Part shown: positions 1 to 64,000 of the stretch, piece by piece
Numbering within the stretch: position 1 is the stretch's first letter
Layout of the letters: each line of letters opens with the position of its first letter
The notes under the pieces: generated by a model
What the model was told of the DNA's origin: nothing
The model's database searches: none
The model's input: the letters and a program-made list of their open reading frames with translations, nothing else
Position numbers and translations under genes: made by a program
From: an uncultured Lachnospiraceae bacterium
GTDB taxonomy: Bacteria > Bacillota > Clostridia > Lachnospirales > Lachnospiraceae
Length of the DNA: 64,000 nucleotides
Reading direction: 5' to 3'
Assembly: GCA_950087855.1 (NCBI GenBank)
Contig: CATNAD010000005.1
Coordinates: 7,816-71,815 of the forward strand

Positions 1-126
1 GTGGCCATGACCACGGAGAAGGCCACGGCGGGTGCGGCGGCCATGGGCACCACGGAGAAGGTCATCACGGCGGATGTGGCGGCCACGGCTGTCACTGAGA
101 CGGAATCGAGTAGGGAACACAAAAGT

Positions 127-155
127 AGGGGGCTGTTGAGAATATACAGCCCCCT
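127..155 (-). terminator. Putative intrinsic terminator ending the minus-strand sugar/dha operon
   Basis: GC-rich 9-bp stem AGGGGGCTG (127-135) / CAGCCCCCT (147-155) just beyond the dhaL stop at 176. On the minus strand it is followed by ACTTTTGTG. Confidence 0.5.
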
Positions 156-175
156 GACTTGCGTTTGTCAACCTG

Positions 176-814
176 TTATTTTAAAAGCGCCTGCATGGAG
201 TCCGCAATGGACGTCAGCATCAGGTAACAGCTAGTGGCGCCCGCATCCAGCACGCCCCGGCTTCTCTCGCCCAGGCGACTTGCACGACCGATCTTGGCGA
301 CCATGTTTTCCGTGGCCTGCCAGCCTTCCTTTGCGGCGGCCTTCAAATCATCCAGGGCGGCGGCAAAATCTTTGCCATCCTCAAGTGCCTTGCAGAAAGC
401 GTCTCTTGCAGGGACCATGGAGTCTAAGAGGCACTTGTCGCCGGGCTTTGCTCCGCCGATGTCCATGACGCCGTCCACGGCATTGCAGATCATGTCTTTG
501 AAAATATGCTCGTCAATGTCCTCGGCGTCCTCGCTGGCCATGGCCATTTCGTCAAAGAACACGCCGTAGAGAGGCCCCATGGAGCCGCCGATGTCCTCCA
601 TGAGGGTGGAGCTGAGAACACTTAAGCCCTCAGACATATTGTATTCTTTTCCGGCCAGCTTCTCGCTGGTCATGGTAAAGCCCTTGTTCATATTGATGCC
701 GTGATCGCCGTCACCGATCTTTCCGTCGACCTCGCTCAGAAAATCCTTGTTGGTCTGGATGGTTTTGATCAGGCCCTCGACGACGGACGCGGCCGCACTG
801 TTCTTAAATGACAT
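176..814 (-). CDS. dhaL: Dihydroxyacetone-kinase family, ADP-binding subunit L (DhaL-like)
   Basis: Translation from MSFKNSAAASVVEGL...DGKIGDGDHGINMNKGF carries the typical DhaL motif. The ATG at 814 is preceded by AGGAGA. The ORF-track start at 862 looks like an upstream extension. Confidence 0.85.
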   Translation of the reverse strand: MSFKNSAAASVVEGLIKTIQTNKDFLSEVDGKIGDGDHGINMNKGFTMTSEKLAGKEYNMSEGLSVLSSTLMEDIGGSMGPLYGVFFDEMAMASEDAEDIDEHIFKDMICNAVDGVMDIGGAKPGDKCLLDSMVPARDAFCKALEDGKDFAAALDDLKAAAKEGWQATENMVAKIGRASRLGERSRGVLDAGATSCYLMLTSIADSMQALLK

Positions 815-877
815 AGCTGTTTCTCCTTTTCGTTTCCTTTTCCATAAAACGGTTTTCACCATAAAGTGATTTTCGCC

Positions 878-1876
878 TTAAAGCTGTTTCAGTCCTACGG
901 AATCGGCGGGCATGTCGATGCACTCTTTCAGCTCGTCGTCCAGCTTCATGACGGTCAGGGTTACGCCCATCATTTCCAGGGAGGTGAAGTAATTGCCCAC
1001 ATAGGCTTTGTAGACGGTGATTCCTTTTTCCGCCAGCAGTTCCTCTACCTTATTATATACGATGTATTGTTCCATGACGGGGGTGGCGCCCAGGCCGGAT
1101 AAGAGGACCACGACCTCGTCGCCGGAAGCGAAAGGCAGGTCGGGGAGAATGATGTCCACCATCTCCGCAGCCATCTCGTCGGCCGTCTTCAGGGGTTCCA
1201 CCTTGATGCCGGGTTCCCCGTGGTGGCCGATGCCGACCTCCATATTGCCGTCCTCGATGGTGAAATTGGGATGTCCCACGGCGGGAATGGTGCAGGGGGC
1301 CGTGCCGATGCCTACGGAACGGGTGTTGTCAATGGCCTTCTGGGCGGCCGCAATGACGCCGTCCAGGTCCGCGCCCATGGCGGCCTTGGCACCGCCGACC
1401 TTCCACATCAGGACCTCGCCGGCCACGCCCCGCCGCTTCTCCAGCTCTGTCTTGGGAGCGGAAGCGCAGTCGTCGTTGGCAACGACAGTCTTCACGGTGA
1501 TGCCTTCCTTTTTGGCACTGCGGATGGCCATCTTGACGTTCATGTTGTCGCCGGCGTAATTTCCGTACAGGCAGGCGACGCCTTTTCCGGAATCGGCCGC
1601 TTTCATGGCATCTAAGAATGCCTTTGCGGTGGGGGAGGAGAAAATCTCTCCCGCTGCCACGGCGTCACAGAGATTTTTGCCGATGTATCCGATGAATGCA
1701 GGCTTGTGACCGGAGCCGCCGCCGGTCACGATGCCGACCTTGCCCTCCACGGGGGCATTGACATATTTCAAAACTCTGGGATTGTCTGTGGCGGAGACCA
1801 GATTCTTGTTGGCCTTTACAAAACCTTTTAACATATCCTCTACTACGAAATCGGGGTTGTTTACGATTCTGTTCAT
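878..1876 (-). CDS. dhaK: Dihydroxyacetone-kinase family, substrate-binding subunit K (DhaK-like)
   Basis: MNRIVNNPDFVVEDMLKGF...GGGSGHKPAF...GEPG are DhaK-type motifs. The ATG at 1876 has an AAGGAG RBS and the gene sits directly upstream of dhaL. Confidence 0.85.
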   Translation of the reverse strand: MNRIVNNPDFVVEDMLKGFVKANKNLVSATDNPRVLKYVNAPVEGKVGIVTGGGSGHKPAFIGYIGKNLCDAVAAGEIFSSPTAKAFLDAMKAADSGKGVACLYGNYAGDNMNVKMAIRSAKKEGITVKTVVANDDCASAPKTELEKRRGVAGEVLMWKVGGAKAAMGADLDGVIAAAQKAIDNTRSVGIGTAPCTIPAVGHPNFTIEDGNMEVGIGHHGEPGIKVEPLKTADEMAAEMVDIILPDLPFASGDEVVVLLSGLGATPVMEQYIVYNKVEELLAEKGITVYKAYVGNYFTSLEMMGVTLTVMKLDDELKECIDMPADSVGLKQL

Positions 1877-1948
1877 AACATGCTCCTTTATCTTGTCATT
1901 CCCTGCGGCTGCTGGCCGCAGAGCTGTCATCTTCCTTTGGGAGAGGCT

Positions 1949-2401
1949 TTACTTGCGATAAGAGGCGTCCACCTCGTTGATTCTGGCGACTTTGGGGGCG
2001 GAGCCGCCGCCGGCGAAGTCGCAGGTTAACCAAATGTCCACCAGATATTTTGCCAGCTCCACACCAATGACGCGCTCACCCATGCACATGATCTGGGCGT
2101 CGTTGCTCTTTCTGGAGCGTTCTGTGGAGAAGGGATCGTGGCAGACGGCGGCACGGATGCCGGGAACCTTGTTGGCCGTGATGCACATGCCGATGCCGGT
2201 TCCGCAAACCAGGATGCCCCGGTCGTATTCGCCTCTGGCGACGGCCTCCGCCACCTTCTGCGCCACGTCGGGATAGAGGATCACTTCGCCCTCGTCGGCC
2301 CCGAAATCATGGTATTCAATGCCTTCTTTTGAGTCCAGATGTTTCATGACAGCTACTTTCAGAGCATAAGCGGCTTCGTCACAGCCGATTGCAATTTTCA
2401 T
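1949..2401 (-). CDS. rpiB: RpiB/LacA/LacB-family sugar-phosphate isomerase
   Basis: MKIAIGCDEAAY...ILVCGTGIGMCITANKVPGIRAA...ERSRKSNDAQIMCMG is the characteristic RpiB/LacAB pattern. Confidence 0.8.
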   Translation of the reverse strand: MKIAIGCDEAAYALKVAVMKHLDSKEGIEYHDFGADEGEVILYPDVAQKVAEAVARGEYDRGILVCGTGIGMCITANKVPGIRAAVCHDPFSTERSRKSNDAQIMCMGERVIGVELAKYLVDIWLTCDFAGGGSAPKVARINEVDASYRK

Positions 2402-2470
2402 GGTCAGTTCTCGCTTTCTTTTTAAAATGGCCTGCGGCAACCCGCAGGCCGTAAGTATTACGTCGTTGTG

Positions 2471-3328
2471 TTACATTGCGTCAGCGATGGCTTTCAGGTT
2501 GGCAAGGCCGTCACGAGCCAGGTCCTCGCCGGTGGGGGCGAAGCTCCGCCAGATGGCGCAGTTGCCGGAAAGCTCCTCAAAGCTGGGATCGAAGGACTCG
2601 ATGACCAGGGGGCCGTCGTAGCCGATCTCGTGGACTGCCTGGAAGAATTCCTTAAAGGGCACCAGGCCGGTTCCGGGAATTCCTCTGTCGTTCTCGTTTA
2701 CGTGGATGTAGCCCAGATATTCCTTGCCGCAGGTCTTCACGGCGCCGGCAAAGCTCTTCTCCTCGCGGATCATGTGGAAGCAGTCCAGATGAACCTTGAT
2801 GTTGTCGCCGCCCACGTCCTTGCAGAATTTCACGGCATCCTCTGCGATATTGAGAAAATGGGTTTCAAACCGGTTGACGCACTCCACGCAGATGGTCACG
2901 TTTCCGGTCCCTTTTGCGTAAGCCGTGTTTTCTTTCATGCATTCCACGGCCCAGGCCCACTCCTGCTCCGTGCGGGGTTTTTTGGTGAGATATCCCCAGC
3001 CGGCATAGTTTACGCCGCCGAGGATGGGAGCGCCCAGGTAATTGCAGATGTCCACGCATTTCTTCATGGCTGCCACGGAAGCTTTTCTGATTTCCGGGTC
3101 GGGAGAAATGGGGTTGGTCTCCGGCGTCAGGGTCGTCGTGCACACGCAGTCGATGCCGACCTTATCCAGTTCCGCTTTGACAGCTTCCGTGGGGAAGGTG
3201 AAAGGATTGGAGACGGCGAAATCAATGACCTCGAAGCCCATCTCTTTGGCCTTGGGAATGACCCAGAGGTCCTTCTCGCTGAAGCTTTCTGCCCAGATGA
3301 AGCTGTCCACGCCAAATTTAAAATACAT
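2471..3328 (-). CDS. Xylose-isomerase-like TIM-barrel sugar (phosphate) isomerase/epimerase, ketose 3-epimerase-like
   Basis: MYFKFGVDSFIWAESF...ICVECVNRFETHFLN...HLDCFHM...HVNENDRG carries E/D/H/E metal-ligand-type motifs like tagatose/psicose 3-epimerases. GGAGGA RBS. Confidence 0.75.
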   Translation of the reverse strand: MYFKFGVDSFIWAESFSEKDLWVIPKAKEMGFEVIDFAVSNPFTFPTEAVKAELDKVGIDCVCTTTLTPETNPISPDPEIRKASVAAMKKCVDICNYLGAPILGGVNYAGWGYLTKKPRTEQEWAWAVECMKENTAYAKGTGNVTICVECVNRFETHFLNIAEDAVKFCKDVGGDNIKVHLDCFHMIREEKSFAGAVKTCGKEYLGYIHVNENDRGIPGTGLVPFKEFFQAVHEIGYDGPLVIESFDPSFEELSGNCAIWRSFAPTGEDLARDGLANLKAIADAM

Positions 3329-3395
3329 AAGTTATCCTCCAAATCATGTCTGATGGACCAGGTTGTGTTTGATGTATGGGTCCATGTACTGTGGA

Positions 3396-4598
3396 TTAAA
3401 CGGTTGCAGGTACGTCGGGGTTGTTGTTGGCAAAGTTCTGCAAAACAACCAGGGGTTCGTAGGAGCTTCCGTTGGTGATCTTCACGCCCTTCTTTGCGGC
3501 GGCTTCGGAGACGAAGAACTCGTCCGCAGTCAGGTCCTCGTAGCGGACCATCTCGGGAGCCTGACACTCGAATTTGCCGAAGGTTCCGTGGCCCTGGGAG
3601 ATCACCGCGCAGTAGCAGGCGGCGTCTGTCAGCACGTAGCTCTGTCCCGGAAGGACGGTGACTTCTTTCGCGGCAACCCACTCGTTGGCGTAGGCAACCC
3701 ATTTCTCGACGGCGGCTTCGGATTCCTGACGGACCTTCGGCGCACGGAAATAAGTCTCCTTGTAGTCGGGACGGGTGCTTTCCTCCCAGTCAATCTGATT
3801 GAAGATGGCCTCCAGGTCGTCCTTCTCCTCCTCAGGAGCACAGTCGGTCAGCATGTTGTGAGGGTTCACCTCGCCCATGGTGACATTCTCCATGATGGTG
3901 TTCACGTCGCTGTTCCACTGAGGCTCATAGGTCACCAGGGAGGCGGGGGCATGAATGACTCCGGCGGGGGTGTACCAGCCGGTGCCGAGCTGAATCCGGT
4001 AAGCTCTGGAGAGCTCAGTGATCCTGGTATCTTTCACGTCATAATTCTTCAGGCATTCCATGACCTCTTCCTTGGTGGTGGAGGGATCGAAGCCGAAGTA
4101 GGTGAGAGGGAATCTTCCTAAATAAGAGGCATTGTACTGGGGCGGGAAGTAGTAAGCTTCGGGTTTTCCGTGCATGCCGATCTTGTTGGCCTTCTCCTCC
4201 GTCAGGTGGAGATGATGGAACAGGGGCTTGTCATAATCGTACAGCTTGGCGAAGGTGGGCCAGGTGCCGTATTTCTCCATCAGAGCGTCGCCGATCAGGT
4301 CTGCCCCCAGCTCTTCGACGAAATCCTTGAACAGCTCTTTCGCCTTGGAAGCCCGGTCCACGAGAACATAGCTCATGCCTTCCGTTTCGCCGGTTTTGGG
4401 GCCGTTTAACGCCTTGGCGAGGGAGCCAAGCCACCGCTCGCAGATGCCGCCGCGGTCCATTCCCAGGGCGAAGTAATCGTCGGGATGCAGTCTCAGCCTG
4501 CGGCCGGGCTCGTTGAATCCACGGGGAACCCAGGTAGGGGTCAGTTGAAGGACGCCCTCACCGTCTTCAAACACTTTGCGAATCGTTTCTTTTGACAA
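3396..4598 (-). CDS. PMI-like cupin protein (putative sugar isomerase)
   Basis: 400-aa ORF with a TTG start and strong AGGAGG RBS. The segment LFHHLHL...HGKPEAYYF resembles the QVHP...GKxExWY motif of class I mannose-6-phosphate isomerases. Only a weak family assignment is possible by eye. Confidence 0.45.
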   Translation of the reverse strand: MSKETIRKVFEDGEGVLQLTPTWVPRGFNEPGRRLRLHPDDYFALGMDRGGICERWLGSLAKALNGPKTGETEGMSYVLVDRASKAKELFKDFVEELGADLIGDALMEKYGTWPTFAKLYDYDKPLFHHLHLTEEKANKIGMHGKPEAYYFPPQYNASYLGRFPLTYFGFDPSTTKEEVMECLKNYDVKDTRITELSRAYRIQLGTGWYTPAGVIHAPASLVTYEPQWNSDVNTIMENVTMGEVNPHNMLTDCAPEEEKDDLEAIFNQIDWEESTRPDYKETYFRAPKVRQESEAAVEKWVAYANEWVAAKEVTVLPGQSYVLTDAACYCAVISQGHGTFGKFECQAPEMVRYEDLTADEFFVSEAAAKKGVKITNGSSYEPLVVLQNFANNNPDVPATV

Positions 4599-4875
4599 AA
4601 CAGTACCCTCCTTTATTTTTGAAAAATTTACATTGTGAACACAAAAACAGAAGATTGCGCGATTTGGTAATATTGCAACACAATCTAGTTATAGATTACA
4701 CTCTAGAAAAAAAAATGTCAAGATAGAACAGTCATTTTTCACATGAAACGAGGGAAAAAATTGTTCATAATTACTAATGAGATTTTTTCTCTCATAAAAT
4801 GGGTTTTGGAAATATATAGAAATGATGTGAAAAAAGCAAGACCACCGGAGCAATGGTGGCCTTGATAAAAAATTT

Positions 4876-6147
4876 TTATTCTTTTTCGTCTTCTTCCGGT
4901 TCTGGCAGATACATTTTTACCCACTCGATCCGGTTTTTGTTCATGACCTCCACCACGAAGCGAATGTTCTGGCAGATGACGCTTTCTTTGGCGATGGGGA
5001 CGTGGTCCAGCTCGCCGATGATCAAGCCGCCCACGGAATCGTAGTCTTCGGAGGAAAGGGTAAGTTCCAGAGCGTCGTTGATGTCGTCCAGCTTCATGGA
5101 GCCCTCGACCCGGTATTCCCGCTCCCCGATCTTCTGAAGGCTCTTCAGCTCGTCTTCGTCGTATTCGTCGCGGATTTCTCCGACGATCTCTTCCAGCAAG
5201 TCCTCCAAGGTCACGAGACCGGCGGTGGCGCCGTATTCGTCCAGCACGATGGCAAGGCTCATGGAGTTCTGACGCATGTCAATGAAAAGCTCGGAGGTCT
5301 TTTTAAACTCGTAAGTAAAATAAGCTTCCCGCAGGTAATCCTGAAGGCGGAAGGGCGTGTCTTTTTTGTAAAAGAGCAGATCCTTCATATTTATAATGCC
5401 GATCACATTGTCGGTAGTATCGCGATATACAGGAATGCGGGTGAACATGCTTTCCCGGTAAATCTCTAAGAGCTCGTCATAAGTTGCGTCCTCACGGGCG
5501 AACACCATGTGAATGCGGGGAACCATGACATCCTTGGCCTGGGCGTCCCCAAAATCGACCACGTTGTTGATCATCTTCCGCTCTTCGCTTTCGATGACTC
5601 CTTCTTCGTGGCTGACGTCCACGATGGTGCGAAGTTCTTTCTCCGTAATGGTGTCGGCTTTGGCGTCGGGATCCACCTGCATCAGGCGCAAAAATCCTCT
5701 CGCTAGCTGGTTAACGATGAAGATCACCGGAGTCAACAGCTTCATCAGAAGGGAGATGACCCCCGCCATCTTGAGGGCCATGGATTCGGCTTTCAGAGTA
5801 GCCATGGTCTTGGGGGAGATTTCGCCGAAGATCAGGATCAGCAGGGTGATGATGCCGGTGGCGATGCCCACATAGGCGTTGCCGAATTTTTTGATGACCA
5901 GGGTGGTGATCAGGGAGGAAGCGCTTAGGTTTACCACGTTGTTCCCGATCAGGATCGCACTGAGCATCTTGCCCTTGTTGCTGATGACTCGCTCCAGGGT
6001 GAGGGCCCGCTTGTTCCCTTCTTCGATCAGGGTTCGGATCCGCACGTGGCTGATGGTTAAGAGCGCCGTTTCCGCAGAAGAGAAAAAGGCGGATAAGAAT
6101 AATAAGACAATGAGGCTGACAATCTGTATGACGTCACTTGGGTCCAA
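4876..6147 (-). CDS. CNNM/TlyC-type membrane protein (DUF21 - CBS pair - CorC_HlyC)
   Basis: N-terminal TM region with FFSSAETAL, a central CBS-pair-like region and C-terminal ...LEEIVGEIRDEYDE... typical of HlyC/CorC family proteins. Confidence 0.85.
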   Translation of the reverse strand: MDPSDVIQIVSLIVLLFLSAFFSSAETALLTISHVRIRTLIEEGNKRALTLERVISNKGKMLSAILIGNNVVNLSASSLITTLVIKKFGNAYVGIATGIITLLILIFGEISPKTMATLKAESMALKMAGVISLLMKLLTPVIFIVNQLARGFLRLMQVDPDAKADTITEKELRTIVDVSHEEGVIESEERKMINNVVDFGDAQAKDVMVPRIHMVFAREDATYDELLEIYRESMFTRIPVYRDTTDNVIGIINMKDLLFYKKDTPFRLQDYLREAYFTYEFKKTSELFIDMRQNSMSLAIVLDEYGATAGLVTLEDLLEEIVGEIRDEYDEDELKSLQKIGEREYRVEGSMKLDDINDALELTLSSEDYDSVGGLIIGELDHVPIAKESVICQNIRFVVEVMNKNRIEWVKMYLPEPEEDEKE

Positions 6148-6272
6148 AAAAAATCACTCTCCTAAACGTTATTATATGGAAATGATTGTACAATATTGTC
6201 ATGCGGCTGTCAAGAAAATCACTGTTTTCGTTGGGACTTTCTGCCGGGACTCAAAGAGTTCGACATGGTTGA

Positions 6273-6615
6273 TCGCCGGCGGAAAAGCTTGAAGTGTCGG
6301 TCAGGACGATTTACAGGGATGTCGACGCTTTGAGTGCGGCCGGCATTCCCGTTTATGCGGAGGCAGGCAGAAACGGCAGGATTCGCCTGATGCATGAGTT
6401 TGTCCTGGACAAAGCCGTGTTGTCCAAGCAGGAGAAGCGGGAGATTCTTGCAGCCTTGCAAGCTTGCCTAAAAGGCGAAGGCGTGGTATCTGAAAGCCTT
6501 TTGCACGGAGAGACAGGACTGGCGCATGTTCAAGTCCTTCGGAACGCAAATGGAGATCTTTTCCCCGGCCTGCCTGAGAGAGGCCGCAGCCGAAGCGGCA
6601 AGGGAAATTAAGGAA
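6273..6615 (+). pseudogene. Decayed YafY-type (HTH + WYL) transcriptional regulator
   Basis: The HTH segment [37 protein letters not shown] is preceded by an in-frame TGA at 6270, so the N-terminus is missing. A typical C-terminal end ([21 protein letters not shown]) appears in a different frame near 6555-6615, and the WYL core is absent. Confidence 0.6.
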
Positions 6616-6616
6616 G

Positions 6617-6901
6617 ATGAAAGAGAGAGAGCAGAGGTTTTATCAGTGCTGTAGGATGCCCGTGGGAGATACGGATGAGTTGTATGGGATGAACGCCGAC
6701 GGAAGTAAAAATGACGAATTCTGTAAGTATTGTTTTGAAAACGGTAGATTTACGTTCCAGGGCACGATGGAAGAACTGATTGAGGTATGTGTCCCCAATA
6801 TAGCGGCTGCCAATCCGGACATGAGCGAGGATGAGGCGAGGCGGATCATGCGGGAATGTTTCCCGACGTTAAAACACTGGAACGGGTACACCGGCCGGTA
6901 A
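6617..6901 (+). CDS. Small zinc-ribbon domain protein
   Basis: 94 aa with cysteines in YQCCRMP and a CKYC pair, then a helical tail. This gene type is often found beside YafY regulators. Confidence 0.55.
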   Translation: MKEREQRFYQCCRMPVGDTDELYGMNADGSKNDEFCKYCFENGRFTFQGTMEELIEVCVPNIAAANPDMSEDEARRIMRECFPTLKHWNGYTGR

Positions 6902-7077
6902 ATGTAGGGAAGAATGCTCTTCTCCGGGGATTTATGAAAATTATGAAAACAGGAAGCCCTTTTTGTTTACGTATTCTTTAGGCATTCTTTAGGAAAAACA
7001 AGTCGAAATTAGAGGAAAGCTGTGTTATGATGGTAGACAGAATGTGGGGACTTTAAATATGGAAGGGGGAGGGGCTT

Positions 7078-7893
7078 ATGGCGGTCAGACTGGTGGCGCT
7101 TGACCTGGACGGGACGGCGCTCATGGAGCATCGGATCTTTTCGGAGCGGATGCGGCGGGCGGTCCTTGATGCGCTTGGGGCGGGGATTTTGGTGGTCCCG
7201 GCCACGGGGCGTTCTTATGTGGACATTCCGGAGGCGGTCCGGAAGGTTCCCGGCATTCCCTGTTTTCTGACGTCCAACGGGGCGAACATCGTGGACGGGA
7301 CGGGAAAGAGCATCTGCACGGATCTGATCCCCTGGGTGTGGTGCGTGAGGGCCCTCCGAATCCTGGAGGAATATGACACCCAGCCGTCCGTACATATAAA
7401 CGGGGCCAGCGTGAATTTAAAGACGGCGGATCCCCGGATCGTGGCCCGCTACGGGAACAGCAATTATTTTAAGCGGTACAGCGTGGGGGATCTGGCCGGT
7501 TATGTGGAAGAGCAGAGGACGGATGTCGAGAAGATTTTCGCGGTTCTTTTTGAGCGGGACCGGAAGGCGGAGCTGACGTCCAGGATCACCTCGGAGCTTT
7601 CTTTGGGCGTGTCGGCGTCCGGGCCGGACAATATCGAGTTCAACAGCCTGACGGCCTCCAAGGGGCATGGCCTTTCCATGCTCTGCGAACAGTTTGGGAT
7701 CGAGGCGGCCCGGACGGCGGCCATCGGCGACAGCATTAACGACATTTCCATGTTCGCCTTTGCGGGCTGTTCGGTGGCCATGGGAAATGGGGAGGCATGC
7801 CTGAAGGAAATGGCCGACTATGAGACGGAGGACTGTCGGGAGGACGGGGCGGCGAAGGCCCTGGAGCGTCTCATAAGCGGCGAGTGGAAGTGA
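7078..7893 (+). CDS. Cof-type HAD-IIB family hydrolase (sugar phosphatase-like)
   Basis: LVALDLDGTAL (HAD motif I), ATGRS (motif II) and GDSINDISMF (motif IV). Confidence 0.85.
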   Translation: MAVRLVALDLDGTALMEHRIFSERMRRAVLDALGAGILVVPATGRSYVDIPEAVRKVPGIPCFLTSNGANIVDGTGKSICTDLIPWVWCVRALRILEEYDTQPSVHINGASVNLKTADPRIVARYGNSNYFKRYSVGDLAGYVEEQRTDVEKIFAVLFERDRKAELTSRITSELSLGVSASGPDNIEFNSLTASKGHGLSMLCEQFGIEAARTAAIGDSINDISMFAFAGCSVAMGNGEACLKEMADYETEDCREDGAAKALERLISGEWK

Positions 7894-7900
7894 ACAGGTA

Positions 7901-8038
7901 ATTGCGAAACGTGAAATTCATCGGATATTCTGGCAATATTTCCGGGAAAAGCCCTCTGGTCTTGCCGGAACGATTGGCGCTGCAGGCTTTGGACGGACGT
8001 ATTGCCAGAATATTCAACAAATTTTTAAGCTTCGCAAT
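7901..8038 (+). promoter_or_regulatory. Long imperfect inverted repeat / structured leader upstream of the ABC transporter genes
   Basis: ATTGCGAA (7901-7908) pairs with TTCGCAAT (8031-8038). ATATTCTGGCAATA (7925-7938) pairs with TATTGCCAGAATAT (8000-8013). A nested TTCCGG/CCGGAA pair lies inside. Confidence 0.4.
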
Positions 8039-8076
8039 CACCTAATTATGGAAGTAAACGGAAGGAGAGGAAGCCG

Positions 8077-8781
8077 ATGGCGGCATTCGTGGAGTTCAAG
8101 GGGGTTAAGAAAACCTACCAGATGGGGGAAATCGTGATCAAGGCGGTGGATGGCATGGATTTTTCCATCGAAAAGGGGGAGTTCGTCATCATCGTCGGGC
8201 CCAGCGGGGCGGGCAAGACCACGGTCCTCAACATTCTGGGCGGCATGGACCGGGCCTCGTCGGGGCAGGTGCTGGTGGACGGCGTGGACGTGGCCTGCTT
8301 TGACAGACGGCGGATGACGAAGTACCGCAGGGAGGACATCGGCTTTGTCTTTCAGTTTTACAATCTGGTCCAGAACCTTACGGCCCTGGAAAACGTGGAG
8401 CTGGCCCTCCAAATCTGCAAAGACCATCTGGATGCGGAGGAGATCCTTAAGGACGTGGGGTTGGGGGACCGGATGGACAATTTCCCCTCCCAGCTTTCCG
8501 GCGGGGAACAGCAGAGGGTGTCCATCGCCAGGGCGCTGGCCAAAAACCCGAAGCTTCTGCTCTGCGACGAGCCAACGGGAGCCTTGGATTACCAGACCGG
8601 CAAGGCGATCCTCAAGCTTTTGCAGGACACCTGCCGGAAGCGGGGGATGACGGTGGTGGTCATCACCCACAATTCTGCCCTTGCGCCCATGGCGGACCGG
8701 GTTTTTAAGATCAAGAACGGAAGGATCTCTTCCATGAGGGTCAATGAGACGCCGGTTCCGGTGGAGGAGATCGAGTGGTAA
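8077..8781 (+). CDS. ABC transporter ATP-binding protein (MacB/LolD/FtsE-like)
   Basis: Walker [10 protein letters not shown], signature LSGGEQQR, Walker [13 protein letters not shown] and H-loop ITHN. Confidence 0.9.
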
Positions 8782-8872
8782 TTTTTGAGTTTCGCAATCG
8801 CCGGTAGCCTTTTTAGAGGGAAAGGGGCCCGGAGCGGTATTTCGCAGAAAACGGATCGGGGAAGATGCGGAT

Positions 8873-11800
8873 ATGAAGAAAGCACAGCGGAAAGATTTTT
8901 TCATTGAGATCAAAAAAAGCCTGAATCGCTATCTTTCGATTTTATTTATCGTGGCTCTCGGGGTGGCGTTTTTTTCCGGTATCCGGGCGTCGGAGCCGGA
9001 CATGAGGCTCTCGGTGGATGCGGTGGCCGACGAGTCGGATTTCATGGACATCCGGGTGATCTCCACCATGGGGCTCACGGAGGAGGATGTGGAGTGCATC
9101 CGGTCGGTGGACGGGATCACGGCGGCGGAGGGAGAATATTCGGCGGACGTGCTCTGCGCTTATGAGGAGAAGGAGCTGGTGCTCCACATGACGTCCCTGA
9201 CGGAAGAGCTGAACCGGCTGACGGTGAAGGAGGGGAGGCTCCCGGAGAAGCCGGGGGAGTGTCTCATTGACGAGCAGCTTTTGCTCCAGGCCGACTATGG
9301 GCTGGGGGACGTGCTCACGGTCTCCTCCGGCACCTCGGATCCCCTTTCGGATACGCTGAAGCGGGATTCCTACACGGTGGTGGGGATCGGGACCAGCCCT
9401 TATTACCTGAATTTCAAGAAGGGAACCTCCAACATCGGGAACGGGGATATCCGGGGCTTCGTGGTGATTCCGAAAGAGGACTTTGCCCTGGAGGTCTACA
9501 CGCAGGTGTACGGGACGGCGGAGGGCTTAAAGGGGTTGATCACGGCCGGCGACGCCTACAAGGAGGAGGCGAAACGGCTTGTGGAGGCCGTGGAGGCCAT
9601 TGCCGGGGAGCGGTGTCAGGTCCGGCTGGCGGATGTCCGGTGGGAAGCGGAGGAGGAGCTCGCCGAAGCGGAGAAGGAGCTTTCCGAGAAGGAAGCGGAG
9701 GCGGAGGAAGAACTCCGGGACGCCTGGCAGAAGCTTTCCGACGGGGAACGGGAGCTTGCGGACGGAAGGCGGGAGATCGAGGAGAACGAGGAAAAGCTGG
9801 CCGAAGCCAGGGAAGAGCTGGAAGGCGGAGAACGGGAGCTGGAAGACGGAAGGCAGGAACTGGCCGATGGCGAGAGGGAGTTTGCGGACGGGAAGGCGAA
9901 GCTTGACTCCAGCGAGCAGGAGCTTGCGGCCGCAAAGGCGCTTCTTGCGGAAAAGCAGGGAGAGCTTGCCGAGGGGGAGAGGACTCTGGAGGCGGCCCGG
10001 GCGGAATATGAGGCGGGGAAGGCGCAGGCGGAGAGCGGCCGGGCGGAGCTTTCTCAGGCAAAGGAAGCTCTTTCGGCCTCCGGCGAGACTCTTGCGGCGG
10101 AAGAGCGGAGGCTCTCGGAGGGGAAAGCCCAGGCGGAGGCGGCCGGGGAGCAGCTTGCCGGGCAGGAGGCTTCCCTGGAGCAGATGCGGCTCGCCCTCCT
10201 GGCGGCGGGAGTGGACCCGGAGACGGATCCCCGGTATATCCGGGGCCGGGAGCTGCTTTCGGCGGCCAGGGCCGAGCTGGAGCAAAGTCTGGCGGCCCTT
10301 GCGGAGGGGGAGCAGAGGCTTCAGGCCGGCCGGGCGGAATACGAGGAGGCGGCCCGGCTTCTCTCGGAAAAGGAAGCGGAGCTTTCCGAGGCGGAGGAGG
10401 CGCTTTCCGGTGCCGAGGCGGAGCTTCTTGCCGGGGAGGCGGCTCTCTCGGAGGGCCGGGAGGGACTGGCCCGGCTGGAGCAGGGCATCGCCGACGGGGA
10501 AGGGGCCCTTCGCTCCGGAAGGGAGGAGCTTACGGCGGCCGAGGGGAAGCTTGCGGATACCAGGAGAGAGCTTTCCTCCGGGGAAGAGGAGCTGGAGAGC
10601 GGCCGGGCAGAGCTTGCCGACGGGGAGGAAGCCCTTGCGGAGGCGAGGGAAAAGCTTGCCGACGGGGAACAGGAGCTTGCGGACGCCAGGGAGGAATATG
10701 AGGAGGCGAAGGCCGAGGCGGAGGAGAAGCTTGCGGACGCCAGGAGGGAGCTTGCGGACGCCAGAGCGGAGCTTGACGACCTGGAGGAGCCGGAGTGGTA
10801 CGTCCTTGACCGGGAATCGGTCCCCTCTTATGTGGAATTTGACAGTGACGCCGACCGGATCGGGGCCATCGGAAAGGTGTTTCCCGTGGTATTTTTCCTG
10901 GTGGCGGCCCTGGTGAGCCTGACGACCATGACCAGGATGGTGGAAGAGAAGCGGACAGAGATCGGGACCATGAAGGCCCTCGGCTACGGTACTCTCTCCA
11001 TCGCCTCCAAATATGTGTTTTATGCCCTCTCCGCCACCCTGGCGGGAAGTGTACTTGGATTTCTGGTGGGGGAGAAGGCCCTTCCCTGGGTCATCATCAC
11101 CACCTATAAGATCCTTTATGGCAATCTGAACATCATCCGGATCCCCTACAACTGGGGATACGCCCTGGGGGCGGCAGGGATCGCCCTGCTCTGCACGGTG
11201 GGGGCCACGCTGATGGCCTGTTATAAGGAAACGCTGTCCCAGCCGTCCGAGCTCATGCGGCCGGCGGCGCCCCTGAAGGGGAAGAAGATTTTGTTGGAGC
11301 GGATCCGGCCTGTGTGGAAGCACCTGAATTTCAGCCAGAAATCCACCCTTCGGAATCTCTTCCGCTATAAGAAGCGTCTGCTGATGACCGTGTTCGGGAT
11401 CGGGGCCTGCATGGCCCTCCTGATCGTAGGCTTTGGCCTGAGGGATTCCATCTACGCCGTGTCCGACGTCCAGTACGGAGAGCTATGGCGGTATGATGCC
11501 ACGGCAGGGATCGACTCGGAGAGCAGCCGGGAAGAGCGGGAGGAGTTAAAGGCGGCCCTGGGGAGCGACGAGAACCTGGACGAGTATCTGACTGCTTATA
11601 CGGAGACCATGGACGGCCGGTCGGGAGAGGTCACCAAGGAGGTCAACGTGGTGGTGCCGGAGGACATGGAGCGGTTTCCGGATTTTTTCCTGCTCCGGGA
11701 CCGGAATTCGAAGGAGCCCTATGTGCTGGACGATACGGGGGCGGTGGTCAGCGAGAAGCTGGCGAAGATGCTCGGCGTCAAAGAGGGAGACCGTCTGACA

Positions 11801-12469
11801 TTAAAGGGGGACGACACGGAGGAAGTGTCCGTGCCGGTGTCCCGCATTTCGGAAAATTACGTGTATCATTATGTCTATCTGTCGCCGGTTCTTTACCGAG
11901 AGCTTTTCGGGCAGGAGCCGGAATACAACACGGAGTATTTAAGACTTAAGGAAAGGGGCGCGGACAGGGAGCGGGAGCTGGCGGAACGGCTGTTAAAGTA
12001 CGAGGCGGTTGCGGGGATCTCCCTGGTCTCCGACATGAACCAGACGATCCTGGACATGCTTGGCAGCCTGGACACGGTGGTCTGGGTGCTGATCATTTCG
12101 GCCGGACTTCTGGCCTTCGTGGTGCTTTATAACCTCAACAACATCAACATCACGGAACGGCGGCGGGAGCTTGCCACCATCCGTCTGCTTGGCTTTTACG
12201 ATATGGAGCTTGCCATGTATGTTTACCGGGAGAATATTCTTCTGACCGGGATCGGCATTGTGGCCGGCGTTTTTCTGGGCAACATCCTCCATCAGTTTGT
12301 GATCCGGACGGCGGAGGTGGACCTGATCATGTTCGGCCGGGTGGCGCATCCGGTAAGCTACCTGTGGGGCGCCGGGCTGACGGTCCTCTTTGCGGTGCTG
12401 GTGAACGGGGCCATGTTCTATCAGCTTAAGAAGATCAACATGGTGGAGTCCCTGAAAAGTGTGGAGTAG
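8873..12469 (+). CDS. FtsX/MacB-family ABC transporter permease with a giant coiled-coil extracytoplasmic insert
   Basis: 1198 aa. An N-terminal TM helix (LSILFIVALGVAFFSGI) is followed by the insert, then two FtsX-like 3-4 TM blocks (around residues 660-790 and 1070-1198). Confidence 0.85.
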   Translation: MKKAQRKDFFIEIKKSLNRYLSILFIVALGVAFFSGIRASEPDMRLSVDAVADESDFMDIRVISTMGLTEEDVECIRSVDGITAAEGEYSADVLCAYEEKELVLHMTSLTEELNRLTVKEGRLPEKPGECLIDEQLLLQADYGLGDVLTVSSGTSDPLSDTLKRDSYTVVGIGTSPYYLNFKKGTSNIGNGDIRGFVVIPKEDFALEVYTQVYGTAEGLKGLITAGDAYKEEAKRLVEAVEAIAGERCQVRLADVRWEAEEELAEAEKELSEKEAEAEEELRDAWQKLSDGERELADGRREIEENEEKLAEAREELEGGERELEDGRQELADGEREFADGKAKLDSSEQELAAAKALLAEKQGELAEGERTLEAARAEYEAGKAQAESGRAELSQAKEALSASGETLAAEERRLSEGKAQAEAAGEQLAGQEASLEQMRLALLAAGVDPETDPRYIRGRELLSAARAELEQSLAALAEGEQRLQAGRAEYEEAARLLSEKEAELSEAEEALSGAEAELLAGEAALSEGREGLARLEQGIADGEGALRSGREELTAAEGKLADTRRELSSGEEELESGRAELADGEEALAEAREKLADGEQELADAREEYEEAKAEAEEKLADARRELADARAELDDLEEPEWYVLDRESVPSYVEFDSDADRIGAIGKVFPVVFFLVAALVSLTTMTRMVEEKRTEIGTMKALGYGTLSIASKYVFYALSATLAGSVLGFLVGEKALPWVIITTYKILYGNLNIIRIPYNWGYALGAAGIALLCTVGATLMACYKETLSQPSELMRPAAPLKGKKILLERIRPVWKHLNFSQKSTLRNLFRYKKRLLMTVFGIGACMALLIVGFGLRDSIYAVSDVQYGELWRYDATAGIDSESSREEREELKAALGSDENLDEYLTAYTETMDGRSGEVTKEVNVVVPEDMERFPDFFLLRDRNSKEPYVLDDTGAVVSEKLAKMLGVKEGDRLTLKGDDTEEVSVPVSRISENYVYHYVYLSPVLYRELFGQEPEYNTEYLRLKERGADRERELAERLLKYEAVAGISLVSDMNQTILDMLGSLDTVVWVLIISAGLLAFVVLYNLNNINITERRRELATIRLLGFYDMELAMYVYRENILLTGIGIVAGVFLGNILHQFVIRTAEVDLIMFGRVAHPVSYLWGAGLTVLFAVLVNGAMFYQLKKINMVESLKSVE
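9620..10810 (+). repeat. Coding low-complexity/coiled-coil repeat region inside the permease gene
   Basis: Reiterated Ala/Glu/Leu/Gly/Arg-rich units (ELADGEREL, LAEGERTL, LSEGREGL, ELADGEEAL, ELADARAEL). The GAG/GCG/GGC-rich DNA creates long spurious ORFs in other frames. Confidence 0.8.
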
Positions 12470-12471
12470 AG

Positions 12472-13443
12472 TCAGCGGATCAGCCGTTTGGCGAGAATCA
12501 CCAGCTTTTCGGAAAAGGGGAACAGGAGCAGGGCGGTCCCCAGGTTGAAGACGGTGTGGAAGACGGAGATCCGGGTGGCGGAGACGGGGGCTTCGGCCAG
12601 GGCCGGGTCCATTTGAAAGAGCAGGAACATGAGCACGCCGAAGCAGGCGGTCCCGGCCACGTTAAAAAGAAGGTGGATCAGGGCCGCCTGCCTCGCCGTC
12701 CTGCCTGTGCCTGCGGCGGCAAGGAGGGCCGTCACGCAGGTGCCGATGTTCTGGCCCAGGGTGAGGTAGACGGCACAGTCCGTGGCCACGGCGCCGTTCA
12801 TGGCCAGGGTCTGGAGGATACCCACGGAGGCGGAGGAGCTCTGGATGAGGGCGGTGACGGTCATACCGGTCAAAATGGCGAAGAGGGGCGTTTTTCCAAG
12901 CACAACGAAAAGCTTCGTAAAGATGGGGGAATCCCGGTAGGGGAGGACGGCCCCGGATAGGAATCCAAGTCCTACAAAAAGAAGGCCAAAGCCCACGAGA
13001 ACGTTTCCAGCGACCCGGAGTCGTTCTCTTTTTGTGAGAAGAAGGAGAAAGGCGCCGATACCGAGAAGTACCGGCGCAAAAAATTCTGGCTTAAGGGCCT
13101 CGCCCCATTCGCTCATGGAGACCATCCAGGCTGTCACGGTGGTGCCGATATTGGCGCCCATGATGAGGCCCACGGACTGGGAGAGGGACAAAAGCCCGGC
13201 GTTCACGAAGCCCACCACCATGACCGTGGCGGCAGAGCTGCTCTGGATCAGGGCGGTGAGGAGGGTTCCGAAGAGGATTCCGGAAAGGCGGTTTCCGGCT
13301 ACGAGGGCGAGGGTTTGTTTCATTCGACGGCCGGCCGTCTGTGCCAGGCTGTCCGACATGACCTTCATTCCGTAGAGGAACATTCCGAGGCCGCCGATAA
13401 ATTCGAAGAGCTGTCTGATCTGGTCCAATGTCATGGTTTCCAT
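12472..13443 (-). CDS. Na/Pi cotransporter family protein (short form, no PhoU-like tail visible)
   Basis: [33 protein letters not shown]...QSSSAATV...QSSSASVGI matches the duplicated Na/Pi-cotransporter repeat. The start is moved to the internal Met (13443), because the upstream 69 codons are Pro/Arg-rich and non-protein-like. Confidence 0.75.
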
Positions 13444-13740
13444 GTCCGAAGAGGCGTCTTTGTACACTGTATGTGGGGCGGCCGGCCGGGTATGACTGAA
13501 AGGGCGTCCTTCCTGCGGCCGGCCGGGACCGGATGGCGGAGCTTTTTGGGGATTCCGGGGAATTTTATGGGAAAATCTTTTGGAAATTCGGGAAAATACT
13601 TGCATTCGCCCATTGGACGTGTTAAACTTATAAGGCTGAAAAATTGTCACGCAGATGGACTTTTACGGACGGTGCCGGGTGTTCCGGTCTCCGGGAAGAC
13701 GGAAATCTGCGGAAGTTCAAACCAAATGGAGGAAAGAGAC

Positions 13741-14481
13741 ATGAGCGTTATTTCAATGAAACAGCTGTTAGAAGCAGGCGTGCACTTCGGACACCAGACG
13801 AGAAGATGGAACCCTAAGATGGCCCCTTATATCTATACCGAGAGAAACGGTATTTATATCATCGACCTTCAGAAGTCCGTGGGCATGGTGGACGACGCTT
13901 ACAAGGCGGTGGCGGACATTGTCGCCGACGGCGGCACCATCCTTTTCGTGGGAACCAAGAAGCAGGCCCAGGATGCCATCCAGGCGGAGGCTGAGCGCTG
14001 CGGCATGTATTATGTCAATCAGAGATGGCTGGGCGGCATGCTCACCAACTTCAAGACCATCCAGAGCAGGGTCCAGAGGCTCCGCACCATTGAGAAGATG
14101 GCGGAGGACGGCACCTTCGACGTGCTGCCCAAGAAGGAAGTCATCGCCCTCAAGAAAGAGTGGGAGAAGCTGGAGAAGAACCTGGGCGGCATCAAGGATA
14201 TGAAGAGACTGCCCGATGCGATCTTTATCGTAGATCCCAAGAAGGAGAGGATTTGTGTCCAGGAGGCTCACGCACTGGGCATCACTCTGATCGGCATCGC
14301 AGATACCAACTGCGACCCGGAAGAGCTGGATTACGTGATCCCCGGCAACGACGATGCGATCCGTGCCGTGAAGCTGATCGTCTCCAAGATGGCGGACGCC
14401 GTCATCGAGGCAAAGCAGGGCGAGGAAGTGACAGAAGGCGCAGCAGAGGACGGGGAAGCCGAGGAAGCGGCAGAGGCGTAA
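13741..14481 (+). CDS. rpsB: 30S ribosomal protein S2
   Basis: [46 protein letters not shown] is a canonical S2 N-terminus. The ORF-track start at 13315 is an artefactual extension. Confidence 0.95.
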
Positions 14482-14615
14482 TCTGCGGAGAGGCTTTGCG
14501 GCGAAAGAAGCTGCAACAGGCTTGCAATAAACAGGCATTGGCCTGAGCAGCGCAGGTACATTGGCCTGCGGCAGCGGAGTAAGGTTCTTTAATCATAGAA
14601 AGGATTAGATAGATT

Positions 14616-15551
14616 ATGGCAGCGATTACAGCAGCAATGGTAAAAGAGTTGAGAGAGATGACCGGGGCCGGCATGATGGACTGCAAGAAGGCGCTTGCGG
14701 CTACGGACGGGGATATGGATGCGGCGGTGGAGCATCTGAGGAAGAACGGACAGGCCAAGGCCGAAAAGAAGGCCAGCAGGATTGCGGCGGAGGGTATTGT
14801 CAAGACCGTGATCGACGGCAGCAGGGCCGCTATCGTGGAGGTCAATTCCGAGACGGATTTCGTGGCAAAGAATGCGGACTTCCAGGCATACGTGGCGGAG
14901 GTTGCGGCCCAGGCCGTGGCTTCTGACGCAGCGGACGTGGACGCTCTTCTGGAGGAGGCTTGGCAGGCCGATTCTTCTAAGACTGTGAAGGAAGTTCTGG
15001 TGGAGAAGGTTGCCGTCATCGGCGAGAACCTGAAAATCAGACGTTTCGAGAAGGTCGTGGAGGAGAACGGCTGCGTGGTGGATTACATCCACATGGGCGG
15101 CAAGATCGGCGTTCTGGTGGACATTGAGAGCGACGTGGTCAACGATGCCGTCAAGGAGATGGGCAAGAACCTGGCCATGCAGATCGCAGCCCTTCGCCCT
15201 AAGTACACCGACAGAAGCGAGATCAGCGAGGAATACATCGCCCATGAGAAGGAGATTCTCATGGCCCAGATCCAGAACGATCCCAAGGAGTCCCAGAAGC
15301 CTGCCAAGGTGATCGAGGGCATGGTGAACGGCCGCATCAACAAAGAGCTCAAGGAGATCTGCCTGGTGGACCAGGTATACGTGAAGGCCGAGGACGGCAA
15401 GCAGACCGTCGGCAAGTATGTGGAAGAGGTCGCCAAGGCAAACGGCACCAAGATCACGGTCAAGGGCTTCGTCCGCTATGAGACCGGCGAGGGCCTGGAG
15501 AAAAAGAGCGAGAACTTTGCCGAGGAAGTGGCAAAGCAGATGGGAATGTAA
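14616..15551 (+). CDS. tsf: Translation elongation factor Ts
   Basis: MAAITAAMVKELREMTGAGMMDCKKAL is a canonical EF-Ts UBA-like N-terminus. The gene directly follows rpsB. Confidence 0.95.
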   Translation: MAAITAAMVKELREMTGAGMMDCKKALAATDGDMDAAVEHLRKNGQAKAEKKASRIAAEGIVKTVIDGSRAAIVEVNSETDFVAKNADFQAYVAEVAAQAVASDAADVDALLEEAWQADSSKTVKEVLVEKVAVIGENLKIRRFEKVVEENGCVVDYIHMGGKIGVLVDIESDVVNDAVKEMGKNLAMQIAALRPKYTDRSEISEEYIAHEKEILMAQIQNDPKESQKPAKVIEGMVNGRINKELKEICLVDQVYVKAEDGKQTVGKYVEEVAKANGTKITVKGFVRYETGEGLEKKSENFAEEVAKQMGM

Positions 15552-15572
15552 CACCAATTTCATAAAAGTAAG

Positions 15573-15609
15573 AAAAACGCTGGAAACCCGCATGTTTCCA
15601 GCGTTTTTT
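15573..15609 (+). terminator. Rho-independent terminator of rpsB-tsf
   Basis: 15-bp perfect stem AAAAACGCTGGAAAC (15573-15587) / GTTTCCAGCGTTTTT (15594-15608) with a 6-nt loop, running into a T tract. Confidence 0.85.
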
Positions 15610-15660
15610 GCGTTTTGGGCTGTTATTTTCAGACGAATGAAATTGGGGATTTTTACGGGG

Positions 15661-15709
15661 AAATTGGTAAAAAGCTGGTACGAAAATTGGTAAAAACGGT
15701 TTACCAACT
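15661..15709. repeat. Left-end cluster of AATTGGTAAAA motifs (candidate recombinase arm-type sites / element end)
   Basis: AAATTGGTAAAA (15661-15672), AAAATTGGTAAAAACGGTTT (15683-15702) and an inverted copy within GGTTTACCAACT (around 15698-15709). Confidence 0.5.
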
Positions 15710-15846
15710 TTCGGGTGCGAAGTTTGCAGGTTTTTTATACAGAGATTTATACAGGGGAGGGATACCTTCCCTTTTATTAATGAAGGCGAAATGGAAAAGC
15801 CGTTTTAGAGTATACAGTAAACCTAACAAAGAAAAGGAGAACAGTA

Positions 15847-16025
15847 TGGAATTGATTGAAATGAGTGTTGTAATGGGGAAGAATAGGATGATTCAGCTTC
15901 CGGAGGAAGAGGTGAGGGTCATGGGATTAAAAGAGGGCGATGAATTGTGCCTGTCATATGTGACAGATCGGGAAGGTGGGAAAGAGAATCAGGTGCGGGA
16001 ATTTCTTGTGGAGAATAGAATATAA
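15847..16025 (+). CDS. AbrB/MazE/SpoVT-family small DNA-binding protein
   Basis: 59 aa. VVMGKNRMIQLPEEEVRVMGLKEGDELCLSYV fits the swapped-hairpin AbrB-type pattern. AAGGAGA RBS, and its own terminator lies downstream. Confidence 0.5.
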
Positions 16026-16065
16026 TTCCTGACCACGAGTACCTGTTATGTGATATGGATGACGA

Positions 16066-16108
16066 CCAGAAGTGATTCCTATGACGGGAGCAACACTTCT
16101 GGTTTTTT
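16066..16108 (+). terminator. Rho-independent terminator
   Basis: Stem CCAGAAGTG (16066-16074) / CACTTCTGG (16094-16102) followed by TTTTTT. Confidence 0.7.
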
Positions 16109-16150
16109 ATTGTCTTAAAGAGGATAAAGGAGGGAACCAGCAGAGAAGAA

Positions 16151-17530
16151 ATGAGTGGAAAAAATAGAATTATAGTAGAAAAGGATGAAATGCAGGCATC
16201 CTTGCCCATGAGTGATGCCTGGATGATGCGTTTAAAAAAGCCGAGCTATTGTGACATATTTCTGCCCCTGTATTCTGCCCGGTGCCTGACGGTTGAAGCC
16301 GGAGGGCTGGAGCTGAGGGAGAAACTTCCGCCGGGCGTATGGGTTCAGGAGATGAATCTGTTGGCTTTTATCCTCCAAAAGTTTGATACGCAGCAAATGG
16401 AACAGTTTCAAAAGATGGTTTTGCCAGTTACCAGAACGTATCCGGGTGAACTGATAAACTATGCGCTGGCCATCTGTCCGGAAGCGGCAGGATTTGAAAG
16501 GGGCGACCATTTTCATCCTCAGTATACAGGGGAAAACCTGTTTGATCTTATGGAATATAAGCGTTTTCAGGACTGGAGGCAGGAGCATGCCTCTTTTCAG
16601 ATCGCCAAGTTCTATTTTCCAGTAGAGGTGTCCTGGAAGCCAGAGCATAGTTTCAGTGCTATTGAATTAACCCCTGCAGAGGCAGTCGCCTATCAGCCGC
16701 AAATATCAGAAATGATCGCCAGATGTATCCGACCGGAGAGCTGCTGGTCTGATTGGGAAGGATACGACAGACTTTTTGAACTGACGCCTTATAAAGGACA
16801 TGGGCTCTTGTATGAACGCCCGGATGTGGAGATCCGGAATGGGGAACTGTGGGGCGTGGTCGTTGCCGGAGTAAGCAGGAAGCTTACGGAAATCGATAAA
16901 GACGTCTTAAAAGATCATTTTGATGGAGGCATATGGGAGGGGTGGGGGGAACATTCCCTGGCGGTTCAGGTTCCGGGAGGGAGTCTGCAATTGTTCTTAT
17001 CTGACTGTACTAAGGTTTTCCAACAGGCAGAGGGGGAACTGGTATTGACAGAACGGGAGATGTTCTGCTGCCAGGCGCCCCATCTCAAATCCCGTTTATC
17101 GTATATGGACGGATGGGAACCGGATTTTCGAGGGGAAAGGGAGTATGGGAAGGAGCATGCGATCTGGCTGGAGCTTTTAAAAGACCGGAGACGGGTGAGG
17201 ATTCCGCTTCCGGCAGAGGACAGCAGAATCTTGGAAGAGATCAGAAGGAGCAGCGTAAATCCAGGGGAGTTTTTGCGTATCAGGATAAAAACAAGAGATA
17301 GGCTTTCCCTTTATAATGGCAGGGTTTCTGAATCTGACATTCCGGTATTGAACCAGATAGGGGAACGGATTCAGGGAATGCACGGGGATAGGAAAAAGAA
17401 ATTTTATGAAATCCTTCTGGATAAAAAATGGGGCAGCAGAAACCGGGTGCAGGGTCTTTGGGAGATATTGGAAGCTTTTTCCGGAAATGGGGAAGGAGCA
17501 TATGAAGCAGAATCAATGGGGATGAGATAA
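16151..17530 (+). CDS. Hypothetical ICE protein (distantly resembles the 20944-22104 product; possibly ArdA-like N-terminal region)
   Basis: 459-aa ORF with an AAAGGAGGGA RBS. No catalytic motif recognised. EMNLLAFILQKF...QMEQF and GELINYAL parallel DLDALNYLAKRL...EREQF and GLINLTFNL in the later ORF. Confidence 0.55.
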   Translation: MSGKNRIIVEKDEMQASLPMSDAWMMRLKKPSYCDIFLPLYSARCLTVEAGGLELREKLPPGVWVQEMNLLAFILQKFDTQQMEQFQKMVLPVTRTYPGELINYALAICPEAAGFERGDHFHPQYTGENLFDLMEYKRFQDWRQEHASFQIAKFYFPVEVSWKPEHSFSAIELTPAEAVAYQPQISEMIARCIRPESCWSDWEGYDRLFELTPYKGHGLLYERPDVEIRNGELWGVVVAGVSRKLTEIDKDVLKDHFDGGIWEGWGEHSLAVQVPGGSLQLFLSDCTKVFQQAEGELVLTEREMFCCQAPHLKSRLSYMDGWEPDFRGEREYGKEHAIWLELLKDRRRVRIPLPAEDSRILEEIRRSSVNPGEFLRIRIKTRDRLSLYNGRVSESDIPVLNQIGERIQGMHGDRKKKFYEILLDKKWGSRNRVQGLWEILEAFSGNGEGAYEAESMGMR

Positions 17531-17727
17531 AATAGTAATGAAAATATGTAGAAGAAGTATTAGACATTCGATAATTAGAAATCGGAGGGGGGAAGAGGCA
17601 GGAGATAGGTTTTTGAATAGCGGTAATTCTGGTAGCTGCTGTTAACTGATTATGAAACAGATTTGAGGATGAATTATTGAGAAATATAAATTGTTTGTGG
17701 AAATTAGAAGATTTTGTAGTGGAAATA

Positions 17728-17736
17728 TGATATAAT
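17728..17736 (+). promoter_or_regulatory. Candidate extended -10 promoter for the HEPN-STAND gene
   Basis: TGATATAAT lies 25 nt upstream of the ATG at 17761, in an AT-rich spacer. No good -35 element. Confidence 0.35.
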
Positions 17737-17760
17737 GTTTTTAGAAAGGATGCGAATAAG

Positions 17761-20202
17761 ATGTATTTATCGTTAAAACAACATGATTTATTTCGTACAT
17801 TGCTTATGGGGTTTGAGGTTCCTTTTCGATCATTTGTTTCTGAAATTATTTTAAATAGTTATGATACATATGAGAAATTTAGGAATACATTGATTGCAAA
17901 GAAAAATGTTTTATCGTCTTCTGATCCTATTTTTTTAAGAAACACATTACCGCAAGTTTGTTCAGATGCGAAATGTAAGAAATTATATGATAGCCTTATG
18001 ACAGCAAACAATAATAAGGGAGTAAATGTTATTGTTATAGATCAAGATGTTCCGATGGTTGGAGCATTGAATATCGTATCAATGGCTTTTTTAGAAGATT
18101 TCTCGGAATTATATCTTTTAGTTGGTGGTTATACAGCATATTGTACTTTAGCTGAAAAATATAGATATGCTAGAAATAAATTAGATCACCCTGGTTGCAA
18201 AACATTAGAAGATACAGATTTAATTCCGGTATTGTCATTTGTAAAAGATATTGTTACTTTTTTGGATATAGCATATTTTGGACAGAAAGGCAAGGAGGAA
18301 CTTTTAAAGGAAATAAATATTTTGCAAAATAAGAAACTTAGAATACCGATTTCTAAACATAATTTTTCAGAAATGCCTTATGGTGAATCAAAAATTGTAT
18401 GTAGACAAAATGAAATTGAATATTTAAAAAAATTTATCTGTGGGAATCCCGGAGATTTAAGAAAACAGCACTCTTGTTGTGTATATGGTTATGGTGGCGT
18501 AGGTAAAACAGCATTAGTTTTGGAAGTGGCTAAAGAAATAGTACAGGATCTATGGGACGAAGACTCATTAAATGAATATGAACCTCATTATATTTTGTTT
18601 TTTTCTGCAAAAAGAACCAAGCTAGATATTACGTCAGCTAGTGGAAAAATTATTGAACAGCGTATTCATAGGTATTTTGAAACAGCAGAGGATTTGATAA
18701 ATCTTATTCATAAAGCTTTAGAATTGGACGATTTTCGTGAATTTCATAAAGAGGGAATTATTATAGTTGATAATCTGGAATCTCTTGCAAAGAAAGAACG
18801 GAGTAAAATCAAATACTTCATTGAATCGCAGACACCAGCAGAAATGCAATTTTTAGTTACATCTCGTAATAGTGAAGAATATGAAATGAATTATAAATTA
18901 TCGGGATTTGAGAAAGAAACAGGCGTTAATTTTATTAATCAATATATTCTTGAAAATATTTTAGATCTTGAGTTAAATTCAACTGAAATTGGAGAATTAT
19001 TAACACTGGCAAAAGGTAATACATTAGTCTTGGTACTTTGCTTACGTAGATTAAGTCAACGTTTATCTAGTATTAGTGGACTGCGTTCAGAGTTTTCAAG
19101 TGTAAATGCATGGAAAAATATCCGAAATAGTTTAAAAAACTTTCCAGGAAATGCATATGAAGTTATAAGTGAATTTATGTTTAAAGATACATTTGAAGAA
19201 ATAGAAACAGTTTTTGTAGATGATGCACTATTGTTTTATAAAGTTCTTAAAATTTTTGCGGTTTATCGGGATGATAGTATTGACATAAACACTATTTGCT
19301 TATTGTCAAAAGAAGCTTATCCACGGGTTGAGGCGGTAACAGATACTCTTTGCAATTATCTTATTTTGGAAAAGAGTGGAGAACAATATAACCTTAATAG
19401 TTTTGCTGAAAAATATATTATAAATAGATTCATGCCAGATGCGGCTACTTTTAATGAATTATCAATAGAAATAAAACAGAGAGAGAATCAGGTAAGGAAA
19501 GCTTTAGAGGAGCTTGATTTTGATATAAGAAATCGCCCAGAGTTGGGAAAAATTTTAAGAGATTGGTGTATTTTATCAGATAGTGATAGGATTACAGCAG
19601 CAAATATGTATCGTTGGTATGGAGAAGCGAAGAGAGAATGTAATAAAGATAGTAGGTTTAGAGCACAGGCAGTAGTTGAAGATGTAATTAAAGCTAGTAA
19701 AGAAGCAGAAGAGATTACAGCACATCCTTATGTAAAATATCAAAAGGCTAGAATATTAAGGTTGATTGATAGTTCGAAAATTTTAAATGAAGCCCATACT
19801 AAAGAAATTGTAGAAGGATTTAGAAACGCTATATTTGTTATTAAAACGGTAGAGCAATATTCAATGATTCAAAATACAAAGTCATATGCCTCTCTATTGT
19901 GGTTATTTGGACAGTATTTGTCGGATATTGATCAAAAAGAAGAGTCTATTCGATATCTTGAAGAAGGGCGAATAGCTTTTGAAACTATGAAAATTGAAGA
20001 CAAAGAGTACTATCAATGTATCACAAAATTAGGAACTATATATTTGGACTATTTTGAAGAAGATAAAAAAAATCATAAAAAATATTTGGAGATGGCACGT
20101 GAAATTAACAACATATTACAAAAATCATTTAAAAAAATAGGAAAATCTAAAAATTTTGCGACTATATTAAAACAACGAATTCAAAATTATAAGAATTATT
20201 AA
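17761..20202 (+). CDS. HEPN (Swt1-like) - NB-ARC/STAND P-loop NTPase - helical/TPR-like repeat protein (NLR/Avs-like candidate defence protein)
   Basis: RNKLDH (R138-H143, an Rx4H HEPN motif). Walker A GYGGVGKT (243-250). IIIVDNLE is Walker-B-like, FLVTSRNSE RNBS-B-like and GNTLVLVL GLPL-like. The C-terminal ~330 aa are helical-repeat-like. The gene is visibly AT-rich relative to its neighbours. Confidence 0.75.
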   Translation: MYLSLKQHDLFRTLLMGFEVPFRSFVSEIILNSYDTYEKFRNTLIAKKNVLSSSDPIFLRNTLPQVCSDAKCKKLYDSLMTANNNKGVNVIVIDQDVPMVGALNIVSMAFLEDFSELYLLVGGYTAYCTLAEKYRYARNKLDHPGCKTLEDTDLIPVLSFVKDIVTFLDIAYFGQKGKEELLKEINILQNKKLRIPISKHNFSEMPYGESKIVCRQNEIEYLKKFICGNPGDLRKQHSCCVYGYGGVGKTALVLEVAKEIVQDLWDEDSLNEYEPHYILFFSAKRTKLDITSASGKIIEQRIHRYFETAEDLINLIHKALELDDFREFHKEGIIIVDNLESLAKKERSKIKYFIESQTPAEMQFLVTSRNSEEYEMNYKLSGFEKETGVNFINQYILENILDLELNSTEIGELLTLAKGNTLVLVLCLRRLSQRLSSISGLRSEFSSVNAWKNIRNSLKNFPGNAYEVISEFMFKDTFEEIETVFVDDALLFYKVLKIFAVYRDDSIDINTICLLSKEAYPRVEAVTDTLCNYLILEKSGEQYNLNSFAEKYIINRFMPDAATFNELSIEIKQRENQVRKALEELDFDIRNRPELGKILRDWCILSDSDRITAANMYRWYGEAKRECNKDSRFRAQAVVEDVIKASKEAEEITAHPYVKYQKARILRLIDSSKILNEAHTKEIVEGFRNAIFVIKTVEQYSMIQNTKSYASLLWLFGQYLSDIDQKEESIRYLEEGRIAFETMKIEDKEYYQCITKLGTIYLDYFEEDKKNHKKYLEMAREINNILQKSFKKIGKSKNFATILKQRIQNYKNY

Positions 20203-20332
20203 AAACATTTTATATTTTATATGGAGGTTAAAATTACCAATATAAAAAATCGTAATTAAATTAACAACGTACTCCCCGGCATTTGTATCTTTTGCAAAAG
20301 CCGGGAATTTTTTTGTTTGGGAAGGAGAAGGA

Positions 20333-20947
20333 ATGTATTTTTACGAAGAGGTTTCCCTCCGCACCCTGGAACGGACCATGCAGGAGGTCCCGGATTTTCT
20401 GCCCAGGGGACAGGGTATCCGGATTTTGTGCCAGACGGAATGCATGGTCAGGGAGTGTGGCAGTATGGACCGGAAGGAACTGGTAATGGAGGTTATGTCG
20501 AACATTCGGTACCCGCCGCTTTTTGAACGGCTGGGCCGGTACCTGGGAGAGGACGGGAGGAAGCTGATGGATTTTAAACATGAAAAGCACCGCATGACTT
20601 TTGAAAGGGCGGTGGAAAAGAAGAACCAGAAAAATGCTGCTTTGATGTCCGCCTTGTATCTGTTGACGGCCGATCACCGGCTGTGGCGGGCGGCGGAGGG
20701 GGCTGTTCGGAGGAACCGGGTCTGTTTTGAACAGATTCGCTTAAAAGGCAGTACGGAAGAGGGCTATGCCCTCTACTGTGCGGCCAAAGATTTATACCTA
20801 GGGACAAAAAACCTCACGGTACGGGATCTTGCCGACCCGGAGGTGATTACGCCAAAGCTGTTTGGGCTGATCTGTAACGGGATGGCAGTCCGCCGGTTTG
20901 GCGTGGAGGCTATCCGTTCTCATGAGGGAAGGAGGAATGAGAATTGA
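20333..20947 (+). CDS. Conserved hypothetical ICE protein
   Basis: 204-aa ORF with a GGAGAAGGA RBS. Its stop overlaps the start of the next gene. No motif recognised with confidence. Confidence 0.55.
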   Translation: MYFYEEVSLRTLERTMQEVPDFLPRGQGIRILCQTECMVRECGSMDRKELVMEVMSNIRYPPLFERLGRYLGEDGRKLMDFKHEKHRMTFERAVEKKNQKNAALMSALYLLTADHRLWRAAEGAVRRNRVCFEQIRLKGSTEEGYALYCAAKDLYLGTKNLTVRDLADPEVITPKLFGLICNGMAVRRFGVEAIRSHEGRRNEN

Positions 20948-22104
20948 TTTATGTAAAAATCTCCAACAGGGGAAAAGAGGACCGTATCCGGTTTCCCTGT
21001 ACAGAGGGAGAACTGTCCCGGAAGTTGGAAGAGATCGGCGCATACGGGGGACAGGAGGCTCCTCATTTTTATATTGAGAAGGGAATCGTTCCCAAAGAGC
21101 TTGCTGTTTTGGAAGGGCTGTATGCAGACCTGGATGCGTTAAACTATCTGGCAAAACGGCTGGATGGGATGGAAGAGGTGGAACGGGAACAGTTTTTTGC
21201 AGCCATGGAGACGGGGCCGGAATGGGACCTGAAAGGATTAATCAACCTGACCTTTAATCTCTCCCGTTATACGGTTATCAGGCGCCTGGACAACCTGGCG
21301 GAGGTCGGCAGGACCCATCTTTTGACGCTCTATGGCGGACTGGCACAGGGAGAACTTCTGAATGAAGAACGGCTGACAAAAATCGGGAGGGAACTGCTCT
21401 CCTCCGGTCAGGGGAGGGTGACCAGCCACGGACTCGCCTTTTTTAACAAGGAAATACCCTTCTGGGAGGCTTATGATGGGAGGACGTTTCCAGCCTATGA
21501 CTATGTGGGGGATGCCTTGCTCCACGTGACTGCCTGTTATCAGGGAAAGAGTGAGACTGTATACCTTCCGGAGGAAGATCTGGCGCTCAAAAAATCCCTT
21601 GTCAGGATTGGTGCGGAATCCTTCTCTGACTGTGCAGTGTATTTGGAGGGGGGAACTCTTAACCGCAAGGACTGGATATATCGTATATGGGACATGATTC
21701 AGTCGGAAGGGCTTTATGAGGTGAATGGGCTGCTTGGCCTGCTCCGGGATTTTTCGGAAGAGGAATGGGACAAGTTAAAGGTACTCATCGAGTATGCCGG
21801 GATGGAGGATTGTGCAGGCATTGCAAAGCTGGCGGAATGCATGGAGCAGTTTACCTTTATCCGGGGAGTCTGTACGGTCAAAGAGGTCGGACAGTTTCTG
21901 GTCCGGCAGGGAGGGGCGTGGGAGGCAGATCCGGCGCTGGAGCCGTTTTTGGATCTGGAGCGGTTTGGGACCTATGTGGCGGAAGAGAGGCATGGGAGGT
22001 TTGTGTCCGAAGGGTTTGTGTATTACAGCGGCCCGGAGGCTGTGGAGGAAGTCCTTGGCTGGCTGAAAAGCGGGGATGGGCTGACGCTATCCGAAGGGAT
22101 GTGA
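20944..22104 (+). CDS. Hypothetical ICE protein (possible ArdA-like antirestriction-type N-terminal region)
   Basis: 386 aa with a TTG start overlapping the upstream stop. ADLDALNYLAKRLDGMEEVEREQFFAAME is reminiscent of ArdA-type proteins, but this is a weak call. Confidence 0.5.
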   Translation: MIYVKISNRGKEDRIRFPCTEGELSRKLEEIGAYGGQEAPHFYIEKGIVPKELAVLEGLYADLDALNYLAKRLDGMEEVEREQFFAAMETGPEWDLKGLINLTFNLSRYTVIRRLDNLAEVGRTHLLTLYGGLAQGELLNEERLTKIGRELLSSGQGRVTSHGLAFFNKEIPFWEAYDGRTFPAYDYVGDALLHVTACYQGKSETVYLPEEDLALKKSLVRIGAESFSDCAVYLEGGTLNRKDWIYRIWDMIQSEGLYEVNGLLGLLRDFSEEEWDKLKVLIEYAGMEDCAGIAKLAECMEQFTFIRGVCTVKEVGQFLVRQGGAWEADPALEPFLDLERFGTYVAEERHGRFVSEGFVYYSGPEAVEEVLGWLKSGDGLTLSEGM

Positions 22105-22107
22105 ACA

Positions 22108-22713
22108 ATGAATATAGGAGAAACATATCCGCTGCTGATCGGACATTCGCCTGGGGGACTCAAACTCCTGAACGATATCCGGGAGGTTGCGGATTTCATT
22201 TGCCAGTATGGGCAGTATGGTGATCTGGTCATCACAAAGGAAGATGGGACATGGTTTCTCAACACCTTTGGCATTTATATTGACCGGATTGCCGATATGG
22301 CCTATCGGGAAGCGTTGCTTAAGGTGCTGGTTCCCATGCAGATGGAACTGGATGGGACCAATGCCATTGACGGGCCGGATGAAACGGAGCCGGGACAGGA
22401 GAGGGAGGAAGAGTGTATGAATGAATGGGAACGTCTGCACAGACAGGCTGAGCGGTACCGGAAGGAGTATCCGCCCGGCACGAGGATTCTGCTTTCTCAT
22501 ATGGGAGATGATCCATGGCCGGTGAAGGAGAACATAAAGGGGACGGTACGGGCCGTTGACGATATCGGCACGCTGCACTGTTCTTTTGATGACGGCCGGT
22601 CGCTGGGGCTGATTCCCGGTGAGGATCGTTTCCGGAAGCTGACGGAAGCGGAAATGGCAGAAGAACACAGGGAAAGCATGGATGGGGAAGGAGCTCCTGT
22701 TCTTGGAATGTAG
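22108..22713 (+). CDS. Hypothetical ICE protein with DUF4314-like C-terminal domain
   Basis: The C-terminal segment GTRILLSHMGDDPWPVKENIKGTVRAVDDIGTLHCSFDDGRSLGLIPGEDRF matches my recollection of the DUF4314 pattern common in clostridial conjugative elements. Confidence 0.55.
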   Translation: MNIGETYPLLIGHSPGGLKLLNDIREVADFICQYGQYGDLVITKEDGTWFLNTFGIYIDRIADMAYREALLKVLVPMQMELDGTNAIDGPDETEPGQEREEECMNEWERLHRQAERYRKEYPPGTRILLSHMGDDPWPVKENIKGTVRAVDDIGTLHCSFDDGRSLGLIPGEDRFRKLTEAEMAEEHRESMDGEGAPVLGM

Positions 22714-22724
22714 GAGGAAACCGG

Positions 22725-22889
22725 ATGGAGATCACAGTGGAAATCGAAGAACCGTTATGGGGATTGCTTCTGCTCCAGGCGGCAGAGGAAGAGCTTCCGG
22801 TGGAAGAGATTGTGGAACGTGCAGTCAGGAATTATGGGAAAGGGGATGAGAACATTGCCCGCAGATGGAAAGAAAGGAATCACGGTTAA
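22725..22889 (+). CDS. Possible small ORF (54 aa), hypothetical
   Basis: ATG preceded by a strong TAGGAGGAAA RBS. It overlaps the start of the next ORF and is below the ORF-track cutoff. Confidence 0.3.
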   Translation: MEITVEIEEPLWGLLLLQAAEEELPVEEIVERAVRNYGKGDENIARRWKERNHG

Positions 22890-23517
22890 AGTAGATGAAT
22901 CGCTCCACGCAGAAGTGCGGCAGGCGCTGGAAAGTCAGGGTATGACGATGTCGGAGTTTGTGTCATTGGCTTTAAAGGAGTGGCTTCATCCGAACATGCA
23001 AAGGAAGGGGGAAACAACGATGGGAAACATGAGGACGCTGGCCTTTCAGGTGCCGGAAGATTTATTCTGGAAAATCAAGGATTATCTGCAGAGAAACAAA
23101 ATGACGCAGAAAGACTTCGTAATCGGGTTGATTGAGGCGGAGCTGGAACGGGATCTGGCAGAACGGGAGGGATTGGAAGAGGCGCCGGGGATTCCGGAGG
23201 AAATGGTATCTGAGGAGGCAGAGACTGTGTCAGAAGAGTCCGAAGGTGTCTGGGAAGATCCGGAGGAGCCTGCTCTGGAAGAAGCTGTGTCGGAGGAACC
23301 TGGAGATGTTTCGGAAGAGTCCGGAGATGTCTCGGAAGGTCTGGAGGAGCCTGTTCTGGAAGAAACGCCGGAGATTTCGGAGGAAACAGTATCTGAGGAA
23401 GAAGAGACTGTGCCGGAAGAGTCCGGAGATGTCTCGGAAGGTCCGAGGGAGTCTGTTTCGGAAGAGGAGGAGATGGAAGATGAAGAGGAAGGCATGGGGC
23501 TTTCCATGGGAATGTGA
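22846..23517 (+). CDS. Tandem ribbon-helix-helix-like protein with acidic repetitive tail
   Basis: Two CopG/RHH-like units (ITVKVDESLHAEVRQALESQGMTMSEFVSLALKEWL and LAFQVPEDLFWKIKDYLQRNKMTQKDFVIGLIEAELE), then an E/S/V-rich tail built from repeated DNA. Confidence 0.55.
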   Translation: MRTLPADGKKGITVKVDESLHAEVRQALESQGMTMSEFVSLALKEWLHPNMQRKGETTMGNMRTLAFQVPEDLFWKIKDYLQRNKMTQKDFVIGLIEAELERDLAEREGLEEAPGIPEEMVSEEAETVSEESEGVWEDPEEPALEEAVSEEPGDVSEESGDVSEGLEEPVLEETPEISEETVSEEEETVPEESGDVSEGPRESVSEEEEMEDEEEGMGLSMGM

Positions 23518-23936
23518 GGGGGAATGGAACGTATGCAGACGAGAGGTGGGAATTGGAGAAAGTAAAACGAATCGAGGCGGAGGCGCTTCGCCAGATGGAG
23601 GGAAAGGAAGGGCTTATCCTGCAAGGCTGCGGGGGTAATCTCAGTGAGTGGGTGGAGGGAATCAACGACCTGCTGAGAGAAGAGGGGATTCTGTTAGAAA
23701 GCACGGAATTCTCAGAGAACGACTGCCTGGCTTTTGTGAATGACGGGCTTACCTGCCTGCTGTTTCCGTTTTCAGGGAAGGTGAAGCTTGATATGGGAAG
23801 GCTCGCCGTCTGGCGGATCGTGACCTATGAAGGGTTCGGCGGTACCTGGCTTTCCGATTATGTGGAGAACCGGCTGAGCGTATCTGTGGGTGGGGAACCG
23901 GCTTCCGAAGAAAAGGGGATGGACATGCAGCCATGA
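23514..23936 (+). CDS. Hypothetical ICE protein (DUF4313-like)
   Basis: 140-aa ORF translationally coupled on both sides. GLILQGCGGNLSEWVEGINDLL and VWRIVTYEGFGGTWLSDYVENRL recall the DUF4313 pattern (recollection only). Confidence 0.5.
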   Translation: MRGNGTYADERWELEKVKRIEAEALRQMEGKEGLILQGCGGNLSEWVEGINDLLREEGILLESTEFSENDCLAFVNDGLTCLLFPFSGKVKLDMGRLAVWRIVTYEGFGGTWLSDYVENRLSVSVGGEPASEEKGMDMQP

Positions 23937-23962
23937 GCTGCGGAAAGGAGGAAAAATTTCCA

Positions 23963-24958
23963 ATGAAAAGTCCGGTATCCAGAGTGGGAAATAAAACAGC
24001 CCTTCTCCCCGTCCTCTATGCATTGTTTCCGGTAACCTACGGCCGGTTTATCGATGTGTTCGGAGGCTCCGGAAGCGTGCTTCTTGGAAACCGGGAAACC
24101 TGTGCTTTTGAGGTGTACAATGACTATGACCGGAACCTGGCCAACCTGTTCCGCTGCATGAAGGAGCGGACGATGGCGACTATCCGGGAGATTGGCTTCT
24201 GCCATTTGAACTCCAGGGAGGATTTTCAGGCCATCCGGCGGTTTTTCGAGAATGAGCAGTTTGACGAACGGTACCTGTCAGAAGAACTGAAGCTGACGGA
24301 GATCCTTTTCCCGCCGCCGGAGGCAAAGGAGTTACAGGAGATCCGGACCCGGATCACAGAGGATTATGACGTGCGCCGTGCGGCCATGTTTTTAAAGCTT
24401 CTCCGTTACAGCTATTCCAGCGGCGGGAGATCCTACGCCTGCCAGCCCTTTGACATCCGGAAGCTGTTCGGCCTGATCTTCGGACTTCAGGACCGACTGG
24501 CGAACGTGGTGGTGGAAAATCAGGATTTCGAGGCCCTGATCCGGCATTATGACCGTCCCGATGCGTTTTTTTACGCCGACCCTCCTTACTTTTCCACGGA
24601 GGACATGTATGTGGCACAGTTTGGACGGGAGGATCATGGGAGGCTTAAGGACACCCTGGCAGGAATCCGGGGGAGGTTTCTGCTTTCCTACAACGACTGC
24701 CCGGAGATCCGGATACTTTACAGGGATTTTCCGCTGTTTGATTTTTCCCGCCCCCATTCCATGGCGCAGCGGTATGAGGCGGGGAAGGAGTTTAAAGAGC
24801 TGCTGATCGGCAACTATGACCTGTATGAGCGGGAGAAGGCAAAACCTTCCCAGTTGACATTGTTTGACTTTTGTGGGGAAGACGGCGGAGGGAGAGCGGA
24901 GGAAGCGTATGAAAAAATCTTAAAAGAGAGGATTGTGCAGTGCAGGATAAAAAGATAA
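23963..24958 (+). CDS. D12-class N6-adenine DNA methyltransferase (Dam-like), orphan
   Basis: FxGxG AdoMet motif DVFGGSGSV and catalytic motif YADPPYF. AGGAGG RBS before the ATG at 23963. No restriction endonuclease gene adjacent. Confidence 0.85.
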   Translation: MKSPVSRVGNKTALLPVLYALFPVTYGRFIDVFGGSGSVLLGNRETCAFEVYNDYDRNLANLFRCMKERTMATIREIGFCHLNSREDFQAIRRFFENEQFDERYLSEELKLTEILFPPPEAKELQEIRTRITEDYDVRRAAMFLKLLRYSYSSGGRSYACQPFDIRKLFGLIFGLQDRLANVVVENQDFEALIRHYDRPDAFFYADPPYFSTEDMYVAQFGREDHGRLKDTLAGIRGRFLLSYNDCPEIRILYRDFPLFDFSRPHSMAQRYEAGKEFKELLIGNYDLYEREKAKPSQLTLFDFCGEDGGGRAEEAYEKILKERIVQCRIKR

Positions 24959-24978
24959 AGCAGGCGGGGGTGGGATAG

Positions 24979-25320
24979 ATGGCAAAGATGTTCCGTGTCC
25001 TTGGCAAGATGGGGCGGATCACTATCCCTTATGAGATTCGCAAACGGGTGGGTTTTGCCCGAAACGATGTGCTGTCCTTCACGGAAGCAGAGGACGGGCG
25101 GACGGTGGTGGTGAGGCGGGAGAAGCTTTGCGACGGCTGTCCGGAGGTGGAAGAGGAAGGCTCTATGGATGCGGTGACGCTTCAGGATTTCTTAGACGGC
25201 CTTACGGAGAAGGAGCAGAGGGCCGCCCTCCTTCATCTCTCTGTCCGGTGGGCAGAGCGGCAGGAGGCCAGGCAGGAGCCGGGAAGAATGGGAATGCCTG
25301 CCGGAGACAGGTGTTTGTAA
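24979..25320 (+). CDS. AbrB/SpoVT-family DNA-binding protein
   Basis: MAKMFRVLGKMGRITIPYEIRKRVGFARNDVLSF is an AbrB-type swapped-hairpin N-terminal domain. Confidence 0.7.
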   Translation: MAKMFRVLGKMGRITIPYEIRKRVGFARNDVLSFTEAEDGRTVVVRREKLCDGCPEVEEEGSMDAVTLQDFLDGLTEKEQRAALLHLSVRWAERQEARQEPGRMGMPAGDRCL

Positions 25321-25342
25321 GCAGAGAAAGGAAAAAATAAAT

Positions 25343-25720
25343 ATGTCTGAAAAGAGACCAGTAAAAAAACAGGCGGAGAAGAAGGAGACGGCCCCTCTGC
25401 CTTCCATGGCGGTGCGGATTGACCGCCTGGTGAATCTGGAGGGGAGCCGTGTCCGGGCTGCGGCCAGTGTGAACCTTGCCGGGGCCTTTGCCATTCACGG
25501 ACTCAAGGTGGTCGATTCGGAAAAGGGACTGTTTGTTTCCATGCCCCAGAACCGGTATGAAAAAGAGGGAAGGACCCAGTACAGCGATATCTGCCATCCC
25601 ATTACCGCACAAGCGAGGGCGGCGCTCTCTGAGGCGGTTCTTGCCGCTTACGAGCAGAGATTGGAGGAAGAGGAAGGGGCGGATTTTTCCGAGCTGACGA
25701 ACGCCTGGCAGACGATGTGA
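25343..25720 (+). CDS. SpoVG-family protein
   Basis: VRIDRLVNLEGSRVRAAASVNLAGAFAIHGLKVVDSEKGLFVSMPQNRY...DICHPITAQARAAL closely parallels the SpoVG consensus. Confidence 0.8.
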   Translation: MSEKRPVKKQAEKKETAPLPSMAVRIDRLVNLEGSRVRAAASVNLAGAFAIHGLKVVDSEKGLFVSMPQNRYEKEGRTQYSDICHPITAQARAALSEAVLAAYEQRLEEEEGADFSELTNAWQTM

Positions 25721-25804
25721 GTTTTTTTCAGAAAGTTCCCATTCTCTCTGGACTTTTCCGGAAGTACCGGTATCCTTGTGGTAAACGAAAGGAGAGATGG
25801 TCTT

Positions 25805-26668
25805 ATGAAAACGAAAGAGGCAGTTGCCACAGCCCTTGTCAGTATGCTTTTCCTTGCACCTGTCGGGTGCGGGGGCCGCCAGAAGGGGACAGACGGAGGA
25901 ACCCTGACGGTGCGGGAGACGGCAGTGGGCGAGAGATTCCCGGACAGTCGGGAACGCACTGTGGCTTCTCCAGAACGTATGCGGCCAGAGAAGGATGCCG
26001 AGGCCCCGGAAACGGATTCCCGGTCGGAAACAAAAGCAGTTCCGGAAATAGAGGAGAGTTTGACGGCAGAAAAAAGAGATACCGGACATTCTTCTGATGG
26101 GCGGGCAGGATCAGAGGGCAGTACAGCGGAAAAGGGGAGGGAGAAGCAGCTTTGGGCGCCGGAGCCGGCAGAAACAAAACATTCCCCGGAGGTGTTCGGA
26201 AAGACGGGGACATCGGCAGCCGGACCGGCAGGGCCTGTGGAACAAGAAGTGCCGGTTTCCGGGTCCTCTGCGGAGACGGAGCCGCCTGCCACAGAGCCGC
26301 CTGTCCCGACTGAGCCTCCTGCTCCTGTGCCAGAGGAGACAGAGCCGCCAAAGCCGAAGTCCATCTACGATCAGGACTTTGACATCGGGGCGATCCGCCA
26401 GGAATTAATCTCCATCGGTGAAGGGCTGGGACTTACCCATGTCACGGAGGATGACGGGATTCCCTGTACGCCGGATACCTGCTCCTGGGCCTCGCCGGTT
26501 ACAGCCTCGGCTTCCTTCCAGGGAGAGCGGCTCAAACAGGCCCTGCACGGCTATGTAACCTCCATGCCGTCCATGGTCGCCTCCTATGGAGGCCCGCAGA
26601 TTTCCTGCTTTACCATCTATGTGCGGGACAACGGAGGCGGAAGCTACACATTTTATTTTCTATATTGA
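25805..26668 (+). CDS. Putative lipoprotein, Pro/Glu/Thr-rich linker plus C-terminal globular domain
   Basis: The signal peptide MKTKEAVATALVSMLFLAPVGC has a lipobox-like VGC. AGGAGA RBS before the ATG at 25805. Confidence 0.6.
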   Translation: MKTKEAVATALVSMLFLAPVGCGGRQKGTDGGTLTVRETAVGERFPDSRERTVASPERMRPEKDAEAPETDSRSETKAVPEIEESLTAEKRDTGHSSDGRAGSEGSTAEKGREKQLWAPEPAETKHSPEVFGKTGTSAAGPAGPVEQEVPVSGSSAETEPPATEPPVPTEPPAPVPEETEPPKPKSIYDQDFDIGAIRQELISIGEGLGLTHVTEDDGIPCTPDTCSWASPVTASASFQGERLKQALHGYVTSMPSMVASYGGPQISCFTIYVRDNGGGSYTFYFLY

Positions 26669-26792
26669 CAACGAATGGAACACCCGGACAAAGGCTCCCT
26701 GCAGACTGCAGGGAGTTTTGCCGTATAGGAAGCTTCGTCCCTATCCGGCAGAAGCTTTCCGGGACTTTATTTCAGAGAAAGGTTTGATCCAG

Positions 26793-29700
26793 ATGAAAAA
26801 AATGAGGAAAAAAGGGAAACGGCTGCTGGCGTTGTTTTTGAGCCTGCTGACGGCCATGAGCGCCCTGCCCATGGTCGCACTTGCGTTTACGCCGCAGGAG
26901 GGGCAGACGGTTTACTCCTTTGATGGAGTCGAATATCAGGGATCTGATGGCCGGACTTATGCATTAGGCCCCCGCCATTATATCCTGTACGACGGGACGG
27001 GAAATGTGAGGGCAGAGTATTCGGAAGGCGGGGACCCTTACAAAAAGCACATGATCCGCAGTGCTGACGGCGGGGAACGCCATGTGTACTGTATTGAATC
27101 CGGGATTCCCTATGCGCCGGACGGGACCGGTTATGTTTCGCAGAACGGGGCCAATAGTAATTACTTCCAGCAGCTCCCGTATCCGGCTCAGTATGGAATC
27201 ATGCTGACCAGCGTTTATGGGTGGCAGCCCGGAAAGGCGGTCCCGGTCGCCGGCTGCAACGAGGACGACTACATGATTGCCACGCAGACGCTCCTTTGGG
27301 AATACCAGCAGCAGATCCGAACCAGTCCGTCCGATCTTCATGACAATGCCTACGGAGTGGAGGCGGGTGCCATCCTGCAGATGATCGACAGCCGCCCGGC
27401 CAGGAGGTGTTACGACTGGATGTTGGCTCAGATGGCAAAGCATACGACGATTCCCAGCTTTGCCGCCAGCCGCAGCAGCCAGGCGGCGGTTCATACTTTG
27501 AAGTATGATACAGCGGCAAAGAAATACACCCTGACCCTGGAAGATACGAACCATACGCTGAATGACCTGAGGTTTGTAAATGGGAATGGAATCACGGTGA
27601 CCAGGAATGGGGTCCGCTACACCTTTACCAGTGACCGGATGCTTCCGGACGCAGTCACGGTCACGGCGAAAAAGGACATCCCCGAAGTGAGGGATGACAT
27701 GCTGATATGGGGAGCCGGCGGCTGGCAGACCATGCTGTGCGGCTCTGAGGACCCGGTGGTGTTTTATCTCAAGCTCCGGACGGAGACCACGGGGATTGGC
27801 CGTATCGTGAAGCATTCCGAGGATGGGGTGGTGGAACAGGTCCGCTTTACGGTTTCCGGCAATGGGATTCAGGAGACGGTGGCCACGAAAGCGGACGGTA
27901 CGGTGGACCTGGAGCTTCATCCCGGCGTCTATGACGTGACAGAGCTTTCTGAGGAAAAATATGAGCCGCAGGAGGTACAGCGTGTGACCATCGTGAGCGG
28001 TGGTACGTCTACGGTGACCTTTGACAATACCTTGAAACGGGGAAGCCTTACGGTAACCAAGACCTGCGAGGACGGGCTGAGCGAAGGAATCCGGTTCCGC
28101 CTTTCCGGAACTTCCCTTTCCGGCCTTACGGTGGAGGAATATGCCGTGACGGACAGCCGGGGCATTGCAGAATTTAAGAATGTCTTGATTGGCTCCGGCT
28201 ATGTGCTGGAGGAAGTGGAGCCGGCTGTCCGCTACGTCGTCCCGGAAAAGCAGACGGCGGCCATTGAATGGAATCAGGTGACGAAGAAGTCTTTTCACAA
28301 CGTGTTAAAGAAATGGCAGCTCACGGTGAAAAAGAGTGACGGGGAGACCGGGACCGCACAGGGAGACGGGAGCCTTGCCGGGGCGGTTTACGGAATTTAT
28401 CAGAATGGGAAGCAGATTGACACTTATACCACAGATCAGGACGGAACCTTTACCACGAAGGTTTATCCTTGCGGGGAGGGATGGAGCTTAAAGGAAGAGG
28501 TTGCCAGCGAGGGCTATCTGGTGACGTCCGGAAGCACACCCATCGGGGCAGAGGCGGAACATTATACCGCAGAATATAACCGCCTTTCTTTGGAAGTGAC
28601 GGAACAGGTGCTGAAAGGGAGGATTGCCCTCATCAAGCACTGCGATGACGGAGAGACTCAGATTGAAACGCCGGAGGCGGGGGCTGAATTTGAAGTATAT
28701 CCTAAAAAATCAGGTTCCTACGGAGACGCAAAGGAGGCAGAACGGGATTTTCTCACTTGCGACGAAAATGGCTTTGCACAAACCAAGAACCTGCCGTATG
28801 GCATTTATACCGTAAAACAGACCAAGGGCTGGGACGGCAGGGAGCTGATGGACGCTTTCGACGTGTTTGTGAATCAGGACGGAGAGATTTTCCGCTTCCT
28901 GATCAACAATGCGCCCTTCCGGAGCCGGATTCAGGTCGTTAAGACGGACGCAGAGACCGGGAAGCCGATTCCCTATGCAGGGGCCGGGTTTCAGATTTTC
29001 CGGCCGGACGGGAGCCTGGTGGAGATGACCTACACCTACCCGGAGGTTACGAGGATTGATACGTTCTACACGACAGAAGAAGGAATGCTCATCACCCCGG
29101 AGCCATTGGAGTATGGAACCGGCTATACGTTAGTGGAGGTGTCTGCCCCTTATGGTTATGTGTTAAACAGCGATCCGGTTCCCTTTGACGTGACGGAGGA
29201 AGGGTCCTCTGAGGAAGGGGAGGTTACGGTTATCCGGGTGGAGCGGCCGAACCTGCCGCAGAAGGGGATCATCACGGTGAAGAAATCGGGGGAGGTGTTC
29301 GCTTCCGTCACTGTCATTGGCGGCGGAGCGGTAGATGAGGACGGGGCGGAGACGGTGTCTCCGACTGTGTACCAGCCGGTCTATGCAGAGCAGGGACTGG
29401 CAGGCGCTGTGTATGAGGTGTCTGCGGCTGAGGATATCGTCACACCGGACGGTACCCTCCGTTATGAAAAGGGGAAGGTGGTAGCCAGGCTTACAACGGA
29501 TGAAAGCGGAACCGCCATGACGGAGCCGTTATATTTGGGAACCTATGAGGTGCGGGAAATGGAAGCGCCGGATGGCTTTGTGTTAAACGGGGAGCCCTGC
29601 AGCGTGGAACTTTCCTATGCCGGGGAAGCAGTGGCGGTCACCGGGGCGGAGGCCGGATTCCACAATGAACGGCAGAAAGCAGAAATCAGCCTGGAAAAGG

Positions 29701-31229
29701 TTCTCGCTGAGGATGAGCGGTTTCAGATTGGGCTTCAGGATGAGATCCTCTCTGTGCAGTTTGGTTTGTTCGTGGCGGAGGAGTTAAAGGCGGCGGATGG
29801 CAGCGTGATTCCTGCAGATGGCCTCCTGGAGCTTGTGAACTGCTCGGAAGATGGAAGTGCCTCCTTCCGGACGGACCTCCCTGTGGGAGCCAGCTTGTAT
29901 GTAAAAGAGCTGCAGACAGATGACCATTATATCCTTTCCGGTGAGACGTACCCGGTCGTCTTTGATTATGCAGGGCAGGAGACGGCCCTGGTGGAGCTTC
30001 GGGTACAGGATGGGAGCGTAATTGAAAACGACCTGATTTATGGCCAGATCCGGGGATTAAAAACCGACCGGGAGACCGGAGAAACCATTGAGGGGGCATT
30101 GTTCGGCCTTTTTGGACCGGAGGAAGGGGAGTTTACGGAAGAGAGCGCCATCCTGACGGCCCGCTCCGACGGGGAAGGCGTGTTCCTGTTTTCGGATGTT
30201 CCTTTCGGGAGCTGGGTCATCCGGGAGCTTGCTCCCGCAGAAGGGTTCCTGCCCTGCACGGACCTTCACCATGTGCAGGTGGAGCGGGAGGGTCAGCTCG
30301 TTGAACTTTCTGCAGTGAATGACCGGGTGCCGGAGATCGGCACGAGGGCAGAGGTGGACGGAAAGAAAGAGATCTGTGCGACGGAAGTGTTCACGCTCAC
30401 GGACACCGTATCCTATGCCCATCTGATTCCGGGAAAGGAATATACGGTGACGGGTGTTCTGATGGACAAGGCTTCCGGAAAGCCCCTGGTTCTTTCCGGG
30501 TCGGAGATTCGGTCAGAAGTGCTGTTCGTCCCGGAGGAACCGTCCGGAGAGGTGCTGGTAGAGTTTTCGTTCGATTCCAGAAACCTTCGGGAGGATGTGG
30601 TACTCGTGGCTTTTGAGAGCCTGTCCCTGGAGGGAAAAGAGCTTGCCGTCCATGCGGATCTTTCGGACGAGGACCAGACGGTCCGGGTGAAGGCACCGAA
30701 AATCGGGACGGTTGCCACCGTGGATGGAAAGAAGGAAATCACCGCAGAGGGGACGGTAACGGTGGAGGATACGGTAACCTATGAGAACCTGACGCCGGGA
30801 AAGGAATATACCGTGAAAGGCGTCCTGATGGACAAAGGGACCGGGACGAAACTGGTGGTCGACGGAGAGGGGGTAGCTGCAGAAGCGACCTTCACACCGG
30901 ACAAAGAATCCGGGGAAGCGGCGGTGTCCTTTTCTTTTGATGTGGGCAATCTGACGAAGGACTTGGAGATTGTGGCTTTTGAGACGCTGTACCGGGACGG
31001 AAAAGAGATTGCGGCCCACGCAGACCTTTCTGATGAAAGCCAGACGGTGGCGGTCCGGGTTCCCAAGCGGCCGGAGACCCCGGAAAAACCCAGGACTCCG
31101 GATGTGCCGCTGACTGGCGATCAGGAGGCTCCCGGCTTCTGGCTGGGCCTTACGGCCATCGCCCTGGGAGGGCTGGCCGCCATCCTCATTCTTTATCTCC
31201 GGATGGAAAAGGACGAGGAGGGCGAATGA
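26793..31229 (+). CDS. Sortase-anchored surface adhesin: thioester (TQXA-type) domain + Cna-B/SpaA-like domains + VaFE repeats
   Basis: Signal peptide MKKMRKKGKRLLALFLSLLTAMSALPMVALA. The Cys of HVYCIESG (TGT 27090-27092) and the Gln of IATQTLLWE (CAG 27285-27287) fit a Cys-Gln thioester domain. There are many SpaA/Cna-B-like segments and two ~120-aa VaFE-type repeats (VAFESL, VAFETL). The C-terminus has VPLTG (31104-31118), a TM helix and a charged tail. Confidence 0.85.
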   Translation: MKKMRKKGKRLLALFLSLLTAMSALPMVALAFTPQEGQTVYSFDGVEYQGSDGRTYALGPRHYILYDGTGNVRAEYSEGGDPYKKHMIRSADGGERHVYCIESGIPYAPDGTGYVSQNGANSNYFQQLPYPAQYGIMLTSVYGWQPGKAVPVAGCNEDDYMIATQTLLWEYQQQIRTSPSDLHDNAYGVEAGAILQMIDSRPARRCYDWMLAQMAKHTTIPSFAASRSSQAAVHTLKYDTAAKKYTLTLEDTNHTLNDLRFVNGNGITVTRNGVRYTFTSDRMLPDAVTVTAKKDIPEVRDDMLIWGAGGWQTMLCGSEDPVVFYLKLRTETTGIGRIVKHSEDGVVEQVRFTVSGNGIQETVATKADGTVDLELHPGVYDVTELSEEKYEPQEVQRVTIVSGGTSTVTFDNTLKRGSLTVTKTCEDGLSEGIRFRLSGTSLSGLTVEEYAVTDSRGIAEFKNVLIGSGYVLEEVEPAVRYVVPEKQTAAIEWNQVTKKSFHNVLKKWQLTVKKSDGETGTAQGDGSLAGAVYGIYQNGKQIDTYTTDQDGTFTTKVYPCGEGWSLKEEVASEGYLVTSGSTPIGAEAEHYTAEYNRLSLEVTEQVLKGRIALIKHCDDGETQIETPEAGAEFEVYPKKSGSYGDAKEAERDFLTCDENGFAQTKNLPYGIYTVKQTKGWDGRELMDAFDVFVNQDGEIFRFLINNAPFRSRIQVVKTDAETGKPIPYAGAGFQIFRPDGSLVEMTYTYPEVTRIDTFYTTEEGMLITPEPLEYGTGYTLVEVSAPYGYVLNSDPVPFDVTEEGSSEEGEVTVIRVERPNLPQKGIITVKKSGEVFASVTVIGGGAVDEDGAETVSPTVYQPVYAEQGLAGAVYEVSAAEDIVTPDGTLRYEKGKVVARLTTDESGTAMTEPLYLGTYEVREMEAPDGFVLNGEPCSVELSYAGEAVAVTGAEAGFHNERQKAEISLEKVLAEDERFQIGLQDEILSVQFGLFVAEELKAADGSVIPADGLLELVNCSEDGSASFRTDLPVGASLYVKELQTDDHYILSGETYPVVFDYAGQETALVELRVQDGSVIENDLIYGQIRGLKTDRETGETIEGALFGLFGPEEGEFTEESAILTARSDGEGVFLFSDVPFGSWVIRELAPAEGFLPCTDLHHVQVEREGQLVELSAVNDRVPEIGTRAEVDGKKEICATEVFTLTDTVSYAHLIPGKEYTVTGVLMDKASGKPLVLSGSEIRSEVLFVPEEPSGEVLVEFSFDSRNLREDVVLVAFESLSLEGKELAVHADLSDEDQTVRVKAPKIGTVATVDGKKEITAEGTVTVEDTVTYENLTPGKEYTVKGVLMDKGTGTKLVVDGEGVAAEATFTPDKESGEAAVSFSFDVGNLTKDLEIVAFETLYRDGKEIAAHADLSDESQTVAVRVPKRPETPEKPRTPDVPLTGDQEAPGFWLGLTAIALGGLAAILILYLRMEKDEEGE

Positions 31230-31561
31230 GGAAACGGGTGTACGTCTGTGCTCCCCTGGGAGGGGACACGGAAGGAAATGTAAAACGGGCCATCCGGTAT
31301 GCCCGGTATGTGTTCGACTGCGGCGCTGTTCCGGTGGTGCCGCATTTTTACGCCCTGTGCCTGGATGACAGCATTCCGGAGGAGCGGGCGGTGGGCATGG
31401 AGGCGGGACGGAACCTCCTGGGGCTTTGCGACGAGCTGTGGATCTTTGGGGATGCCGTGACGGAAGGCATGGCCGGTGAGATCCGGCTTTGCCGGAGCCT
31501 GAATGGAAAAACCCGGAAAATCCGGGATGATGAGATTGACAAACGGATGGGAGAAAAATGA
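31226..31561 (+). CDS. DUF4406 / nucleoside 2-deoxyribosyltransferase-like small protein
   Basis: RVYVCAPLGGDTEGNVKRAIRYARYVFDCGAVPVVPHFY...CDELWIFGD fits the NDT-like Rossmannoid pattern (recollection). ATGA overlap with the adhesin stop. Confidence 0.5.
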   Translation: MRKRVYVCAPLGGDTEGNVKRAIRYARYVFDCGAVPVVPHFYALCLDDSIPEERAVGMEAGRNLLGLCDELWIFGDAVTEGMAGEIRLCRSLNGKTRKIRDDEIDKRMGEK

Positions 31562-31896
31562 TGAGGAAAAAGAAACGGAACAAGATCCTTCTGACTCTTG
31601 CGGAGGCTGTGTTTGTGTTTTGTGTTTCTGCCGTGCCGGTGTTTGCCTCCGGCGATGTGGCCGGGGCGATCCAGAGCACCTGGACGGCGGCGCAGTCGCA
31701 GATCCGGACTGTGGTGGACAACGTGGTATTTCCCGTGGTGGACATGATCCTGGCGGTCTTATTTTTCGTGAAGGTCGGCACGTCCTACTTTGATTACCGC
31801 AAGCACGGGCAGTTTGAGTTTGCGGCGCCCTGTATCCTGTTTGCGTGCCTGATCTTCACGCTGACGGCGCCGCTTTATATCTGGTCGATTTTGTGA
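31558..31896 (+). CDS. VirB2/TrbC-like (Maff2-like) small membrane protein
   Basis: 112 aa with a signal/TM segment (ILLTLAEAVFVFCVSAVPVFA) plus two further hydrophobic helices. It sits at the head of the T4SS block. Confidence 0.6.
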   Translation: MMRKKKRNKILLTLAEAVFVFCVSAVPVFASGDVAGAIQSTWTAAQSQIRTVVDNVVFPVVDMILAVLFFVKVGTSYFDYRKHGQFEFAAPCILFACLIFTLTAPLYIWSIL

Positions 31897-31951
31897 CCGG
31901 ACGGAAGAGGCCGCCCCGGAGGACCGGGGCGGCAGAAAGGAGGGACTGCAT

Positions 31952-32887
31952 GTGTTTGACTGGTTAGTGGACATCATTTCGGCTGTAGGGGACGCCATTG
32001 GGAGCCTTTTTGGATTTTTGGGAAGTGAGATTTCCAGCGCCATCTGGGACACCATGCTCCAGTGGTTCTATGAGACCATCTACGGCGCCGTGGCCGATTT
32101 TTTTACACGGATGGGAAACATGGGGGCGGACCTGTTTGGCCTTTCCTGGATTCGGGCAACCATCCGGCTGTTTACTTTGTTCGGGTGGTCGCTCTTTGCG
32201 GCAGGCGTGGTGGTCGCCGTGTTTGACGTGGCCATCGAGTATCAGAACGGGAGGGCCAATATCAAGACGACGGCCATCAATGTCCTGAAGGGCTTTTTCG
32301 CCTGTTCCCTGATCGGCCTTGTCCCGGTGGAGCTTTACAAGTTCTGTATCTCTTTACAGAACACCTTTTCCCATGACCTGGCGGCCATCTTTGCGGGTGG
32401 CAAAACGCTGAATCTTGCCGGAGAGAGTACGTCTGTGCTGGAAGGGACCTTTTCCATTGCCGGTGATGTGGCCTTCAGCCTGTTCAACATCCTGGCGCTG
32501 GTGGCTTTCGCCTATTGCGTGGTTAAGATTTTTTTCGCCAACATCAAGCGGGGAGGCATTCTGCTGGTCCAGATCGCAGTGGGGTCTCTCTACATGTTTT
32601 CTGTTCCGAGGGGCTACCAGGACGGCTTCAACCAGTGGATGAAGCAGATCGCTGCCTTATGCCTGACGGCGTTTCTGCAGACGACGCTTCTTTTCCTGGG
32701 GCTTCTCACCTTTCCGGGGAACATGCTGCTGGGGCTTGGCATTATGCTGGCGGCCAACGAGGTTCCGAGGATCGCCCAGCAGTTCGGGCTGGATTCCAGC
32801 GTGAGGGTGAACATGATGTCCGTGGTCCATGCCACCACCACGGCGGTCAACCTGACCAGAACCGTGGCGAGGGCCACGGGAAGATAG
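31952..32887 (+). CDS. VirB6/TrbL-like polytopic conjugal-transfer membrane protein
   Basis: 311 aa with 5-6 predicted TM helices, a GTG start with an AAGGAGGGA RBS, and a position between the VirB2-like and VirB3-like genes. Confidence 0.65.
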   Translation: MFDWLVDIISAVGDAIGSLFGFLGSEISSAIWDTMLQWFYETIYGAVADFFTRMGNMGADLFGLSWIRATIRLFTLFGWSLFAAGVVVAVFDVAIEYQNGRANIKTTAINVLKGFFACSLIGLVPVELYKFCISLQNTFSHDLAAIFAGGKTLNLAGESTSVLEGTFSIAGDVAFSLFNILALVAFAYCVVKIFFANIKRGGILLVQIAVGSLYMFSVPRGYQDGFNQWMKQIAALCLTAFLQTTLLFLGLLTFPGNMLLGLGIMLAANEVPRIAQQFGLDSSVRVNMMSVVHATTTAVNLTRTVARATGR

Positions 32888-32897
32888 GAAGGAGACG

Positions 32898-33161
32898 ATG
32901 ATGACACAATATATTTATCCGCAGAATCTGAGGGCGACGGCCAGCCTGTGGCTGTGGGGCTTGAAAGATTTTGCCATCCTGGGGGCGGCCGCCCTGCTCT
33001 CCATTGCCGCCCTGGTGCAGCTTCGGATGGTGGTCCCGGCCGCCGTCACGCTCTGTTACGGATTTCTGACCATCCGGCTGGACGATGTGACCATCCTGGA
33101 CTTTCTGCACTGTGCCGCGCGGTATTTCCTGACGGCCCAGCAGTGCTTTGAATGGAGGTGA
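32898..33161 (+). CDS. PrgI/VirB3-like small membrane protein
   Basis: 87 aa. YPQNLRATASLWLWGLKDFAILGAAALLSIAAL is typical of the PrgI family, and the gene lies immediately upstream of VirB4. Confidence 0.65.
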   Translation: MMTQYIYPQNLRATASLWLWGLKDFAILGAAALLSIAALVQLRMVVPAAVTLCYGFLTIRLDDVTILDFLHCAARYFLTAQQCFEWR

Positions 33162-33166
33162 CGGAC

Positions 33167-33781
33167 ATGGCTGGAAAAAAGGAGAAGCGGCAGAAAAAGA
33201 AACGGGGCCGCTCCCTGCAGGAGTTTCTTGGTATCCGTACCTTTACAAGATACGGGCTTTTGGTGGGAAAGGCAGAGCTGCTTTTTTACCAGGTTGCCCC
33301 GACCAACATCTCGGTGCTTTCCCATGCGAACATTGAGATTAAGATCCGCCATCTGATGATGCTACTCTCTGCAATCCCGGACATTGAGATCACCTGTACG
33401 GATTCCAGTGAATGCTTTGATGACAACAAGTCCTATCTGCGGGAGAGGCTCCTTGCGGAACGGAGTCCGGCAGTGCGGAAGCTGTTAAAGAAGGACGTGG
33501 ACTTTTTAGAGCATATCCAGATGGAGATGGCGACCGCAAGACAGTTCTTGTTTCTTGCGAGGCTTAAGGATCTCAAGGAAAAGCATGTGTTTGAGACAGC
33601 CAACCGTGTGGAAAAGGTGATCGCAGAGCAGGGGTTTGAAGTACACCGGATGAAAAAGGCGGAGATCAAACGGTTCCTGGCCCTCTACTTTGAGGCCGCC
33701 ATGAACGGGGATGCCATGCCGGATATCGACGGGGAGCAGTTTTATGAAGAAGATGAGGATGGGGAGGAAGAAGGATGTTGA
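33167..33781 (+). CDS. VirB4-associated N-terminal-domain-like protein (separate ORF)
   Basis: 205 aa with a basic N-terminus (KKEKRQKKKRGRS). Its stop overlaps the start of the VirB4 ATPase ORF (ATGTTGA). The two ORFs together are about the length of single-chain Firmicutes VirB4 proteins. Confidence 0.5.
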   Translation: MAGKKEKRQKKKRGRSLQEFLGIRTFTRYGLLVGKAELLFYQVAPTNISVLSHANIEIKIRHLMMLLSAIPDIEITCTDSSECFDDNKSYLRERLLAERSPAVRKLLKKDVDFLEHIQMEMATARQFLFLARLKDLKEKHVFETANRVEKVIAEQGFEVHRMKKAEIKRFLALYFEAAMNGDAMPDIDGEQFYEEDEDGEEEGC

Positions 33782-35607
33782 GACGCAGGCAGAGGGTGTT
33801 GACGCCGGGGCAGGTGGAGGAGATCCGCACCAAGGATTTTTTTGACATGGTCCTGCCCGGCGTGTTGAAGTTCCAGTCGGACCATTATATTTTGGGGGAC
33901 AGTTACCGGTGCGTGTGGGCGGTCCGGGAATATCCGCCTTCCACGGAGGAACAGGCGGTTCTTTCCCAACTGGCAGACCGGAGCGGTGTGACCCTGCGCA
34001 TTTACCACCGCCTGGTGGAGGCAAATGAGCAGCGGAAGATCATCCAGAATGCCACCCGCAGGAATCAGTTAAAGTCCGGAGGCACGGACATGAACGAGAC
34101 CATTGAGGCGGAAGGGAACCTGCAGGATGTGATTGAGCTTTTAGCGAACCTGAGAAAGAACCGGGAGCCGCTTCTCCACTGTGCGGTATTTATCGAGTTA
34201 AAAGGGGGAAGCCTGGATACGTTAAAGGAATTGCAGAGTGAGGTGGCCATGGAGCTGACCCGTGCCAAGGTATCCGTGGACCGGCTGACGCTCCGGCAGA
34301 AGGAAGGCTTTCTCTCTGTCCTGCCCATCGGGGCGAACCAGTTTGGCGCACAGTATGAGCGGGTACTTCCCGCTTCCAGCGTGGCGAACCTCTATCCCTT
34401 TAACTTTTCCGGAAAGACGGACCCGCAGGGGCTTTATATCGGCCGGGATAAATACGGCACGAACATCCTCGTGGACTTTGACCGGAGGGCCGAGGACAAG
34501 ACCACGGGGAACATCCTGATCCTTGGAAATTCCGGGCAGGGGAAGTCCTATCTCTTAAAACTGATCCTCACGAACCTCCGGGAATCGGGAAAGCGGGTGA
34601 TCTGCCTGGACCCGGAAGCAGAGTACGGGGAGTTGTGTGAGTCCCTCGGAGGCTGCTGCATTGATTTCCTTTCCGGGGAATACACCATCAATCCGCTGGA
34701 GCCGAAAGCGTGGAGCGACGGCATGGAAGGTGCAGAGGCGGCCGCTCCGGAGGCGTTTAAAAAGGCGACGAGGCTGTCCCAGCATATCGCTTTCTTAAAG
34801 GACTTCTTCCGGAGCTACAAGGATTTCACGGACACGCAGATCGATACCATTGAGATTCTGCTGTCCAAGCTCTATGCCAGGTTCGGCATTACGGACAGCA
34901 CGGATTACGGCGGGAAGAAGCCGTCGGATTTTCCGGTCATGGAGGATTTTTATAAGCTGTGTGAGGAGGAGTTCTACAGCTACGACAGAAAAAGGAAGTA
35001 CCTGTATACGGAAGAGACTCTGCAGGAGGTGTGCCTCGGCGTCCACTCCATGTGTGTGGGTGCGGAGAGCCGGTATTTCAATGGGCATACCAACCTGACC
35101 GACGGGGATTTTCTGGTGTTCGGTGTCAAGGGCCTCATGGACACCAACAAGCGGTTGAAGGATGCCATGCTCTTTAATATCCTGTCCTACATGTCCAACG
35201 AGCTTTTGGGGAAGGGGAACACGGCCGCCTCCATTGACGAGCTGTACCTGTTCCTCACCAACCCGACCGCCATCGAATACATCCGCAATGCCATGAAGCG
35301 GGTGCGGAAGAAGGAGTCCTCGATTCTCCTTGCGTCGCAGAACATCGAGGACTTCCTGATCCCGGACATCCGGGAGTTTACGAAGCCCCTGTTTTCCATC
35401 CCGACCCACCAGTTCCTGTTCAATGCCGGGCAGGTGAACCCGAAGGAATACATGGATGCCCTGCAGGTGGAGGCGAATGAGTTTGAGCTGATCCGCTATC
35501 CGGAACGGGGGACCTGCCTGTATCGCTGCGGCAATGAGCGGTATCTCCTTCAGGTGATCGCACCGGATTACAAGTCGGCGCTGTTCGGAAAGGCAGGCGG
35601 ACGATGA
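33775..35607 (+). CDS. VirB4-family conjugal transfer ATPase
   Basis: Walker A GNSGQGKSY and Walker-B-like AASIDELY. Overall resembles TcpF/Orf16-type VirB4 proteins. Confidence 0.85.
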   Translation: MLRRRQRVLTPGQVEEIRTKDFFDMVLPGVLKFQSDHYILGDSYRCVWAVREYPPSTEEQAVLSQLADRSGVTLRIYHRLVEANEQRKIIQNATRRNQLKSGGTDMNETIEAEGNLQDVIELLANLRKNREPLLHCAVFIELKGGSLDTLKELQSEVAMELTRAKVSVDRLTLRQKEGFLSVLPIGANQFGAQYERVLPASSVANLYPFNFSGKTDPQGLYIGRDKYGTNILVDFDRRAEDKTTGNILILGNSGQGKSYLLKLILTNLRESGKRVICLDPEAEYGELCESLGGCCIDFLSGEYTINPLEPKAWSDGMEGAEAAAPEAFKKATRLSQHIAFLKDFFRSYKDFTDTQIDTIEILLSKLYARFGITDSTDYGGKKPSDFPVMEDFYKLCEEEFYSYDRKRKYLYTEETLQEVCLGVHSMCVGAESRYFNGHTNLTDGDFLVFGVKGLMDTNKRLKDAMLFNILSYMSNELLGKGNTAASIDELYLFLTNPTAIEYIRNAMKRVRKKESSILLASQNIEDFLIPDIREFTKPLFSIPTHQFLFNAGQVNPKEYMDALQVEANEFELIRYPERGTCLYRCGNERYLLQVIAPDYKSALFGKAGGR

Positions 35608-36512
35608 GGGGGACTGTGGCCGCCGCTCTCAAGATGGCGGCCGCTTTCCGTCCGTTAAGGAGGAAAGCGGAGAAGATTCTCGTGGGTGTTGTGCTGGGGC
35701 TCATCATTCTCGTCATCATGCCGATCATTACCGTCACTTCCGTGTGCCGGGCGAGCTTTCGCAATAACAGCGACGAGATCCGGAAAGCGGTGATCGAAAG
35801 CCTTACGGAAGAACAGCGGGCCAGGCTGCAGTTCGTGGAGGACACCATGGAAGCCATCCGGAAGACCATGGCAGAAGCGGGACATTCGGCTGTGCAGGTG
35901 AAGGAGGCGCAGGTACTGGCTGTGCTGGTGCTGTCTGAGTATGCGGAAGAGGAAGGATTTGTGGAAACTTTGGCCGGCTGCTTCCATGAGGGACAGACGG
36001 ACGAAGAACTCACCGTCGCAGTCAATGGGGCCTTCGGGACTTCCTTTGCGGCGGCGGATTTTACGAAGCTCATGAGCGGGATCAACCGGCAGCTTGTGGA
36101 GGTTGCCAGAACCCAGCTTGGAAACGTGGGCGGGGAGCCTTACTGGAGCTGGTATGGCTTCGGGGGAAGGGTGGAGTGGTGCGCCTGTTTTGTCAGTTGG
36201 TGTGCGAACGAATGCGGGTACCTTGACCGGGGAATCGTCCCGAAGTTCTCCCTGTGTACGGACGGCGTGGACTGGTTCCGGTCGCAGGGGCAGTGGCTGG
36301 AAGGGACTGAGGAGCCGGCCGCTGGCATGATCATCTTTTATGACTGGGCCAGTGACGGGATGGATGGCCGGGCGGACCATGTGGGGATTGTGGAAAAGGT
36401 GGAGGGCGGGACCGTCTATACCATCGAGGGAAACGTAAACGACGACTGCCGGGCATGCAGTTATCCGGTGGGCCATCCGGAGATTTTAGGGTACGGAGTG
36501 CCGTCGCTCTAA
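35604..36512 (+). CDS. CHAP-domain peptidoglycan hydrolase (VirB1 analogue) with N-terminal TM anchor
   Basis: The TM helix VGVVLGLIILVIMPIITV is followed by the CHAP catalytic region WCACFVSWCANE...DHVGIV...YTIEGN. Confidence 0.85.
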   Translation: MRGTVAAALKMAAAFRPLRRKAEKILVGVVLGLIILVIMPIITVTSVCRASFRNNSDEIRKAVIESLTEEQRARLQFVEDTMEAIRKTMAEAGHSAVQVKEAQVLAVLVLSEYAEEEGFVETLAGCFHEGQTDEELTVAVNGAFGTSFAAADFTKLMSGINRQLVEVARTQLGNVGGEPYWSWYGFGGRVEWCACFVSWCANECGYLDRGIVPKFSLCTDGVDWFRSQGQWLEGTEEPAAGMIIFYDWASDGMDGRADHVGIVEKVEGGTVYTIEGNVNDDCRACSYPVGHPEILGYGVPSL

Positions 36513-36565
36513 AGGAATCCATCGGGGCCGGAACCTGCCTTGGCTGTTGGGAAAAGGAGGTAAGG

Positions 36566-36832
36566 ATGTCTGGAAAGATGAAGTCCATCCATGGGATTTA
36601 TAAAAAGCATGGCCGGGAAGCCTTTCTCGAAGCGGCGAAATGGTATTCGGGGAAGGTGAATCCCTTCAGTATCGACAAGACCATCGACGCCATGGAGTCT
36701 TCCTGGTACGACGAGGGAAAGGGGGTGACGGAGGCAGAGCAGATGGTAAAGGATTACAATCAGGGGCGGACGATCTTAAATGAAGGAAGAAGCCTGGAAG
36801 CGGAACAGATGGGAATGAATCTTACGATGTGA
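36566..36832 (+). CDS. Small hypothetical ICE protein
   Basis: 88 aa. The ATG at 36566 follows an AAAGGAGG RBS. No motif recognised. Confidence 0.45.
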   Translation: MSGKMKSIHGIYKKHGREAFLEAAKWYSGKVNPFSIDKTIDAMESSWYDEGKGVTEAEQMVKDYNQGRTILNEGRSLEAEQMGMNLTM

Positions 36833-36843
36833 GGAAAGGGAAA

Positions 36844-37089
36844 ATGAAGAAAGCGAATGTTACGGTTTCTTATGACGAGGAAAAGCTGGCGGCCCTGCGG
36901 CTCTATCTGGAGCAGAAGGGGCTCACGGTGGAGGGGGAGCTTCGGACAGCGGTGGAAGCCCTCTATACCAAAGCGGTTCCTGGGAATGTGCGGGAGTTTC
37001 TGGACCTGCGCCGGGGAGGCACTGCAGGGGAATCCGAACGGAGGAGAAGGCCGGCGGTTCAGGCTCCGGAAGGCTGTGAGGCTCCTTGA
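36844..37089 (+). CDS. Small hypothetical ICE protein
   Basis: 81 aa, MKKANVTVSYDEEKLAALRLYLEQKGLTVEGEL... Its stop overlaps the start of the amidoligase gene. Confidence 0.45.
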   Translation: MKKANVTVSYDEEKLAALRLYLEQKGLTVEGELRTAVEALYTKAVPGNVREFLDLRRGGTAGESERRRRPAVQAPEGCEAP

Positions 37090-38078
37090 GGACCCAGCGG
37101 TTCGGGATTGAGATTGAGATGACGGGGATTACGAGGGCTGCGGCTGCCCAGGTGGTTGCGGGTTATTTCCGGACGACGGCTGCCCATACGGGCGGGACCT
37201 ATGATACCTATGTGATCCGTGACGGGGAAAGGCGTCAGTGGAAAATCGTCAGTGATTCCTCGATCCGCTGCGAGGTGCGGAGGGGCCAGAGTGCGGGAAA
37301 GGAGTATGCCGTGGAGTTCGTCTCTCCCATCTGCCGCTATCCGGATATCGAGGTGGTTCAGGCGGTGGTCCGAAGACTTCGGACGGCGGGAGCCAGGGTG
37401 AATGATTCCTGCGGTATCCATGTCCATGTGGACGCTTCCCCTCACGACGCAAAGACCCTCCGCAACATCGCAAACCTCATGGCGGCCAAGGAGGACCTGC
37501 TCTACAAGGCCCTGCAGGTGAACGTGTGGCGGGAGAATTACTGCCAGAAGGCGGATCTGCGGTTTTTGGATGAACTGAACCAGAGGCGTCCGGAGTCCAT
37601 GGATATGCTGGAACACATTTGGTATAACGGCGAGAGCCGGAGTTATGAGCATTATAACGCTACCCGCTATCATGGACTGAACCTGCACAGTGTGTTCTCC
37701 AAGGGGACCATTGAGTTCCGCCTGTTCAATTCCACGCTCCATGCGGGGAAAATCAAAGCCTATATCCAGCTCTGCCTGGCCATCAGCCATCAGGCCCTCG
37801 TGCAAAGACGTGCGTCCAGGCAGAGGACGGAGAGTACCAATGAAAAGTATACCTTCCGCACCTGGCTTCTCAGGCTGGGGCTCAATGGGGAGGAATTTAA
37901 GACGGCCAGGCTGCACCTGTTAAAGCACTTGGACGGGAATATCGCATGGCGGGACCCGGCACAGGCCCAGGCGCAGAAAGAACGGCTGGCGGCAGCCCGG
38001 ACTGTCCGGGAGGAAACGGAAGGAGAGCTTATGGAAGCGGGAGAGGGAGAGAGCGCTCCCCTTTCCCTGCAGATGTGA
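37086..38078 (+). CDS. Amidoligase-family enzyme (glutamine-synthetase/GCS2-like COOH-NH2 ligase fold, Amidoligase_2-like)
   Basis: QRFGIEIEMTG...WKIVSDSSI...EFVSP...GIHVHVD...YHGLNLHS...GTIEFRLFNSTL fits the amidoligase_2 pattern. A TTG start is needed to include the conserved FGIEIE strand. Confidence 0.7.
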   Translation: MRTQRFGIEIEMTGITRAAAAQVVAGYFRTTAAHTGGTYDTYVIRDGERRQWKIVSDSSIRCEVRRGQSAGKEYAVEFVSPICRYPDIEVVQAVVRRLRTAGARVNDSCGIHVHVDASPHDAKTLRNIANLMAAKEDLLYKALQVNVWRENYCQKADLRFLDELNQRRPESMDMLEHIWYNGESRSYEHYNATRYHGLNLHSVFSKGTIEFRLFNSTLHAGKIKAYIQLCLAISHQALVQRRASRQRTESTNEKYTFRTWLLRLGLNGEEFKTARLHLLKHLDGNIAWRDPAQAQAQKERLAAARTVREETEGELMEAGEGESAPLSLQM

Positions 38079-38094
38079 AAGGACGGAATGAAAG

Positions 38095-38673
38095 ATGGAG
38101 AAGAAACTGTACGTTGCCTATGGCAGCAACTTAAATTTGAAGCAGATGGGAGAACGGTGCCCGGAGGCGAAATTTTATAGAGTGGGAATGATCCGGAACT
38201 ATGAACTGCAGTTTAAGGGAAGCCGGACATGTGCGTTTGCAACCATTGCGCCGAAGAAGGGGAGCTTTGTCCCGGCTGCGGTGTGGGAGGTCAGTCCGGG
38301 GGATGAGGCGTCCCTGGACCGGTATGAAGGCTACCCGCTCTTATATTCGAAAGAGAAAATTGCCGTGAAGGTGGACGGAGGGAGGGTGGAGGCGTTTGTC
38401 TATGTCATGAATCCGGAAATGGAATTTGGCCTGCCGTCTGGCCGGTACTACAATACAGTGCAGGAAGGCTACTATGACTGCGGCCTGGATCTTTCCATTC
38501 TTGACCGGGCAATCCGGGACAGTGCTGCTGCGTGCGGCCTTACCGTTCCCTGGTATCTTCGGTCTTCTGACGCCTCCTATGGGGAGTCAGAAGAAACGCT
38601 ACAGAGCGCGGAGGAACAAACGAAGGAAGAGATGGACGGTGGCCCCATGGACAGCTCCGGCCCGTCTCTGTGA
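38095..38673 (+). CDS. Gamma-glutamylcyclotransferase / AIG2-like family protein
   Basis: LYVAYGSNLNLKQM (the YGSN motif) and LDRYEGYPLLY, with E86 of YEGYP as the catalytic Glu candidate, are typical of the GGCT fold. Confidence 0.8.
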   Translation: MEKKLYVAYGSNLNLKQMGERCPEAKFYRVGMIRNYELQFKGSRTCAFATIAPKKGSFVPAAVWEVSPGDEASLDRYEGYPLLYSKEKIAVKVDGGRVEAFVYVMNPEMEFGLPSGRYYNTVQEGYYDCGLDLSILDRAIRDSAAACGLTVPWYLRSSDASYGESEETLQSAEEQTKEEMDGGPMDSSGPSL

Positions 38674-38682
38674 AAGGGCGGC

Positions 38683-39078
38683 ATGGCAGACCACAGGAAA
38701 AAGATGAAACGGGAGCTGGGAGACGGGTACCAGTTCTGCCGGTTTCTTCCGGAGAAGAGGATTCAGAAAGAACGGCGGCCCTTTCCCGGACCGCAGACGG
38801 TCGCCTCCCTGACCGTAGGCTGCGTCCGGATCGAAAGCCGCCTCTATCCGGAGAAGGGAAGCTTAACGCCTGTCTGGCATGTGTTCGTGAAGGATGATCC
38901 GGATTCCCCGGACTGGATTTTTTACGGAAGCCCGGAAGGACCCGCCAGCGGCAGGGAACGGGAGATGTTTAGGGTTCTGGACCGGATCGTGCAGAGGGAC
39001 CATCTCTCTTACACGGAGTGCTGCTTTGAGCGGCTGGAGGGATGTGCCGTGGGAGCCGGCCGGAGAGAAAAGAAATGA
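38683..39078 (+). CDS. Hypothetical protein
   Basis: 131-aa ORF directly following the GGCT gene. No motif recognised. Confidence 0.4.
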   Translation: MADHRKKMKRELGDGYQFCRFLPEKRIQKERRPFPGPQTVASLTVGCVRIESRLYPEKGSLTPVWHVFVKDDPDSPDWIFYGSPEGPASGREREMFRVLDRIVQRDHLSYTECCFERLEGCAVGAGRREKK

Positions 39079-39251
39079 CGCCCCTGTGAGGCCCGTGTCG
39101 CCCCGTGTACCGGCTTTTTCCGGAGGATGGGAGAACCAACCGGTGGAGAGCAGTTCTGGCCAGGTTCGGGCGATTTGGAAGCGGGGAAGCGGGGGTCGCA
39201 AAATCGAAAAGCAAACGGGATGCCACAGGGTCGAAAAGCAAGCAGGAGAAA

Positions 39252-39395
39252 GGGGCGGTGCCGCAGGCGGCCTCCGCCCCGGTTCACAGCGCCCGGCAGT
39301 GCCGGGCGCTTCAGGGCTTTCGGGACATTTTCAAGGAACCGACAGTCCGGTGCCGTGTCCGGGGGCTGTGGCTCCTGCCACGGTGCCTCGGTTCC
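39252..39395 (+). promoter_or_regulatory. Cluster of GC-rich hairpins; candidate oriT / relaxosome-binding region
   Basis: Three hairpins: GGGGCGG (39252-39258)/CCGCCCC (39274-39280), GCGCCCGGC (39289-39297)/GCCGGGCGC (39301-39309) and GGAACCG (39335-39341)/CGGTTCC (39389-39395). There is also a direct repeat TCGAAAAGCAA (39204-39214 and 39231-39241). The cluster lies just upstream of the RHH gene and relaxase. Confidence 0.3.
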
Positions 39396-39470
39396 CTGAA
39401 ACACCGATGTTTTAAAGAAATCTTCCGGTGCTTTGGCAGGCTCAGGATACCGACAAGGAGGGATTCATCC

Positions 39471-39908
39471 ATGCAGGATACAAAGCCAGAAAGAAAAGAG
39501 GTTAAGCGCCGGTTCCAGCTCTGGATTAAGCCGTCCACGCTGGAGCTGGCCGATACCCTATATGAAAAGGACAACTGCGACAGCCGGAGTGAATTCATTG
39601 AAAAGGCTGTCATTTTTTATGCAGGGTACCTCTCCGCAGAGAGCAACAAGGGCTATCTTCCGAATGTTGTCATCTCCACGCTGAAAAGCATTGTTGCGGA
39701 GAGTGACCACCGGCAGAACCGGATGCTATTCAAGCTGGCCGTGGAGATGGCGGTGATGATGAATGTGCTGGCGGCGAACAGTGACATTGATAAAATTTCA
39801 CTGGAGCGCTTGCGGGGAGAATGTGTCAGGGAGGTCAAACGGCTGAACGGCTCCTTTTGCTTTGACGACGCCATGGACTGGCAGAAAGGATGGGAAGGAA
39901 TGGGATAA
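39471..39908 (+). CDS. Ribbon-helix-helix protein (MobC/relaxosome-accessory-like)
   Basis: RFQLWIKPSTLELADTLYEKDNCDSRSEFIEKAVIFY is an RHH-like N-terminus. AAGGAGGGA RBS before the ATG at 39471. The ORF-track start at 39105 is a GC-rich extension. Confidence 0.6.
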   Translation: MQDTKPERKEVKRRFQLWIKPSTLELADTLYEKDNCDSRSEFIEKAVIFYAGYLSAESNKGYLPNVVISTLKSIVAESDHRQNRMLFKLAVEMAVMMNVLAANSDIDKISLERLRGECVREVKRLNGSFCFDDAMDWQKGWEGMG

Positions 39909-40045
39909 GGCAGGTGAAACGGCCGGGACAGGGAAGGATATGCAAAGCGATATTTTCATTTCGTGTAGGTCGTGATATAATCATACGGAATGAAATCAAA
40001 ATTTTTCTGGGGAAATTAAAGGGTCAGGCGAAGGGACGTGGATAA

Positions 40046-40975
40046 ATGTCGGAGTTACGGATTCATAGTCTGTCAGAATTTGTCAATGTGATTTGTGAGT
40101 TGGATGGCACTTTGTTTCGGAATGGCATAAATAAAAATGAGAGTTTGCTTTTCCGTGGACAGTCCGATACGCAGTTTAAGTTGCTTCCATCGCTTGGGAG
40201 GAATCGAAAGTTCGCCTGTGACATTTCCATTTTGGATGAAGAACGCAATCTGATTGAGATGGCCAGGTTTAAACTGCCCGAAGTTTTTCATAAGGAATTA
40301 GAGCCGCTGGAGCTGTTAGCATTACTACAGCACCACGGGATTCCGACTCGTCTTTTGGACGTTACAGAAAATGCGTTTGTAGCGTTGTACTTTGCCTGTT
40401 GTTCGGATGATGAAAAAGACGGAGAGGTATTTGCTTTCAAACATAACGAACAGAATGTGGTAAACTATCCGGTTGTCAATGCCATAGCAGACAGCTATCG
40501 CTTTGCCCGTGGTACCTTTTGCACACTTGATCTTTTTTATGGAGCTGTGATTACTCAGCCGTATTTCCTTGAACAAAAGCAGACACATGAGATTTGCCAT
40601 GAGACGAAGGAGTCCGGTGGAAGATGGATAGCAGAATGCTGTAGCAAAATATTTTTTGTATATGCTCCGGTGAGGAGTCTGCGCCAGCAGATGCAGCGTG
40701 GGAGGTACATTCTATTTCCCAATCGGATTGCGCCCTATGGAGATCCGGATATACCTTGTTTCCAAAAAGTTATTGATCCTATACCGAAGGATCATGAGAG
40801 CATTTGTGGGAGAATCACCGTCCCGAAAGAGTTGAAAGGGAATATTTTGAAAGAGCTGAGATTATTCGGAATCAGTAAAGAAACGCTATTTGCGGACAGC
40901 GTGGATGTTGTATGTGAGGAAATCACAAGTACATTCAGAAGAAAAGTGAAGGGAGAGATACCCTGGATAAAGTAG
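40046..40975 (+). CDS. FRG-domain protein
   Basis: LLFRGQSDTQFKLLPSLGR and LLALLQHHGIPTRLLDVTENAFVALYFA are hallmark FRG-domain motifs. The gene is lower in GC than its flanks. Confidence 0.8.
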   Translation: MSELRIHSLSEFVNVICELDGTLFRNGINKNESLLFRGQSDTQFKLLPSLGRNRKFACDISILDEERNLIEMARFKLPEVFHKELEPLELLALLQHHGIPTRLLDVTENAFVALYFACCSDDEKDGEVFAFKHNEQNVVNYPVVNAIADSYRFARGTFCTLDLFYGAVITQPYFLEQKQTHEICHETKESGGRWIAECCSKIFFVYAPVRSLRQQMQRGRYILFPNRIAPYGDPDIPCFQKVIDPIPKDHESICGRITVPKELKGNILKELRLFGISKETLFADSVDVVCEEITSTFRRKVKGEIPWIK

Positions 40976-41081
40976 TAATAGAAAATCAATTACTGCTGGA
41001 AGCTGGCAGTATAAATGGCAGGTGAATCATACAAAATGGTTCCCTGCTTTTTCTTTGCTCTGAACGGAAAGGAGGATTCTC

Positions 41082-43928
41082 ATGGCACGTCTGGTAACGA
41101 AGTTCAAATACCTGAAGCCGGATCAGGAAAAGCCCATCGGTGGATATGTCACCTACATTGCCACCCGTGAAGGAGTGGAAAAAATCGACGAGTCCTTCAG
41201 GATGGCTCCAGCCAGCAGAAAACAGAAAAAGCTCATTGAAAAAATCCTGCGGGATTTTCCGGACAGCAAAGGAATGCTGGAATATGAAGATTATAAAAGA
41301 GAAATGACGGTGGGAGCAGCCTCTGAGTTTATCATTCGTGCCATCGAGGACAACGCCTGTGAGATTCTGAATCAGAAAACCTATGCCGACTACATTGGCA
41401 CCCGAAAAGGTGTGGAACGGTTCGGCAGCCATGGTCTGTTCACAGACGACGGCGTGCAGGTCAGACTGAACGAGGTCTCACAGGAACTAAATACTCATGG
41501 AGGAAATGTGTGGACACTCATCGTCTCTCTGCGCCGGGAGGATGCGGAGCGCCTTGGGTTCAACAATGGTATCCGATGGCGGGATATGCTGCGGACACAG
41601 ACGGAGACGCTGGCCGACAGTTTAAAAATCCCTATGGAACACCTGCGCTGGTATGCGGCTTTCCACAATGAAAGCCACCATCCCCATGTTCATCTGCTGG
41701 CCTACTCTACTGTGGAGAACGAAGGCTTCCTCACGAAGCAGGGTGTCCATAAGGTGCGCTCTTCTCTGGCAAAGGATATTTTTTCACAGGATCTTCTATG
41801 CATGTATGAGAAACAGACTACCCATCGGGATGAACTGCGCCTTAAAAGCAGAGAATGGATTGCAAAGATTGTATCCAGCATAAATGCCGGAACCTATGAC
41901 AATCCCGAAATCGAAGAGCGGCTGTTACGTCTGGCTGAACGGCTATCCAGGACGAAGGGGAAGAAAGTGTATGGATACCTGAAAGCGGATGTGAAAGCCC
42001 TGATCGACTCCATTGTTGACACCCTGGCGGAGGATGAAAGAATCGCCGCTCTCTATCACCTGTGGTACGAACAGAGGGAGGCGGCCAGACGGGTTTACAC
42101 GGAGGCCCCGCTGGAGAGGGTGCCTCTTTCACGGAACAAGGAATTTAAGTCAATAAAGAATGCCATCATCCAGGAGGCTCTTGGCCTTCACGCCGACCAG
42201 GGAGAGATGGAAGATGGGGAACCGACCGACATATCGGAAAGGGAATTGCCAGAAGAATCGGAACTCATGTTATCCGGCCAGGAAGAACTGATGGAGACAG
42301 AGGTGCCGGAGGATTCCGCTTTTTCTTTCTCCGGAGGATGGAAAAAGAAGAAAGATACCTGGTGGACGGAAGAATATAAGAAAGCAAGGACTTTTCTTTA
42401 TGGCACCAAAGAGTCAAAACCTGACTTTGAAAAAGCCTACGCCGGCCTGGAGGAAGAAGCAGTCCGTGGAAACGGTTTCGCTATGTATGACCTTGGAAAA
42501 ATGTTCCTTTCCGGCCTTGGGTGTGAAAAGGCAGAACAGGCTGCACAGAAATGGTTTGCGGACGCTTATCGTGCTTTTATGGACAGAGAATCACGGGAAG
42601 AAGATCCTGGCTATCTGCAGTATCGGATTGGAAAGCTCTATTCGTTCGGACATGGCGTGGAACAAGATGATGGGAAAGCGGCCAAGTGGTATGAAAAATC
42701 TGTTGCAGAGAAGAATCCTTTTGCCGCCTATGCCCTTGGAAGTCTCTATTACCGGGGGCAGGGCGTGGAGCAGGATGAAGAAAAAGCGTTCCGGTTGTTT
42801 ACGATTGCGGCCAATGACAAAGATAAGCCAAACGCCTATGCCCAATATGAGCTTGGCCGGATGTGCAGAGATGGAATCGGAACGGCTCCGGACAAAGAGG
42901 TCTCAGAGGACTGGTACCGTAGGGCTTATCAGGGTTTCCTTTCCATTGAACAGAATATGGCAGATGATAAGCTCTATTATCGCCTGGGCCAGATGAATCT
43001 CACCGGTACGGGAACTGAAAAAAATTTGGAACTGGCCGGGACATATTTTGAAAAGGCCGCCGAACTGGACAATGCGGATGCCTTGTATGGGTTGGGAAAA
43101 CTATACTTGAACCGGGAGTTTACTGGACGAGATGGAAATCGTGCCGTGGAATTTCTCGTGGCGGCGGCAAAGAAAGACCATGATTATGCCATGTACCTGC
43201 TGGGAAAGTTATTTCTGGAAGGAAACGAGGTGCCGAAGAATCCGGGCTATGCGTTGCGATGGTTGGAAGAAGCGGCAGAAAAAGAAAATTCCCCTGCAGA
43301 GTGCCTTCTTGGGAAAACGTTGCTTTTGGGGAAAGAGATAGAGCAGAACATTCCTCGTGCCCTTTTCCTGCTGGAAAAATCCACTGCGAGAGGCAATACC
43401 GGCGCTGCCTATGTTCTCGGAAAAGTGCTGTTGGAGGGCGAGAGGTTTCCGCAGGATATTCCAAAGGCCATGGATCTGCTTACCTTTTCCGCAGAAAAAG
43501 GATGTTCTGCGGCACAGTATCTTCTTGGAAAGCTTTATCTGGCCGGGGAAGGAATTTCAAAAGATGTCAATGTCGCTCTGTACTGGTTTCAGAAGGCCGC
43601 AGAGCAGGGCCATTCTTTTGCAGGCTATCAACTTGGAAAATTATTTTTCTATGGCCGGGAGGTGGCGCAGGACATGGAAAAAGCGATTTCTTTTTTGACG
43701 GCTTCGGCCAGTCAGGGAAACGCTTATGCGGCGCAGCTACTTGCCAGGATCAGAAGCAACCGGAACTGGCCGGCGTCCCTCGGAAGCCTGCGCCTTTTGC
43801 TGTATTTGGCCAGAATATTGCAAAACCGCATTGAAAATGACCGCAGGGACGTGACTGGCGGCGTAGACTGGAAGCTCAGACATAAGATAGATGAGAAGAA
43901 ACAGGCCCATGGCTTAAAACAGGGCTGA
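41082..43928 (+). CDS. MobL/MOBP-type relaxase fused to a long Sel1-like repeat (SLR) array
   Basis: The N-terminus LVTKFKYLKPDQEKPIGGYVTYIATREGVEKI and the histidine cluster HNESHHPHVHLLAY mark the relaxase. The C-terminal ~500 aa carry more than 10 Sel1-type repeats (A.YDLGKMFLSGLGCEKAEQAAQKWF and similar). Confidence 0.85.
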   Translation: MARLVTKFKYLKPDQEKPIGGYVTYIATREGVEKIDESFRMAPASRKQKKLIEKILRDFPDSKGMLEYEDYKREMTVGAASEFIIRAIEDNACEILNQKTYADYIGTRKGVERFGSHGLFTDDGVQVRLNEVSQELNTHGGNVWTLIVSLRREDAERLGFNNGIRWRDMLRTQTETLADSLKIPMEHLRWYAAFHNESHHPHVHLLAYSTVENEGFLTKQGVHKVRSSLAKDIFSQDLLCMYEKQTTHRDELRLKSREWIAKIVSSINAGTYDNPEIEERLLRLAERLSRTKGKKVYGYLKADVKALIDSIVDTLAEDERIAALYHLWYEQREAARRVYTEAPLERVPLSRNKEFKSIKNAIIQEALGLHADQGEMEDGEPTDISERELPEESELMLSGQEELMETEVPEDSAFSFSGGWKKKKDTWWTEEYKKARTFLYGTKESKPDFEKAYAGLEEEAVRGNGFAMYDLGKMFLSGLGCEKAEQAAQKWFADAYRAFMDRESREEDPGYLQYRIGKLYSFGHGVEQDDGKAAKWYEKSVAEKNPFAAYALGSLYYRGQGVEQDEEKAFRLFTIAANDKDKPNAYAQYELGRMCRDGIGTAPDKEVSEDWYRRAYQGFLSIEQNMADDKLYYRLGQMNLTGTGTEKNLELAGTYFEKAAELDNADALYGLGKLYLNREFTGRDGNRAVEFLVAAAKKDHDYAMYLLGKLFLEGNEVPKNPGYALRWLEEAAEKENSPAECLLGKTLLLGKEIEQNIPRALFLLEKSTARGNTGAAYVLGKVLLEGERFPQDIPKAMDLLTFSAEKGCSAAQYLLGKLYLAGEGISKDVNVALYWFQKAAEQGHSFAGYQLGKLFFYGREVAQDMEKAISFLTASASQGNAYAAQLLARIRSNRNWPASLGSLRLLLYLARILQNRIENDRRDVTGGVDWKLRHKIDEKKQAHGLKQG

Positions 43929-43957
43929 AGAACGGGACTGAGAAGGGAGGATTTTAT

Positions 43958-45376
43958 TTGGCATTCATCCGATTTACCGAGGAACAGAAGGAACAGGCCA
44001 GATGTACGGATCTGGCTGCTTTCCTCAAAAGCCGTGGCGAAAAACTCAAACGTGCCGGTTTGGAACATGAATGGAATTACGGCGGGGAGAAAATCACCAT
44101 CCGGGGAAACCTGTGGTACAACCAATACAAGATGGAAGGGGGAGATATCATTGATTTTGTCCGGGATTTTTATAACCTGACTTTTTCAGAAGCCGTGGAA
44201 CTTTTGCTTTCCGAGCAGGGGATTTCTGTACTCCCGGAGCAGACCATACATCAGAAGGAGAAAAAACCGTTTGCACTGCCACAGGCAAATCCTGATATGC
44301 GGCGGGTGTATGCCTATCTTTTAAAGAGGCGGTTCCTTGACAGGGAGGTGGTGCAGTTTTTCACTCGTGCGGGTCTGCTCTATGAAGATCGGGAATTTCA
44401 CAATGCGGTTTTTGTGGGGCTGGACGAAAACGGCGTTCCCCGCCATGCCCACAAGAGGGGAACTTATTCTGAAAGTGGATACAAAGGAAATGTGGAGGGA
44501 AGCGAACCGGAATATAGCTTTCATCATATCGGAACCGGCAACCGGCTTTATGTTTTTGAAGCGCCGGTGGATATGCTGTCCTACATCTCCCTGTATAAAG
44601 CGAACTGGCGGGAACACAGTTATGTGGCCCTCTGCAGCGTGGCTCCCCATGGGGCGCTCCATATCCTGAAAACCAATCCGCATATTGATACGGTGATCAC
44701 CTGCCTCGATCATGACGGTGCCGGCATTGAGGGAAACCATCGAATCAAAGAGGCGGTTCTGGAGGCAGGAGACTATACCGTGACCTGGGAGCAGCCGGAG
44801 TTTAAGGATTGGAATGAAGGGCTGAAAAAAGAGCATGGATTAAAACCCATCATCGGCACAGAACATTCCGGTCTTGTGCGGATGCGGGAATTGTGCCGGG
44901 AACTGGTGTCTGGTTATTTCGGCGAAAGCTGTTCCCAATATCCCTTGGAGGATTTGCGGGAACGGTATGAGAGACTCCGAAGGCTCCCTGTAAATAAAAG
45001 AAAAGAGATTCAGACGCAGTCTCAGGAACTGGCCGGGGCTGCTTTTTTACTGGCCAGAAAGCAATTTGCTGCTCTGGAGAAATCCTATACGGCCCCGCAG
45101 TATGAAACAATCCTGCTGCGGCTCTATGCGCCCCACCACGATCATACCGGATACAAATCAAGGATGGCAGAAATCGGAGAACGGCTGGAACATCTGCAGA
45201 AAATGTTTCAGGCCAATGAGATTGTGCCGGAATCAAAACAGATGGAACAGATCAAAAATATTCTGTCTCTGGCCGTGGATGGTTTGCGCCTGTCCGTTTT
45301 TATGGAACAGCAGCAAAATCTGCCGCAAAGGAGGGAATCGTCAGGTCACACAGAGGGATTGGCGGCGGTTATGTGA
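43958..45376 (+). CDS. DUF3991/Toprim-domain protein (primase-like)
   Basis: The N-terminal domain (ITIRGNLWYNQY...GGDIIDFV) is followed by Toprim-like YVFEAPVDMLS and CLDHDGAG. TTG start with a GGGAGG RBS. Confidence 0.75.
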   Translation: MAFIRFTEEQKEQARCTDLAAFLKSRGEKLKRAGLEHEWNYGGEKITIRGNLWYNQYKMEGGDIIDFVRDFYNLTFSEAVELLLSEQGISVLPEQTIHQKEKKPFALPQANPDMRRVYAYLLKRRFLDREVVQFFTRAGLLYEDREFHNAVFVGLDENGVPRHAHKRGTYSESGYKGNVEGSEPEYSFHHIGTGNRLYVFEAPVDMLSYISLYKANWREHSYVALCSVAPHGALHILKTNPHIDTVITCLDHDGAGIEGNHRIKEAVLEAGDYTVTWEQPEFKDWNEGLKKEHGLKPIIGTEHSGLVRMRELCRELVSGYFGESCSQYPLEDLRERYERLRRLPVNKRKEIQTQSQELAGAAFLLARKQFAALEKSYTAPQYETILLRLYAPHHDHTGYKSRMAEIGERLEHLQKMFQANEIVPESKQMEQIKNILSLAVDGLRLSVFMEQQQNLPQRRESSGHTEGLAAVM

Positions 45377-45426
45377 GAAAGACAGAACCGTAGAACCGTG
45401 ACAGAGAAAAGAAAGGATGTTGCCTT

Positions 45427-47328
45427 ATGGGAAACATTACCATGCTTGTGCTTGTGGCGGCCATCATGCTTGGCTCCCTGGGGGGAATCTCATTGATTGC
45501 TCACATGTACACCTTGAATATCAAGAATAAGACCGTCGGAAACGGCCAGCACGGGACCGCAAGATGGGCGGCCAAAGCGGAAATCCGGGAGACCTATCAA
45601 CACGTCCCTTTTGAACCGGAGCTGTGGCGGAGGGGGAAACATCTTCCCACGGCCCAGGGGATTGTGGTGGGCTGTACAACTTCTAAAGGGAGAACGACAG
45701 CCCTTGTTGATACCGGCGACGTCCATGTATTGATGATCGGTGCGGCAGGCGTCGGAAAAACCGCTTACTGGCTTTATCCCTGCATTGAGTATGCCTGCGC
45801 CTCCGGAATGAGCTTCCTTTCCACCGACACCAAGGGAGACGTCATGCGGAACTATGGAACCATCTGCAGGGAGTATTATGGGTATCATGTATCGGTGATT
45901 GACCTTAGAAATCCCACCCGGTCAAATGGAAACAACCTGTTACACCTGGTCAACAAATATATGGATTTGTATCAGGCGAACCCGGACATTCTGGTTTACA
46001 AAGCCAAAGCGGAAAAGTATGCAAAGATTATCTCAAAGACCATTATTCTTTCCGGCATGGACGCCGTCTCCTTTGGGCAGAACGCATATTTCTATGACGC
46101 TGCCGAAGGGCTGCTGACGGCAACCATTTTGCTGGTGGCGGAATTTTGCGAACCGAAAAAACGTCATATCGTGTCCGTGTTTAAAATCATTCAGGAGCTG
46201 CTTGCCCCGTCCCAGAAGAAGGGCAAGAACCAGTTCCAGCAGCTCATGGAACTGCTCCCCAATGACCACAAGGCGAAATGGTTTGCCGGAGCCGCTCTGA
46301 ACACGGCGGAGCAGAGTATGGCCAGTGTCATGAGTACGGCACTGTCCAGACTGAATTCCTTTCTGGACTCGGAGCTGGAACAGCTTTTATGCTTTGACAC
46401 GGAGATTGACGCAGAGAAGTTCTGCAGGGAAAAGTCCGCCATTTTTGTCATCATGCCGGAGGAGAATCCCAATACCTTCTTTATGATCAGCTTAATCATT
46501 CAGCAGCTATACCGGGAGATCCTGGCGGTCGCCGACGAGCAGGGAGGGAAGCTTGCGAACCGCTGCGTGTTCTTCTGTGATGAATTCGGGACCCTGCCGA
46601 AGATAGAATCCGCTGAGATGATGTTTTCTGCTTCCAGGAGTAGGCGGCTGCAGATCGTACCGATCATCCAGTCCTTTGCCCAGCTTGATAAAAATTATGG
46701 CAAGGAGGGGGCGGAGATCATTGTTGACAATACACAGCTCACCCTGTTTGGCGGTTTTGCCCCAAACAGCAGCTCCGCAGAGATCCTCTCCAAAGCCCTG
46801 GGCAGCCGCACCGTTATGTCCGGTTCCGTCAGCCGCTCCAAAAACGATCCGTCCCAGTCGCTGCAGATGATGGAGCGGCCGCTACTGACACCGGACGAAC
46901 TCAAATCCATGCCGAAGGGACAGTTTGTGGTAATGAAAACCGGAGTCCATCCCATGCGGGTAAAGCTAAAGTTATTCTTCCAATGGGGAATCCAGTTTGA
47001 TGAGAACAACCCATATGCCATAGAGGACAATGGCGGCAGGACGGTGGAGTATGCGGAGAAAAAGGAAATCATGGACGGTATTGTCCGGAAATACCATCCG
47101 GATTGGCTGGAGGAGCTCCCATCGGCGGAGGAGCAAGGAGGAGGCGGACAGGGTCACGCACAGGGCTCAGGAAACGATCAGCAATTTAAATTATCCGTAA
47201 AACCTCCTGAGAAGAAAAGCAGAACAGGTGGTATGAATTTAGTTCCTCCAAGCCGCAGACACATACCGCCTGAAAACGGATCAGAGAGACCTCAGTTCAC
47301 AGAAAAATGGCAGGAGGGTGAAAGCTGA
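45427..47328 (+). CDS. Type IV coupling protein (VirD4/TraG family)
   Basis: N-terminal TM helices, Walker A GAAGVGKT and Walker-B-like VFFCDEFG. Confidence 0.9.
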   Translation: MGNITMLVLVAAIMLGSLGGISLIAHMYTLNIKNKTVGNGQHGTARWAAKAEIRETYQHVPFEPELWRRGKHLPTAQGIVVGCTTSKGRTTALVDTGDVHVLMIGAAGVGKTAYWLYPCIEYACASGMSFLSTDTKGDVMRNYGTICREYYGYHVSVIDLRNPTRSNGNNLLHLVNKYMDLYQANPDILVYKAKAEKYAKIISKTIILSGMDAVSFGQNAYFYDAAEGLLTATILLVAEFCEPKKRHIVSVFKIIQELLAPSQKKGKNQFQQLMELLPNDHKAKWFAGAALNTAEQSMASVMSTALSRLNSFLDSELEQLLCFDTEIDAEKFCREKSAIFVIMPEENPNTFFMISLIIQQLYREILAVADEQGGKLANRCVFFCDEFGTLPKIESAEMMFSASRSRRLQIVPIIQSFAQLDKNYGKEGAEIIVDNTQLTLFGGFAPNSSSAEILSKALGSRTVMSGSVSRSKNDPSQSLQMMERPLLTPDELKSMPKGQFVVMKTGVHPMRVKLKLFFQWGIQFDENNPYAIEDNGGRTVEYAEKKEIMDGIVRKYHPDWLEELPSAEEQGGGGQGHAQGSGNDQQFKLSVKPPEKKSRTGGMNLVPPSRRHIPPENGSERPQFTEKWQEGES

Positions 47329-47588
47329 TGGGCAGATTGGATTTCTTATACCGCATGGAACTTCCGCACCGTGCGGTAGTGGTTTATATGTATCTTGCAG
47401 ACCGGGCAAACAAAGATGGGGAATGCTGGCCGGCCATTCCCAGGATAGCGGCAGAATTAAAGCTGTCGCAGTCCACCGTCCGCAGAGCCTTAAAAGATTT
47501 GCGGAAAGAGGGCCTGCTGGAAACGGAGCAAAGATACCGGACGAAAGGCGGCAAGAGCAGCCTGCTTTATAAAATCCAAAGAAAATAG
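47328..47588 (+). CDS. Winged-helix DNA-binding protein
   Basis: AVVVYMYLADRANKDGECWPAIPRIAAELKLSQSTVRRALKDLRKEGLL is wHTH-like. ATGA-type overlap with the T4CP stop. Confidence 0.65.
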   Translation: MGRLDFLYRMELPHRAVVVYMYLADRANKDGECWPAIPRIAAELKLSQSTVRRALKDLRKEGLLETEQRYRTKGGKSSLLYKIQRK

Positions 47589-47926
47589 TAAATGTCCGAG
47601 CCACCATCTGCCACCAGGGGAAAACTATGGCCTTTTGGTGGCAGGTGGTACCTGGCATGGTGGGAGGGGAAGGGAACCTATCACTTGAAGAGGTGTTACG
47701 GCAGAAAAAAGGAACAGAAACAGATTGCTTTATCGTTCTCGAAGCTCCAGAAGATCAGAAATGTCACAGTCCAAATATTCGCACAGTTTCTTGGAAAAAA
47801 TTTAATGATTTGACATTATTTTGTTTTACCGCAGATGATTACAAAGAAATTGAAAAAAAGCTAAGATACAGATATAATGACAGGCATAGAGTGTGAGCTT
47901 ATGCGAATCTATGGGAGGTTTTGACC

Positions 47927-48634
47927 ATGATAACCGTTTCCATTTGTGAAGATGAAACTTATTTTATGTCTGAACTGAGAAAATTATTAAATGAGTATTG
48001 CAGTTTACGGGAAATCCAGACATCCATATTGACGTTTTCCAACGGAGAAGAACTCCTGGCGTCCAATCGAGTGTCAGACATTATTTTGATGGATATCAAG
48101 CTTCCGGGTGACAATGGGATGAAAACCGTCCAGCGGTTGCGGGATATCGGCAATCATAGTCAGGTGATTTTTGTCACTTCGTTTCAGCAGTATGTGTTTC
48201 GGGCATTCGACGTAGATGCTGTCCACTATATTCTTAAACCAATATCGGCCGGGAAATTGTTTCCCGCCATGGATAAGGCGATAAAACGCATATCCTTAAA
48301 CAGCGGGAAAACATTCTTGATTACAAATGGAACCGCTGCGTCCAGGATACCGCTTGGAGATATCATTTATTGCGAGGCGCTGAATCATCAGATCACAATT
48401 CATACGCTGGCAGAACGATTCCAGTTTTTTGGAACTCTGGATTCTGTGCAGGAAAAATTAGATGATCGATTTTTTCGCTGTCACAGAAGCTACATTGCCA
48501 ATATGGAACATGTGACGGATAAACAGCCGGGTATTGCGGTTATGGCCGGAGGGGGCAGGGTACTGATTGCCAGGCGAAAACAGTCGGAGTTTACCAGGAA
48601 ATTGTTAGAGATTTGCAGAAAGGGATTGGTCTGA
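47927..48634 (+). CDS. LytR/AlgR (LytTR) family response regulator
   Basis: The receiver domain (ICEDE...ILMDIKLPGDNG) is followed by a LytTR domain (IIYCEALNHQITIHT...FFRCHRSYIAN). The ATG at 47927 sits 9 nt after GGGAGG. Confidence 0.9.
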   Translation: MITVSICEDETYFMSELRKLLNEYCSLREIQTSILTFSNGEELLASNRVSDIILMDIKLPGDNGMKTVQRLRDIGNHSQVIFVTSFQQYVFRAFDVDAVHYILKPISAGKLFPAMDKAIKRISLNSGKTFLITNGTAASRIPLGDIIYCEALNHQITIHTLAERFQFFGTLDSVQEKLDDRFFRCHRSYIANMEHVTDKQPGIAVMAGGGRVLIARRKQSEFTRKLLEICRKGLV

Positions 48635-49911
48635 TGGCGACATGGCTGCTTTTTTGTGGTTGGTATGTAGTAGAGAACTGTTTTGTCAATTATTGTATTT
48701 TTAATTTTTTGCTCTGCGTCACACAAAAAAATGGTAAAAAGTATCTTCCAGTCTGGCTTTTCATCAACGGCTTGATCACATTGCTTGCGGCTTTGTTCCA
48801 GTTTCCGGGCGCATTCTTTATTCATGTCCTGATCTTGTTTGTTTTTGCGAGGGCTGTGCTTAACATCCAAAAATCTGAGCTTATCGTTCCACTCACCATT
48901 ATTTTTACGTTCTACACATTGATGGAAGGCTATTCCGTATTTATCATGTCATGGATATCATCCAATTTTCATTCTCCCACAGGTGGGAAACTGGAACAGG
49001 TCTTGATTCCACTGTTATTGGATATACTGTTCTTCTGTGTGTTGAAAATTATTGAGAAAAGATATTCGTATACTTTGCAGCGGTCTATTTCGTCCTATCT
49101 GTATATTCTTCTGCTGCCATGTTCGCTGGTCGTTTTGACTATACGGTATGGACTTAAGCTGGATGGTCATAATTTTGAGCAGTATCTTTCTTTTTTGGGA
49201 GCAGATGTCAGAATTGTGGTGCTTGTGACAATGCTGGGAGCGGGTATCATTGCTTTCATAATGATTGAATTCTTGTGCAAAATCATCCAGCTGACCGAAC
49301 AGGAGAAAGCGGTGGCTCTGCTCCGTGGCCAGTTGGACGGGCAAAAGGTTTACATTGAAGAGGCAAAAAAGCGCAACGAATTATATGCCTCGTTTCAGCA
49401 TGACATCGACAATCATCTGCTGGTTATATCTGGCCTGCTCCATGATAAGCGATTCGCACAGGCGGAACAATATACAAAAAAACTGCATATTCGTTGTGGA
49501 GAATTGCTCGTGAGTATATCTACGGGGAAAGCAAGTCTGGATGTCTTGTTGAAGGAAAAATTGAGCTATGCGGAGCAGAATCATATTGCGACAGTGTACG
49601 ATGTGATGGTTTCAGAGGATTTTGGTATAGACGATATGGATCTGTGCGTACTTTTTTCTAACATCCTGGATAATGCGATTACAGCCTGTAAAGAAGGCAC
49701 ACAGGAAGAACGGAAGTTATCTATAACTGCCAAAATAAAATCAAAATTTTTGATTATTGAAGCAGTGAATACGACCAGCGCCTGTCTGCCGGTCACGCCG
49801 GGGACAGGTCTGATGAATATTCAGCATATTGTGGACAAGTATCGCGGTACGATGGAAACAGAACTTGGCAGCGGAAATTACAGAATCAGCGTCCTGCTCT
49901 GTTCACGTTAA
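48634..49911 (+). CDS. AgrC/HPK10-like GHKL sensor histidine kinase with polytopic sensor domain
   Basis: About 6 N-terminal TM helices, H-box FQHDIDNHL, N-box NILDNAITA and G-box GTGLMNI. The start overlaps the regulator stop (TGATG). Confidence 0.8.
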   Translation: MATWLLFCGWYVVENCFVNYCIFNFLLCVTQKNGKKYLPVWLFINGLITLLAALFQFPGAFFIHVLILFVFARAVLNIQKSELIVPLTIIFTFYTLMEGYSVFIMSWISSNFHSPTGGKLEQVLIPLLLDILFFCVLKIIEKRYSYTLQRSISSYLYILLLPCSLVVLTIRYGLKLDGHNFEQYLSFLGADVRIVVLVTMLGAGIIAFIMIEFLCKIIQLTEQEKAVALLRGQLDGQKVYIEEAKKRNELYASFQHDIDNHLLVISGLLHDKRFAQAEQYTKKLHIRCGELLVSISTGKASLDVLLKEKLSYAEQNHIATVYDVMVSEDFGIDDMDLCVLFSNILDNAITACKEGTQEERKLSITAKIKSKFLIIEAVNTTSACLPVTPGTGLMNIQHIVDKYRGTMETELGSGNYRISVLLCSR

Positions 49912-50062
49912 TTGTGACTGATATCTGGCAATACCATTCACGAATTAAAAGCAACCGTTTATGTTATGCCTCTTTTTTCTGTGCTTTTTTGTTCGATACA
50001 CGGATTATAAGCATACAGGGTATTTTCATAATACGACTTTTAGAAAACGGAGGTTTATCATT

Positions 50063-50488
50063 ATGGCATTGCAGATACGTCCTGATTATGTAAACCCGTT
50101 GACTTTGCCGGCAGATAAAAAAGAATCTCCCAGGCTGGGGCAGTCCATCGCAGGGCAGAGCGGGCAAACAGACGAGGTGACAGAACTTAGGAACAAGAAA
50201 CAGCAGCTTCAGACTCAAATGCTTCTTCTTAAAGCGACAGGTACCGACGGTGCCGGCACTACGGAAGAAACCCAAAAAGTAGTTGAAGAGGAACTGGAGA
50301 GGGTGGCTGCCGAATTGCGAGACGCCAAAGGGGACGGTATACAAACTGGGAAGCAGACGGAGGAAGCCCGGCCTGATTCTCGGTTTATTGCCGTAAGGCG
50401 CAGATGGGATTTGTATGAACCTGAAAGAGAAGACACTGCTTCTTCAAGTATTTATCGGATTGAGAAGGATGGTAAAATTCGCATGTGA
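50063..50488 (+). CDS. Hypothetical protein (FlxA-like Gln-rich coiled segment)
   Basis: 141 aa. The ATG at 50063 follows an ACGGAGG RBS. ELRNKKQQLQTQMLLLK is a coiled segment. Confidence 0.45.
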   Translation: MALQIRPDYVNPLTLPADKKESPRLGQSIAGQSGQTDEVTELRNKKQQLQTQMLLLKATGTDGAGTTEETQKVVEEELERVAAELRDAKGDGIQTGKQTEEARPDSRFIAVRRRWDLYEPEREDTASSSIYRIEKDGKIRM

Positions 50489-50555
50489 ACCATTCATCCA
50501 ATTTGGGTTTAGGCGATATGTCTTTTGGTTTAAGTCAGGCAAAGGAGAATGAGTT

Positions 50556-52010
50556 ATGAAGAAAAAATTGGCAGCGGGCTTGATGGCTTTGGCAATGTTA
50601 TTTTCCAGTGGCTTTTGTATTGCAAGGGCGGCGGAGCCTCAAGAGAAGGGTTCTGCGGAGTATGGTTTTGTAGAATTGCCGGAGAAAACACAGATATTAG
50701 AAACGGAGGCAGAAAATCCGTCAAATGCCAACGTCATGGAAAGATCTTATGACGGTCAGTTTTATGTGGCGAATGATGGAATAAGCAGTTATTCGTCAGA
50801 AACGGAGGGCGTGCCGAATACTGATCCGAATAACCCGTATGTGGTGGTGAATAATACGGTCACGCCAGGGACCATTTCGGCTGCCGGTGAAATGAGATGG
50901 TATGCTTTTGTGATGAATGAGAGAGGTAAAGCGACCATATACCTGCAGATAGCAGAAGAATTGGATGCGGATCTTTATGTATTTGCATTAAACGACGAAA
51001 CCTCTCAGTTGGAAATGATTGGTGGAAGTGCTGTTGAGGGAAAAGGTGCGGCAGAGCTTTACAAAGGAGTATTAGACACAGGAATTTACTTTTTTGCGGT
51101 TGGCGGATACGAAGGTGTCGGTGATTTCAAGGTTGCATTTTTGCAGAGTACTGTAGATGCAGGGTATGAAGTGAATGATTCCTTTGTAACAGCGGCAGTG
51201 GTAGGACTGAACCAGGACATCGTCGGAGTAATTGATTCTCCATGGGATATGGATTTCTACCAGTTTACGATAACTGAAACTACGGTTATACAATATTCTA
51301 TTGCGTCAACAGATGGTTATCGGTTACTGTTTGGCGGAGATTCCAATGGTAGTACGGAAGTTGGCGTCATAGATGCCGATTCCAAAACCTATAAATTCCG
51401 GCCAGGAACGTATTTCTTTGCGGTAGTTTCATCAGGTGGGACATATTCAACCGACAGTACTTATACAGCGAGTTTTAGAAAAATAGCTAAAGCATATCCA
51501 GATATTTTGCCGAATACGTGGTGGAATGCAGAAGCAGGTATTATATATGAAGCCAGTGCTGATTATACTGAGAATTATGTGAATGGAAATTCGATTGACA
51601 TTAGCTATTCTTACCAGAAAGATTATTCAAATAGTGCCGGGATACAAACTTATGACATAGGGATAGACACGAACAAACATCATTATGCTGCATGTGATGG
51701 CGTTAATTATGGGCCGATAGGGGCGTATTATTGGACTTCTACCCATCCAATCAAAAATGTTAGCAGCAGACCGGCATTGATTTTGACATTTGTTTCGACC
51801 TCAGATGATTTTTACAGAATACATTGCAAAGGGACGGGACCTTATGTTCAGAATACGTTTTGGGAGTCGACGAACAACGTTACTGTTATGATTGATCCGG
51901 AAAGTGGAGATCTGATTGATATCGTGGAATATAATTATTTCTATCATTGGAATCCTGGCAGCAATGTGTTACGGTATTCCACACCTTATATAATGAAAAA
52001 GGTAAAGTGA
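50556..52010 (+). CDS. Secreted protein with two pre-peptidase C-terminal (PPC)-like domains and an unknown C-terminal domain
   Basis: Signal peptide MKKKLAAGLMALAMLFSSGFCIARA. GTISAAGEMRWYAFVM...DADLYVF and IDSPWDMDFYQFTI resemble PPC/collagenase-type beta-sandwich motifs. Confidence 0.6.
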   Translation: MKKKLAAGLMALAMLFSSGFCIARAAEPQEKGSAEYGFVELPEKTQILETEAENPSNANVMERSYDGQFYVANDGISSYSSETEGVPNTDPNNPYVVVNNTVTPGTISAAGEMRWYAFVMNERGKATIYLQIAEELDADLYVFALNDETSQLEMIGGSAVEGKGAAELYKGVLDTGIYFFAVGGYEGVGDFKVAFLQSTVDAGYEVNDSFVTAAVVGLNQDIVGVIDSPWDMDFYQFTITETTVIQYSIASTDGYRLLFGGDSNGSTEVGVIDADSKTYKFRPGTYFFAVVSSGGTYSTDSTYTASFRKIAKAYPDILPNTWWNAEAGIIYEASADYTENYVNGNSIDISYSYQKDYSNSAGIQTYDIGIDTNKHHYAACDGVNYGPIGAYYWTSTHPIKNVSSRPALILTFVSTSDDFYRIHCKGTGPYVQNTFWESTNNVTVMIDPESGDLIDIVEYNYFYHWNPGSNVLRYSTPYIMKKVK

Positions 52011-52179
52011 TAAAAAGATAAAAGTAGTATACCTGTGGGTATCCTGCAGTGGCTGAGTGACTTTTTTTAGAAGGGATACCTACAGGTGTTTTATCATGAT
52101 TGCCTGTTCTTATTGAAAACCTTTTGTAAAAATAGCAGTCTGCTGAGTGGGCAAAACAGAAAAGGGAGACCGAAAATAT

Positions 52180-52998
52180 ATGAAAATTATTATCGGTAAT
52201 GACTGGAAAACGGTTGAAATGGTAAAGGCGTTCAGGGAATACGATCCTATGAAAGATAAAAATTTGACTGTAACGGAAGAGAAGAAGAGCCTGAGAGATA
52301 TCTATCCGGATATGCCTGCGGTAAAATTGAAAATTTCTGAGGAAGGGATGGAGAGCCTGAGAGCTCGTGCACAGGAACTTGGGGGACGTTATGAGCCGGA
52401 AGATTTTGAACCGGCAATTATTTCTGTCGATTATTCCCATCTGTTTCGCCAGAAACTGAATACCTGGACATATGGAGAAGGCTATACTTTTAAAGATAAA
52501 GAGGCAGATTTGGTGCAGGCATATGGAAAACTATATGATGAGATTGTCCGGGGACATGAGAGCGGCCAAAGAGAAATTTATGTGGAAACGCCCGGAGGGG
52601 AAGAGAGAGCCCGTAAGATCACCCTATCCGAGGAATTGGCGTGCCTTGATGAAGCATTTAAAGAATATTCAGATCGTTTGAGGGAGGATATCGCAAAGGC
52701 ACCAGAAATGACAGTACTTAAAGAGAAACAGACCGAGTTCCTATCAAAGGCTTCAGAATCCAAGGGATTTCATATGAGAATGTCGAAGCTTTATTCAAGC
52801 ATTGCAGAGAAGTCCAAGGAAGAGGAACTGGCGAAAGAAAAAGTAAAACGGGAACAGGAGAACCGTATAAAAGATGAAACGGTTCCGGAAAATATAGCTG
52901 AGAAAATGGCATCGGCAGTTCAGGAATTCATAGCGCAGTACATGGGCGGAAGTATAAAATCGGTCGCTGATATACTTGCAAGTATCAAGATGTTTTAA
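52180..52998 (+). CDS. Hypothetical protein
   Basis: 272-aa ORF with an AAGGGAGA RBS and a charged, helical composition. No motif recognised. Confidence 0.5.
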   Translation: MKIIIGNDWKTVEMVKAFREYDPMKDKNLTVTEEKKSLRDIYPDMPAVKLKISEEGMESLRARAQELGGRYEPEDFEPAIISVDYSHLFRQKLNTWTYGEGYTFKDKEADLVQAYGKLYDEIVRGHESGQREIYVETPGGEERARKITLSEELACLDEAFKEYSDRLREDIAKAPEMTVLKEKQTEFLSKASESKGFHMRMSKLYSSIAEKSKEEELAKEKVKREQENRIKDETVPENIAEKMASAVQEFIAQYMGGSIKSVADILASIKMF

Positions 52999-53069
52999 GT
53001 CTTCTGATCTATTGTTCGTTTATGGATTTAATTGAGGTAGCCAAATAGGTTCCTAAACCGATTGGAAGG

Positions 53070-53103
53070 GAGCTGTTGCATTAGTGTGACAGCTCTAATT
53101 TTT
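53070..53103 (+). terminator. Possible terminator of the cargo module
   Basis: Stem GAGCTGT (53070-53076) / ACAGCTC (53089-53095) followed by TAATTTTTA. Confidence 0.4.
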
Positions 53104-53416
53104 ATGCTGGAAAAACCAAAGGAGAATCCCTGACAAAGAGGGCTTTAACTACAGAGAGGGAAGTAGATATTGTGTATTTCAGAATAGAATAAAGATGATT
53201 ACGGGCTGTGCTCATGCAAGTGAGTTGCAGCTCGTTTTTTATATCTTTTATATCATATGCCATCATGACTATTTATGGATTAATAACCAGATTAGAGAAA
53301 TTAATGATTCAATTATCGGTGAATTAGAGATTATTAATTTTTCTATTTCCGCCAGATGTCGCAGTCCTCCGACTCAATCGTTTTGAAATGAAAAAGATTG
53401 ATCGGAGGAAGGATAA

Positions 53417-53926
53417 ATGAGACATGAACCGAAAAAGGTTTTTATTTTGGAAGATGGAACATACAAAGAATTATCTTATCAAGAGTTTTCTGATCAGTGT
53501 GAGTTAGCTGCTCCTTCTTCAAAAAGATACTTTCTTCCCCTGCATGGAATGTTGATGGAAGTCAGTAAAGAGACCTATAAGGATTTTTATGGAGCCAGAC
53601 GACGTCAGAAATACCTGAGAGAGTGTTCTATAGAAAATGGTGAAATTTCTTATGACTTACTTACAACCGGAGATTTAAAGGGGGAGGATATTCTTGTTGA
53701 CGAATCGCAGGATGTGGGAGAAGAGGCTGTGAATCGGATCATGCTGGACAAGCTTAGCGAAGCAATTCATTGCCTGTCAGATGATGAACTGGAAGTTATT
53801 TATGCATTGTTTTATGAAGACCTGACAGAAAGAGAGTATGCCGACAGAAAAGGCGTTTACCGTAATGCTGTTCACAAGAGAAAAGTTCGGATTTTGACCA
53901 AATTAAAAAAAATCATGGGATTTTAA
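53417..53926 (+). CDS. Sigma-70 region-4-containing regulator (ICE-associated ECF-like sigma factor)
   Basis: The C-terminal LSDDELEVIYALFYEDLTEREYADRKGVYRNAVHKRKVRILTKLKK is a typical region 4.2 HTH. GGAGGAAGGA RBS. Confidence 0.7.
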   Translation: MRHEPKKVFILEDGTYKELSYQEFSDQCELAAPSSKRYFLPLHGMLMEVSKETYKDFYGARRRQKYLRECSIENGEISYDLLTTGDLKGEDILVDESQDVGEEAVNRIMLDKLSEAIHCLSDDELEVIYALFYEDLTEREYADRKGVYRNAVHKRKVRILTKLKKIMGF

Positions 53927-54464
53927 AATTTAGGGTGTGCAATATTCTCATTTTTCGGCATGGAAAGTGAGGGGCTTTTTTCCTCTTGTTCCTTGACAAT
54001 TTCATAGTACAGCGCATCTTTTACCTTCCCTCTGCTGTCGGCAAAACCGGCAAGCCACAGGAGCGGACATAGCAGAATTTATTTGAAAGATTCTTTCATT
54101 TGCTGTGTCCAGGATTCCGACGTTGCAGCGCATCTGTAGCGAAGGCGATGACAGGCAGAGGTATTAATGATACTTGCGTCCGGTCCGAAGGTCTGATTTT
54201 TCTGTGTTAGATTGTGTACACAGAAGGACGGATTTCAGGAGGGCGCCTCGCAGAGATCCTGGGAGTGGTGGGATTCCAATGAGGCCAAATGCATGGCCGG
54301 AAGGTGCGTTCCCAAAGGGATAAGAAGTTCCCTGCCGAGGGATGTCGTGGACAAATATCGGCAGAAAAACAAAACGATTGATACAGGGACTACAGGCAGC
54401 CGTTTGCCGGAAAAGGAAAACGGCTGCCGTTACTTAACAAAATGACAGAAAACGGAGAAGCAAC

Positions 54465-54869
54465 ATGAATCAGGAAAAAATCAATGCAGTTAAGAAAATG
54501 ATGATGGACAGTGACGGCCGCCTTGGATATGTGTATCTCTATCCTTTGGATGGTGGAGAGAGAAAAGAATTCCTTTTTGAAATGACGCCGGAAAACATTG
54601 CGAATTTTATCGGTTCTCATCAGTGGGATACAGAAAAAATAATATTGACCGATATGCTGGATCGACTGCTCTTGGAAACAACAGGAGGTTTTATTTTTGA
54701 CTGCCCCGATCAGAATCTGTGCAGGGAGATTATTTCCTTCCTGGCTCCGATCCAGATGGGAGAAAGGGAAGCGAAACCATTTCCGATTATCAGCAACGAT
54801 GATTATGAAGAATACTGCAGGTTAGAAGATGTGGAAGTAACAGCGGCAGAATTGGGAATGCAGTTGTGA
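54465..54869 (+). CDS. Hypothetical protein immediately upstream of mazF (candidate non-canonical antitoxin)
   Basis: 134-aa acidic ORF ending 13 nt before the MazF start. It has no AbrB or RHH signature. Confidence 0.5.
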
Positions 54870-54882
54870 CGGGAGAATGTTC

Positions 54883-55218
54883 ATGGAAATTAGGCGAGGC
54901 GATATTTATTATGCGGATTTAAGGCCCGTTACTGGGAGCGAACAGGGAGGGATTCGGCCGGTCCTGCTGATTCAGAATGATGTGGGAAATCATTACAGTC
55001 CTACGGTGATCGTGGCGGCCATTACCGGCAGAAAAAAGCGGTGGATGCCAACCCATGTGAGTCTTTCCCGGCAGGAAGGGCTGTCAAGGAAGTCGTTTGT
55101 CATGTTGGAGCAAATCCGGACCATTGACCGCACACGGCTGGTCCGGTATGTCGGGAGTCTGGATGAATACAGCATGAAATCCGTTGACGCTGCGCTGGCG
55201 GTCAGTTTGGGACTGTAA
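54883..55218 (+). CDS. MazF/PemK-family type II toxin endoribonuclease
   Basis: [33 protein letters not shown]...[10 protein letters not shown]...THV...[16 protein letters not shown] is a canonical MazF/PemK pattern. An alternative ATG at 54877 lies too close to the RBS. Confidence 0.9.
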
Positions 55219-55263
55219 CGGGGACTGTCATGTTAGCGATAACAGACAGAACAGGAGAGGAGC

Positions 55264-55530
55264 ATGAAAGAAAATAAAATGGACAAGGCATTGTTGAATG
55301 TGAAGGAAGTATGTGCTTATCTGGGGATAGGAGAATCCAAGGCCAGGGAACTTCTGACGAAAACAGATAATCATTTTACGGTAAGAATCGGAGGTCGTGT
55401 ATATGCGAATAAGATTCAACTGGATAAATGGATTGCCAGAAACAGTGGCAACAAAGTGGAGAAGCGTCGGCCGATTCGGAAAAGAGTGAAAAAAGAAGAG
55501 CCGGACATGGGAATGCAGATGATGATGTAA
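55264..55530 (+). CDS. Excisionase-family HTH protein
   Basis: LLNVKEVCAYLGIGESKARELL...GGRVYANKIQLDKWI is a MerR/excisionase-type HTH. The gene is directly upstream of the integrase. Confidence 0.7.
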   Translation: MKENKMDKALLNVKEVCAYLGIGESKARELLTKTDNHFTVRIGGRVYANKIQLDKWIARNSGNKVEKRRPIRKRVKKEEPDMGMQMMM

Positions 55531-55575
55531 TCTATCATGTAATTTTCTGAGTGGAATAGGAGAAAAGAGGAGCTA

Positions 55576-56850
55576 ATGGGAAAAGATCTAAAAGGAAGAG
55601 AATTGGGGAAAGGTCTGTATCAACGGAAGGACGGGCGGTATGAGGCAAGGACAAAGATTGGCGGGAGCGATGTCAGCATTTATGGGTTTAACCTGCGGGA
55701 ACTGAAAAGAGAATTTCAGGCGTTGAAGGAACAGACGGAAAATCAGATGGATTTTAGACGGAAACATTTGACCCTCGATGAGTGGTTTGAGGAATGGTTC
55801 CAGACTTATAAGCTCCCTGTAGTTAAAGAAACCAGCGTTTATCCCATGAAAAACAAATATTATGGCTCTTTTGGAAAATATTTGGGCGAGATGAAATTGT
55901 GTGAGATTACCAACATTGATATTCAGGATGTTATTAATCAGATGAAGCGTGAAGGCCGGGCGGTCTCCTCTATGAGGGAGGCACTGGGGCGAATGAGGGA
56001 ATGTATGGAATCCGCCAGGAATAACCTGATTATTCCCATGAATCCCTGTTTTGAGATTAGCGTCCCGTGGGAGAACCACCAGGTGACCCGCCGTTTCTTA
56101 TCCAAAGAGGAACAAAACAAATTTCTGCAGGCCGTAGAGCATAACTGGTATAAAGAAATGTTTTATATCATGTTTTTGACCGGAATGCGGGTCGGAGAGG
56201 TGGGGGGACTGATGTGGAAGGACATTGATTTCGATGAAAAATGTTTCCACATCAGTCGTTCCCTTTCCTGCCAGTATGAATACGGAAAAAAGATGCTGCG
56301 GCTCTTAAGCCCTAAAACCCACAATTCCTACAGGAAGATTCCATTTTTCGGGGAAGCAGAGGAAATGCTCCTGCAGCAAAAAGAAAAAGTTGCCAGTCTG
56401 AAAAAGGCCCTGGGGAATCGCTGGCGTGCAACAGGAGAATATGAGGGTCTGGTGTTTGTCACCACCATGGGCAGTCCGGTACTCCGCTATCATGCGGAAA
56501 AAGAAATCAAAAAAGTAGTAAAAGAGATCAACGAACAGGAAGCCTTCGAGTCCGTACAGGAGCAGCGGGAGCCCCATTATTTTGAGGACATGTATCCCCA
56601 TGCGATTCGCCACACCTTCTGCAGCCGCTGCTTTGAGGCCGATATGCAGCCCAAAGTGGTACAAAGTATCATGGGCCACCAGCATTACAGCACCACCATC
56701 GATATTTATACCCATGTATCGGAATTCAAGTACCAGGAAGAAGTCGGGAAGTTTGGGAGAGCAATGGAGCCTGGAGAGCCGGAGGAAGCCAATGAGGGAG
56801 AAGTGATGGCAGAGGAAGAGGCTGGAGGGATGGGACAGATATTGGGATAA
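55576..56850 (+). CDS. int: Tyrosine site-specific integrase (Tn916-Int-like, with N-terminal arm-binding-type domain)
   Basis: N-terminus KGLYQRKDGRYEARTKIGG. The catalytic residues appear in GMRVGEV (R), HAIRHTF (H-x-x-R) and GHQHYSTTIDIYTHV (H...Y). Confidence 0.9.
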   Translation: MGKDLKGRELGKGLYQRKDGRYEARTKIGGSDVSIYGFNLRELKREFQALKEQTENQMDFRRKHLTLDEWFEEWFQTYKLPVVKETSVYPMKNKYYGSFGKYLGEMKLCEITNIDIQDVINQMKREGRAVSSMREALGRMRECMESARNNLIIPMNPCFEISVPWENHQVTRRFLSKEEQNKFLQAVEHNWYKEMFYIMFLTGMRVGEVGGLMWKDIDFDEKCFHISRSLSCQYEYGKKMLRLLSPKTHNSYRKIPFFGEAEEMLLQQKEKVASLKKALGNRWRATGEYEGLVFVTTMGSPVLRYHAEKEIKKVVKEINEQEAFESVQEQREPHYFEDMYPHAIRHTFCSRCFEADMQPKVVQSIMGHQHYSTTIDIYTHVSEFKYQEEVGKFGRAMEPGEPEEANEGEVMAEEEAGGMGQILG

Positions 56851-56857
56851 TACGATA

Positions 56858-56886
56858 TTGTCTTTTTGTGGAAAATCTCGTATAAT
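56858..56886 (+). promoter_or_regulatory. Candidate sigma-70 promoter for the post-integrase cargo operon
   Basis: TTGTCT (56858-56863), a 17-nt spacer, then TATAAT (56881-56886), just after the int stop. Confidence 0.45.
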
Positions 56887-56909
56887 GTATGATAAGAAAA
56901 ATGTAGAAA

Positions 56910-57152
56910 ATGAAAGAATTTTTATACGATTTTATTGAAGGCGACTTTTCCGTGGCGACATCGAGTATTTTTGTCAACATGAAAATTACTGATCCTGAAA
57001 AGATAGAAGCATTTGTTGAGGCATTAGAGGCGTCAGCAAGAGAGCCGAGAAGAGTACCCACCGGGCCTATGAGTCCTGTAGTGACGGATGTAGAAGAGAT
57101 ACGAAAGCTTATGGCAGGAAAGCTGAAAGGTGGCGGAATTGATAATTGTTGA
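56910..57152 (+). CDS. Small hypothetical protein
   Basis: 80-aa ORF downstream of the candidate promoter. No motif recognised and no strong RBS. Confidence 0.4.
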   Translation: MKEFLYDFIEGDFSVATSSIFVNMKITDPEKIEAFVEALEASAREPRRVPTGPMSPVVTDVEEIRKLMAGKLKGGGIDNC

Positions 57153-57210
57153 AATTTTTAGCATATAGTTCGTCGTTGTCCATATATAAGAAAGATGGAG
57201 GAGGTCGGAG

Positions 57211-58704
57211 ATGTACAAAAGTGAGATTAGGCCATCACAAATTAAAAAATTATCCGAAAAAGTGAGAAGGTTAAATTATGAAAAATATTTATATAGAGTT
57301 AACCTGATTAAATGTAGAGCCTTTGAAGAGAAGGTGATTGAATTAGATTTTCCTGTTACGGCACTGATTGGACCTAACGGGGGAGGAAAAACGACCATTT
57401 TAGGTGCATGTGCATTACTATATGACTCAGTTGCACCAAGACAGTTTTTTACAAGAAATAAGCAATTAGATGAGGAAATGAGAAATTGGTCTATTACTTA
57501 TGATGCAATTGATAGAAGCAAAAGCAAGATGGCCCCAATTAAGAGGACAGCGTCATTTTCAAAAGAAAAATGGTATCGGGATGCGATAAAACGTGAAGTG
57601 CTTTTTTTTGGAGTATCAAGAACATTGCCTGCTGTTGAACGTAGAGATTTGTCAAGATTTACAAATAAAAATGTTGTTTTTGAGCCTACTAACATTAAAG
57701 TGTTAGGAGCTGATACGGCAAGATATATTTCTTGGATTTTAGGGAAAGATGTCAGTGCATATTCTATAGTTCAATCTGATGATTATGGAAATATAACGTT
57801 GTTGTCTGGCAGAACAAAGACAGGAAAAAGCTATTCGGAATTCCATTTTGGTGCAGGAGAGTCTAGCGTTATAAAGATGGTAATGAAGATTGAAGGAATA
57901 TCTGCACAGGGATTGATACTGATAGAAGAAATAGAGAATGGGTTACATCCGTTGGCAATATTACGATTGGTTGACTATTTAATAGATGTAGCTGACAGGA
58001 AAAGTATACAGGTGGTGTTTACAACGCATTCGGAATACGCAATTACACCATTACCGGCAGAGGCTGTTTGGGCGGCATTAGATGGTACAGCTATACAGGG
58101 AAAATTGGATATCCATTCTCTTAGAAGTTTAACAGGTGAAATTAATTCTAAATTAGTAGTGTATGTAGAGGATGATTTTGCAAAAGAATGGGTAGAAACT
58201 ATTTTTCGTTCAGACGAATTGATTGCCAGTGATGCAATAGAAGTGTATGCAATGGGGGGAGATGGAACAGCTGTTACTGCTAATAAATATCATAATTTGG
58301 ATCCCAGCAGTCAAGTAAAATCAATATGTATTCTTGATGGAGATTCCAGACAAATAGATAATGTGGAGGAAAATATATTTAGACTTCCAGGAGAAGCACC
58401 GGAATTGTGGGTGTTTAACCAAATTGTTGATAAATTAGAAGAGTGTTCTGGAATTTTAGCGGTTAGATTTATGAGGAAATTTTCAGAGGCAGAATTAATC
58501 AAAAAAATAATCCAAGACGTAAATAACACAAATCATGATCATCATTTATTATTTAACCAAATAGGCGAAAAAGTAGGATTTATCAATGAGAGTATTATAA
58601 GAGGTGCATTTCTATCGACTTGGTGTGAACAATATACTGAAGAGGTGCAATGTTTTATTGATAAAATTCAAGATATTCTCCCTAGAGTTGATGAAAGGAA
58701 ATAA
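57211..58704 (+). CDS. ABC-type (AAA_15/AAA_21-like) ATPase fused to a TOPRIM/DUF4435-like domain (OLD / fused-PARIS-like)
   Basis: Walker A GPNGGGKTT (54-62), signature-like FGAGESS, Walker B LILIEEIENGLHP and H-loop FTTHSE. The C-terminal half has LVVYVEDDFAKEW (E320) and ICILDGDSR (D376, D378), resembling TOPRIM/DUF4435. GGAGGAGG RBS. AT-rich. Confidence 0.8.
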   Translation: MYKSEIRPSQIKKLSEKVRRLNYEKYLYRVNLIKCRAFEEKVIELDFPVTALIGPNGGGKTTILGACALLYDSVAPRQFFTRNKQLDEEMRNWSITYDAIDRSKSKMAPIKRTASFSKEKWYRDAIKREVLFFGVSRTLPAVERRDLSRFTNKNVVFEPTNIKVLGADTARYISWILGKDVSAYSIVQSDDYGNITLLSGRTKTGKSYSEFHFGAGESSVIKMVMKIEGISAQGLILIEEIENGLHPLAILRLVDYLIDVADRKSIQVVFTTHSEYAITPLPAEAVWAALDGTAIQGKLDIHSLRSLTGEINSKLVVYVEDDFAKEWVETIFRSDELIASDAIEVYAMGGDGTAVTANKYHNLDPSSQVKSICILDGDSRQIDNVEENIFRLPGEAPELWVFNQIVDKLEECSGILAVRFMRKFSEAELIKKIIQDVNNTNHDHHLLFNQIGEKVGFINESIIRGAFLSTWCEQYTEEVQCFIDKIQDILPRVDERK

Positions 58705-58800
58705 TTGTAGAATTTTGGTGAAAATTAAATGCAAAGTGTCGGGAAGAGGGAGCTATAAAGTTTTTAATTTTTTGATACTGAGATATAGGAAATAAATCAT

Positions 58801-59742
58801 ATGAGCTTTGTATTTGCTATAAATGATGGTGAATTTTTGGTAGTATCTGACACAAAAATTGGAATAAACGAGAATCTCAGCCGGTTATGGAAGGATGAAA
58901 CTTCTAAAAATTTAATTAAACAGCTGGGAATGATAAAAAGTATAATTGTTTCTCCGCATATTGTCATCTCTTATGCGGGGAATAATATTGATAAAGCAGC
59001 TTTCTTGTTAAATGAGGTAAAAATAAAGAGTTATGACCTGGAAAAGATAATAAAAACTGCATTTGATATTCAGAGTTGTGCTCAGCCTGACGATATAGAA
59101 TTTATTATTGCTTATTATGAAGGCAGAGACCATAATGAACTGATTTCTATTAAAAATAAAGAGATTATCCGTAATTGTAAGAGAGCATGGCTTGGTTCGC
59201 ATGACGCATATAAAGAATTTATGCGTTTAGAACAGAAAATACCAGAAGAAAAATACAAAAATTCGGTAGTAACAGTTATAGACAATTCTACAGGTATGCA
59301 TCAGGAACGAATGGATGAGAAAATAGCATATGTGTACGAATTAGAAAATATTTTTGCTGCTGTTGTAAAGTCTGGAATAGATCCTTCTGTTGGAGGCAGT
59401 ATTGTAAGAGTAAAAATACCGGAGGGTGAAAATCATTTTGAGTATATGGGAGGTATAAGCTGTATATCCGGTGGTTGGTCGCAAGAAATTAAGCCCGGTG
59501 AAAATATTATGTTTTGTCAGGGACGAGAAGCAGGAAGCTTTTGTTGTAATATATATCAGTCTGAACAGGAATTTTGTTGCTATATTTATGAGGACGATTT
59601 AGGCATAGTGTATACAGATGAGGTTTGTTATTCGAGCGGCTTAGAAGGAATGAAATGTCCTAAACTCTATAAGATGGATAAACAAGAATTTGATAAAGTT
59701 GCCGCTGAAAAAGGAGCATACTCGTGTGTTGAGTTATGTTAG
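58801..59742 (+). CDS. Unknown protein; possible Ntn-hydrolase/proteasome-beta-like N-terminal half plus Cys-rich C-terminal region
   Basis: 313 aa. MSFVFAINDGEFLVVSDTKIG...IVISYAGNNIDKAAFLLNEV loosely parallels the HslV/proteasome beta N-terminal strands. The C-terminal 80 aa contain 10 Cys. Same strand as the ATPase and 96 nt downstream of it. Confidence 0.55.
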   Translation: MSFVFAINDGEFLVVSDTKIGINENLSRLWKDETSKNLIKQLGMIKSIIVSPHIVISYAGNNIDKAAFLLNEVKIKSYDLEKIIKTAFDIQSCAQPDDIEFIIAYYEGRDHNELISIKNKEIIRNCKRAWLGSHDAYKEFMRLEQKIPEEKYKNSVVTVIDNSTGMHQERMDEKIAYVYELENIFAAVVKSGIDPSVGGSIVRVKIPEGENHFEYMGGISCISGGWSQEIKPGENIMFCQGREAGSFCCNIYQSEQEFCCYIYEDDLGIVYTDEVCYSSGLEGMKCPKLYKMDKQEFDKVAAEKGAYSCVELC

Positions 59743-59944
59743 AGTTAATTAAATGCAATCTGGAATTTGACGGAGACTTTGGGACTGACAGATGAGTAAG
59801 TGATGGGGGCGTTGAAGATGCTGAAGACAGATGTAAATAATATATAGCAGTCTAAGAAAGAAAGTACAAGATTATCTCGTAACGAAATAGCGAGAAGCGT
59901 ATATAAAGATTTGAAGAGATAACAATTGAAAGGAAAAGAAGCCG

Positions 59945-61153
59945 ATGCAAAAGAAAAGGAATAGCTCTCCAATTGTTGTAAGCTCACATAATGTGCATTT
60001 GGATTCTGATTATGTACAATGGATCTATGATATTAAGGAACGTTTCCGAAATACACAGATAAAGGCGGCTATAAAAGTAAATTCGGAACAGCTTTTGTTT
60101 AACTGGCAGTTGGGGCGAGATCTTGCCGTGCGTAAGGTGGAAGAAAAATGGGGAAATGGTATCGTTGAGCAGCTGAGCCTTGACCTAAGAAATGAATTTC
60201 CAGATACAAAGGGTTTTAGTACCACGAATCTTTGGTACATGAAAAAGTGGTATATGTTCTATGCGAATGATGTAGAAAAACTTCAACAGCTTGTTGGAAA
60301 AATGGAAGTACAGATTTCGACGCTGCAGCTAAGAATGGAGCAAATTGGAAAAAATATGAGTGAAGAAAAACTCCAACGGGTTATTGGAGAATTTTCATTT
60401 CCCCCTTTCTTTTCGTATGTTCCATGGGGACATCATATTGATATTATTACAAAGTGTGATTCTATAGAAGAGGCACTATTTTATATATACAGAACGATAG
60501 AGGAAGGTTGGAGCAGGAGTACTCTTCAGAATTGTATTAAGTCTGGGCTATACAGAAGAACTGGGACCGCCATTACAAACTTCAGTGAAAAATTGCCTGC
60601 TATTCAGGGAAAACTGGCGCAAGAAATTACAAAGGATACTTATGATCTGAGCTTTATTACTTTGCCGGCAGATTACGATGAAGCAGCATTAGAAGCGGCT
60701 TTGGAGCAGAATATTACCAGATTTTTGTTGGAACTTGGAACTGGATTTGCATTTGTTGGGAGACAGAAGGAAATCGTGGTTTCAGGAAAAACCCGTAAGA
60801 TCGATATGTTGTTTTATCATATCCGCCTTAAGTGTTATGTAGTGGTTGAACTGAAAGCAGTTTCTTTTGAGCCGGAATTTGCTGGAAAACTGAATTTTTA
60901 TGTAAATGCGGTGAATGATCTTATTCGGACTCCAGATGAAAATCCTACAATCGGATTGCTGATCTGCAAAGATAAGGATCAGACCGAAGTACAGTGGGCA
61001 TTTCAGGGAATCCAGACGCCTATGGGTGTTGCCTCTTATGATAATATTAAATTGGAGGAAATTAAAAAGCAGTTGCCTTCTGAGAAAGAAATTCAGCGGC
61101 GGATTGAATTAGCAGAAGAAGAATTTAATTTGAACAGGCTGAAGAAAAAATAA
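59945..61153 (+). CDS. DUF1016 / YhcG-family PDDEXK nuclease-fold protein
   Basis: The N-terminus YVQWIYDIKERFRNTQIKAAIKVNSEQLLFNWQLGRDL...GFSTTNLWYMKKWY is typical of DUF1016. The PD-(D/E)xK core lies in KIDMLFYH...YVVVELK. Confidence 0.85.
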   Translation: MQKKRNSSPIVVSSHNVHLDSDYVQWIYDIKERFRNTQIKAAIKVNSEQLLFNWQLGRDLAVRKVEEKWGNGIVEQLSLDLRNEFPDTKGFSTTNLWYMKKWYMFYANDVEKLQQLVGKMEVQISTLQLRMEQIGKNMSEEKLQRVIGEFSFPPFFSYVPWGHHIDIITKCDSIEEALFYIYRTIEEGWSRSTLQNCIKSGLYRRTGTAITNFSEKLPAIQGKLAQEITKDTYDLSFITLPADYDEAALEAALEQNITRFLLELGTGFAFVGRQKEIVVSGKTRKIDMLFYHIRLKCYVVVELKAVSFEPEFAGKLNFYVNAVNDLIRTPDENPTIGLLICKDKDQTEVQWAFQGIQTPMGVASYDNIKLEEIKKQLPSEKEIQRRIELAEEEFNLNRLKKK

Positions 61154-61164
61154 GGAAATACCAT

Positions 61165-61265
61165 TTTACCAACTCCCCAAACCGTTTTACCAATTTTAAA
61201 AATCGCCTGTTTTGAGGAAAAAAACAAAAGGCGAAAAATCTTTACCAACCAAAAACTGGTAAACG
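61165..61265. repeat. Right-end cluster of TTTTACCAA motifs, inverted relative to the left cluster
   Basis: TTTTACCAACT (61165-61175), AAACCGTTTTACCAATTTT (61179-61197), TTTACCAACC (61241-61250) and the inverted CTGGTAAACG (61256-61265). The reverse complement of 61179-61197 equals 15683-15702 except for one extra A. Confidence 0.5.
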
Positions 61266-61446
61266 AAAAACAGGACACCCCTCACCTCCGCATAAATCCG
61301 ACACTTTCCGGAAAAGTTCGCAAAGCAGATGATCAGTAGAAATTTGTCGAAATTAGGCGAATAGAGATAAGAAAAACCCTTGTGGATGGTGCGAAAATGC
61401 CATTTACAGGGGTTTTGATGTTAGAAACCGCATTCTATAACTTCAG

Positions 61447-62300
61447 GTGGATTTGTGTAATGTTTTTGGAGATGATTTGGGAAAAACAAACTACCAAAAA
61501 GGAGTGTGGGAGGACCGAAAGCTGGGAGATACCTTAAAAGAATCGGTGATCCAGGTCATTTACGGGGAGGCGCTGCGTTCCGCAAAGCCTGTGTTCTGCA
61601 TTGTGGATGATACGATTTCTTTCCGGACTGGGCATCAGTCGGTGTCTGTGATGCTTTCCTGTAACGGGATTGTCCTGAATTACGCCGTGATCCTGTACAA
61701 TAAATCCGTCTGGATGCTGCGCAAACGAAATCCAAGATAAAGATCGTACAGGACATTGTAGAGGAGCTCCTGATCCTGCCTGTTAATTCCTATTTTCTGC
61801 GTGATAGTTGGTATACCTCCGCAGCACTCATGGATGCCTTTGTCAAAAAAGGCTTTGATACCATTGGAGCCATTCGGACAAACCGCATCCTCTATCCCCA
61901 AGGTTTCCGGCAAAAGATCCGGGAGACTGCCCTCCTTTTACAGAAAACAAAGGCTGCTTTCCACCTCGTGATTGTCGGAAGCAGGAGTTATTATGTGTAT
62001 CGGTATGAAGGGAATCTCCATGGGGTGGAGAATTCCGTGGTCCTGATTAGTTATCCTAAAGAGGCATTCCATGATCCGAAGGCCCTTCGTGCCTTTATCA
62101 GCACGGATGTTTCCCTAGGCACGGATGAAATCCTGAACAAATATCTGGAACGGCGGCCGATCAAGATCTTTTTTCGGCAGAGTAAGGACCGTCTGGCATT
62201 CGACCGGTATCAGATCCGTTCCTCCAAAGGGATCCAGAGATTAATCCGGGCCTTTATTTTGAAACCACATGTAAAAACAGCAAAAATGAATCTGCCGCTC
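61447..62300 (+). pseudogene. Decayed DDE transposase (IS701/IS4-like) remnant
   Basis: The reading frame is split near 61740. DDE-type segments are present: FCIVDDTISF, and RDSWYTSAALMDAF (partly read in-frame upstream of the 61830 ORF). The third motif reads YLERRPIKIFFRQSK where W and E are expected (RWxIExFF), so it looks degenerate. Confidence 0.6.
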
Positions 62301-62381
62301 CACGAAATTTCATTCATTAAAGCGACAACCCCATTTGCCGGTTTTTTGCCCTTGTTTTCGGCTTTTTGGTACATTTTGCAG

Positions 62382-62410
62382 TTGCGTTATCCATACCGTT
62401 ATATTATAAT
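62382..62410 (+). promoter_or_regulatory. Candidate sigma-70 promoter of purF
   Basis: TTGCGT (62382-62387), a 17-nt spacer, then TATAAT (62405-62410), about 60 nt upstream of the purF ATG. Confidence 0.4.
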
Positions 62411-62470
62411 TTATTCGTGTTTTGTGGCGGACGGTCTTATTGGAGCAGCTTGAGGGAGAGGATGACGTTT

Positions 62471-63913
62471 ATGAGCGGACAGCCGGAGAAAGAAACAGAG
62501 GAGCTTCATGAGGAATGCGGTGTATTTGGAGCCTATGATCTGGACAGGAACGATGTGGCCCACACCATTTATTACGGCCTTTTGGCTCTCCAACACAGAG
62601 GGCAGGAAAGCTGCGGTATTGCAGTCAGTGATACGGAGGGGCCGAAGGGGCAGGTGAAGACTCACAGAGGGATGGGGCTGGTCAATGAGGTGTTTACGGC
62701 AAGAGAACTGGAGGCCATGGGCCATGGAAACATTGGCGTCGGCCATGTCCGGTATTCGACAGCAGGAGCCAGCACCGGGGAGAACGCGCAGCCCTTGGTG
62801 CTGAACTATATCAAAGGGACTCTTGCCTTGGCCCATAACGGAAATTTGGTGAATACGCCGGAGCTTAAGAGAGAATTGGCCCGTGACGGGGCAATCTTTC
62901 AGACCACCATCGATTCTGAGGTGTTGGCCTATCATATTGCGAGGGCGAGGGTGCGCTGTCCTTCAGTGGAGGAAGCCGTGAGGCTGGCGGTGAAAAAGAT
63001 GAGAGGTGCCTATTCTCTGGTGATCATGAGCCCGAGGAAGCTGATCGGTGTCCGCGATCCCTTTGGTTTCCGTCCACTTTGCATCGGGAGACGGGAGAAT
63101 GCCTATTTCCTGGCCTCCGAATCCTGCGCTTTGGACACGATAGGTGCGGAGTTTGTCCGGGATGTTCGGCCAGGGGAGATTGTCTGCATCACAAGAGAGG
63201 GGATCCGGTCGGATACCAGTCTGTGCGGTTCGGTGCGGAGAGAAGCAAGATGCATATTTGAATATATCTATTTTGCGCGGCCCGACACAAGGCTCGACGG
63301 CATCAGCGTGTATGAAGCCAGGCTGGCGGCCGGGAGGTTTTTAGCCAAGGACCATCCGGTGGAGGCCGATCTGGTGGTGGGTGTTCCGGAGTCGGGCAAT
63401 GTGGCCGCCCAGGGCTATGCGGAAGAGTCCGGTATTCCCTACGGAACCGCATTTGTAAAAAATAGTTATATGGGCCGGACGTTTATCAGGCCCAGTCAGA
63501 AGAATCGGGAGTCCGCCGTGCAGGTCAAGCTCAATGTACTGAAAGAGGCGGTTGCGGGAAAGAGGATTATTATGGTGGATGACTCCCTGGTTCGGGGGAC
63601 CACCTGTGGACGAATTGTGAGGATGCTCCGGGCAGCCGGGGCAGAGGAGGTTCATGTGCGGATTTCTGCACCACCGTTCCTCCATCCCTGTTATTTTGGT
63701 ACGGATATTCCTTCTGAGGATCAGCTTGCCGCCCATGACAGGACCGTGGAGGAAATCAGGAAGGAGATTTCTGCAGACAGCTTGGGTTATCTTAAGCTGG
63801 AACGGCTTTCTGAAATGGTGAATGGGCTTTCCGCCTGTGCCGCCTGTTTTGACGGAAATTATCCCGTGGCTCCTCCGACGGAGGATATCCGCGGAGAGTT
63901 TCTATACCCGTGA
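62471..63913 (+). CDS. purF: Amidophosphoribosyltransferase
   Basis: The CGVFGA N-terminal nucleophile region, LQHRGQESCGIA, the PRPP-binding loop IIMVDDSLVRGTT and a C-terminal Cys cluster. The ATG at 62471 sits about 9 nt after GGGAGAGG. Confidence 0.95.
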   Translation: MSGQPEKETEELHEECGVFGAYDLDRNDVAHTIYYGLLALQHRGQESCGIAVSDTEGPKGQVKTHRGMGLVNEVFTARELEAMGHGNIGVGHVRYSTAGASTGENAQPLVLNYIKGTLALAHNGNLVNTPELKRELARDGAIFQTTIDSEVLAYHIARARVRCPSVEEAVRLAVKKMRGAYSLVIMSPRKLIGVRDPFGFRPLCIGRRENAYFLASESCALDTIGAEFVRDVRPGEIVCITREGIRSDTSLCGSVRREARCIFEYIYFARPDTRLDGISVYEARLAAGRFLAKDHPVEADLVVGVPESGNVAAQGYAEESGIPYGTAFVKNSYMGRTFIRPSQKNRESAVQVKLNVLKEAVAGKRIIMVDDSLVRGTTCGRIVRMLRAAGAEEVHVRISAPPFLHPCYFGTDIPSEDQLAAHDRTVEEIRKEISADSLGYLKLERLSEMVNGLSACAACFDGNYPVAPPTEDIRGEFLYP

Positions 63914-63920
63914 GTATAAA

Positions 63921-63972
63921 ATAAACCACCATATCGGCATTGCAGATACCACCATGAATGAAAGTGGTTTAT
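63921..63972 (+). terminator. Possible purF terminator (long-loop hairpin)
   Basis: ATAAACCAC (63921-63929) / GTGGTTTAT (63964-63972) followed by TTT. The loop is unusually long. Confidence 0.35.
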
Positions 63973-64000
63973 TTTGAGCCTCCGGCGGATGCGCAGAAAA

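Follow-up and report, generated by a model that had tools for sequence, protein, structure and literature searches.

A predicted HEPN-STAND protein, probably an Avs-like abortive-infection system, in an AT-rich block at the edge of an integrative conjugative element

The window analysed here, a 64,000-nucleotide stretch from an uncultured Lachnospiraceae bacterium to which all positions refer, contains a short AT-rich block with one open reading frame. The encoded protein joins an all-helical N-terminal domain to a STAND NTPase and a helical-repeat region, and the features of the locus are as follows.

17550-20300, no strand assigned: AT-rich block with sharp edges, GC about 0.21-0.35, holding the ORF together with its promoter region and terminator
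17728-17736, + strand: extended -10 box TGATATAAT, 25 nt 5' of the ATG, a plausible promoter of the gene's own
17745-17750, + strand: ribosome-binding site AAAGGA, 10 nt before the ATG, read from the sequence
17761-20202, + strand: ORF of 813 aa plus stop, ATG start, encoding the HEPN-like domain, STAND NTPase and helical-repeat region
17761-18345, + strand: N-terminal all-alpha domain, aa 1-195, predicted HEPN RNase effector (model pLDDT 91, pTM 0.87)
17815-17829, + strand: helix-1 motif FEVxxRS, E19 invariant, R23 invariant or nearly so
18172-18189, + strand: HEPN-type Rx4H motif R138-N-K-L-D-H143, straddling the end of helix 124-141 and the beginning of the next loop
18394-18912, + strand: NTPase domain, aa 212-384, opening with the pre-P-loop motif VCRxxE, R215 invariant
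18487-18510, + strand: Walker A GYGGVGKT, aa 243-250, invariant in a deep alignment
18754-18780, + strand: Walker B strand GIIIVDNLE, aa 332-340, D337 and N338 invariant, E340 at least 90% conserved
18859-18867, + strand: sensor-1 T367-S368-R369, where strand 362-368 ends, with R369 invariant
18913-19431, + strand: helical and winged-helix domains, aa 385-557, with GNTL at 419-422 (GLPL-like) and the winged-helix beta hairpin at 536-545
19441-20199, + strand: helical-repeat (TPR-like) region, aa 561-813, presumed sensor and most variable domain
20275-20314, + strand: terminator-like element, made up of a hairpin (20275-20305, -19.9 kcal/mol, z = -3.25) and a downstream T7 run at 20308-20314

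The block stands out from the genes around it, with a GC content of about 30% against about 53% in the flanks (flank range 0.53-0.57). At the left edge, near 17.55 kb, GC falls from about 0.46 to about 0.29, and at the right edge, near 20.3 kb, it rises from 0.21 to 0.53. The initial annotation had described a low-GC insert among the genes of an integrative conjugative element (ICE), closed by a terminator-like hairpin and T tract, and both descriptions agree with these measurements. It had also given the gene its own extended -10 box. The box is present, but TGNTATAAT sites occur twice in the whole 64 kb, with about one expected by chance, and because a generic sigma-70 scan found promoter-like sites not to be enriched in the AT-rich stretch, we regard a separate promoter for the HEPN-STAND gene as plausible only. 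The low GC shows a foreign or defence-like composition. We reject the inference of recent acquisition drawn from it, since the family gene is AT-richer than its flanks or host in all 22 host genomes checked and low GC is thus a family-wide trait. Separate acquisition, on the other hand, is supported, owing not to base composition but to the variability of this slot among related ICEs.

A near-invariant N-terminal MYL among homologues indicates that the start codon is correct, and the ORF encodes the three-part, 813-aa product originally described. The motifs quoted for it all lie at the residues claimed: RNKLDH from R138 to H143, GYGGVGKT at 243-250 (including K249), IIIVDNLE at 333-340, FLVTSRNSE at 364-372 and GNTLVLVL at 419-426. 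Judged from the alignment of 45 full-length relatives, which extend down to 25% identity, these motifs are conserved far above chance, with R138, H143, G243, G245, G246, G248, K249, D337, N338, R369 and N420 invariant throughout. In the PDB, neither a sequence search with the protein alone nor one with the family profile turned up a solved close relative; the matches were limited to P-loop similarity to Ras and ORC1.

The STAND core is solid. A P-loop with Walker A, a Walker B aspartate (D337) ending strand 332-337, a sensor-1 arginine, a GLPL-like helical domain and a winged helix are all present; in the helical domain, N420 and L422 are invariant and the model places helices across 385-501, with low confidence at residues 447-484. 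Pfam scores of the 813-aa protein fall below the cutoffs (AAA_16 30.3 versus 32.6 bits, NACHT 19.5 versus 26.7, NB-ARC 12.7 versus 23.5), with NPHP3_N also among the weak matches, and some relatives rise above them, reaching 24.9 bits for NB-ARC (versus 23.5; model positions 8-239 of 248), 28.5 for NACHT, and 35.5 and 32.7 for AAA_16. The top Foldseek matches of the full model are MalT, RPP1, Roq1 and NLRC4, along with AAA+ clamp loaders. The earlier term NB-ARC-like fits the P-loop GxGGVGKT and the TSR motif but does not extend to membership of the NB-ARC clade: the NB-ARC match stays at 12.7 bits (E = 0.074), Walker B reads D337-N338 rather than DD, and the MHD-equivalent position, aligned by eye, is F548-A549-E550 with no conserved histidine.

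The assignment of the N-terminal domain as an HEPN RNase is supported, not proven. Across the 45 relatives neither R138 nor H143 varies, and conservation of N139 is at least 90%. In HEPN domains the Rx4-6H motif lies at a helix end and in the loop to the next helix, and an insert between helices 2 and 3 is frequent (PMC3710099). The secondary structure of our model agrees with that placement (helix 124-141, loop with H143, helix 151-167), its helices spanning residues 5-33, 37-49, 57-66, 69-84, 100-109, 111-120, 124-141, 151-167 and 178-193, with a long helical insert (helices 37-120) separating the N-terminal helices from the one that bears the motif. The domain had been drawn as about 170 aa ending in RNKLDH; the motif is there, but the domain runs to about 195 aa and a core helix, 151-167, follows the motif. 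The invariance of R, N and H at canonical HEPN spacing, together with an invariant helix-1 glutamate, argues for catalysis, and E19 and R23 are candidate active-site partners of the motif.

Profile comparisons point in the same direction. The Pfam families matched by more than one family member all belong to the HEPN clan (HEPN_Swt1 in five, DUF4145 and Ymh in three each, RiboL-PSP and Abi_2 in two each). Six HEPN-clan models align weakly to one segment, HEPN_Swt1 most frequently; the C-terminal parts of these models, which bear the motif, fall on residues 113-170, and Abi_2 covers 13-152. All of these matches (Swt1, RiboL-PSP, Abi_2, DUF4145, Ymh, Apea, HEPN) are sub-threshold, with E from 1e-4 to 0.4, and are driven partly by the Rx4H motif itself. 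Foldseek comparison of the N-terminal model with the PDB and BFVD did not confirm the HEPN fold, giving nothing significant (best E 0.56 and 0.35, respectively) and placing a 'HEPN domain protein', 4nqf, no higher than rank 30 (E = 3.7); profiles of the N-terminal domain and the family likewise recovered no HEPN chain among PDB sequences. We do not take the Foldseek result as a refutation: the domain bundles its helices around a large insert, and probably no Swt1/Abi2-type HEPN structure has been solved. The proposed Swt1-like effector keeps its conserved R-N-x-L-x-H, its motif position and its weak HEPN_Swt1 matches, but lacks a significant structural match to HEPN.

The C-terminal region, originally given as the last 330 aa or so, is indeed a TPR-like helical repeat but covers about 250 aa (561-813) after the winged helix. 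It carries a conserved motif, T-x-HPY-x-K-x-QKAR, at aa 653-664, and the combination of a short repeat region with so strongly conserved a motif could reflect binding of a conserved ligand rather than of a variable phage protein. The family appears to be modular, with the C-terminal region most variable and the effector exchanged in the relative P0198, which keeps the NTPase and C-terminal regions behind an unrelated N-terminal domain. By hhalign this domain is not the HEPN-like one, and a suspected TIR-like identity was not borne out by searches of the PDB and of a database of 5.8 billion sequences, which gave no match.

The protein belongs to a discrete, uncharacterised family that is rare and patchy across phyla. 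It has more than 300 close homologues, a search of 1.84 billion representative sequences yields 237 clusters of relatives at 50% identity, and the full-length architecture is retained down to 25% identity. Members occur on five IMG/VR contigs, and tblastn against PLSDB plasmids gave no match. PADLOC v2, including its AVAST models (AVAST I-V), returned no match for the 813-aa protein at E <= 1 and only P-loop-level matches (mad8, PtuA, BrxF) for the 45 relatives, in line with the initial view that this is not a recognised, named Avs type. The mad8 matches, found in 8 of the 45, were dismissed as generic ATPase similarity, as they map to the P-loop region 225-347.

Genomic neighbourhoods place the family on mobile elements and among defence genes, as had been anticipated, with restriction-modification (R-M) systems, Thoeris, AbiH, toxins, integrases, ICEs and prophages as neighbours. 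Across 22 genomes, in a plain listing of neighbours, the leading families are ResIII, N6_Mtase, Eco57I, components of type I, III and IIG R-M systems, integrases and Fic. Loci of close homologues adjoin, in turn, MmeI-like methyltransferases; methyltransferases with ParE and a transposase; Thoeris ThsA/ThsB with AbiH; a HipA-like toxin with a PD-(D/E)xK nuclease; and RhuM with a serine recombinase. No partner gene is conserved, the sizes and families of neighbours changing from locus to locus. The 459-aa ORF immediately upstream (16151-17530) was considered as a partner and rejected, as it does not accompany homologues elsewhere.

Within the window, the gene borders a leading-region anti-restriction block of ArdA-like, DUF4314 and orphan D12 methyltransferase genes, and it is probably variable cargo at the left edge of the ICE. 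Comparison of homologues of the flanking ICE genes reveals the variability of the slot, which in a related ICE holds a CBASS-like SMODS and SLATT_4 module; exact-protein look-ups of the same flanking genes recovered only the same element. Candidate att repeats at 15514-15542 and 61303-61331 are weak, sharing just 76% identity over 29 nt.

Indirect phage-related evidence is available for one distant member. This protein, 27% identical and described in print under the name 'Avs', is encoded by the Pseudomonas Pf prophage PfAC11. PAO1 carrying PfAC11 as a lysogen gained partial resistance to two lytic phages, a phenotype of the whole prophage, which also carries PfsE (PMC11878078).

We consider it probable that the gene encodes a single-protein antiviral STAND system, Avs-like and akin to bacterial NLR-like proteins, that acts by abortive infection and travels as variable cargo at the ICE edge; it would sense infection and then cut RNA. 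At rest, the protein may be a monomer held inactive by its bound nucleotide. By analogy with Avs1-21, the C-terminal repeats (aa 561-813) would bind an infection cue, most likely a phage protein, after which the core of NTPase, helical and winged-helix domains, using K249, D337 and R369, would oligomerise in an ATP-dependent manner. HEPN RNases require a dimer to form their composite Rx4-6H active site, so that oligomerisation, by gathering the N-terminal domains, would switch on the RNase (R138, N139 and H143, assisted by E19 and R23). Cleavage of cellular and/or phage RNA (mRNA, tRNA or rRNA) would then stop translation and abort the infection.

The effector-NTPase-sensor layout of Avs and bacterial NLR-type proteins recognised at the outset holds on every line testable here. 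Like described Avs proteins (Avs1-Avs24 and bNACHT; Gao 2022, Kibby 2023, Lee et al. 2026, PMC13581612), this one unites in a single polypeptide an effector, a STAND NTPase with helical and winged-helix parts, and C-terminal repeats. It shares with them residence in defence islands and on mobile elements (here an ICE, a Pf prophage and IMG/VR contigs) free of a partner gene, effector swapping as in P0198, a patchy phyletic spread and, in PfAC11, the label itself. It differs in matching none of the AVAST or NLR models of PADLOC v2, a comparison that covers AVAST I-V, and in its predicted HEPN RNase, the Avs effectors described in the literature searched being nucleases or NADases; that literature contained no characterised HEPN-effector Avs, and HEPN is among the listed bNACHT effector types. 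Its post-winged-helix repeats, about 250 aa, are also short for an Avs sensor, and Lee et al., with their 589 STAND clades, restricted sensor clustering to sensors of at least 400 aa (PMC13581612).

A more specific proposal, which we hold tentatively and judge unlikely as a whole, is that the family forms a distinct, unnamed Avs-type clade cleaving RNA through oligomerisation of its HEPN domains. The near-invariant T-x-HPY-x-K-x-QKAR in its unusually compact sensor of about 250 aa would suit binding to a small conserved ligand, to nucleic acid or to a host factor, and would be less readily explained if the target were a phage structural protein that varies. The slot would be an ICE defence hotspot directly upstream of the leading anti-restriction genes, arming the recipient soon after transfer.

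The same architecture might instead serve conflict between mobile elements or maintenance of the ICE, with a rival plasmid or ICE, or the element's own loss, setting off the RNase in place of phage infection. The position at the ICE edge beside the ArdA-like, DUF4314 and orphan D12 methyltransferase genes, the frequent toxin-antitoxin neighbours (ParE, HipA-like, PemK, MazE-like) and the carriage of members by ICEs and prophages are all compatible with such a role. We nevertheless think it improbable, as many members sit in chromosomal defence islands with no mobile backbone nearby (Thoeris with AbiH; R-M), no antitoxin-like partner is conserved, tested STAND proteins of this layout sense phage proteins (PMC13581612), and the PfAC11 lysogen has anti-phage effects.

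A non-immune signalling or regulatory STAND protein, in which the N-terminal domain is a non-catalytic adaptor or nucleic-acid-binding module (an inactive HEPN or another helical fold), would account for the lack of a significant structure or sequence match to HEPN of known structure. MalT, the top fold match of the full model, is a transcription regulator, and defence and non-defence STAND clades intermingle in phylogeny (PMC13581612). Yet R, N and H are invariant at the canonical HEPN spacing and position, alongside the helix-1 glutamate, across very divergent members; the protein has no DNA-binding output domain; and the family is rare, patchy across phyla, consistently AT-rich and found in defence islands and on mobile elements. 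This makes a non-immune role highly unlikely.

Least probable of all is that the gene supplies the HEPN-ATPase of a multi-gene, R-M-like DUF499 or BREX-related system with an N6-methyltransferase and a helicase-nuclease and no autonomous sensor: Ava_2192 (HEPN with a DUF499 AAA+ ATPase, in R-M operons) belongs to the same Swt1-like HEPN group (PMC3710099), DUF499 proteins have an N-terminal Swt1-like HEPN endoRNase ahead of an ORC/STAND-type P-loop ATPase in R-M-rich surroundings (PMC12839542), and some family loci directly adjoin N6 methyltransferases or ResIII helicases, but the protein has no Pfam DUF499 match at E <= 1, no obligate methyltransferase or helicase accompanies it (ResIII makes up just 5 of the 106 neighbour proteins scanned), the nearest methyltransferase (23933-24958) is part of a conserved block found also in ICEs that lack the HEPN-STAND gene, and the C terminus is a helical repeat rather than a DUF499 wHTH/RRM array.

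On the effector side, the closest described counterparts are the Swt1-like and Abi2 HEPN RNases, with which it shares R-N-x3-H, a conserved polar residue after the arginine and a motif ending helix 3, as well as HEPN_Swt1 as the most frequent Pfam match and Abi_2 as the model covering most of the domain; unlike in that group, Pfam scores here all lie below gathering thresholds. Table 1 of Anantharaman et al. 2013 lists Swt1-like HEPN fused to STAND-ATPase and TPR, and 'STAND-ATPase, TPR, S1' fusions include Npun_F6454, MED222_16016 and Desac_1927 (PMC3710099). Likened by description only, these fusions have the same order of N-terminal HEPN, STAND and TPR and are often associated with R-M genes; they differ from the present protein, which lacks an S1 or cold-shock domain and whose N-terminal domain, at about 195 aa, includes a large insert of helices. 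Stand-alone HEPN abortive-infection proteins (AbiD/AbiF, ApeA, RnlA and PrrC/RloC-type anticodon nucleases) likewise use a predicted metal-independent RNase as the killing module, whereas here the HEPN would be governed in cis by a STAND switch and repeat sensor, in place of an antitoxin, R-M partner or other regulator.

With the design catalogued computationally in 2013 and Avs biology already worked out in depth, the present finding is of incremental value. If confirmed, it would extend the antiviral STAND (bacterial NLR-like) repertoire to a family whose output is an RNase and offer a simple model of induced oligomerisation activating a dimer-dependent HEPN nuclease, a logic resembling that of RNase L. 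Because PADLOC v2 does not detect the family, censuses of defence in gut Clostridia and Pf prophages probably undercount it. Furthermore, the variable slot at the ICE edge, occupied by the HEPN-STAND gene in one element and by the CBASS-like module in another, is a useful place to mine for defence cargo beside anti-restriction 'leading' genes.

The plus-strand gene at 17761-20202 encodes a member of a discrete family without a name, in which an N-terminal HEPN-like domain is followed by a STAND NTPase and a C-terminal repeat region (hereafter the HEPN-STAND protein). The initial annotation, which had read the gene from sequence alone as a candidate defence protein of HEPN, NB-ARC and helical-repeat parts, was essentially right and the finding is real; all the motifs that it quoted were found, with the residue numbers it gave. 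The gene and its signals are as follows.

17761-20202, plus strand, HEPN-STAND ORF, 813 aa
17728-17736, perfect extended -10 box TGATATAAT, 25 nt 5' of the ATG
between this box and the ATG, AAAGGA ribosome-binding site
20275-20305, hairpin 3' of the ORF, followed by a T7 run (folding energy -19.9 kcal/mol, z = -3.25)

The start codon is backed by an N-terminus, MYL, that is near-invariant among homologues. The extended -10 box and the terminator-like hairpin with its T tract are both present as proposed, but a promoter of the gene's own is only plausible, since the window holds two TGATATAAT sites against about one expected by chance and a generic promoter scan showed no enrichment of promoter-like sites across the AT-rich stretch of the gene. 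The sole other TGNTATAAT site in the window, at 39973-39981, lies about 65 nt 5' of an ORF at 40046-40975 and falls where another GC dip (0.43) begins. The block holding the HEPN-STAND ORF has a GC content of 21-35%, with sharp edges at ~17.55 kb and ~20.3 kb, and is flanked by DNA of 53-57% GC. This contrast had been taken as a sign of recent acquisition, a view we abandon: the family gene is AT-richer than its flanks in each of the 22 genomes compared, by 3 to 32 GC points, so that low GC is a property of the family and cannot date acquisition.

The protein has more than 300 close homologues, and the sole name that one source gives to its copy is 'ATP-binding protein'. Searched exhaustively with HMMER, 1.84 billion cluster representatives yielded only 237 clusters of the family, among which the complete proteins (~800 aa) align end to end down to ~25% identity. 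Full-length members occur in only ~28 of 185,579 species representatives and family members on five IMG/VR viral contigs; actinobacterial contigs yield partial matches.

Modelled alone, the N-terminal domain is all-helical and confident (pLDDT 91, pTM 0.87). R138-N-K-L ends helix 124-141, H143 sits in the loop after it, and helix 151-167 comes next. Anantharaman et al. 2013 place the Rx4-6H motif of HEPN domains at just such a helix end and loop (PMC3710099). Helices 37-120 would be an insert between HEPN helices 2 and 3, where inserts are frequent (Anantharaman et al. 2013, PMC3710099). The family consensus of the Rx4H motif is R-N-x-L-S-H-P, and helix 1 carries the second invariant motif of the domain, FEVxxRS. 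When 32 divergent N-terminal domains of the family were scanned with Pfam, the only families matched by more than one of them belonged to the HEPN clan, all below threshold (HEPN_Swt1 5, DUF4145 3, Ymh 3, RiboL-PSP-HEPN 2, Abi_2 2). The C-terminal, motif-bearing parts of these models all fall on residues ~113-170, and the Abi_2 alignment spans residues 13-152. Foldseek of the domain model against PDB and BFVD gave no significant match, and a family profile search of PDB retrieved no HEPN chain. Because the motif, its position, the convergent weak homology and precedent agree, assignment to HEPN is well supported, if not proven by fold comparison, and the Swt1-like type that had been proposed is the best available guess at the subfamily. 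A non-catalytic regulator, a reading with which the lack of a significant fold match is compatible, is less likely; R138 and H143, together with E19, R23 and N201, are the invariant positions ahead of the NTPase core in a 45-sequence deep alignment.

The remainder of the protein was placed on a full-length AlphaFold2 model built with the family alignment (pLDDT 80.5, judged usable).

~aa 212-557, NTPase core, opening with a pre-P-loop VCRxxE motif
directly after strand 238-242, Walker A GYGGVGKT
end of strand 332-337, Walker B D337
after strand 362-368, sensor-1 arginine R369
between R369 and the winged helix, helical domain with GNTL (GLPL-like)
end of the NTPase core, winged-helix domain with hairpin 536-545
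aa 561-813, C-terminal region of stacked helical hairpins, TPR-like and confident in the model
aa 653-664 (window 19717-19752), conserved motif T-x-HPY-x-K-x-QKAR in the variable C-terminal region

Invariant positions of the NTPase part in the same alignment are R215, G243, G245, G246, G248, K249, K284, D337, N338 and R369, with N420, L422, W602 and P656 further towards the C-terminus. Foldseek of the full model against PDB placed MalT first, followed by the plant NLRs RPP1 and Roq1 and by NLRC4, and also returned numerous AAA+ clamp-loader, RuvB and ORC chains. In Pfam the protein itself matches AAA_16, NACHT, NPHP3_N and NB-ARC weakly, with only a generic AAA model above cutoff, while distant relatives clear the curated cutoffs of NB-ARC (24.9 versus 23.5, model positions 8-239 of 248), NACHT (28.5 versus 26.7) and AAA_16. 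Membership of STAND is solid given these fold matches and the scores of the relatives. Placement in the NB-ARC clade, as first suggested, is not established: Walker B has DN in place of DD, and FAE stands where MHD would be expected.

No part of the protein varies more than the C-terminal region, whose mean pairwise identity in the deep alignment is 0.25, versus 0.38 for the NTPase domain. Within it, the motif at aa 653-664 has P656 invariant and H655, Y657 and Q661 at least 90% conserved, a degree of conservation unusual for a hypervariable sensor; the motif is a candidate site for a ligand or an interface.

Close homologues adjoin, variously, MmeI-like methyltransferases; two methyltransferases, ParE and a transposase; Thoeris ThsA/ThsB and AbiH; a HipA-like toxin and a PD-(D/E)xK protein within a polysaccharide locus; and RhuM with a serine recombinase. 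Across 22 genomes of Bacillota, Bacteroidota, Desulfobacterota and Pseudomonadota, scanned for three genes on each side, the commonest neighbour families are ResIII, N6_Mtase, Eco57I, DEAD helicases, phage integrases and type I/III/IIG restriction-modification components. Such neighbours are what a part of a DUF499-like restriction-modification-type system might keep, yet this is the less likely reading: no neighbour gene is conserved across the family loci, and the protein most likely acts alone.

In one relative, P0198 (773 aa), the NTPase and the C-terminal region are kept (31% identity, E = 2e-57), and residues 1-170 show no relationship to the HEPN-like domain by hhalign (probability 0.1%). 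Its N-terminus begins WDVFIAYHG, which may be TIR-like; no homologue of this domain was detectable in PDB or in a 5.8-billion-sequence database. Effector swapping of this kind is typical for Avs and NLR-like proteins.

A tblastn search of phage genomes gave one match, ORF2 of the Pseudomonas filamentous prophage PfAC11 (OR863245.1, 481-2841), with 91% of the query aligned at 27% identity (E = 5e-71). It retains EVALRG, RNYLSHP and GYGGVGKT, is found at the accessory end of the P. aeruginosa prophage beside repressor and excisionase genes, and carries the depositors' note 'SeAvs3'. ORF2 has been published as the prophage's 'Avs' system, and isolates with PfAC11 are reported to resist four lytic phages (PMC11878078). 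In a PAO1 lysogen, plaques were reduced for two of those four, which is indirect evidence, from a test of the whole prophage, with PfsE also aboard and ORF2 a distant homologue (PMC11878078).

For a protein of this architecture, motif conservation and genomic setting, an abortive-infection switch of the Avs type is the mechanism with the best support. An infection cue would be sensed by the C-terminal repeat region, upon which the NTPase would drive nucleotide-dependent oligomerisation. The N-terminal HEPN domains would thereby be forced together into a composite RNase site, and cleavage of RNA would halt translation, with abortive infection as the predicted phenotype.

The family is uncharacterised; the kind of system is already known and not new. 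HEPN is among the effector classes listed for bacterial NACHT proteins. The HEPN-STAND-TPR architecture was catalogued computationally in 2013, in a text that mentions bacterial proteins with N-terminal HEPN domains and STAND NTPases (PMC3710099). The 2026 survey of prokaryotic STAND proteins (589 clades, 198 of them defence-associated, and 684 sensor clusters, with Avs7-24 named), whose sensor clustering was confined to those of 400 aa or more, describes no characterised HEPN-effector Avs (Lee et al. 2026, PMC13581612). PADLOC v2 has no model for the family, and our literature search found no experimental study of a HEPN-STAND, HEPN-NLR or HEPN-Avs protein.

The gene lies within an integrative conjugative element (ICE) inserted after rpsB-tsf, which also encodes a CHAP hydrolase and the following.

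33775-35607, VirB4-like ATPase
41082-43928, MobL relaxase
45427-47328, coupling protein
55576-56850, integrase

Directly 3' of the gene is a conserved block of a 204-aa protein, an ArdA-like protein, DUF4314 and a D12 methyltransferase. Related ICEs retain the 204-aa/ArdA-like block, and the genes immediately 5' of it vary. In one lineage (615-3015 in both L054 and L056), this slot holds a CBASS-like module of a SMODS/DncV-like nucleotidyltransferase, a 217-aa protein and a SLATT_4 effector; other related ICEs have small genes of no known kind there. The HEPN-STAND gene is thus cargo in a variable slot that is also home to another defence system, and the CBASS-like module at the equivalent position identifies the slot as a defence-cargo hotspot adjoining anti-restriction genes. 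Residence in such an element would also suit a weapon that mobile elements use against each other, or a module that maintains the ICE; both are less likely than the abortive-infection switch.

Between the ICE edge and the gene, a 459-aa ORF without a Pfam match (16151-17530; intermediate GC, ~0.47-0.52) accompanies it in this element only and is absent beside homologues elsewhere. The leading-region block contains a highly acidic 235-aa ORF (22810-23517), also without a Pfam match and partly made of three imperfect copies of an 87-nt repeat (23196-23465). Of a 29-nt direct repeat with mismatches (15514-15542 and 61303-61331; 76% identity, 12 nt exact, GCAAAGCAGATG), one copy is at the tsf 3' end and the other lies ahead of purF. 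The two may delimit a ~45.8-kb element as att-like ends, on weak evidence, and their match could be chance. A PemK-family toxin gene lies 5' of the ICE integrase. Just beyond the integrase is a second AT-rich block (57211-61153, GC 0.33-0.39), which looks like a candidate second defence cargo at the opposite ICE end.

57211-58704, AAA_15/AAA_21/AAA_23 ATPase
58801-59742, 313-aa ORF
59945-61153, YhcG/DUF1016 nuclease-like protein

Follow-up and report, generated by a model that had tools for sequence, protein, structure and literature searches.

In the window, by which we mean the whole 64-kb stretch of DNA that was analysed, the segment at 56.86-61.15 kb is probably a low-GC accessory islet that occupies the cargo slot next to the integrase in a conjugative element of Firmicutes and holds three independently mobile single-gene modules (HEC-04/IbfA, a 313-aa Ntn-hydrolase-like protein and YhcG), as opposed to one operon-encoded system, with the 313-aa product as a putative stand-alone defence effector. 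The claim of a paired system formed by the 497-aa and 313-aa proteins falls, and HEC-04/IbfA is already described; the weightier outcome is the 313-aa family, a candidate new defence gene. The features of the region are as follows.

55576..56850, + strand: tyrosine integrase, placed where the conjugative element ends; context and not cargo (Pfam Phage_integrase 2.3e-27, Phage_int_SAM_3 3e-10)
56858..56886, + strand: sigma-70-like promoter match TTGTCT-17-TATAAT, the top score in the region (10/12)
56910..57152, + strand: 80-aa ORF with no assigned function, without a match in Pfam, PADLOC or NCBIfam
57211..58704, + strand: HEC-04/IbfA-family ABC ATPase-TOPRIM, 497 aa (PADLOC HEC-04, PDLC04149, E 3.3e-210)
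58711..58800, + strand: intergenic leader that moves together with the 313-aa gene and not with HEC-04 (homology to locus L035; weak promoter-like site at 58772-58800)
58801..59475, + strand: predicted Ntn-hydrolase domain of proteasome-beta type that takes in about the first 225 residues of the 313-aa protein encoded at 58801-59742 (AF2, Foldseek, conservation)
59506..59739, + strand: C-terminal beta-sheet and helix domain of the 313-aa protein, residues 236-313, of no known fold (AF2 pLDDT 86 modelled alone)
59945..61153, + strand: YhcG/DUF1016 PD-(D/E)xK protein, PADLOC single-gene candidate PDC-S02 (Pfam YhcG_C 7e-56, DUF1016_N 1e-36; PADLOC PDC-S02 2.5e-135)

The integrase stop lies at 56850 and same-strand cargo ORFs come directly after it; T4SS, relaxase, coupling protein, MazF and Xis-like genes lie 5' of the integrase, and no tRNA was found within the 64-kb window. 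Three same-strand ORFs of 80, 497 and 313 aa are present where the initial annotation had placed them, and the AT-rich shift it reported past the integrase is borne out by the GC content, which falls from 0.469 in the integrase gene to 0.347 and 0.341 in the 497-aa and 313-aa genes (purF, 0.543). The promoter it had read in TTGTCT-17-TATAAT, just past the integrase stop, is there and scores best in the region; taken alone it is weak evidence, because promoter-like sites are barely enriched in the region (24, compared with 17 ± 4.4 in shuffles, a marginal excess). The view of the slot as one close to the integrase and rich in defence-type genes holds.

By its sequence, the 497-aa protein is a full-length member of the HEC-04/IbfA family, with residues 1-492 aligned to positions 1-491 of the 494 in the PADLOC HEC-04 profile. 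It counts as already known, since HEC-04/IbfA has been published and experimentally validated as a single-gene ABC-ATPase-TOPRIM defence: HEC-04 is an anti-phage system that loses function in the K62A and E319A/D375A/D377A mutants (Payne et al. 2024 preprint, 10.1101/2024.01.29.577857), and IbfA of IncI1 plasmids mediates abortive infection (PMC12111858). Every ATPase and E...DxD motif listed for the protein by the initial annotation is present, the former comprising GPNGGGKTT at residues 54-62 (with K60), FGAGESS at 213-219, LILIEEIENGLHP at 235-247 and FTTHSE at 270-275, and the latter a TOPRIM-type site made of VYVEDD (E320) and LDGDS (D376, D378). The mutants that had been proposed at K60, E320 and D376/D378 parallel the published ones. 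As shown for its homologues, the fused TOPRIM nuclease domain would be expected to abort phage infection, with a requirement for the Walker-A lysine and the E...DxD metal site.

The protein shares with HEC-04/IbfA the layout of an ABC ATPase with a C-terminal TOPRIM domain, both of these catalytic elements, and its occurrence as a solitary gene on a mobile element. It differs in that it comes from a Firmicutes ICE, shares only about 40% identity with the IbfA-like proteins of enterobacteria and lies outside any Hma system. With PARIS (AriA/AriB), class 1 OLD, Gabija GajA and the retron type I-B effector it has the general ABC-ATPase and TOPRIM logic in common, and the retron ATPase-Toprim_I-B profile of PADLOC matches residues 209-484 (2.3e-18). 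The AriA, GajA and Old profiles are restricted to a Walker-B/signature stretch of about 50 residues, and the ATPases of the PARIS, OLD, Gabija and retron I-B systems are structurally distinct from that of HEC-04 (10.1101/2024.01.29.577857). An assignment to PARIS was rejected, as the AriA profiles cover residues 213-277 only and Pfam yields neither DUF4435 nor AriB, and so was one to class 1 OLD or Gabija GajA, for which the matches (Old 4e-11, GajA 1e-13) each span only some 45 residues (232-279). Among the Pfam families named for checking, AAA_15 and AAA_21 were found, together with AAA_23 and SMC_N, and DUF4435 and Toprim_Old gave no match (DUF4435 none at E ≤ 1). The PARIS-like or class-1 OLD-like architecture once suggested for this protein gives way to a known ATPase-TOPRIM gene, assigned to HEC-04 by PADLOC from end to end.

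A system of two genes, in which the Ntn-hydrolase-like protein serves as effector or regulator of a HEC-04-like ATPase-TOPRIM sensor-nuclease, would suit the local arrangement: the genes lie on the same strand 96 nt apart, have similarly low GC contents and show no terminator-like site between them, so that co-transcription of the 313-aa gene with HEC-04 from the promoter at 56858 is possible. Against this stand the single-gene action of HEC-04 (10.1101/2024.01.29.577857) and the neighbourhoods of both genes. No HEC-04 homologue occurs at any of ten genome loci with 313-aa homologues, which have no neighbour family in common, nor in six further contexts, making 16 distinct contexts in total; conversely, a 313-aa homologue is missing from all seven loci with HEC-04 homologues (40-84% identical), three of which show several kilobases downstream. 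Neighbours differ from locus to locus among these seven, and other genes follow the homologues that are 71% identical. Furthermore, a relative, L035, is 98.2% identical to window positions 58711-60427 and unrelated upstream of 58711, carrying different DNA in place of the 3' end of HEC-04; because it matches from 58711 on only, the homology breaks a few bases past the HEC-04 stop (58702-58704). The 'new combination' of a sensor-nuclease with a partner proposed in the initial annotation failed its own preset test on these contexts, loci and breakpoint, and the two-gene model, which we now regard as highly improbable, has already been refuted in large part by the gene neighbourhoods. P0045, which looked like a fusion of an ATPase with the partner, consists of a RecF N-terminus and a fragment of the partner; it was set aside, being a truncated or chimeric sequence in place of HEC-04.

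The 313-aa protein has no significant match in Pfam, NCBIfam, PHROGs or PADLOC, in keeping with its initial description as a protein of no family. Its AF2 model (pLDDT 87.4, pTM 0.86) returned 660 matches at E ≤ 1e-3 in a Foldseek search of the PDB, the best 50 of which are without exception subunits of the 20S proteasome, beta for the most part (E 5e-7, probability 1.0, TMt 0.6-0.67), and phage HslV-like proteins were matched in BFVD. The model thus upholds the earlier guess of an Ntn hydrolase of the proteasome-beta/HslV type, a likeness that, as judged from the model, is one of fold only. At the sequence level, Pfam Proteasome (PF00227) does not match the protein and matches one of 68 relatives (1.5e-3). 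The single match of the family profile to PDB sequences, LytM, is insignificant (E 0.06) and was dismissed. In hhalign, with reference sequences for T. acidophilum beta and E. coli HslV that were checked against the PDB, a profile of the close clade gave nothing significant with either; the wide profile gave no significant alignment with T. acidophilum beta and a weak one with HslV, in the correct register (E 0.007, 5.5% probability).

Conservation was read from a wide alignment of 68 sequences, about 20-30% identical, drawn from around 665 related clusters (at 50% identity). D17, K46, G132 and V197 are invariant, and G60 is kept in 65 of the 68. At position 2, 66 sequences have Ser and two have Thr, always directly after Met1, which fits the suggestion that Ser2 is an N-terminal nucleophile. 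Strand 1 of the model starts at residue 3, D17 ends strand 2, K46 precedes strand 4 and G60 follows strand 5; on this order of strands and helices, as opposed to superposed coordinates, S2, D17, K46, G60 and S133 were placed as Thr1, Asp17, Lys33, Gly47 and Ser129 of the proteasome. Ser2, the likely nucleophile, Asp17, Lys46, Gly60 and Ser133 are the catalytic candidates. Some quarter of the relatives have Asp or Asn in place of Ser133, and conservation at D194 is poor.

The C-terminal domain, modelled alone, has no fold match in the PDB (all E > 1) and no match to a zinc fold; G245 and P287 are conserved in it, and in relatives TPR repeats take its place or extend it (TPR fusions in 16 of 68). 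The last 80 residues hold nine cysteines, one fewer than first counted, and these do not form a conserved metal site as had been supposed but are lineage-specific: across the wider family, Cys248, 249, 259, 260, 309 and 313 give way to T, S, A, I or gaps, and the only cysteine conserved at 90% or above is C126, within the close clade only. A metal-binding C-terminal domain was accordingly ruled out.

Like proteasome beta, HslV, Anbu, BPH and connectase, the protein has the core fold and conserved equivalents of Thr1/Ser1, Asp17, Lys33 and Gly47; like connectase and the PMI, FC4, RPC and DAH groups, it carries S3/S4 and H3/H4 inserts and an extra C-terminal domain, and like all new families of Fuchs, Alva & Lupas 2021 (PMC8665760) it lacks a propeptide. 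It differs in its likely nucleophile, which is Ser and not Thr, and in having no significant sequence similarity to PF00227 or any solved structure. The comparison with the 22 families of Fuchs et al. 2021 (FC1-5, PMI-1 to PMI-6 and others) was one of descriptions, and the 313-aa family could coincide with one of them. The inserts in the model, two helices at about residues 24-42 and a hairpin between core helices H3 and H4, together with the C-terminal domain suggest by analogy that a self-compartmentalising ring or barrel is disfavoured (compare PMC8665760).

The cluster names are 'hypothetical protein' or 'TPR repeat protein' only. Judged from 16 contexts with no genome-background comparison behind them, the family appears to frequent defence islands: its neighbours include IetA/IetS (in two loci), PDC-M36A, PDC-M54A, SIR2-like, ApeA-like, PDC-S01 and retron-type RT genes. 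At one locus there is a 4-nt overlap between the homologue and the end of a type I RM operon (hsdS). Others lie beside GmrSD and CBASS, beside Abi_2/HEPN_Apea, and in Tn7-like and IME cargo, those of L036-L040 sitting at the int end of an IME directly after an HTH_XRE gene; the gene also occurs between a relaxase and NikA/MobC. Neighbours in four contexts (L001, L007, L008 and L046) carry no defence annotation. Of what the initial annotation had anticipated for these homologues, defence-gene neighbours were thus seen and consistent adjacency to ATPase-TOPRIM genes was not. A tblastn search with the 313-aa protein found no match in PLSDB plasmids or INPHARED phages.

Because the family adjoins many unrelated defence genes, we infer for the 313-aa protein a stand-alone role as an effector of defence or conflict, one that would cleave a phage or host protein on infection. 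It is well established in general that an initiator Met is removed before a small residue, and here methionine aminopeptidase would expose Ser2, whose free amino group and hydroxyl would, with Asp17 and Lys46, attack a peptide or amide bond. The two-helix insert, the H3-H4 hairpin and the C-terminal domain (TPR in relatives) speak for a peptidase that is specific, forms no barrel and recognises a defined protein target. We tentatively propose, as a possibility short of probable, that this family of Ser1 proteasome-like hydrolases is a stand-alone defence gene against phages (or MGEs) that had so far escaped notice, and the first defence effector on the proteasome/Ntn fold, with target recognition in the C-terminal domain or the TPR repeats. 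A literature search for proteasome-like or Ntn hydrolases in phage defence found nothing relevant. Like the IetS subtilase of IetAS, the retron RT-protease and Lit, the family would comprise predicted peptidases of defence islands thought to act on infection; unlike them, it has an Ntn Ser1 fold and catalytic type, in place of Ser-His-Asp or metallo, and no conserved ATPase or RT partner.

Other readings of the same contexts are less likely. The hydrolase could be neither stand-alone nor a dedicated partner but a promiscuous downstream add-on that modulates or backs up HEC-04, retron-type RT, IetAS and type I RM systems, a reading we consider unlikely even though the upstream gene is on the same strand in nearly all contexts and is often a defence gene. 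The common strand is weak evidence here, because islands are generally collinear; the overlap with hsdS, a Schlafen-like fragment that ends 12 nt ahead of the gene, a 1009-aa gene that overlaps it in L007 and the placement of homologues after RT, IetS and PDC-M36A also fit, but some contexts have only small ORFs of no known function or an HTH gene upstream, and there is no known mechanism that would let a single protease work with systems so unlike each other. Slightly less likely still, the protein may serve the mobile element itself, as an ImmA-like anti-repressor protease or a regulator of excision or transfer, or else be a metabolic amidase, its defence neighbours reflecting common cargo slots only. 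Its positions at the int end of the ICE in the window and of the IME of L036-L040, between relaxase and NikA/MobC, and in Tn7-like cargo are what this predicts; many homologues, however, lie in islands without nearby mobility genes, beside RM, CBASS, IetAS and retron RT, no HTH partner is conserved, and TPR fusions are more typical of conflict-system sensors. A reading of the protein as a mere structural relic of the proteasome fold, with no catalytic activity left, seems very unlikely: the missing sequence-level match to active proteasome families and the variation at Ser133 and D194 would agree with it, but the Met-Ser/Thr N-terminus, Asp17, Lys46 and an AG(N) turn are near-absolute at 20-30% identity, and catalysis is favoured because such conservation is hard to explain otherwise.

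Many orphan proteasome homologues have been catalogued whose genomic context gave no functional hint (Fuchs et al. 2021, PMC8665760). The recurrent defence-island and cargo-slot context of the 313-aa family supplies a testable functional hypothesis for at least one branch of these enzymes. If the stand-alone effector proposal is true, an Ntn-type peptidase, possibly a connectase-like ligase, would join the known immune effectors, and a specific phage or host cleavage target would be implied.

A homologue of the 80-aa ORF product, 61% identical, overlaps a 198-aa ORF 5' of the 84%-identical HEC-04 in L031 and is missing 5' of HEC-04 homologues that are 71-76% identical; the ORF is probably a remnant first gene of some other two-gene module, outside HEC-04. 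The YhcG/DUF1016 gene, a fourth same-strand cargo gene that is absent from the list in the initial annotation, adjoins the 313-aa gene only in the window and its 98%-identical relative L035, and, with its PD-(D/E)xK product, counts as a separate candidate, PDC-S02.

The approximately 50 kb preceding the cargo genes are a Firmicute conjugative element, encoding a SpaA/TQ/thioester adhesin, a VirB4-like ATPase, a CHAP hydrolase, a MobL relaxase, a DUF3991-Toprim primase, a VirD4-type coupling protein and a MazF toxin, and ending in an Xis-like gene and a tyrosine integrase. It follows that the 497-aa and 313-aa proteins are encoded by low-GC cargo lying between int and the end of the element, which bears out the int-proximal cargo slot proposed in the initial annotation. 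The three ORFs described there are present, all on the + strand, but a fourth same-strand gene (59945-61153) had been omitted.

Features of the cargo region
Stop at 56850, + strand: tyrosine integrase, at the element end (ORF call)
56858-56886: promoter-like site, TTGTCT-17-TATAAT (sequence match)
56910-57152, + strand: 80-aa ORF (ORF call)
57211-58704, + strand: 497-aa ORF (ORF call)
58801-59742, + strand: 313-aa ORF (ORF call)
59945-61153, + strand: YhcG/DUF1016 PD-(D/E)xK gene, matching the PADLOC single-gene candidate PDC-S02 (E 2.5e-135)
62366-63913: purF (GC 0.543)

The reported AT-rich shift is evident, with GC falling from 0.469 in int to 0.347 and 0.341 in the 497-aa and 313-aa genes (0.384 in the fourth gene). 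The promoter-like site lies just past the integrase stop, as noted, and is the top such match within 56.7-61.5 kb; this interval holds 24 matches against 17 +/- 4.4 in shuffled sequence, barely more, and the site is therefore only suggestive.

Every motif quoted for the ATPase core and E...DxD region of the 497-aa protein was located, together with K60, E320, D376 and D378. Its likeness to a fused PARIS or class-1 OLD protein holds for the ATPase and TOPRIM layout but not for identity: residues 1-492 align with positions 1-491 of the 494-position PADLOC HEC-04 profile (E 3.3e-210) and residues 209-484 with the retron ATPase-Toprim_I-B profile (2.3e-18), whereas the AriA, GajA, Old and PtuA profiles cover only a short Walker-B/signature stretch. 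In Pfam, AAA_21, AAA_15 and AAA_23 matched; DUF4435 and Toprim_Old, also suggested initially, did not. PARIS identity was rejected on the limited AriA coverage and missing DUF4435 match, and a new ATPase-TOPRIM architecture is ruled out by the whole-length HEC-04 match. HEC-04, as a single gene, shields E. coli from several phages, an activity abolished by K62A or E319A/D375A/D377A (10.1101/2024.01.29.577857), almost exactly the positions at which mutants had been proposed here; its homologue IbfA, on IncI1 plasmids, aborts infection by a P22-like phage (PMC12111858). The full-length match and this published single-gene function make the 497-aa gene, on sequence grounds, an additional member of an already known single-gene system. 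By homology, an ATP-dependent sensor would activate or position the fused TOPRIM nuclease, leading to abortive infection.

The 313-aa protein was recognised by none of the profile libraries searched, and membership of Pfam Proteasome was not found by sequence. About 50 close relatives (48-60% identity, ~312 aa), all unnamed, come from Lachnospiraceae, Oscillospiraceae and Clostridia assemblies, and an exhaustive profile search extends the family to 665 clusters at E<=1e-3, mostly of 280-295 aa and some of 365-503 aa, with TPR repeats in 16 of 68 scanned relatives. An AlphaFold model derived from the alignment of the close clade (pLDDT 87.4, pTM 0.86) gave 660 Foldseek matches to the PDB at E<=1e-3, and every one of the 50 listed among these is a 20S proteasome subunit, in most cases beta (E 5e-7, probability 1.0, TMt 0.60-0.67, ~230 aligned columns); in a viral structure library, the model matches phage HslV-like proteins. 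Across a wider alignment of 68 sequences at 20-30% identity, D17, K46, G132 and V197 never vary; residue 2, directly after the initiator Met, is Ser in 66 and Thr in two; and conservation reaches 90% or more at T18, G43, A59, G60, F101, K118, W130, G245 and P287.

Active-site equivalences, resting on strand/helix order in the model
S2, start of strand 1: proteasome Thr1
D17, end of strand 2: proteasome Asp17
K46, just before strand 4: proteasome Lys33
G60, after strand 5: proteasome Gly47
S133, after strand 9: proteasome Ser129

A weak hhalign alignment to E. coli HslV (E 0.007, probability 5.5%) has the same register. The fold match and the conserved residues at the proteasome active site therefore support, at the level of modelled fold and active site, the initial guess of a proteasome-type Ntn hydrolase with Ser2. 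The gene is split into two ORFs by a frameshift or stop in two of ten genome loci (L004 676-1596 and L006 7974-8940), and its loss appears to be under way in some lineages.

Nine of the 12 cysteines fall within the last 80 residues, so that the Cys-rich tail stands as an enrichment, although not with the ten cysteines first counted. Across the wider family the CC pairs are replaced by T, S, A or I and there is no conserved metal site, and the proposed metal-binding Cys-rich domain was rejected on these grounds. Modelled alone, the C-terminal 78 residues are confident (pLDDT 86), with no fold match in the PDB.

The pairing of sensor-nuclease and partner had been put forward as a new combination. 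In ten genome loci with partner homologues, which share no common neighbour family, tblastn found no HEC-04 homologue, and none occurs in six more contexts, giving none in 16; conversely, no partner lies near 40-84%-identical HEC-04 homologues in seven metagenome loci, three of which cover several kb on the downstream side. A type I RM lies beside the 71%-identical HEC-04 homologues, and a 986-aa gene follows them. A relative, contig L035, is 98.2% identical to 58711-60427 (the leader, the 313-aa gene and the YhcG start), and its upstream DNA is unrelated, the break falling a few bases past the HEC-04 stop codon. This breakpoint and the missing co-occurrence from either side reject a two-gene system; the combination is not real, and the two genes are, as these sequences indicate, separable modules united here by recombination.

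Among the loci compared, the YhcG gene adjoins the 313-aa gene only in the window and L035. A homologue of the 80-aa ORF (61% identity) occurs in the HEC-04 locus L031 (1894-2771), where it overlaps a 198-aa ORF that immediately precedes an HEC-04 of 84% identity; of a two-gene, possibly TA-like module, the window seems to retain just the first gene. P0045, a predicted 417-aa protein and the only apparent ATPase-partner fusion, is not an HEC-04-partner fusion: it joins a RecF-like N terminus to a partner fragment (Ntn-hydrolase homologue residues from ~96 onward), is probably an assembly chimera or deletion junction, and could mislead domain-architecture searches.

Recognised defence genes lie within four genes of the 313-aa family members in about nine of 16 distinct contexts, and about four more contexts are mobile-element cargo, so that the link to defence is one of guilt by association. 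Genes next to or near family members include IetA/IetS (two loci), PDC-M36A, PDC-M54A-like, SIR2-like/PDC-S72, ApeA-like HEPN, PDC-S01, retron-type RT, Fic, and PRTase with DprA/SLOG; Abi_2, HEPN_Apea and BrnT also adjoin or lie near a member, and another context holds GmrSD-HNH, methyltransferases and a CBASS CD-NTase with Cap15. Some copies are cargo of Tn7-like transposons, one follows an HTH gene and occupies the int end of an integrative mobilisable element sited at guaA, and one lies between a relaxase and NikA/MobC. In L041, the gene of a 502-aa TPR-fused member (6001-7509; repeats C-terminal) overlaps hsdS of a type I RM operon (hsdR-hsdM-hsdS) by 4 nt, its start lying 4 nt ahead of the hsdS stop, and is effectively appended to the RM system. 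In two loci, a gene for a 511-aa SIR2-like protein (PADLOC Aga_SIR2, PDC-S50, PDC-S72; L002 2067-3602 and L006 9573-11108) follows the Ntn gene two genes downstream, behind a 202-227-aa ORF, the sole recurring neighbour pair seen in the close clade.

From the observed fold and conserved residues, we propose that the 313-aa protein is a Ser1 Ntn peptidase; its activity, its assembly state, its substrate and its part in defence are all inferred. After removal of Met1, the Ser2 amino group and hydroxyl would act with Asp17 and Lys46, Gly60 providing the oxyanion hole. The model has a two-helix insert (residues 24-42) at the S3/S4 site, where connectase has a substrate-specifying lid, and a hairpin (residues 156-170) between H3 and H4, a position at which inserts are believed to keep rings from stacking (PMC8665760). 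Taken with a C-terminal domain of its own kind or TPR repeats, these inserts suggest a specific enzyme and not a degradative barrel. Fuchs, Alva and Lupas described 22 new proteasome-homologue families, including five Firmicute clusters and PMI groups with multiple insertions, and reported no informative genomic context (PMC8665760); the 313-aa family may be one of these. The kind of enzyme is known, and what is newly noticed is its defence-island habit. We found no literature in which phage defence is tied to proteasome-like or Ntn hydrolases, and the family is not modelled in PADLOC v2. That it constitutes a stand-alone proteasome-fold defence gene family is a tentative reading, which we consider possible if somewhat improbable.

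Elsewhere, the 64-kb window contains no tRNA gene. Overlapping broken ORFs of intermediate GC between the AT-rich cargo and purF (61382-62453) may represent the remains of an insertion sequence, although a single ORF scanned from among them (61830-62453) had no Pfam transposase match. Just upstream of xis-int, the MazF/PemK gene (54877-55218; Pfam 2.9e-33) follows a 134-aa ORF without a Pfam match, a probable toxin-antitoxin pair (54465-55218) on the ICE, whose MobL relaxase is fused to six Sel1 repeats (41082-43928) and whose surface adhesin (26586-31229) is a 1547-aa protein with SpaA, T-Q ester and thioester domains.
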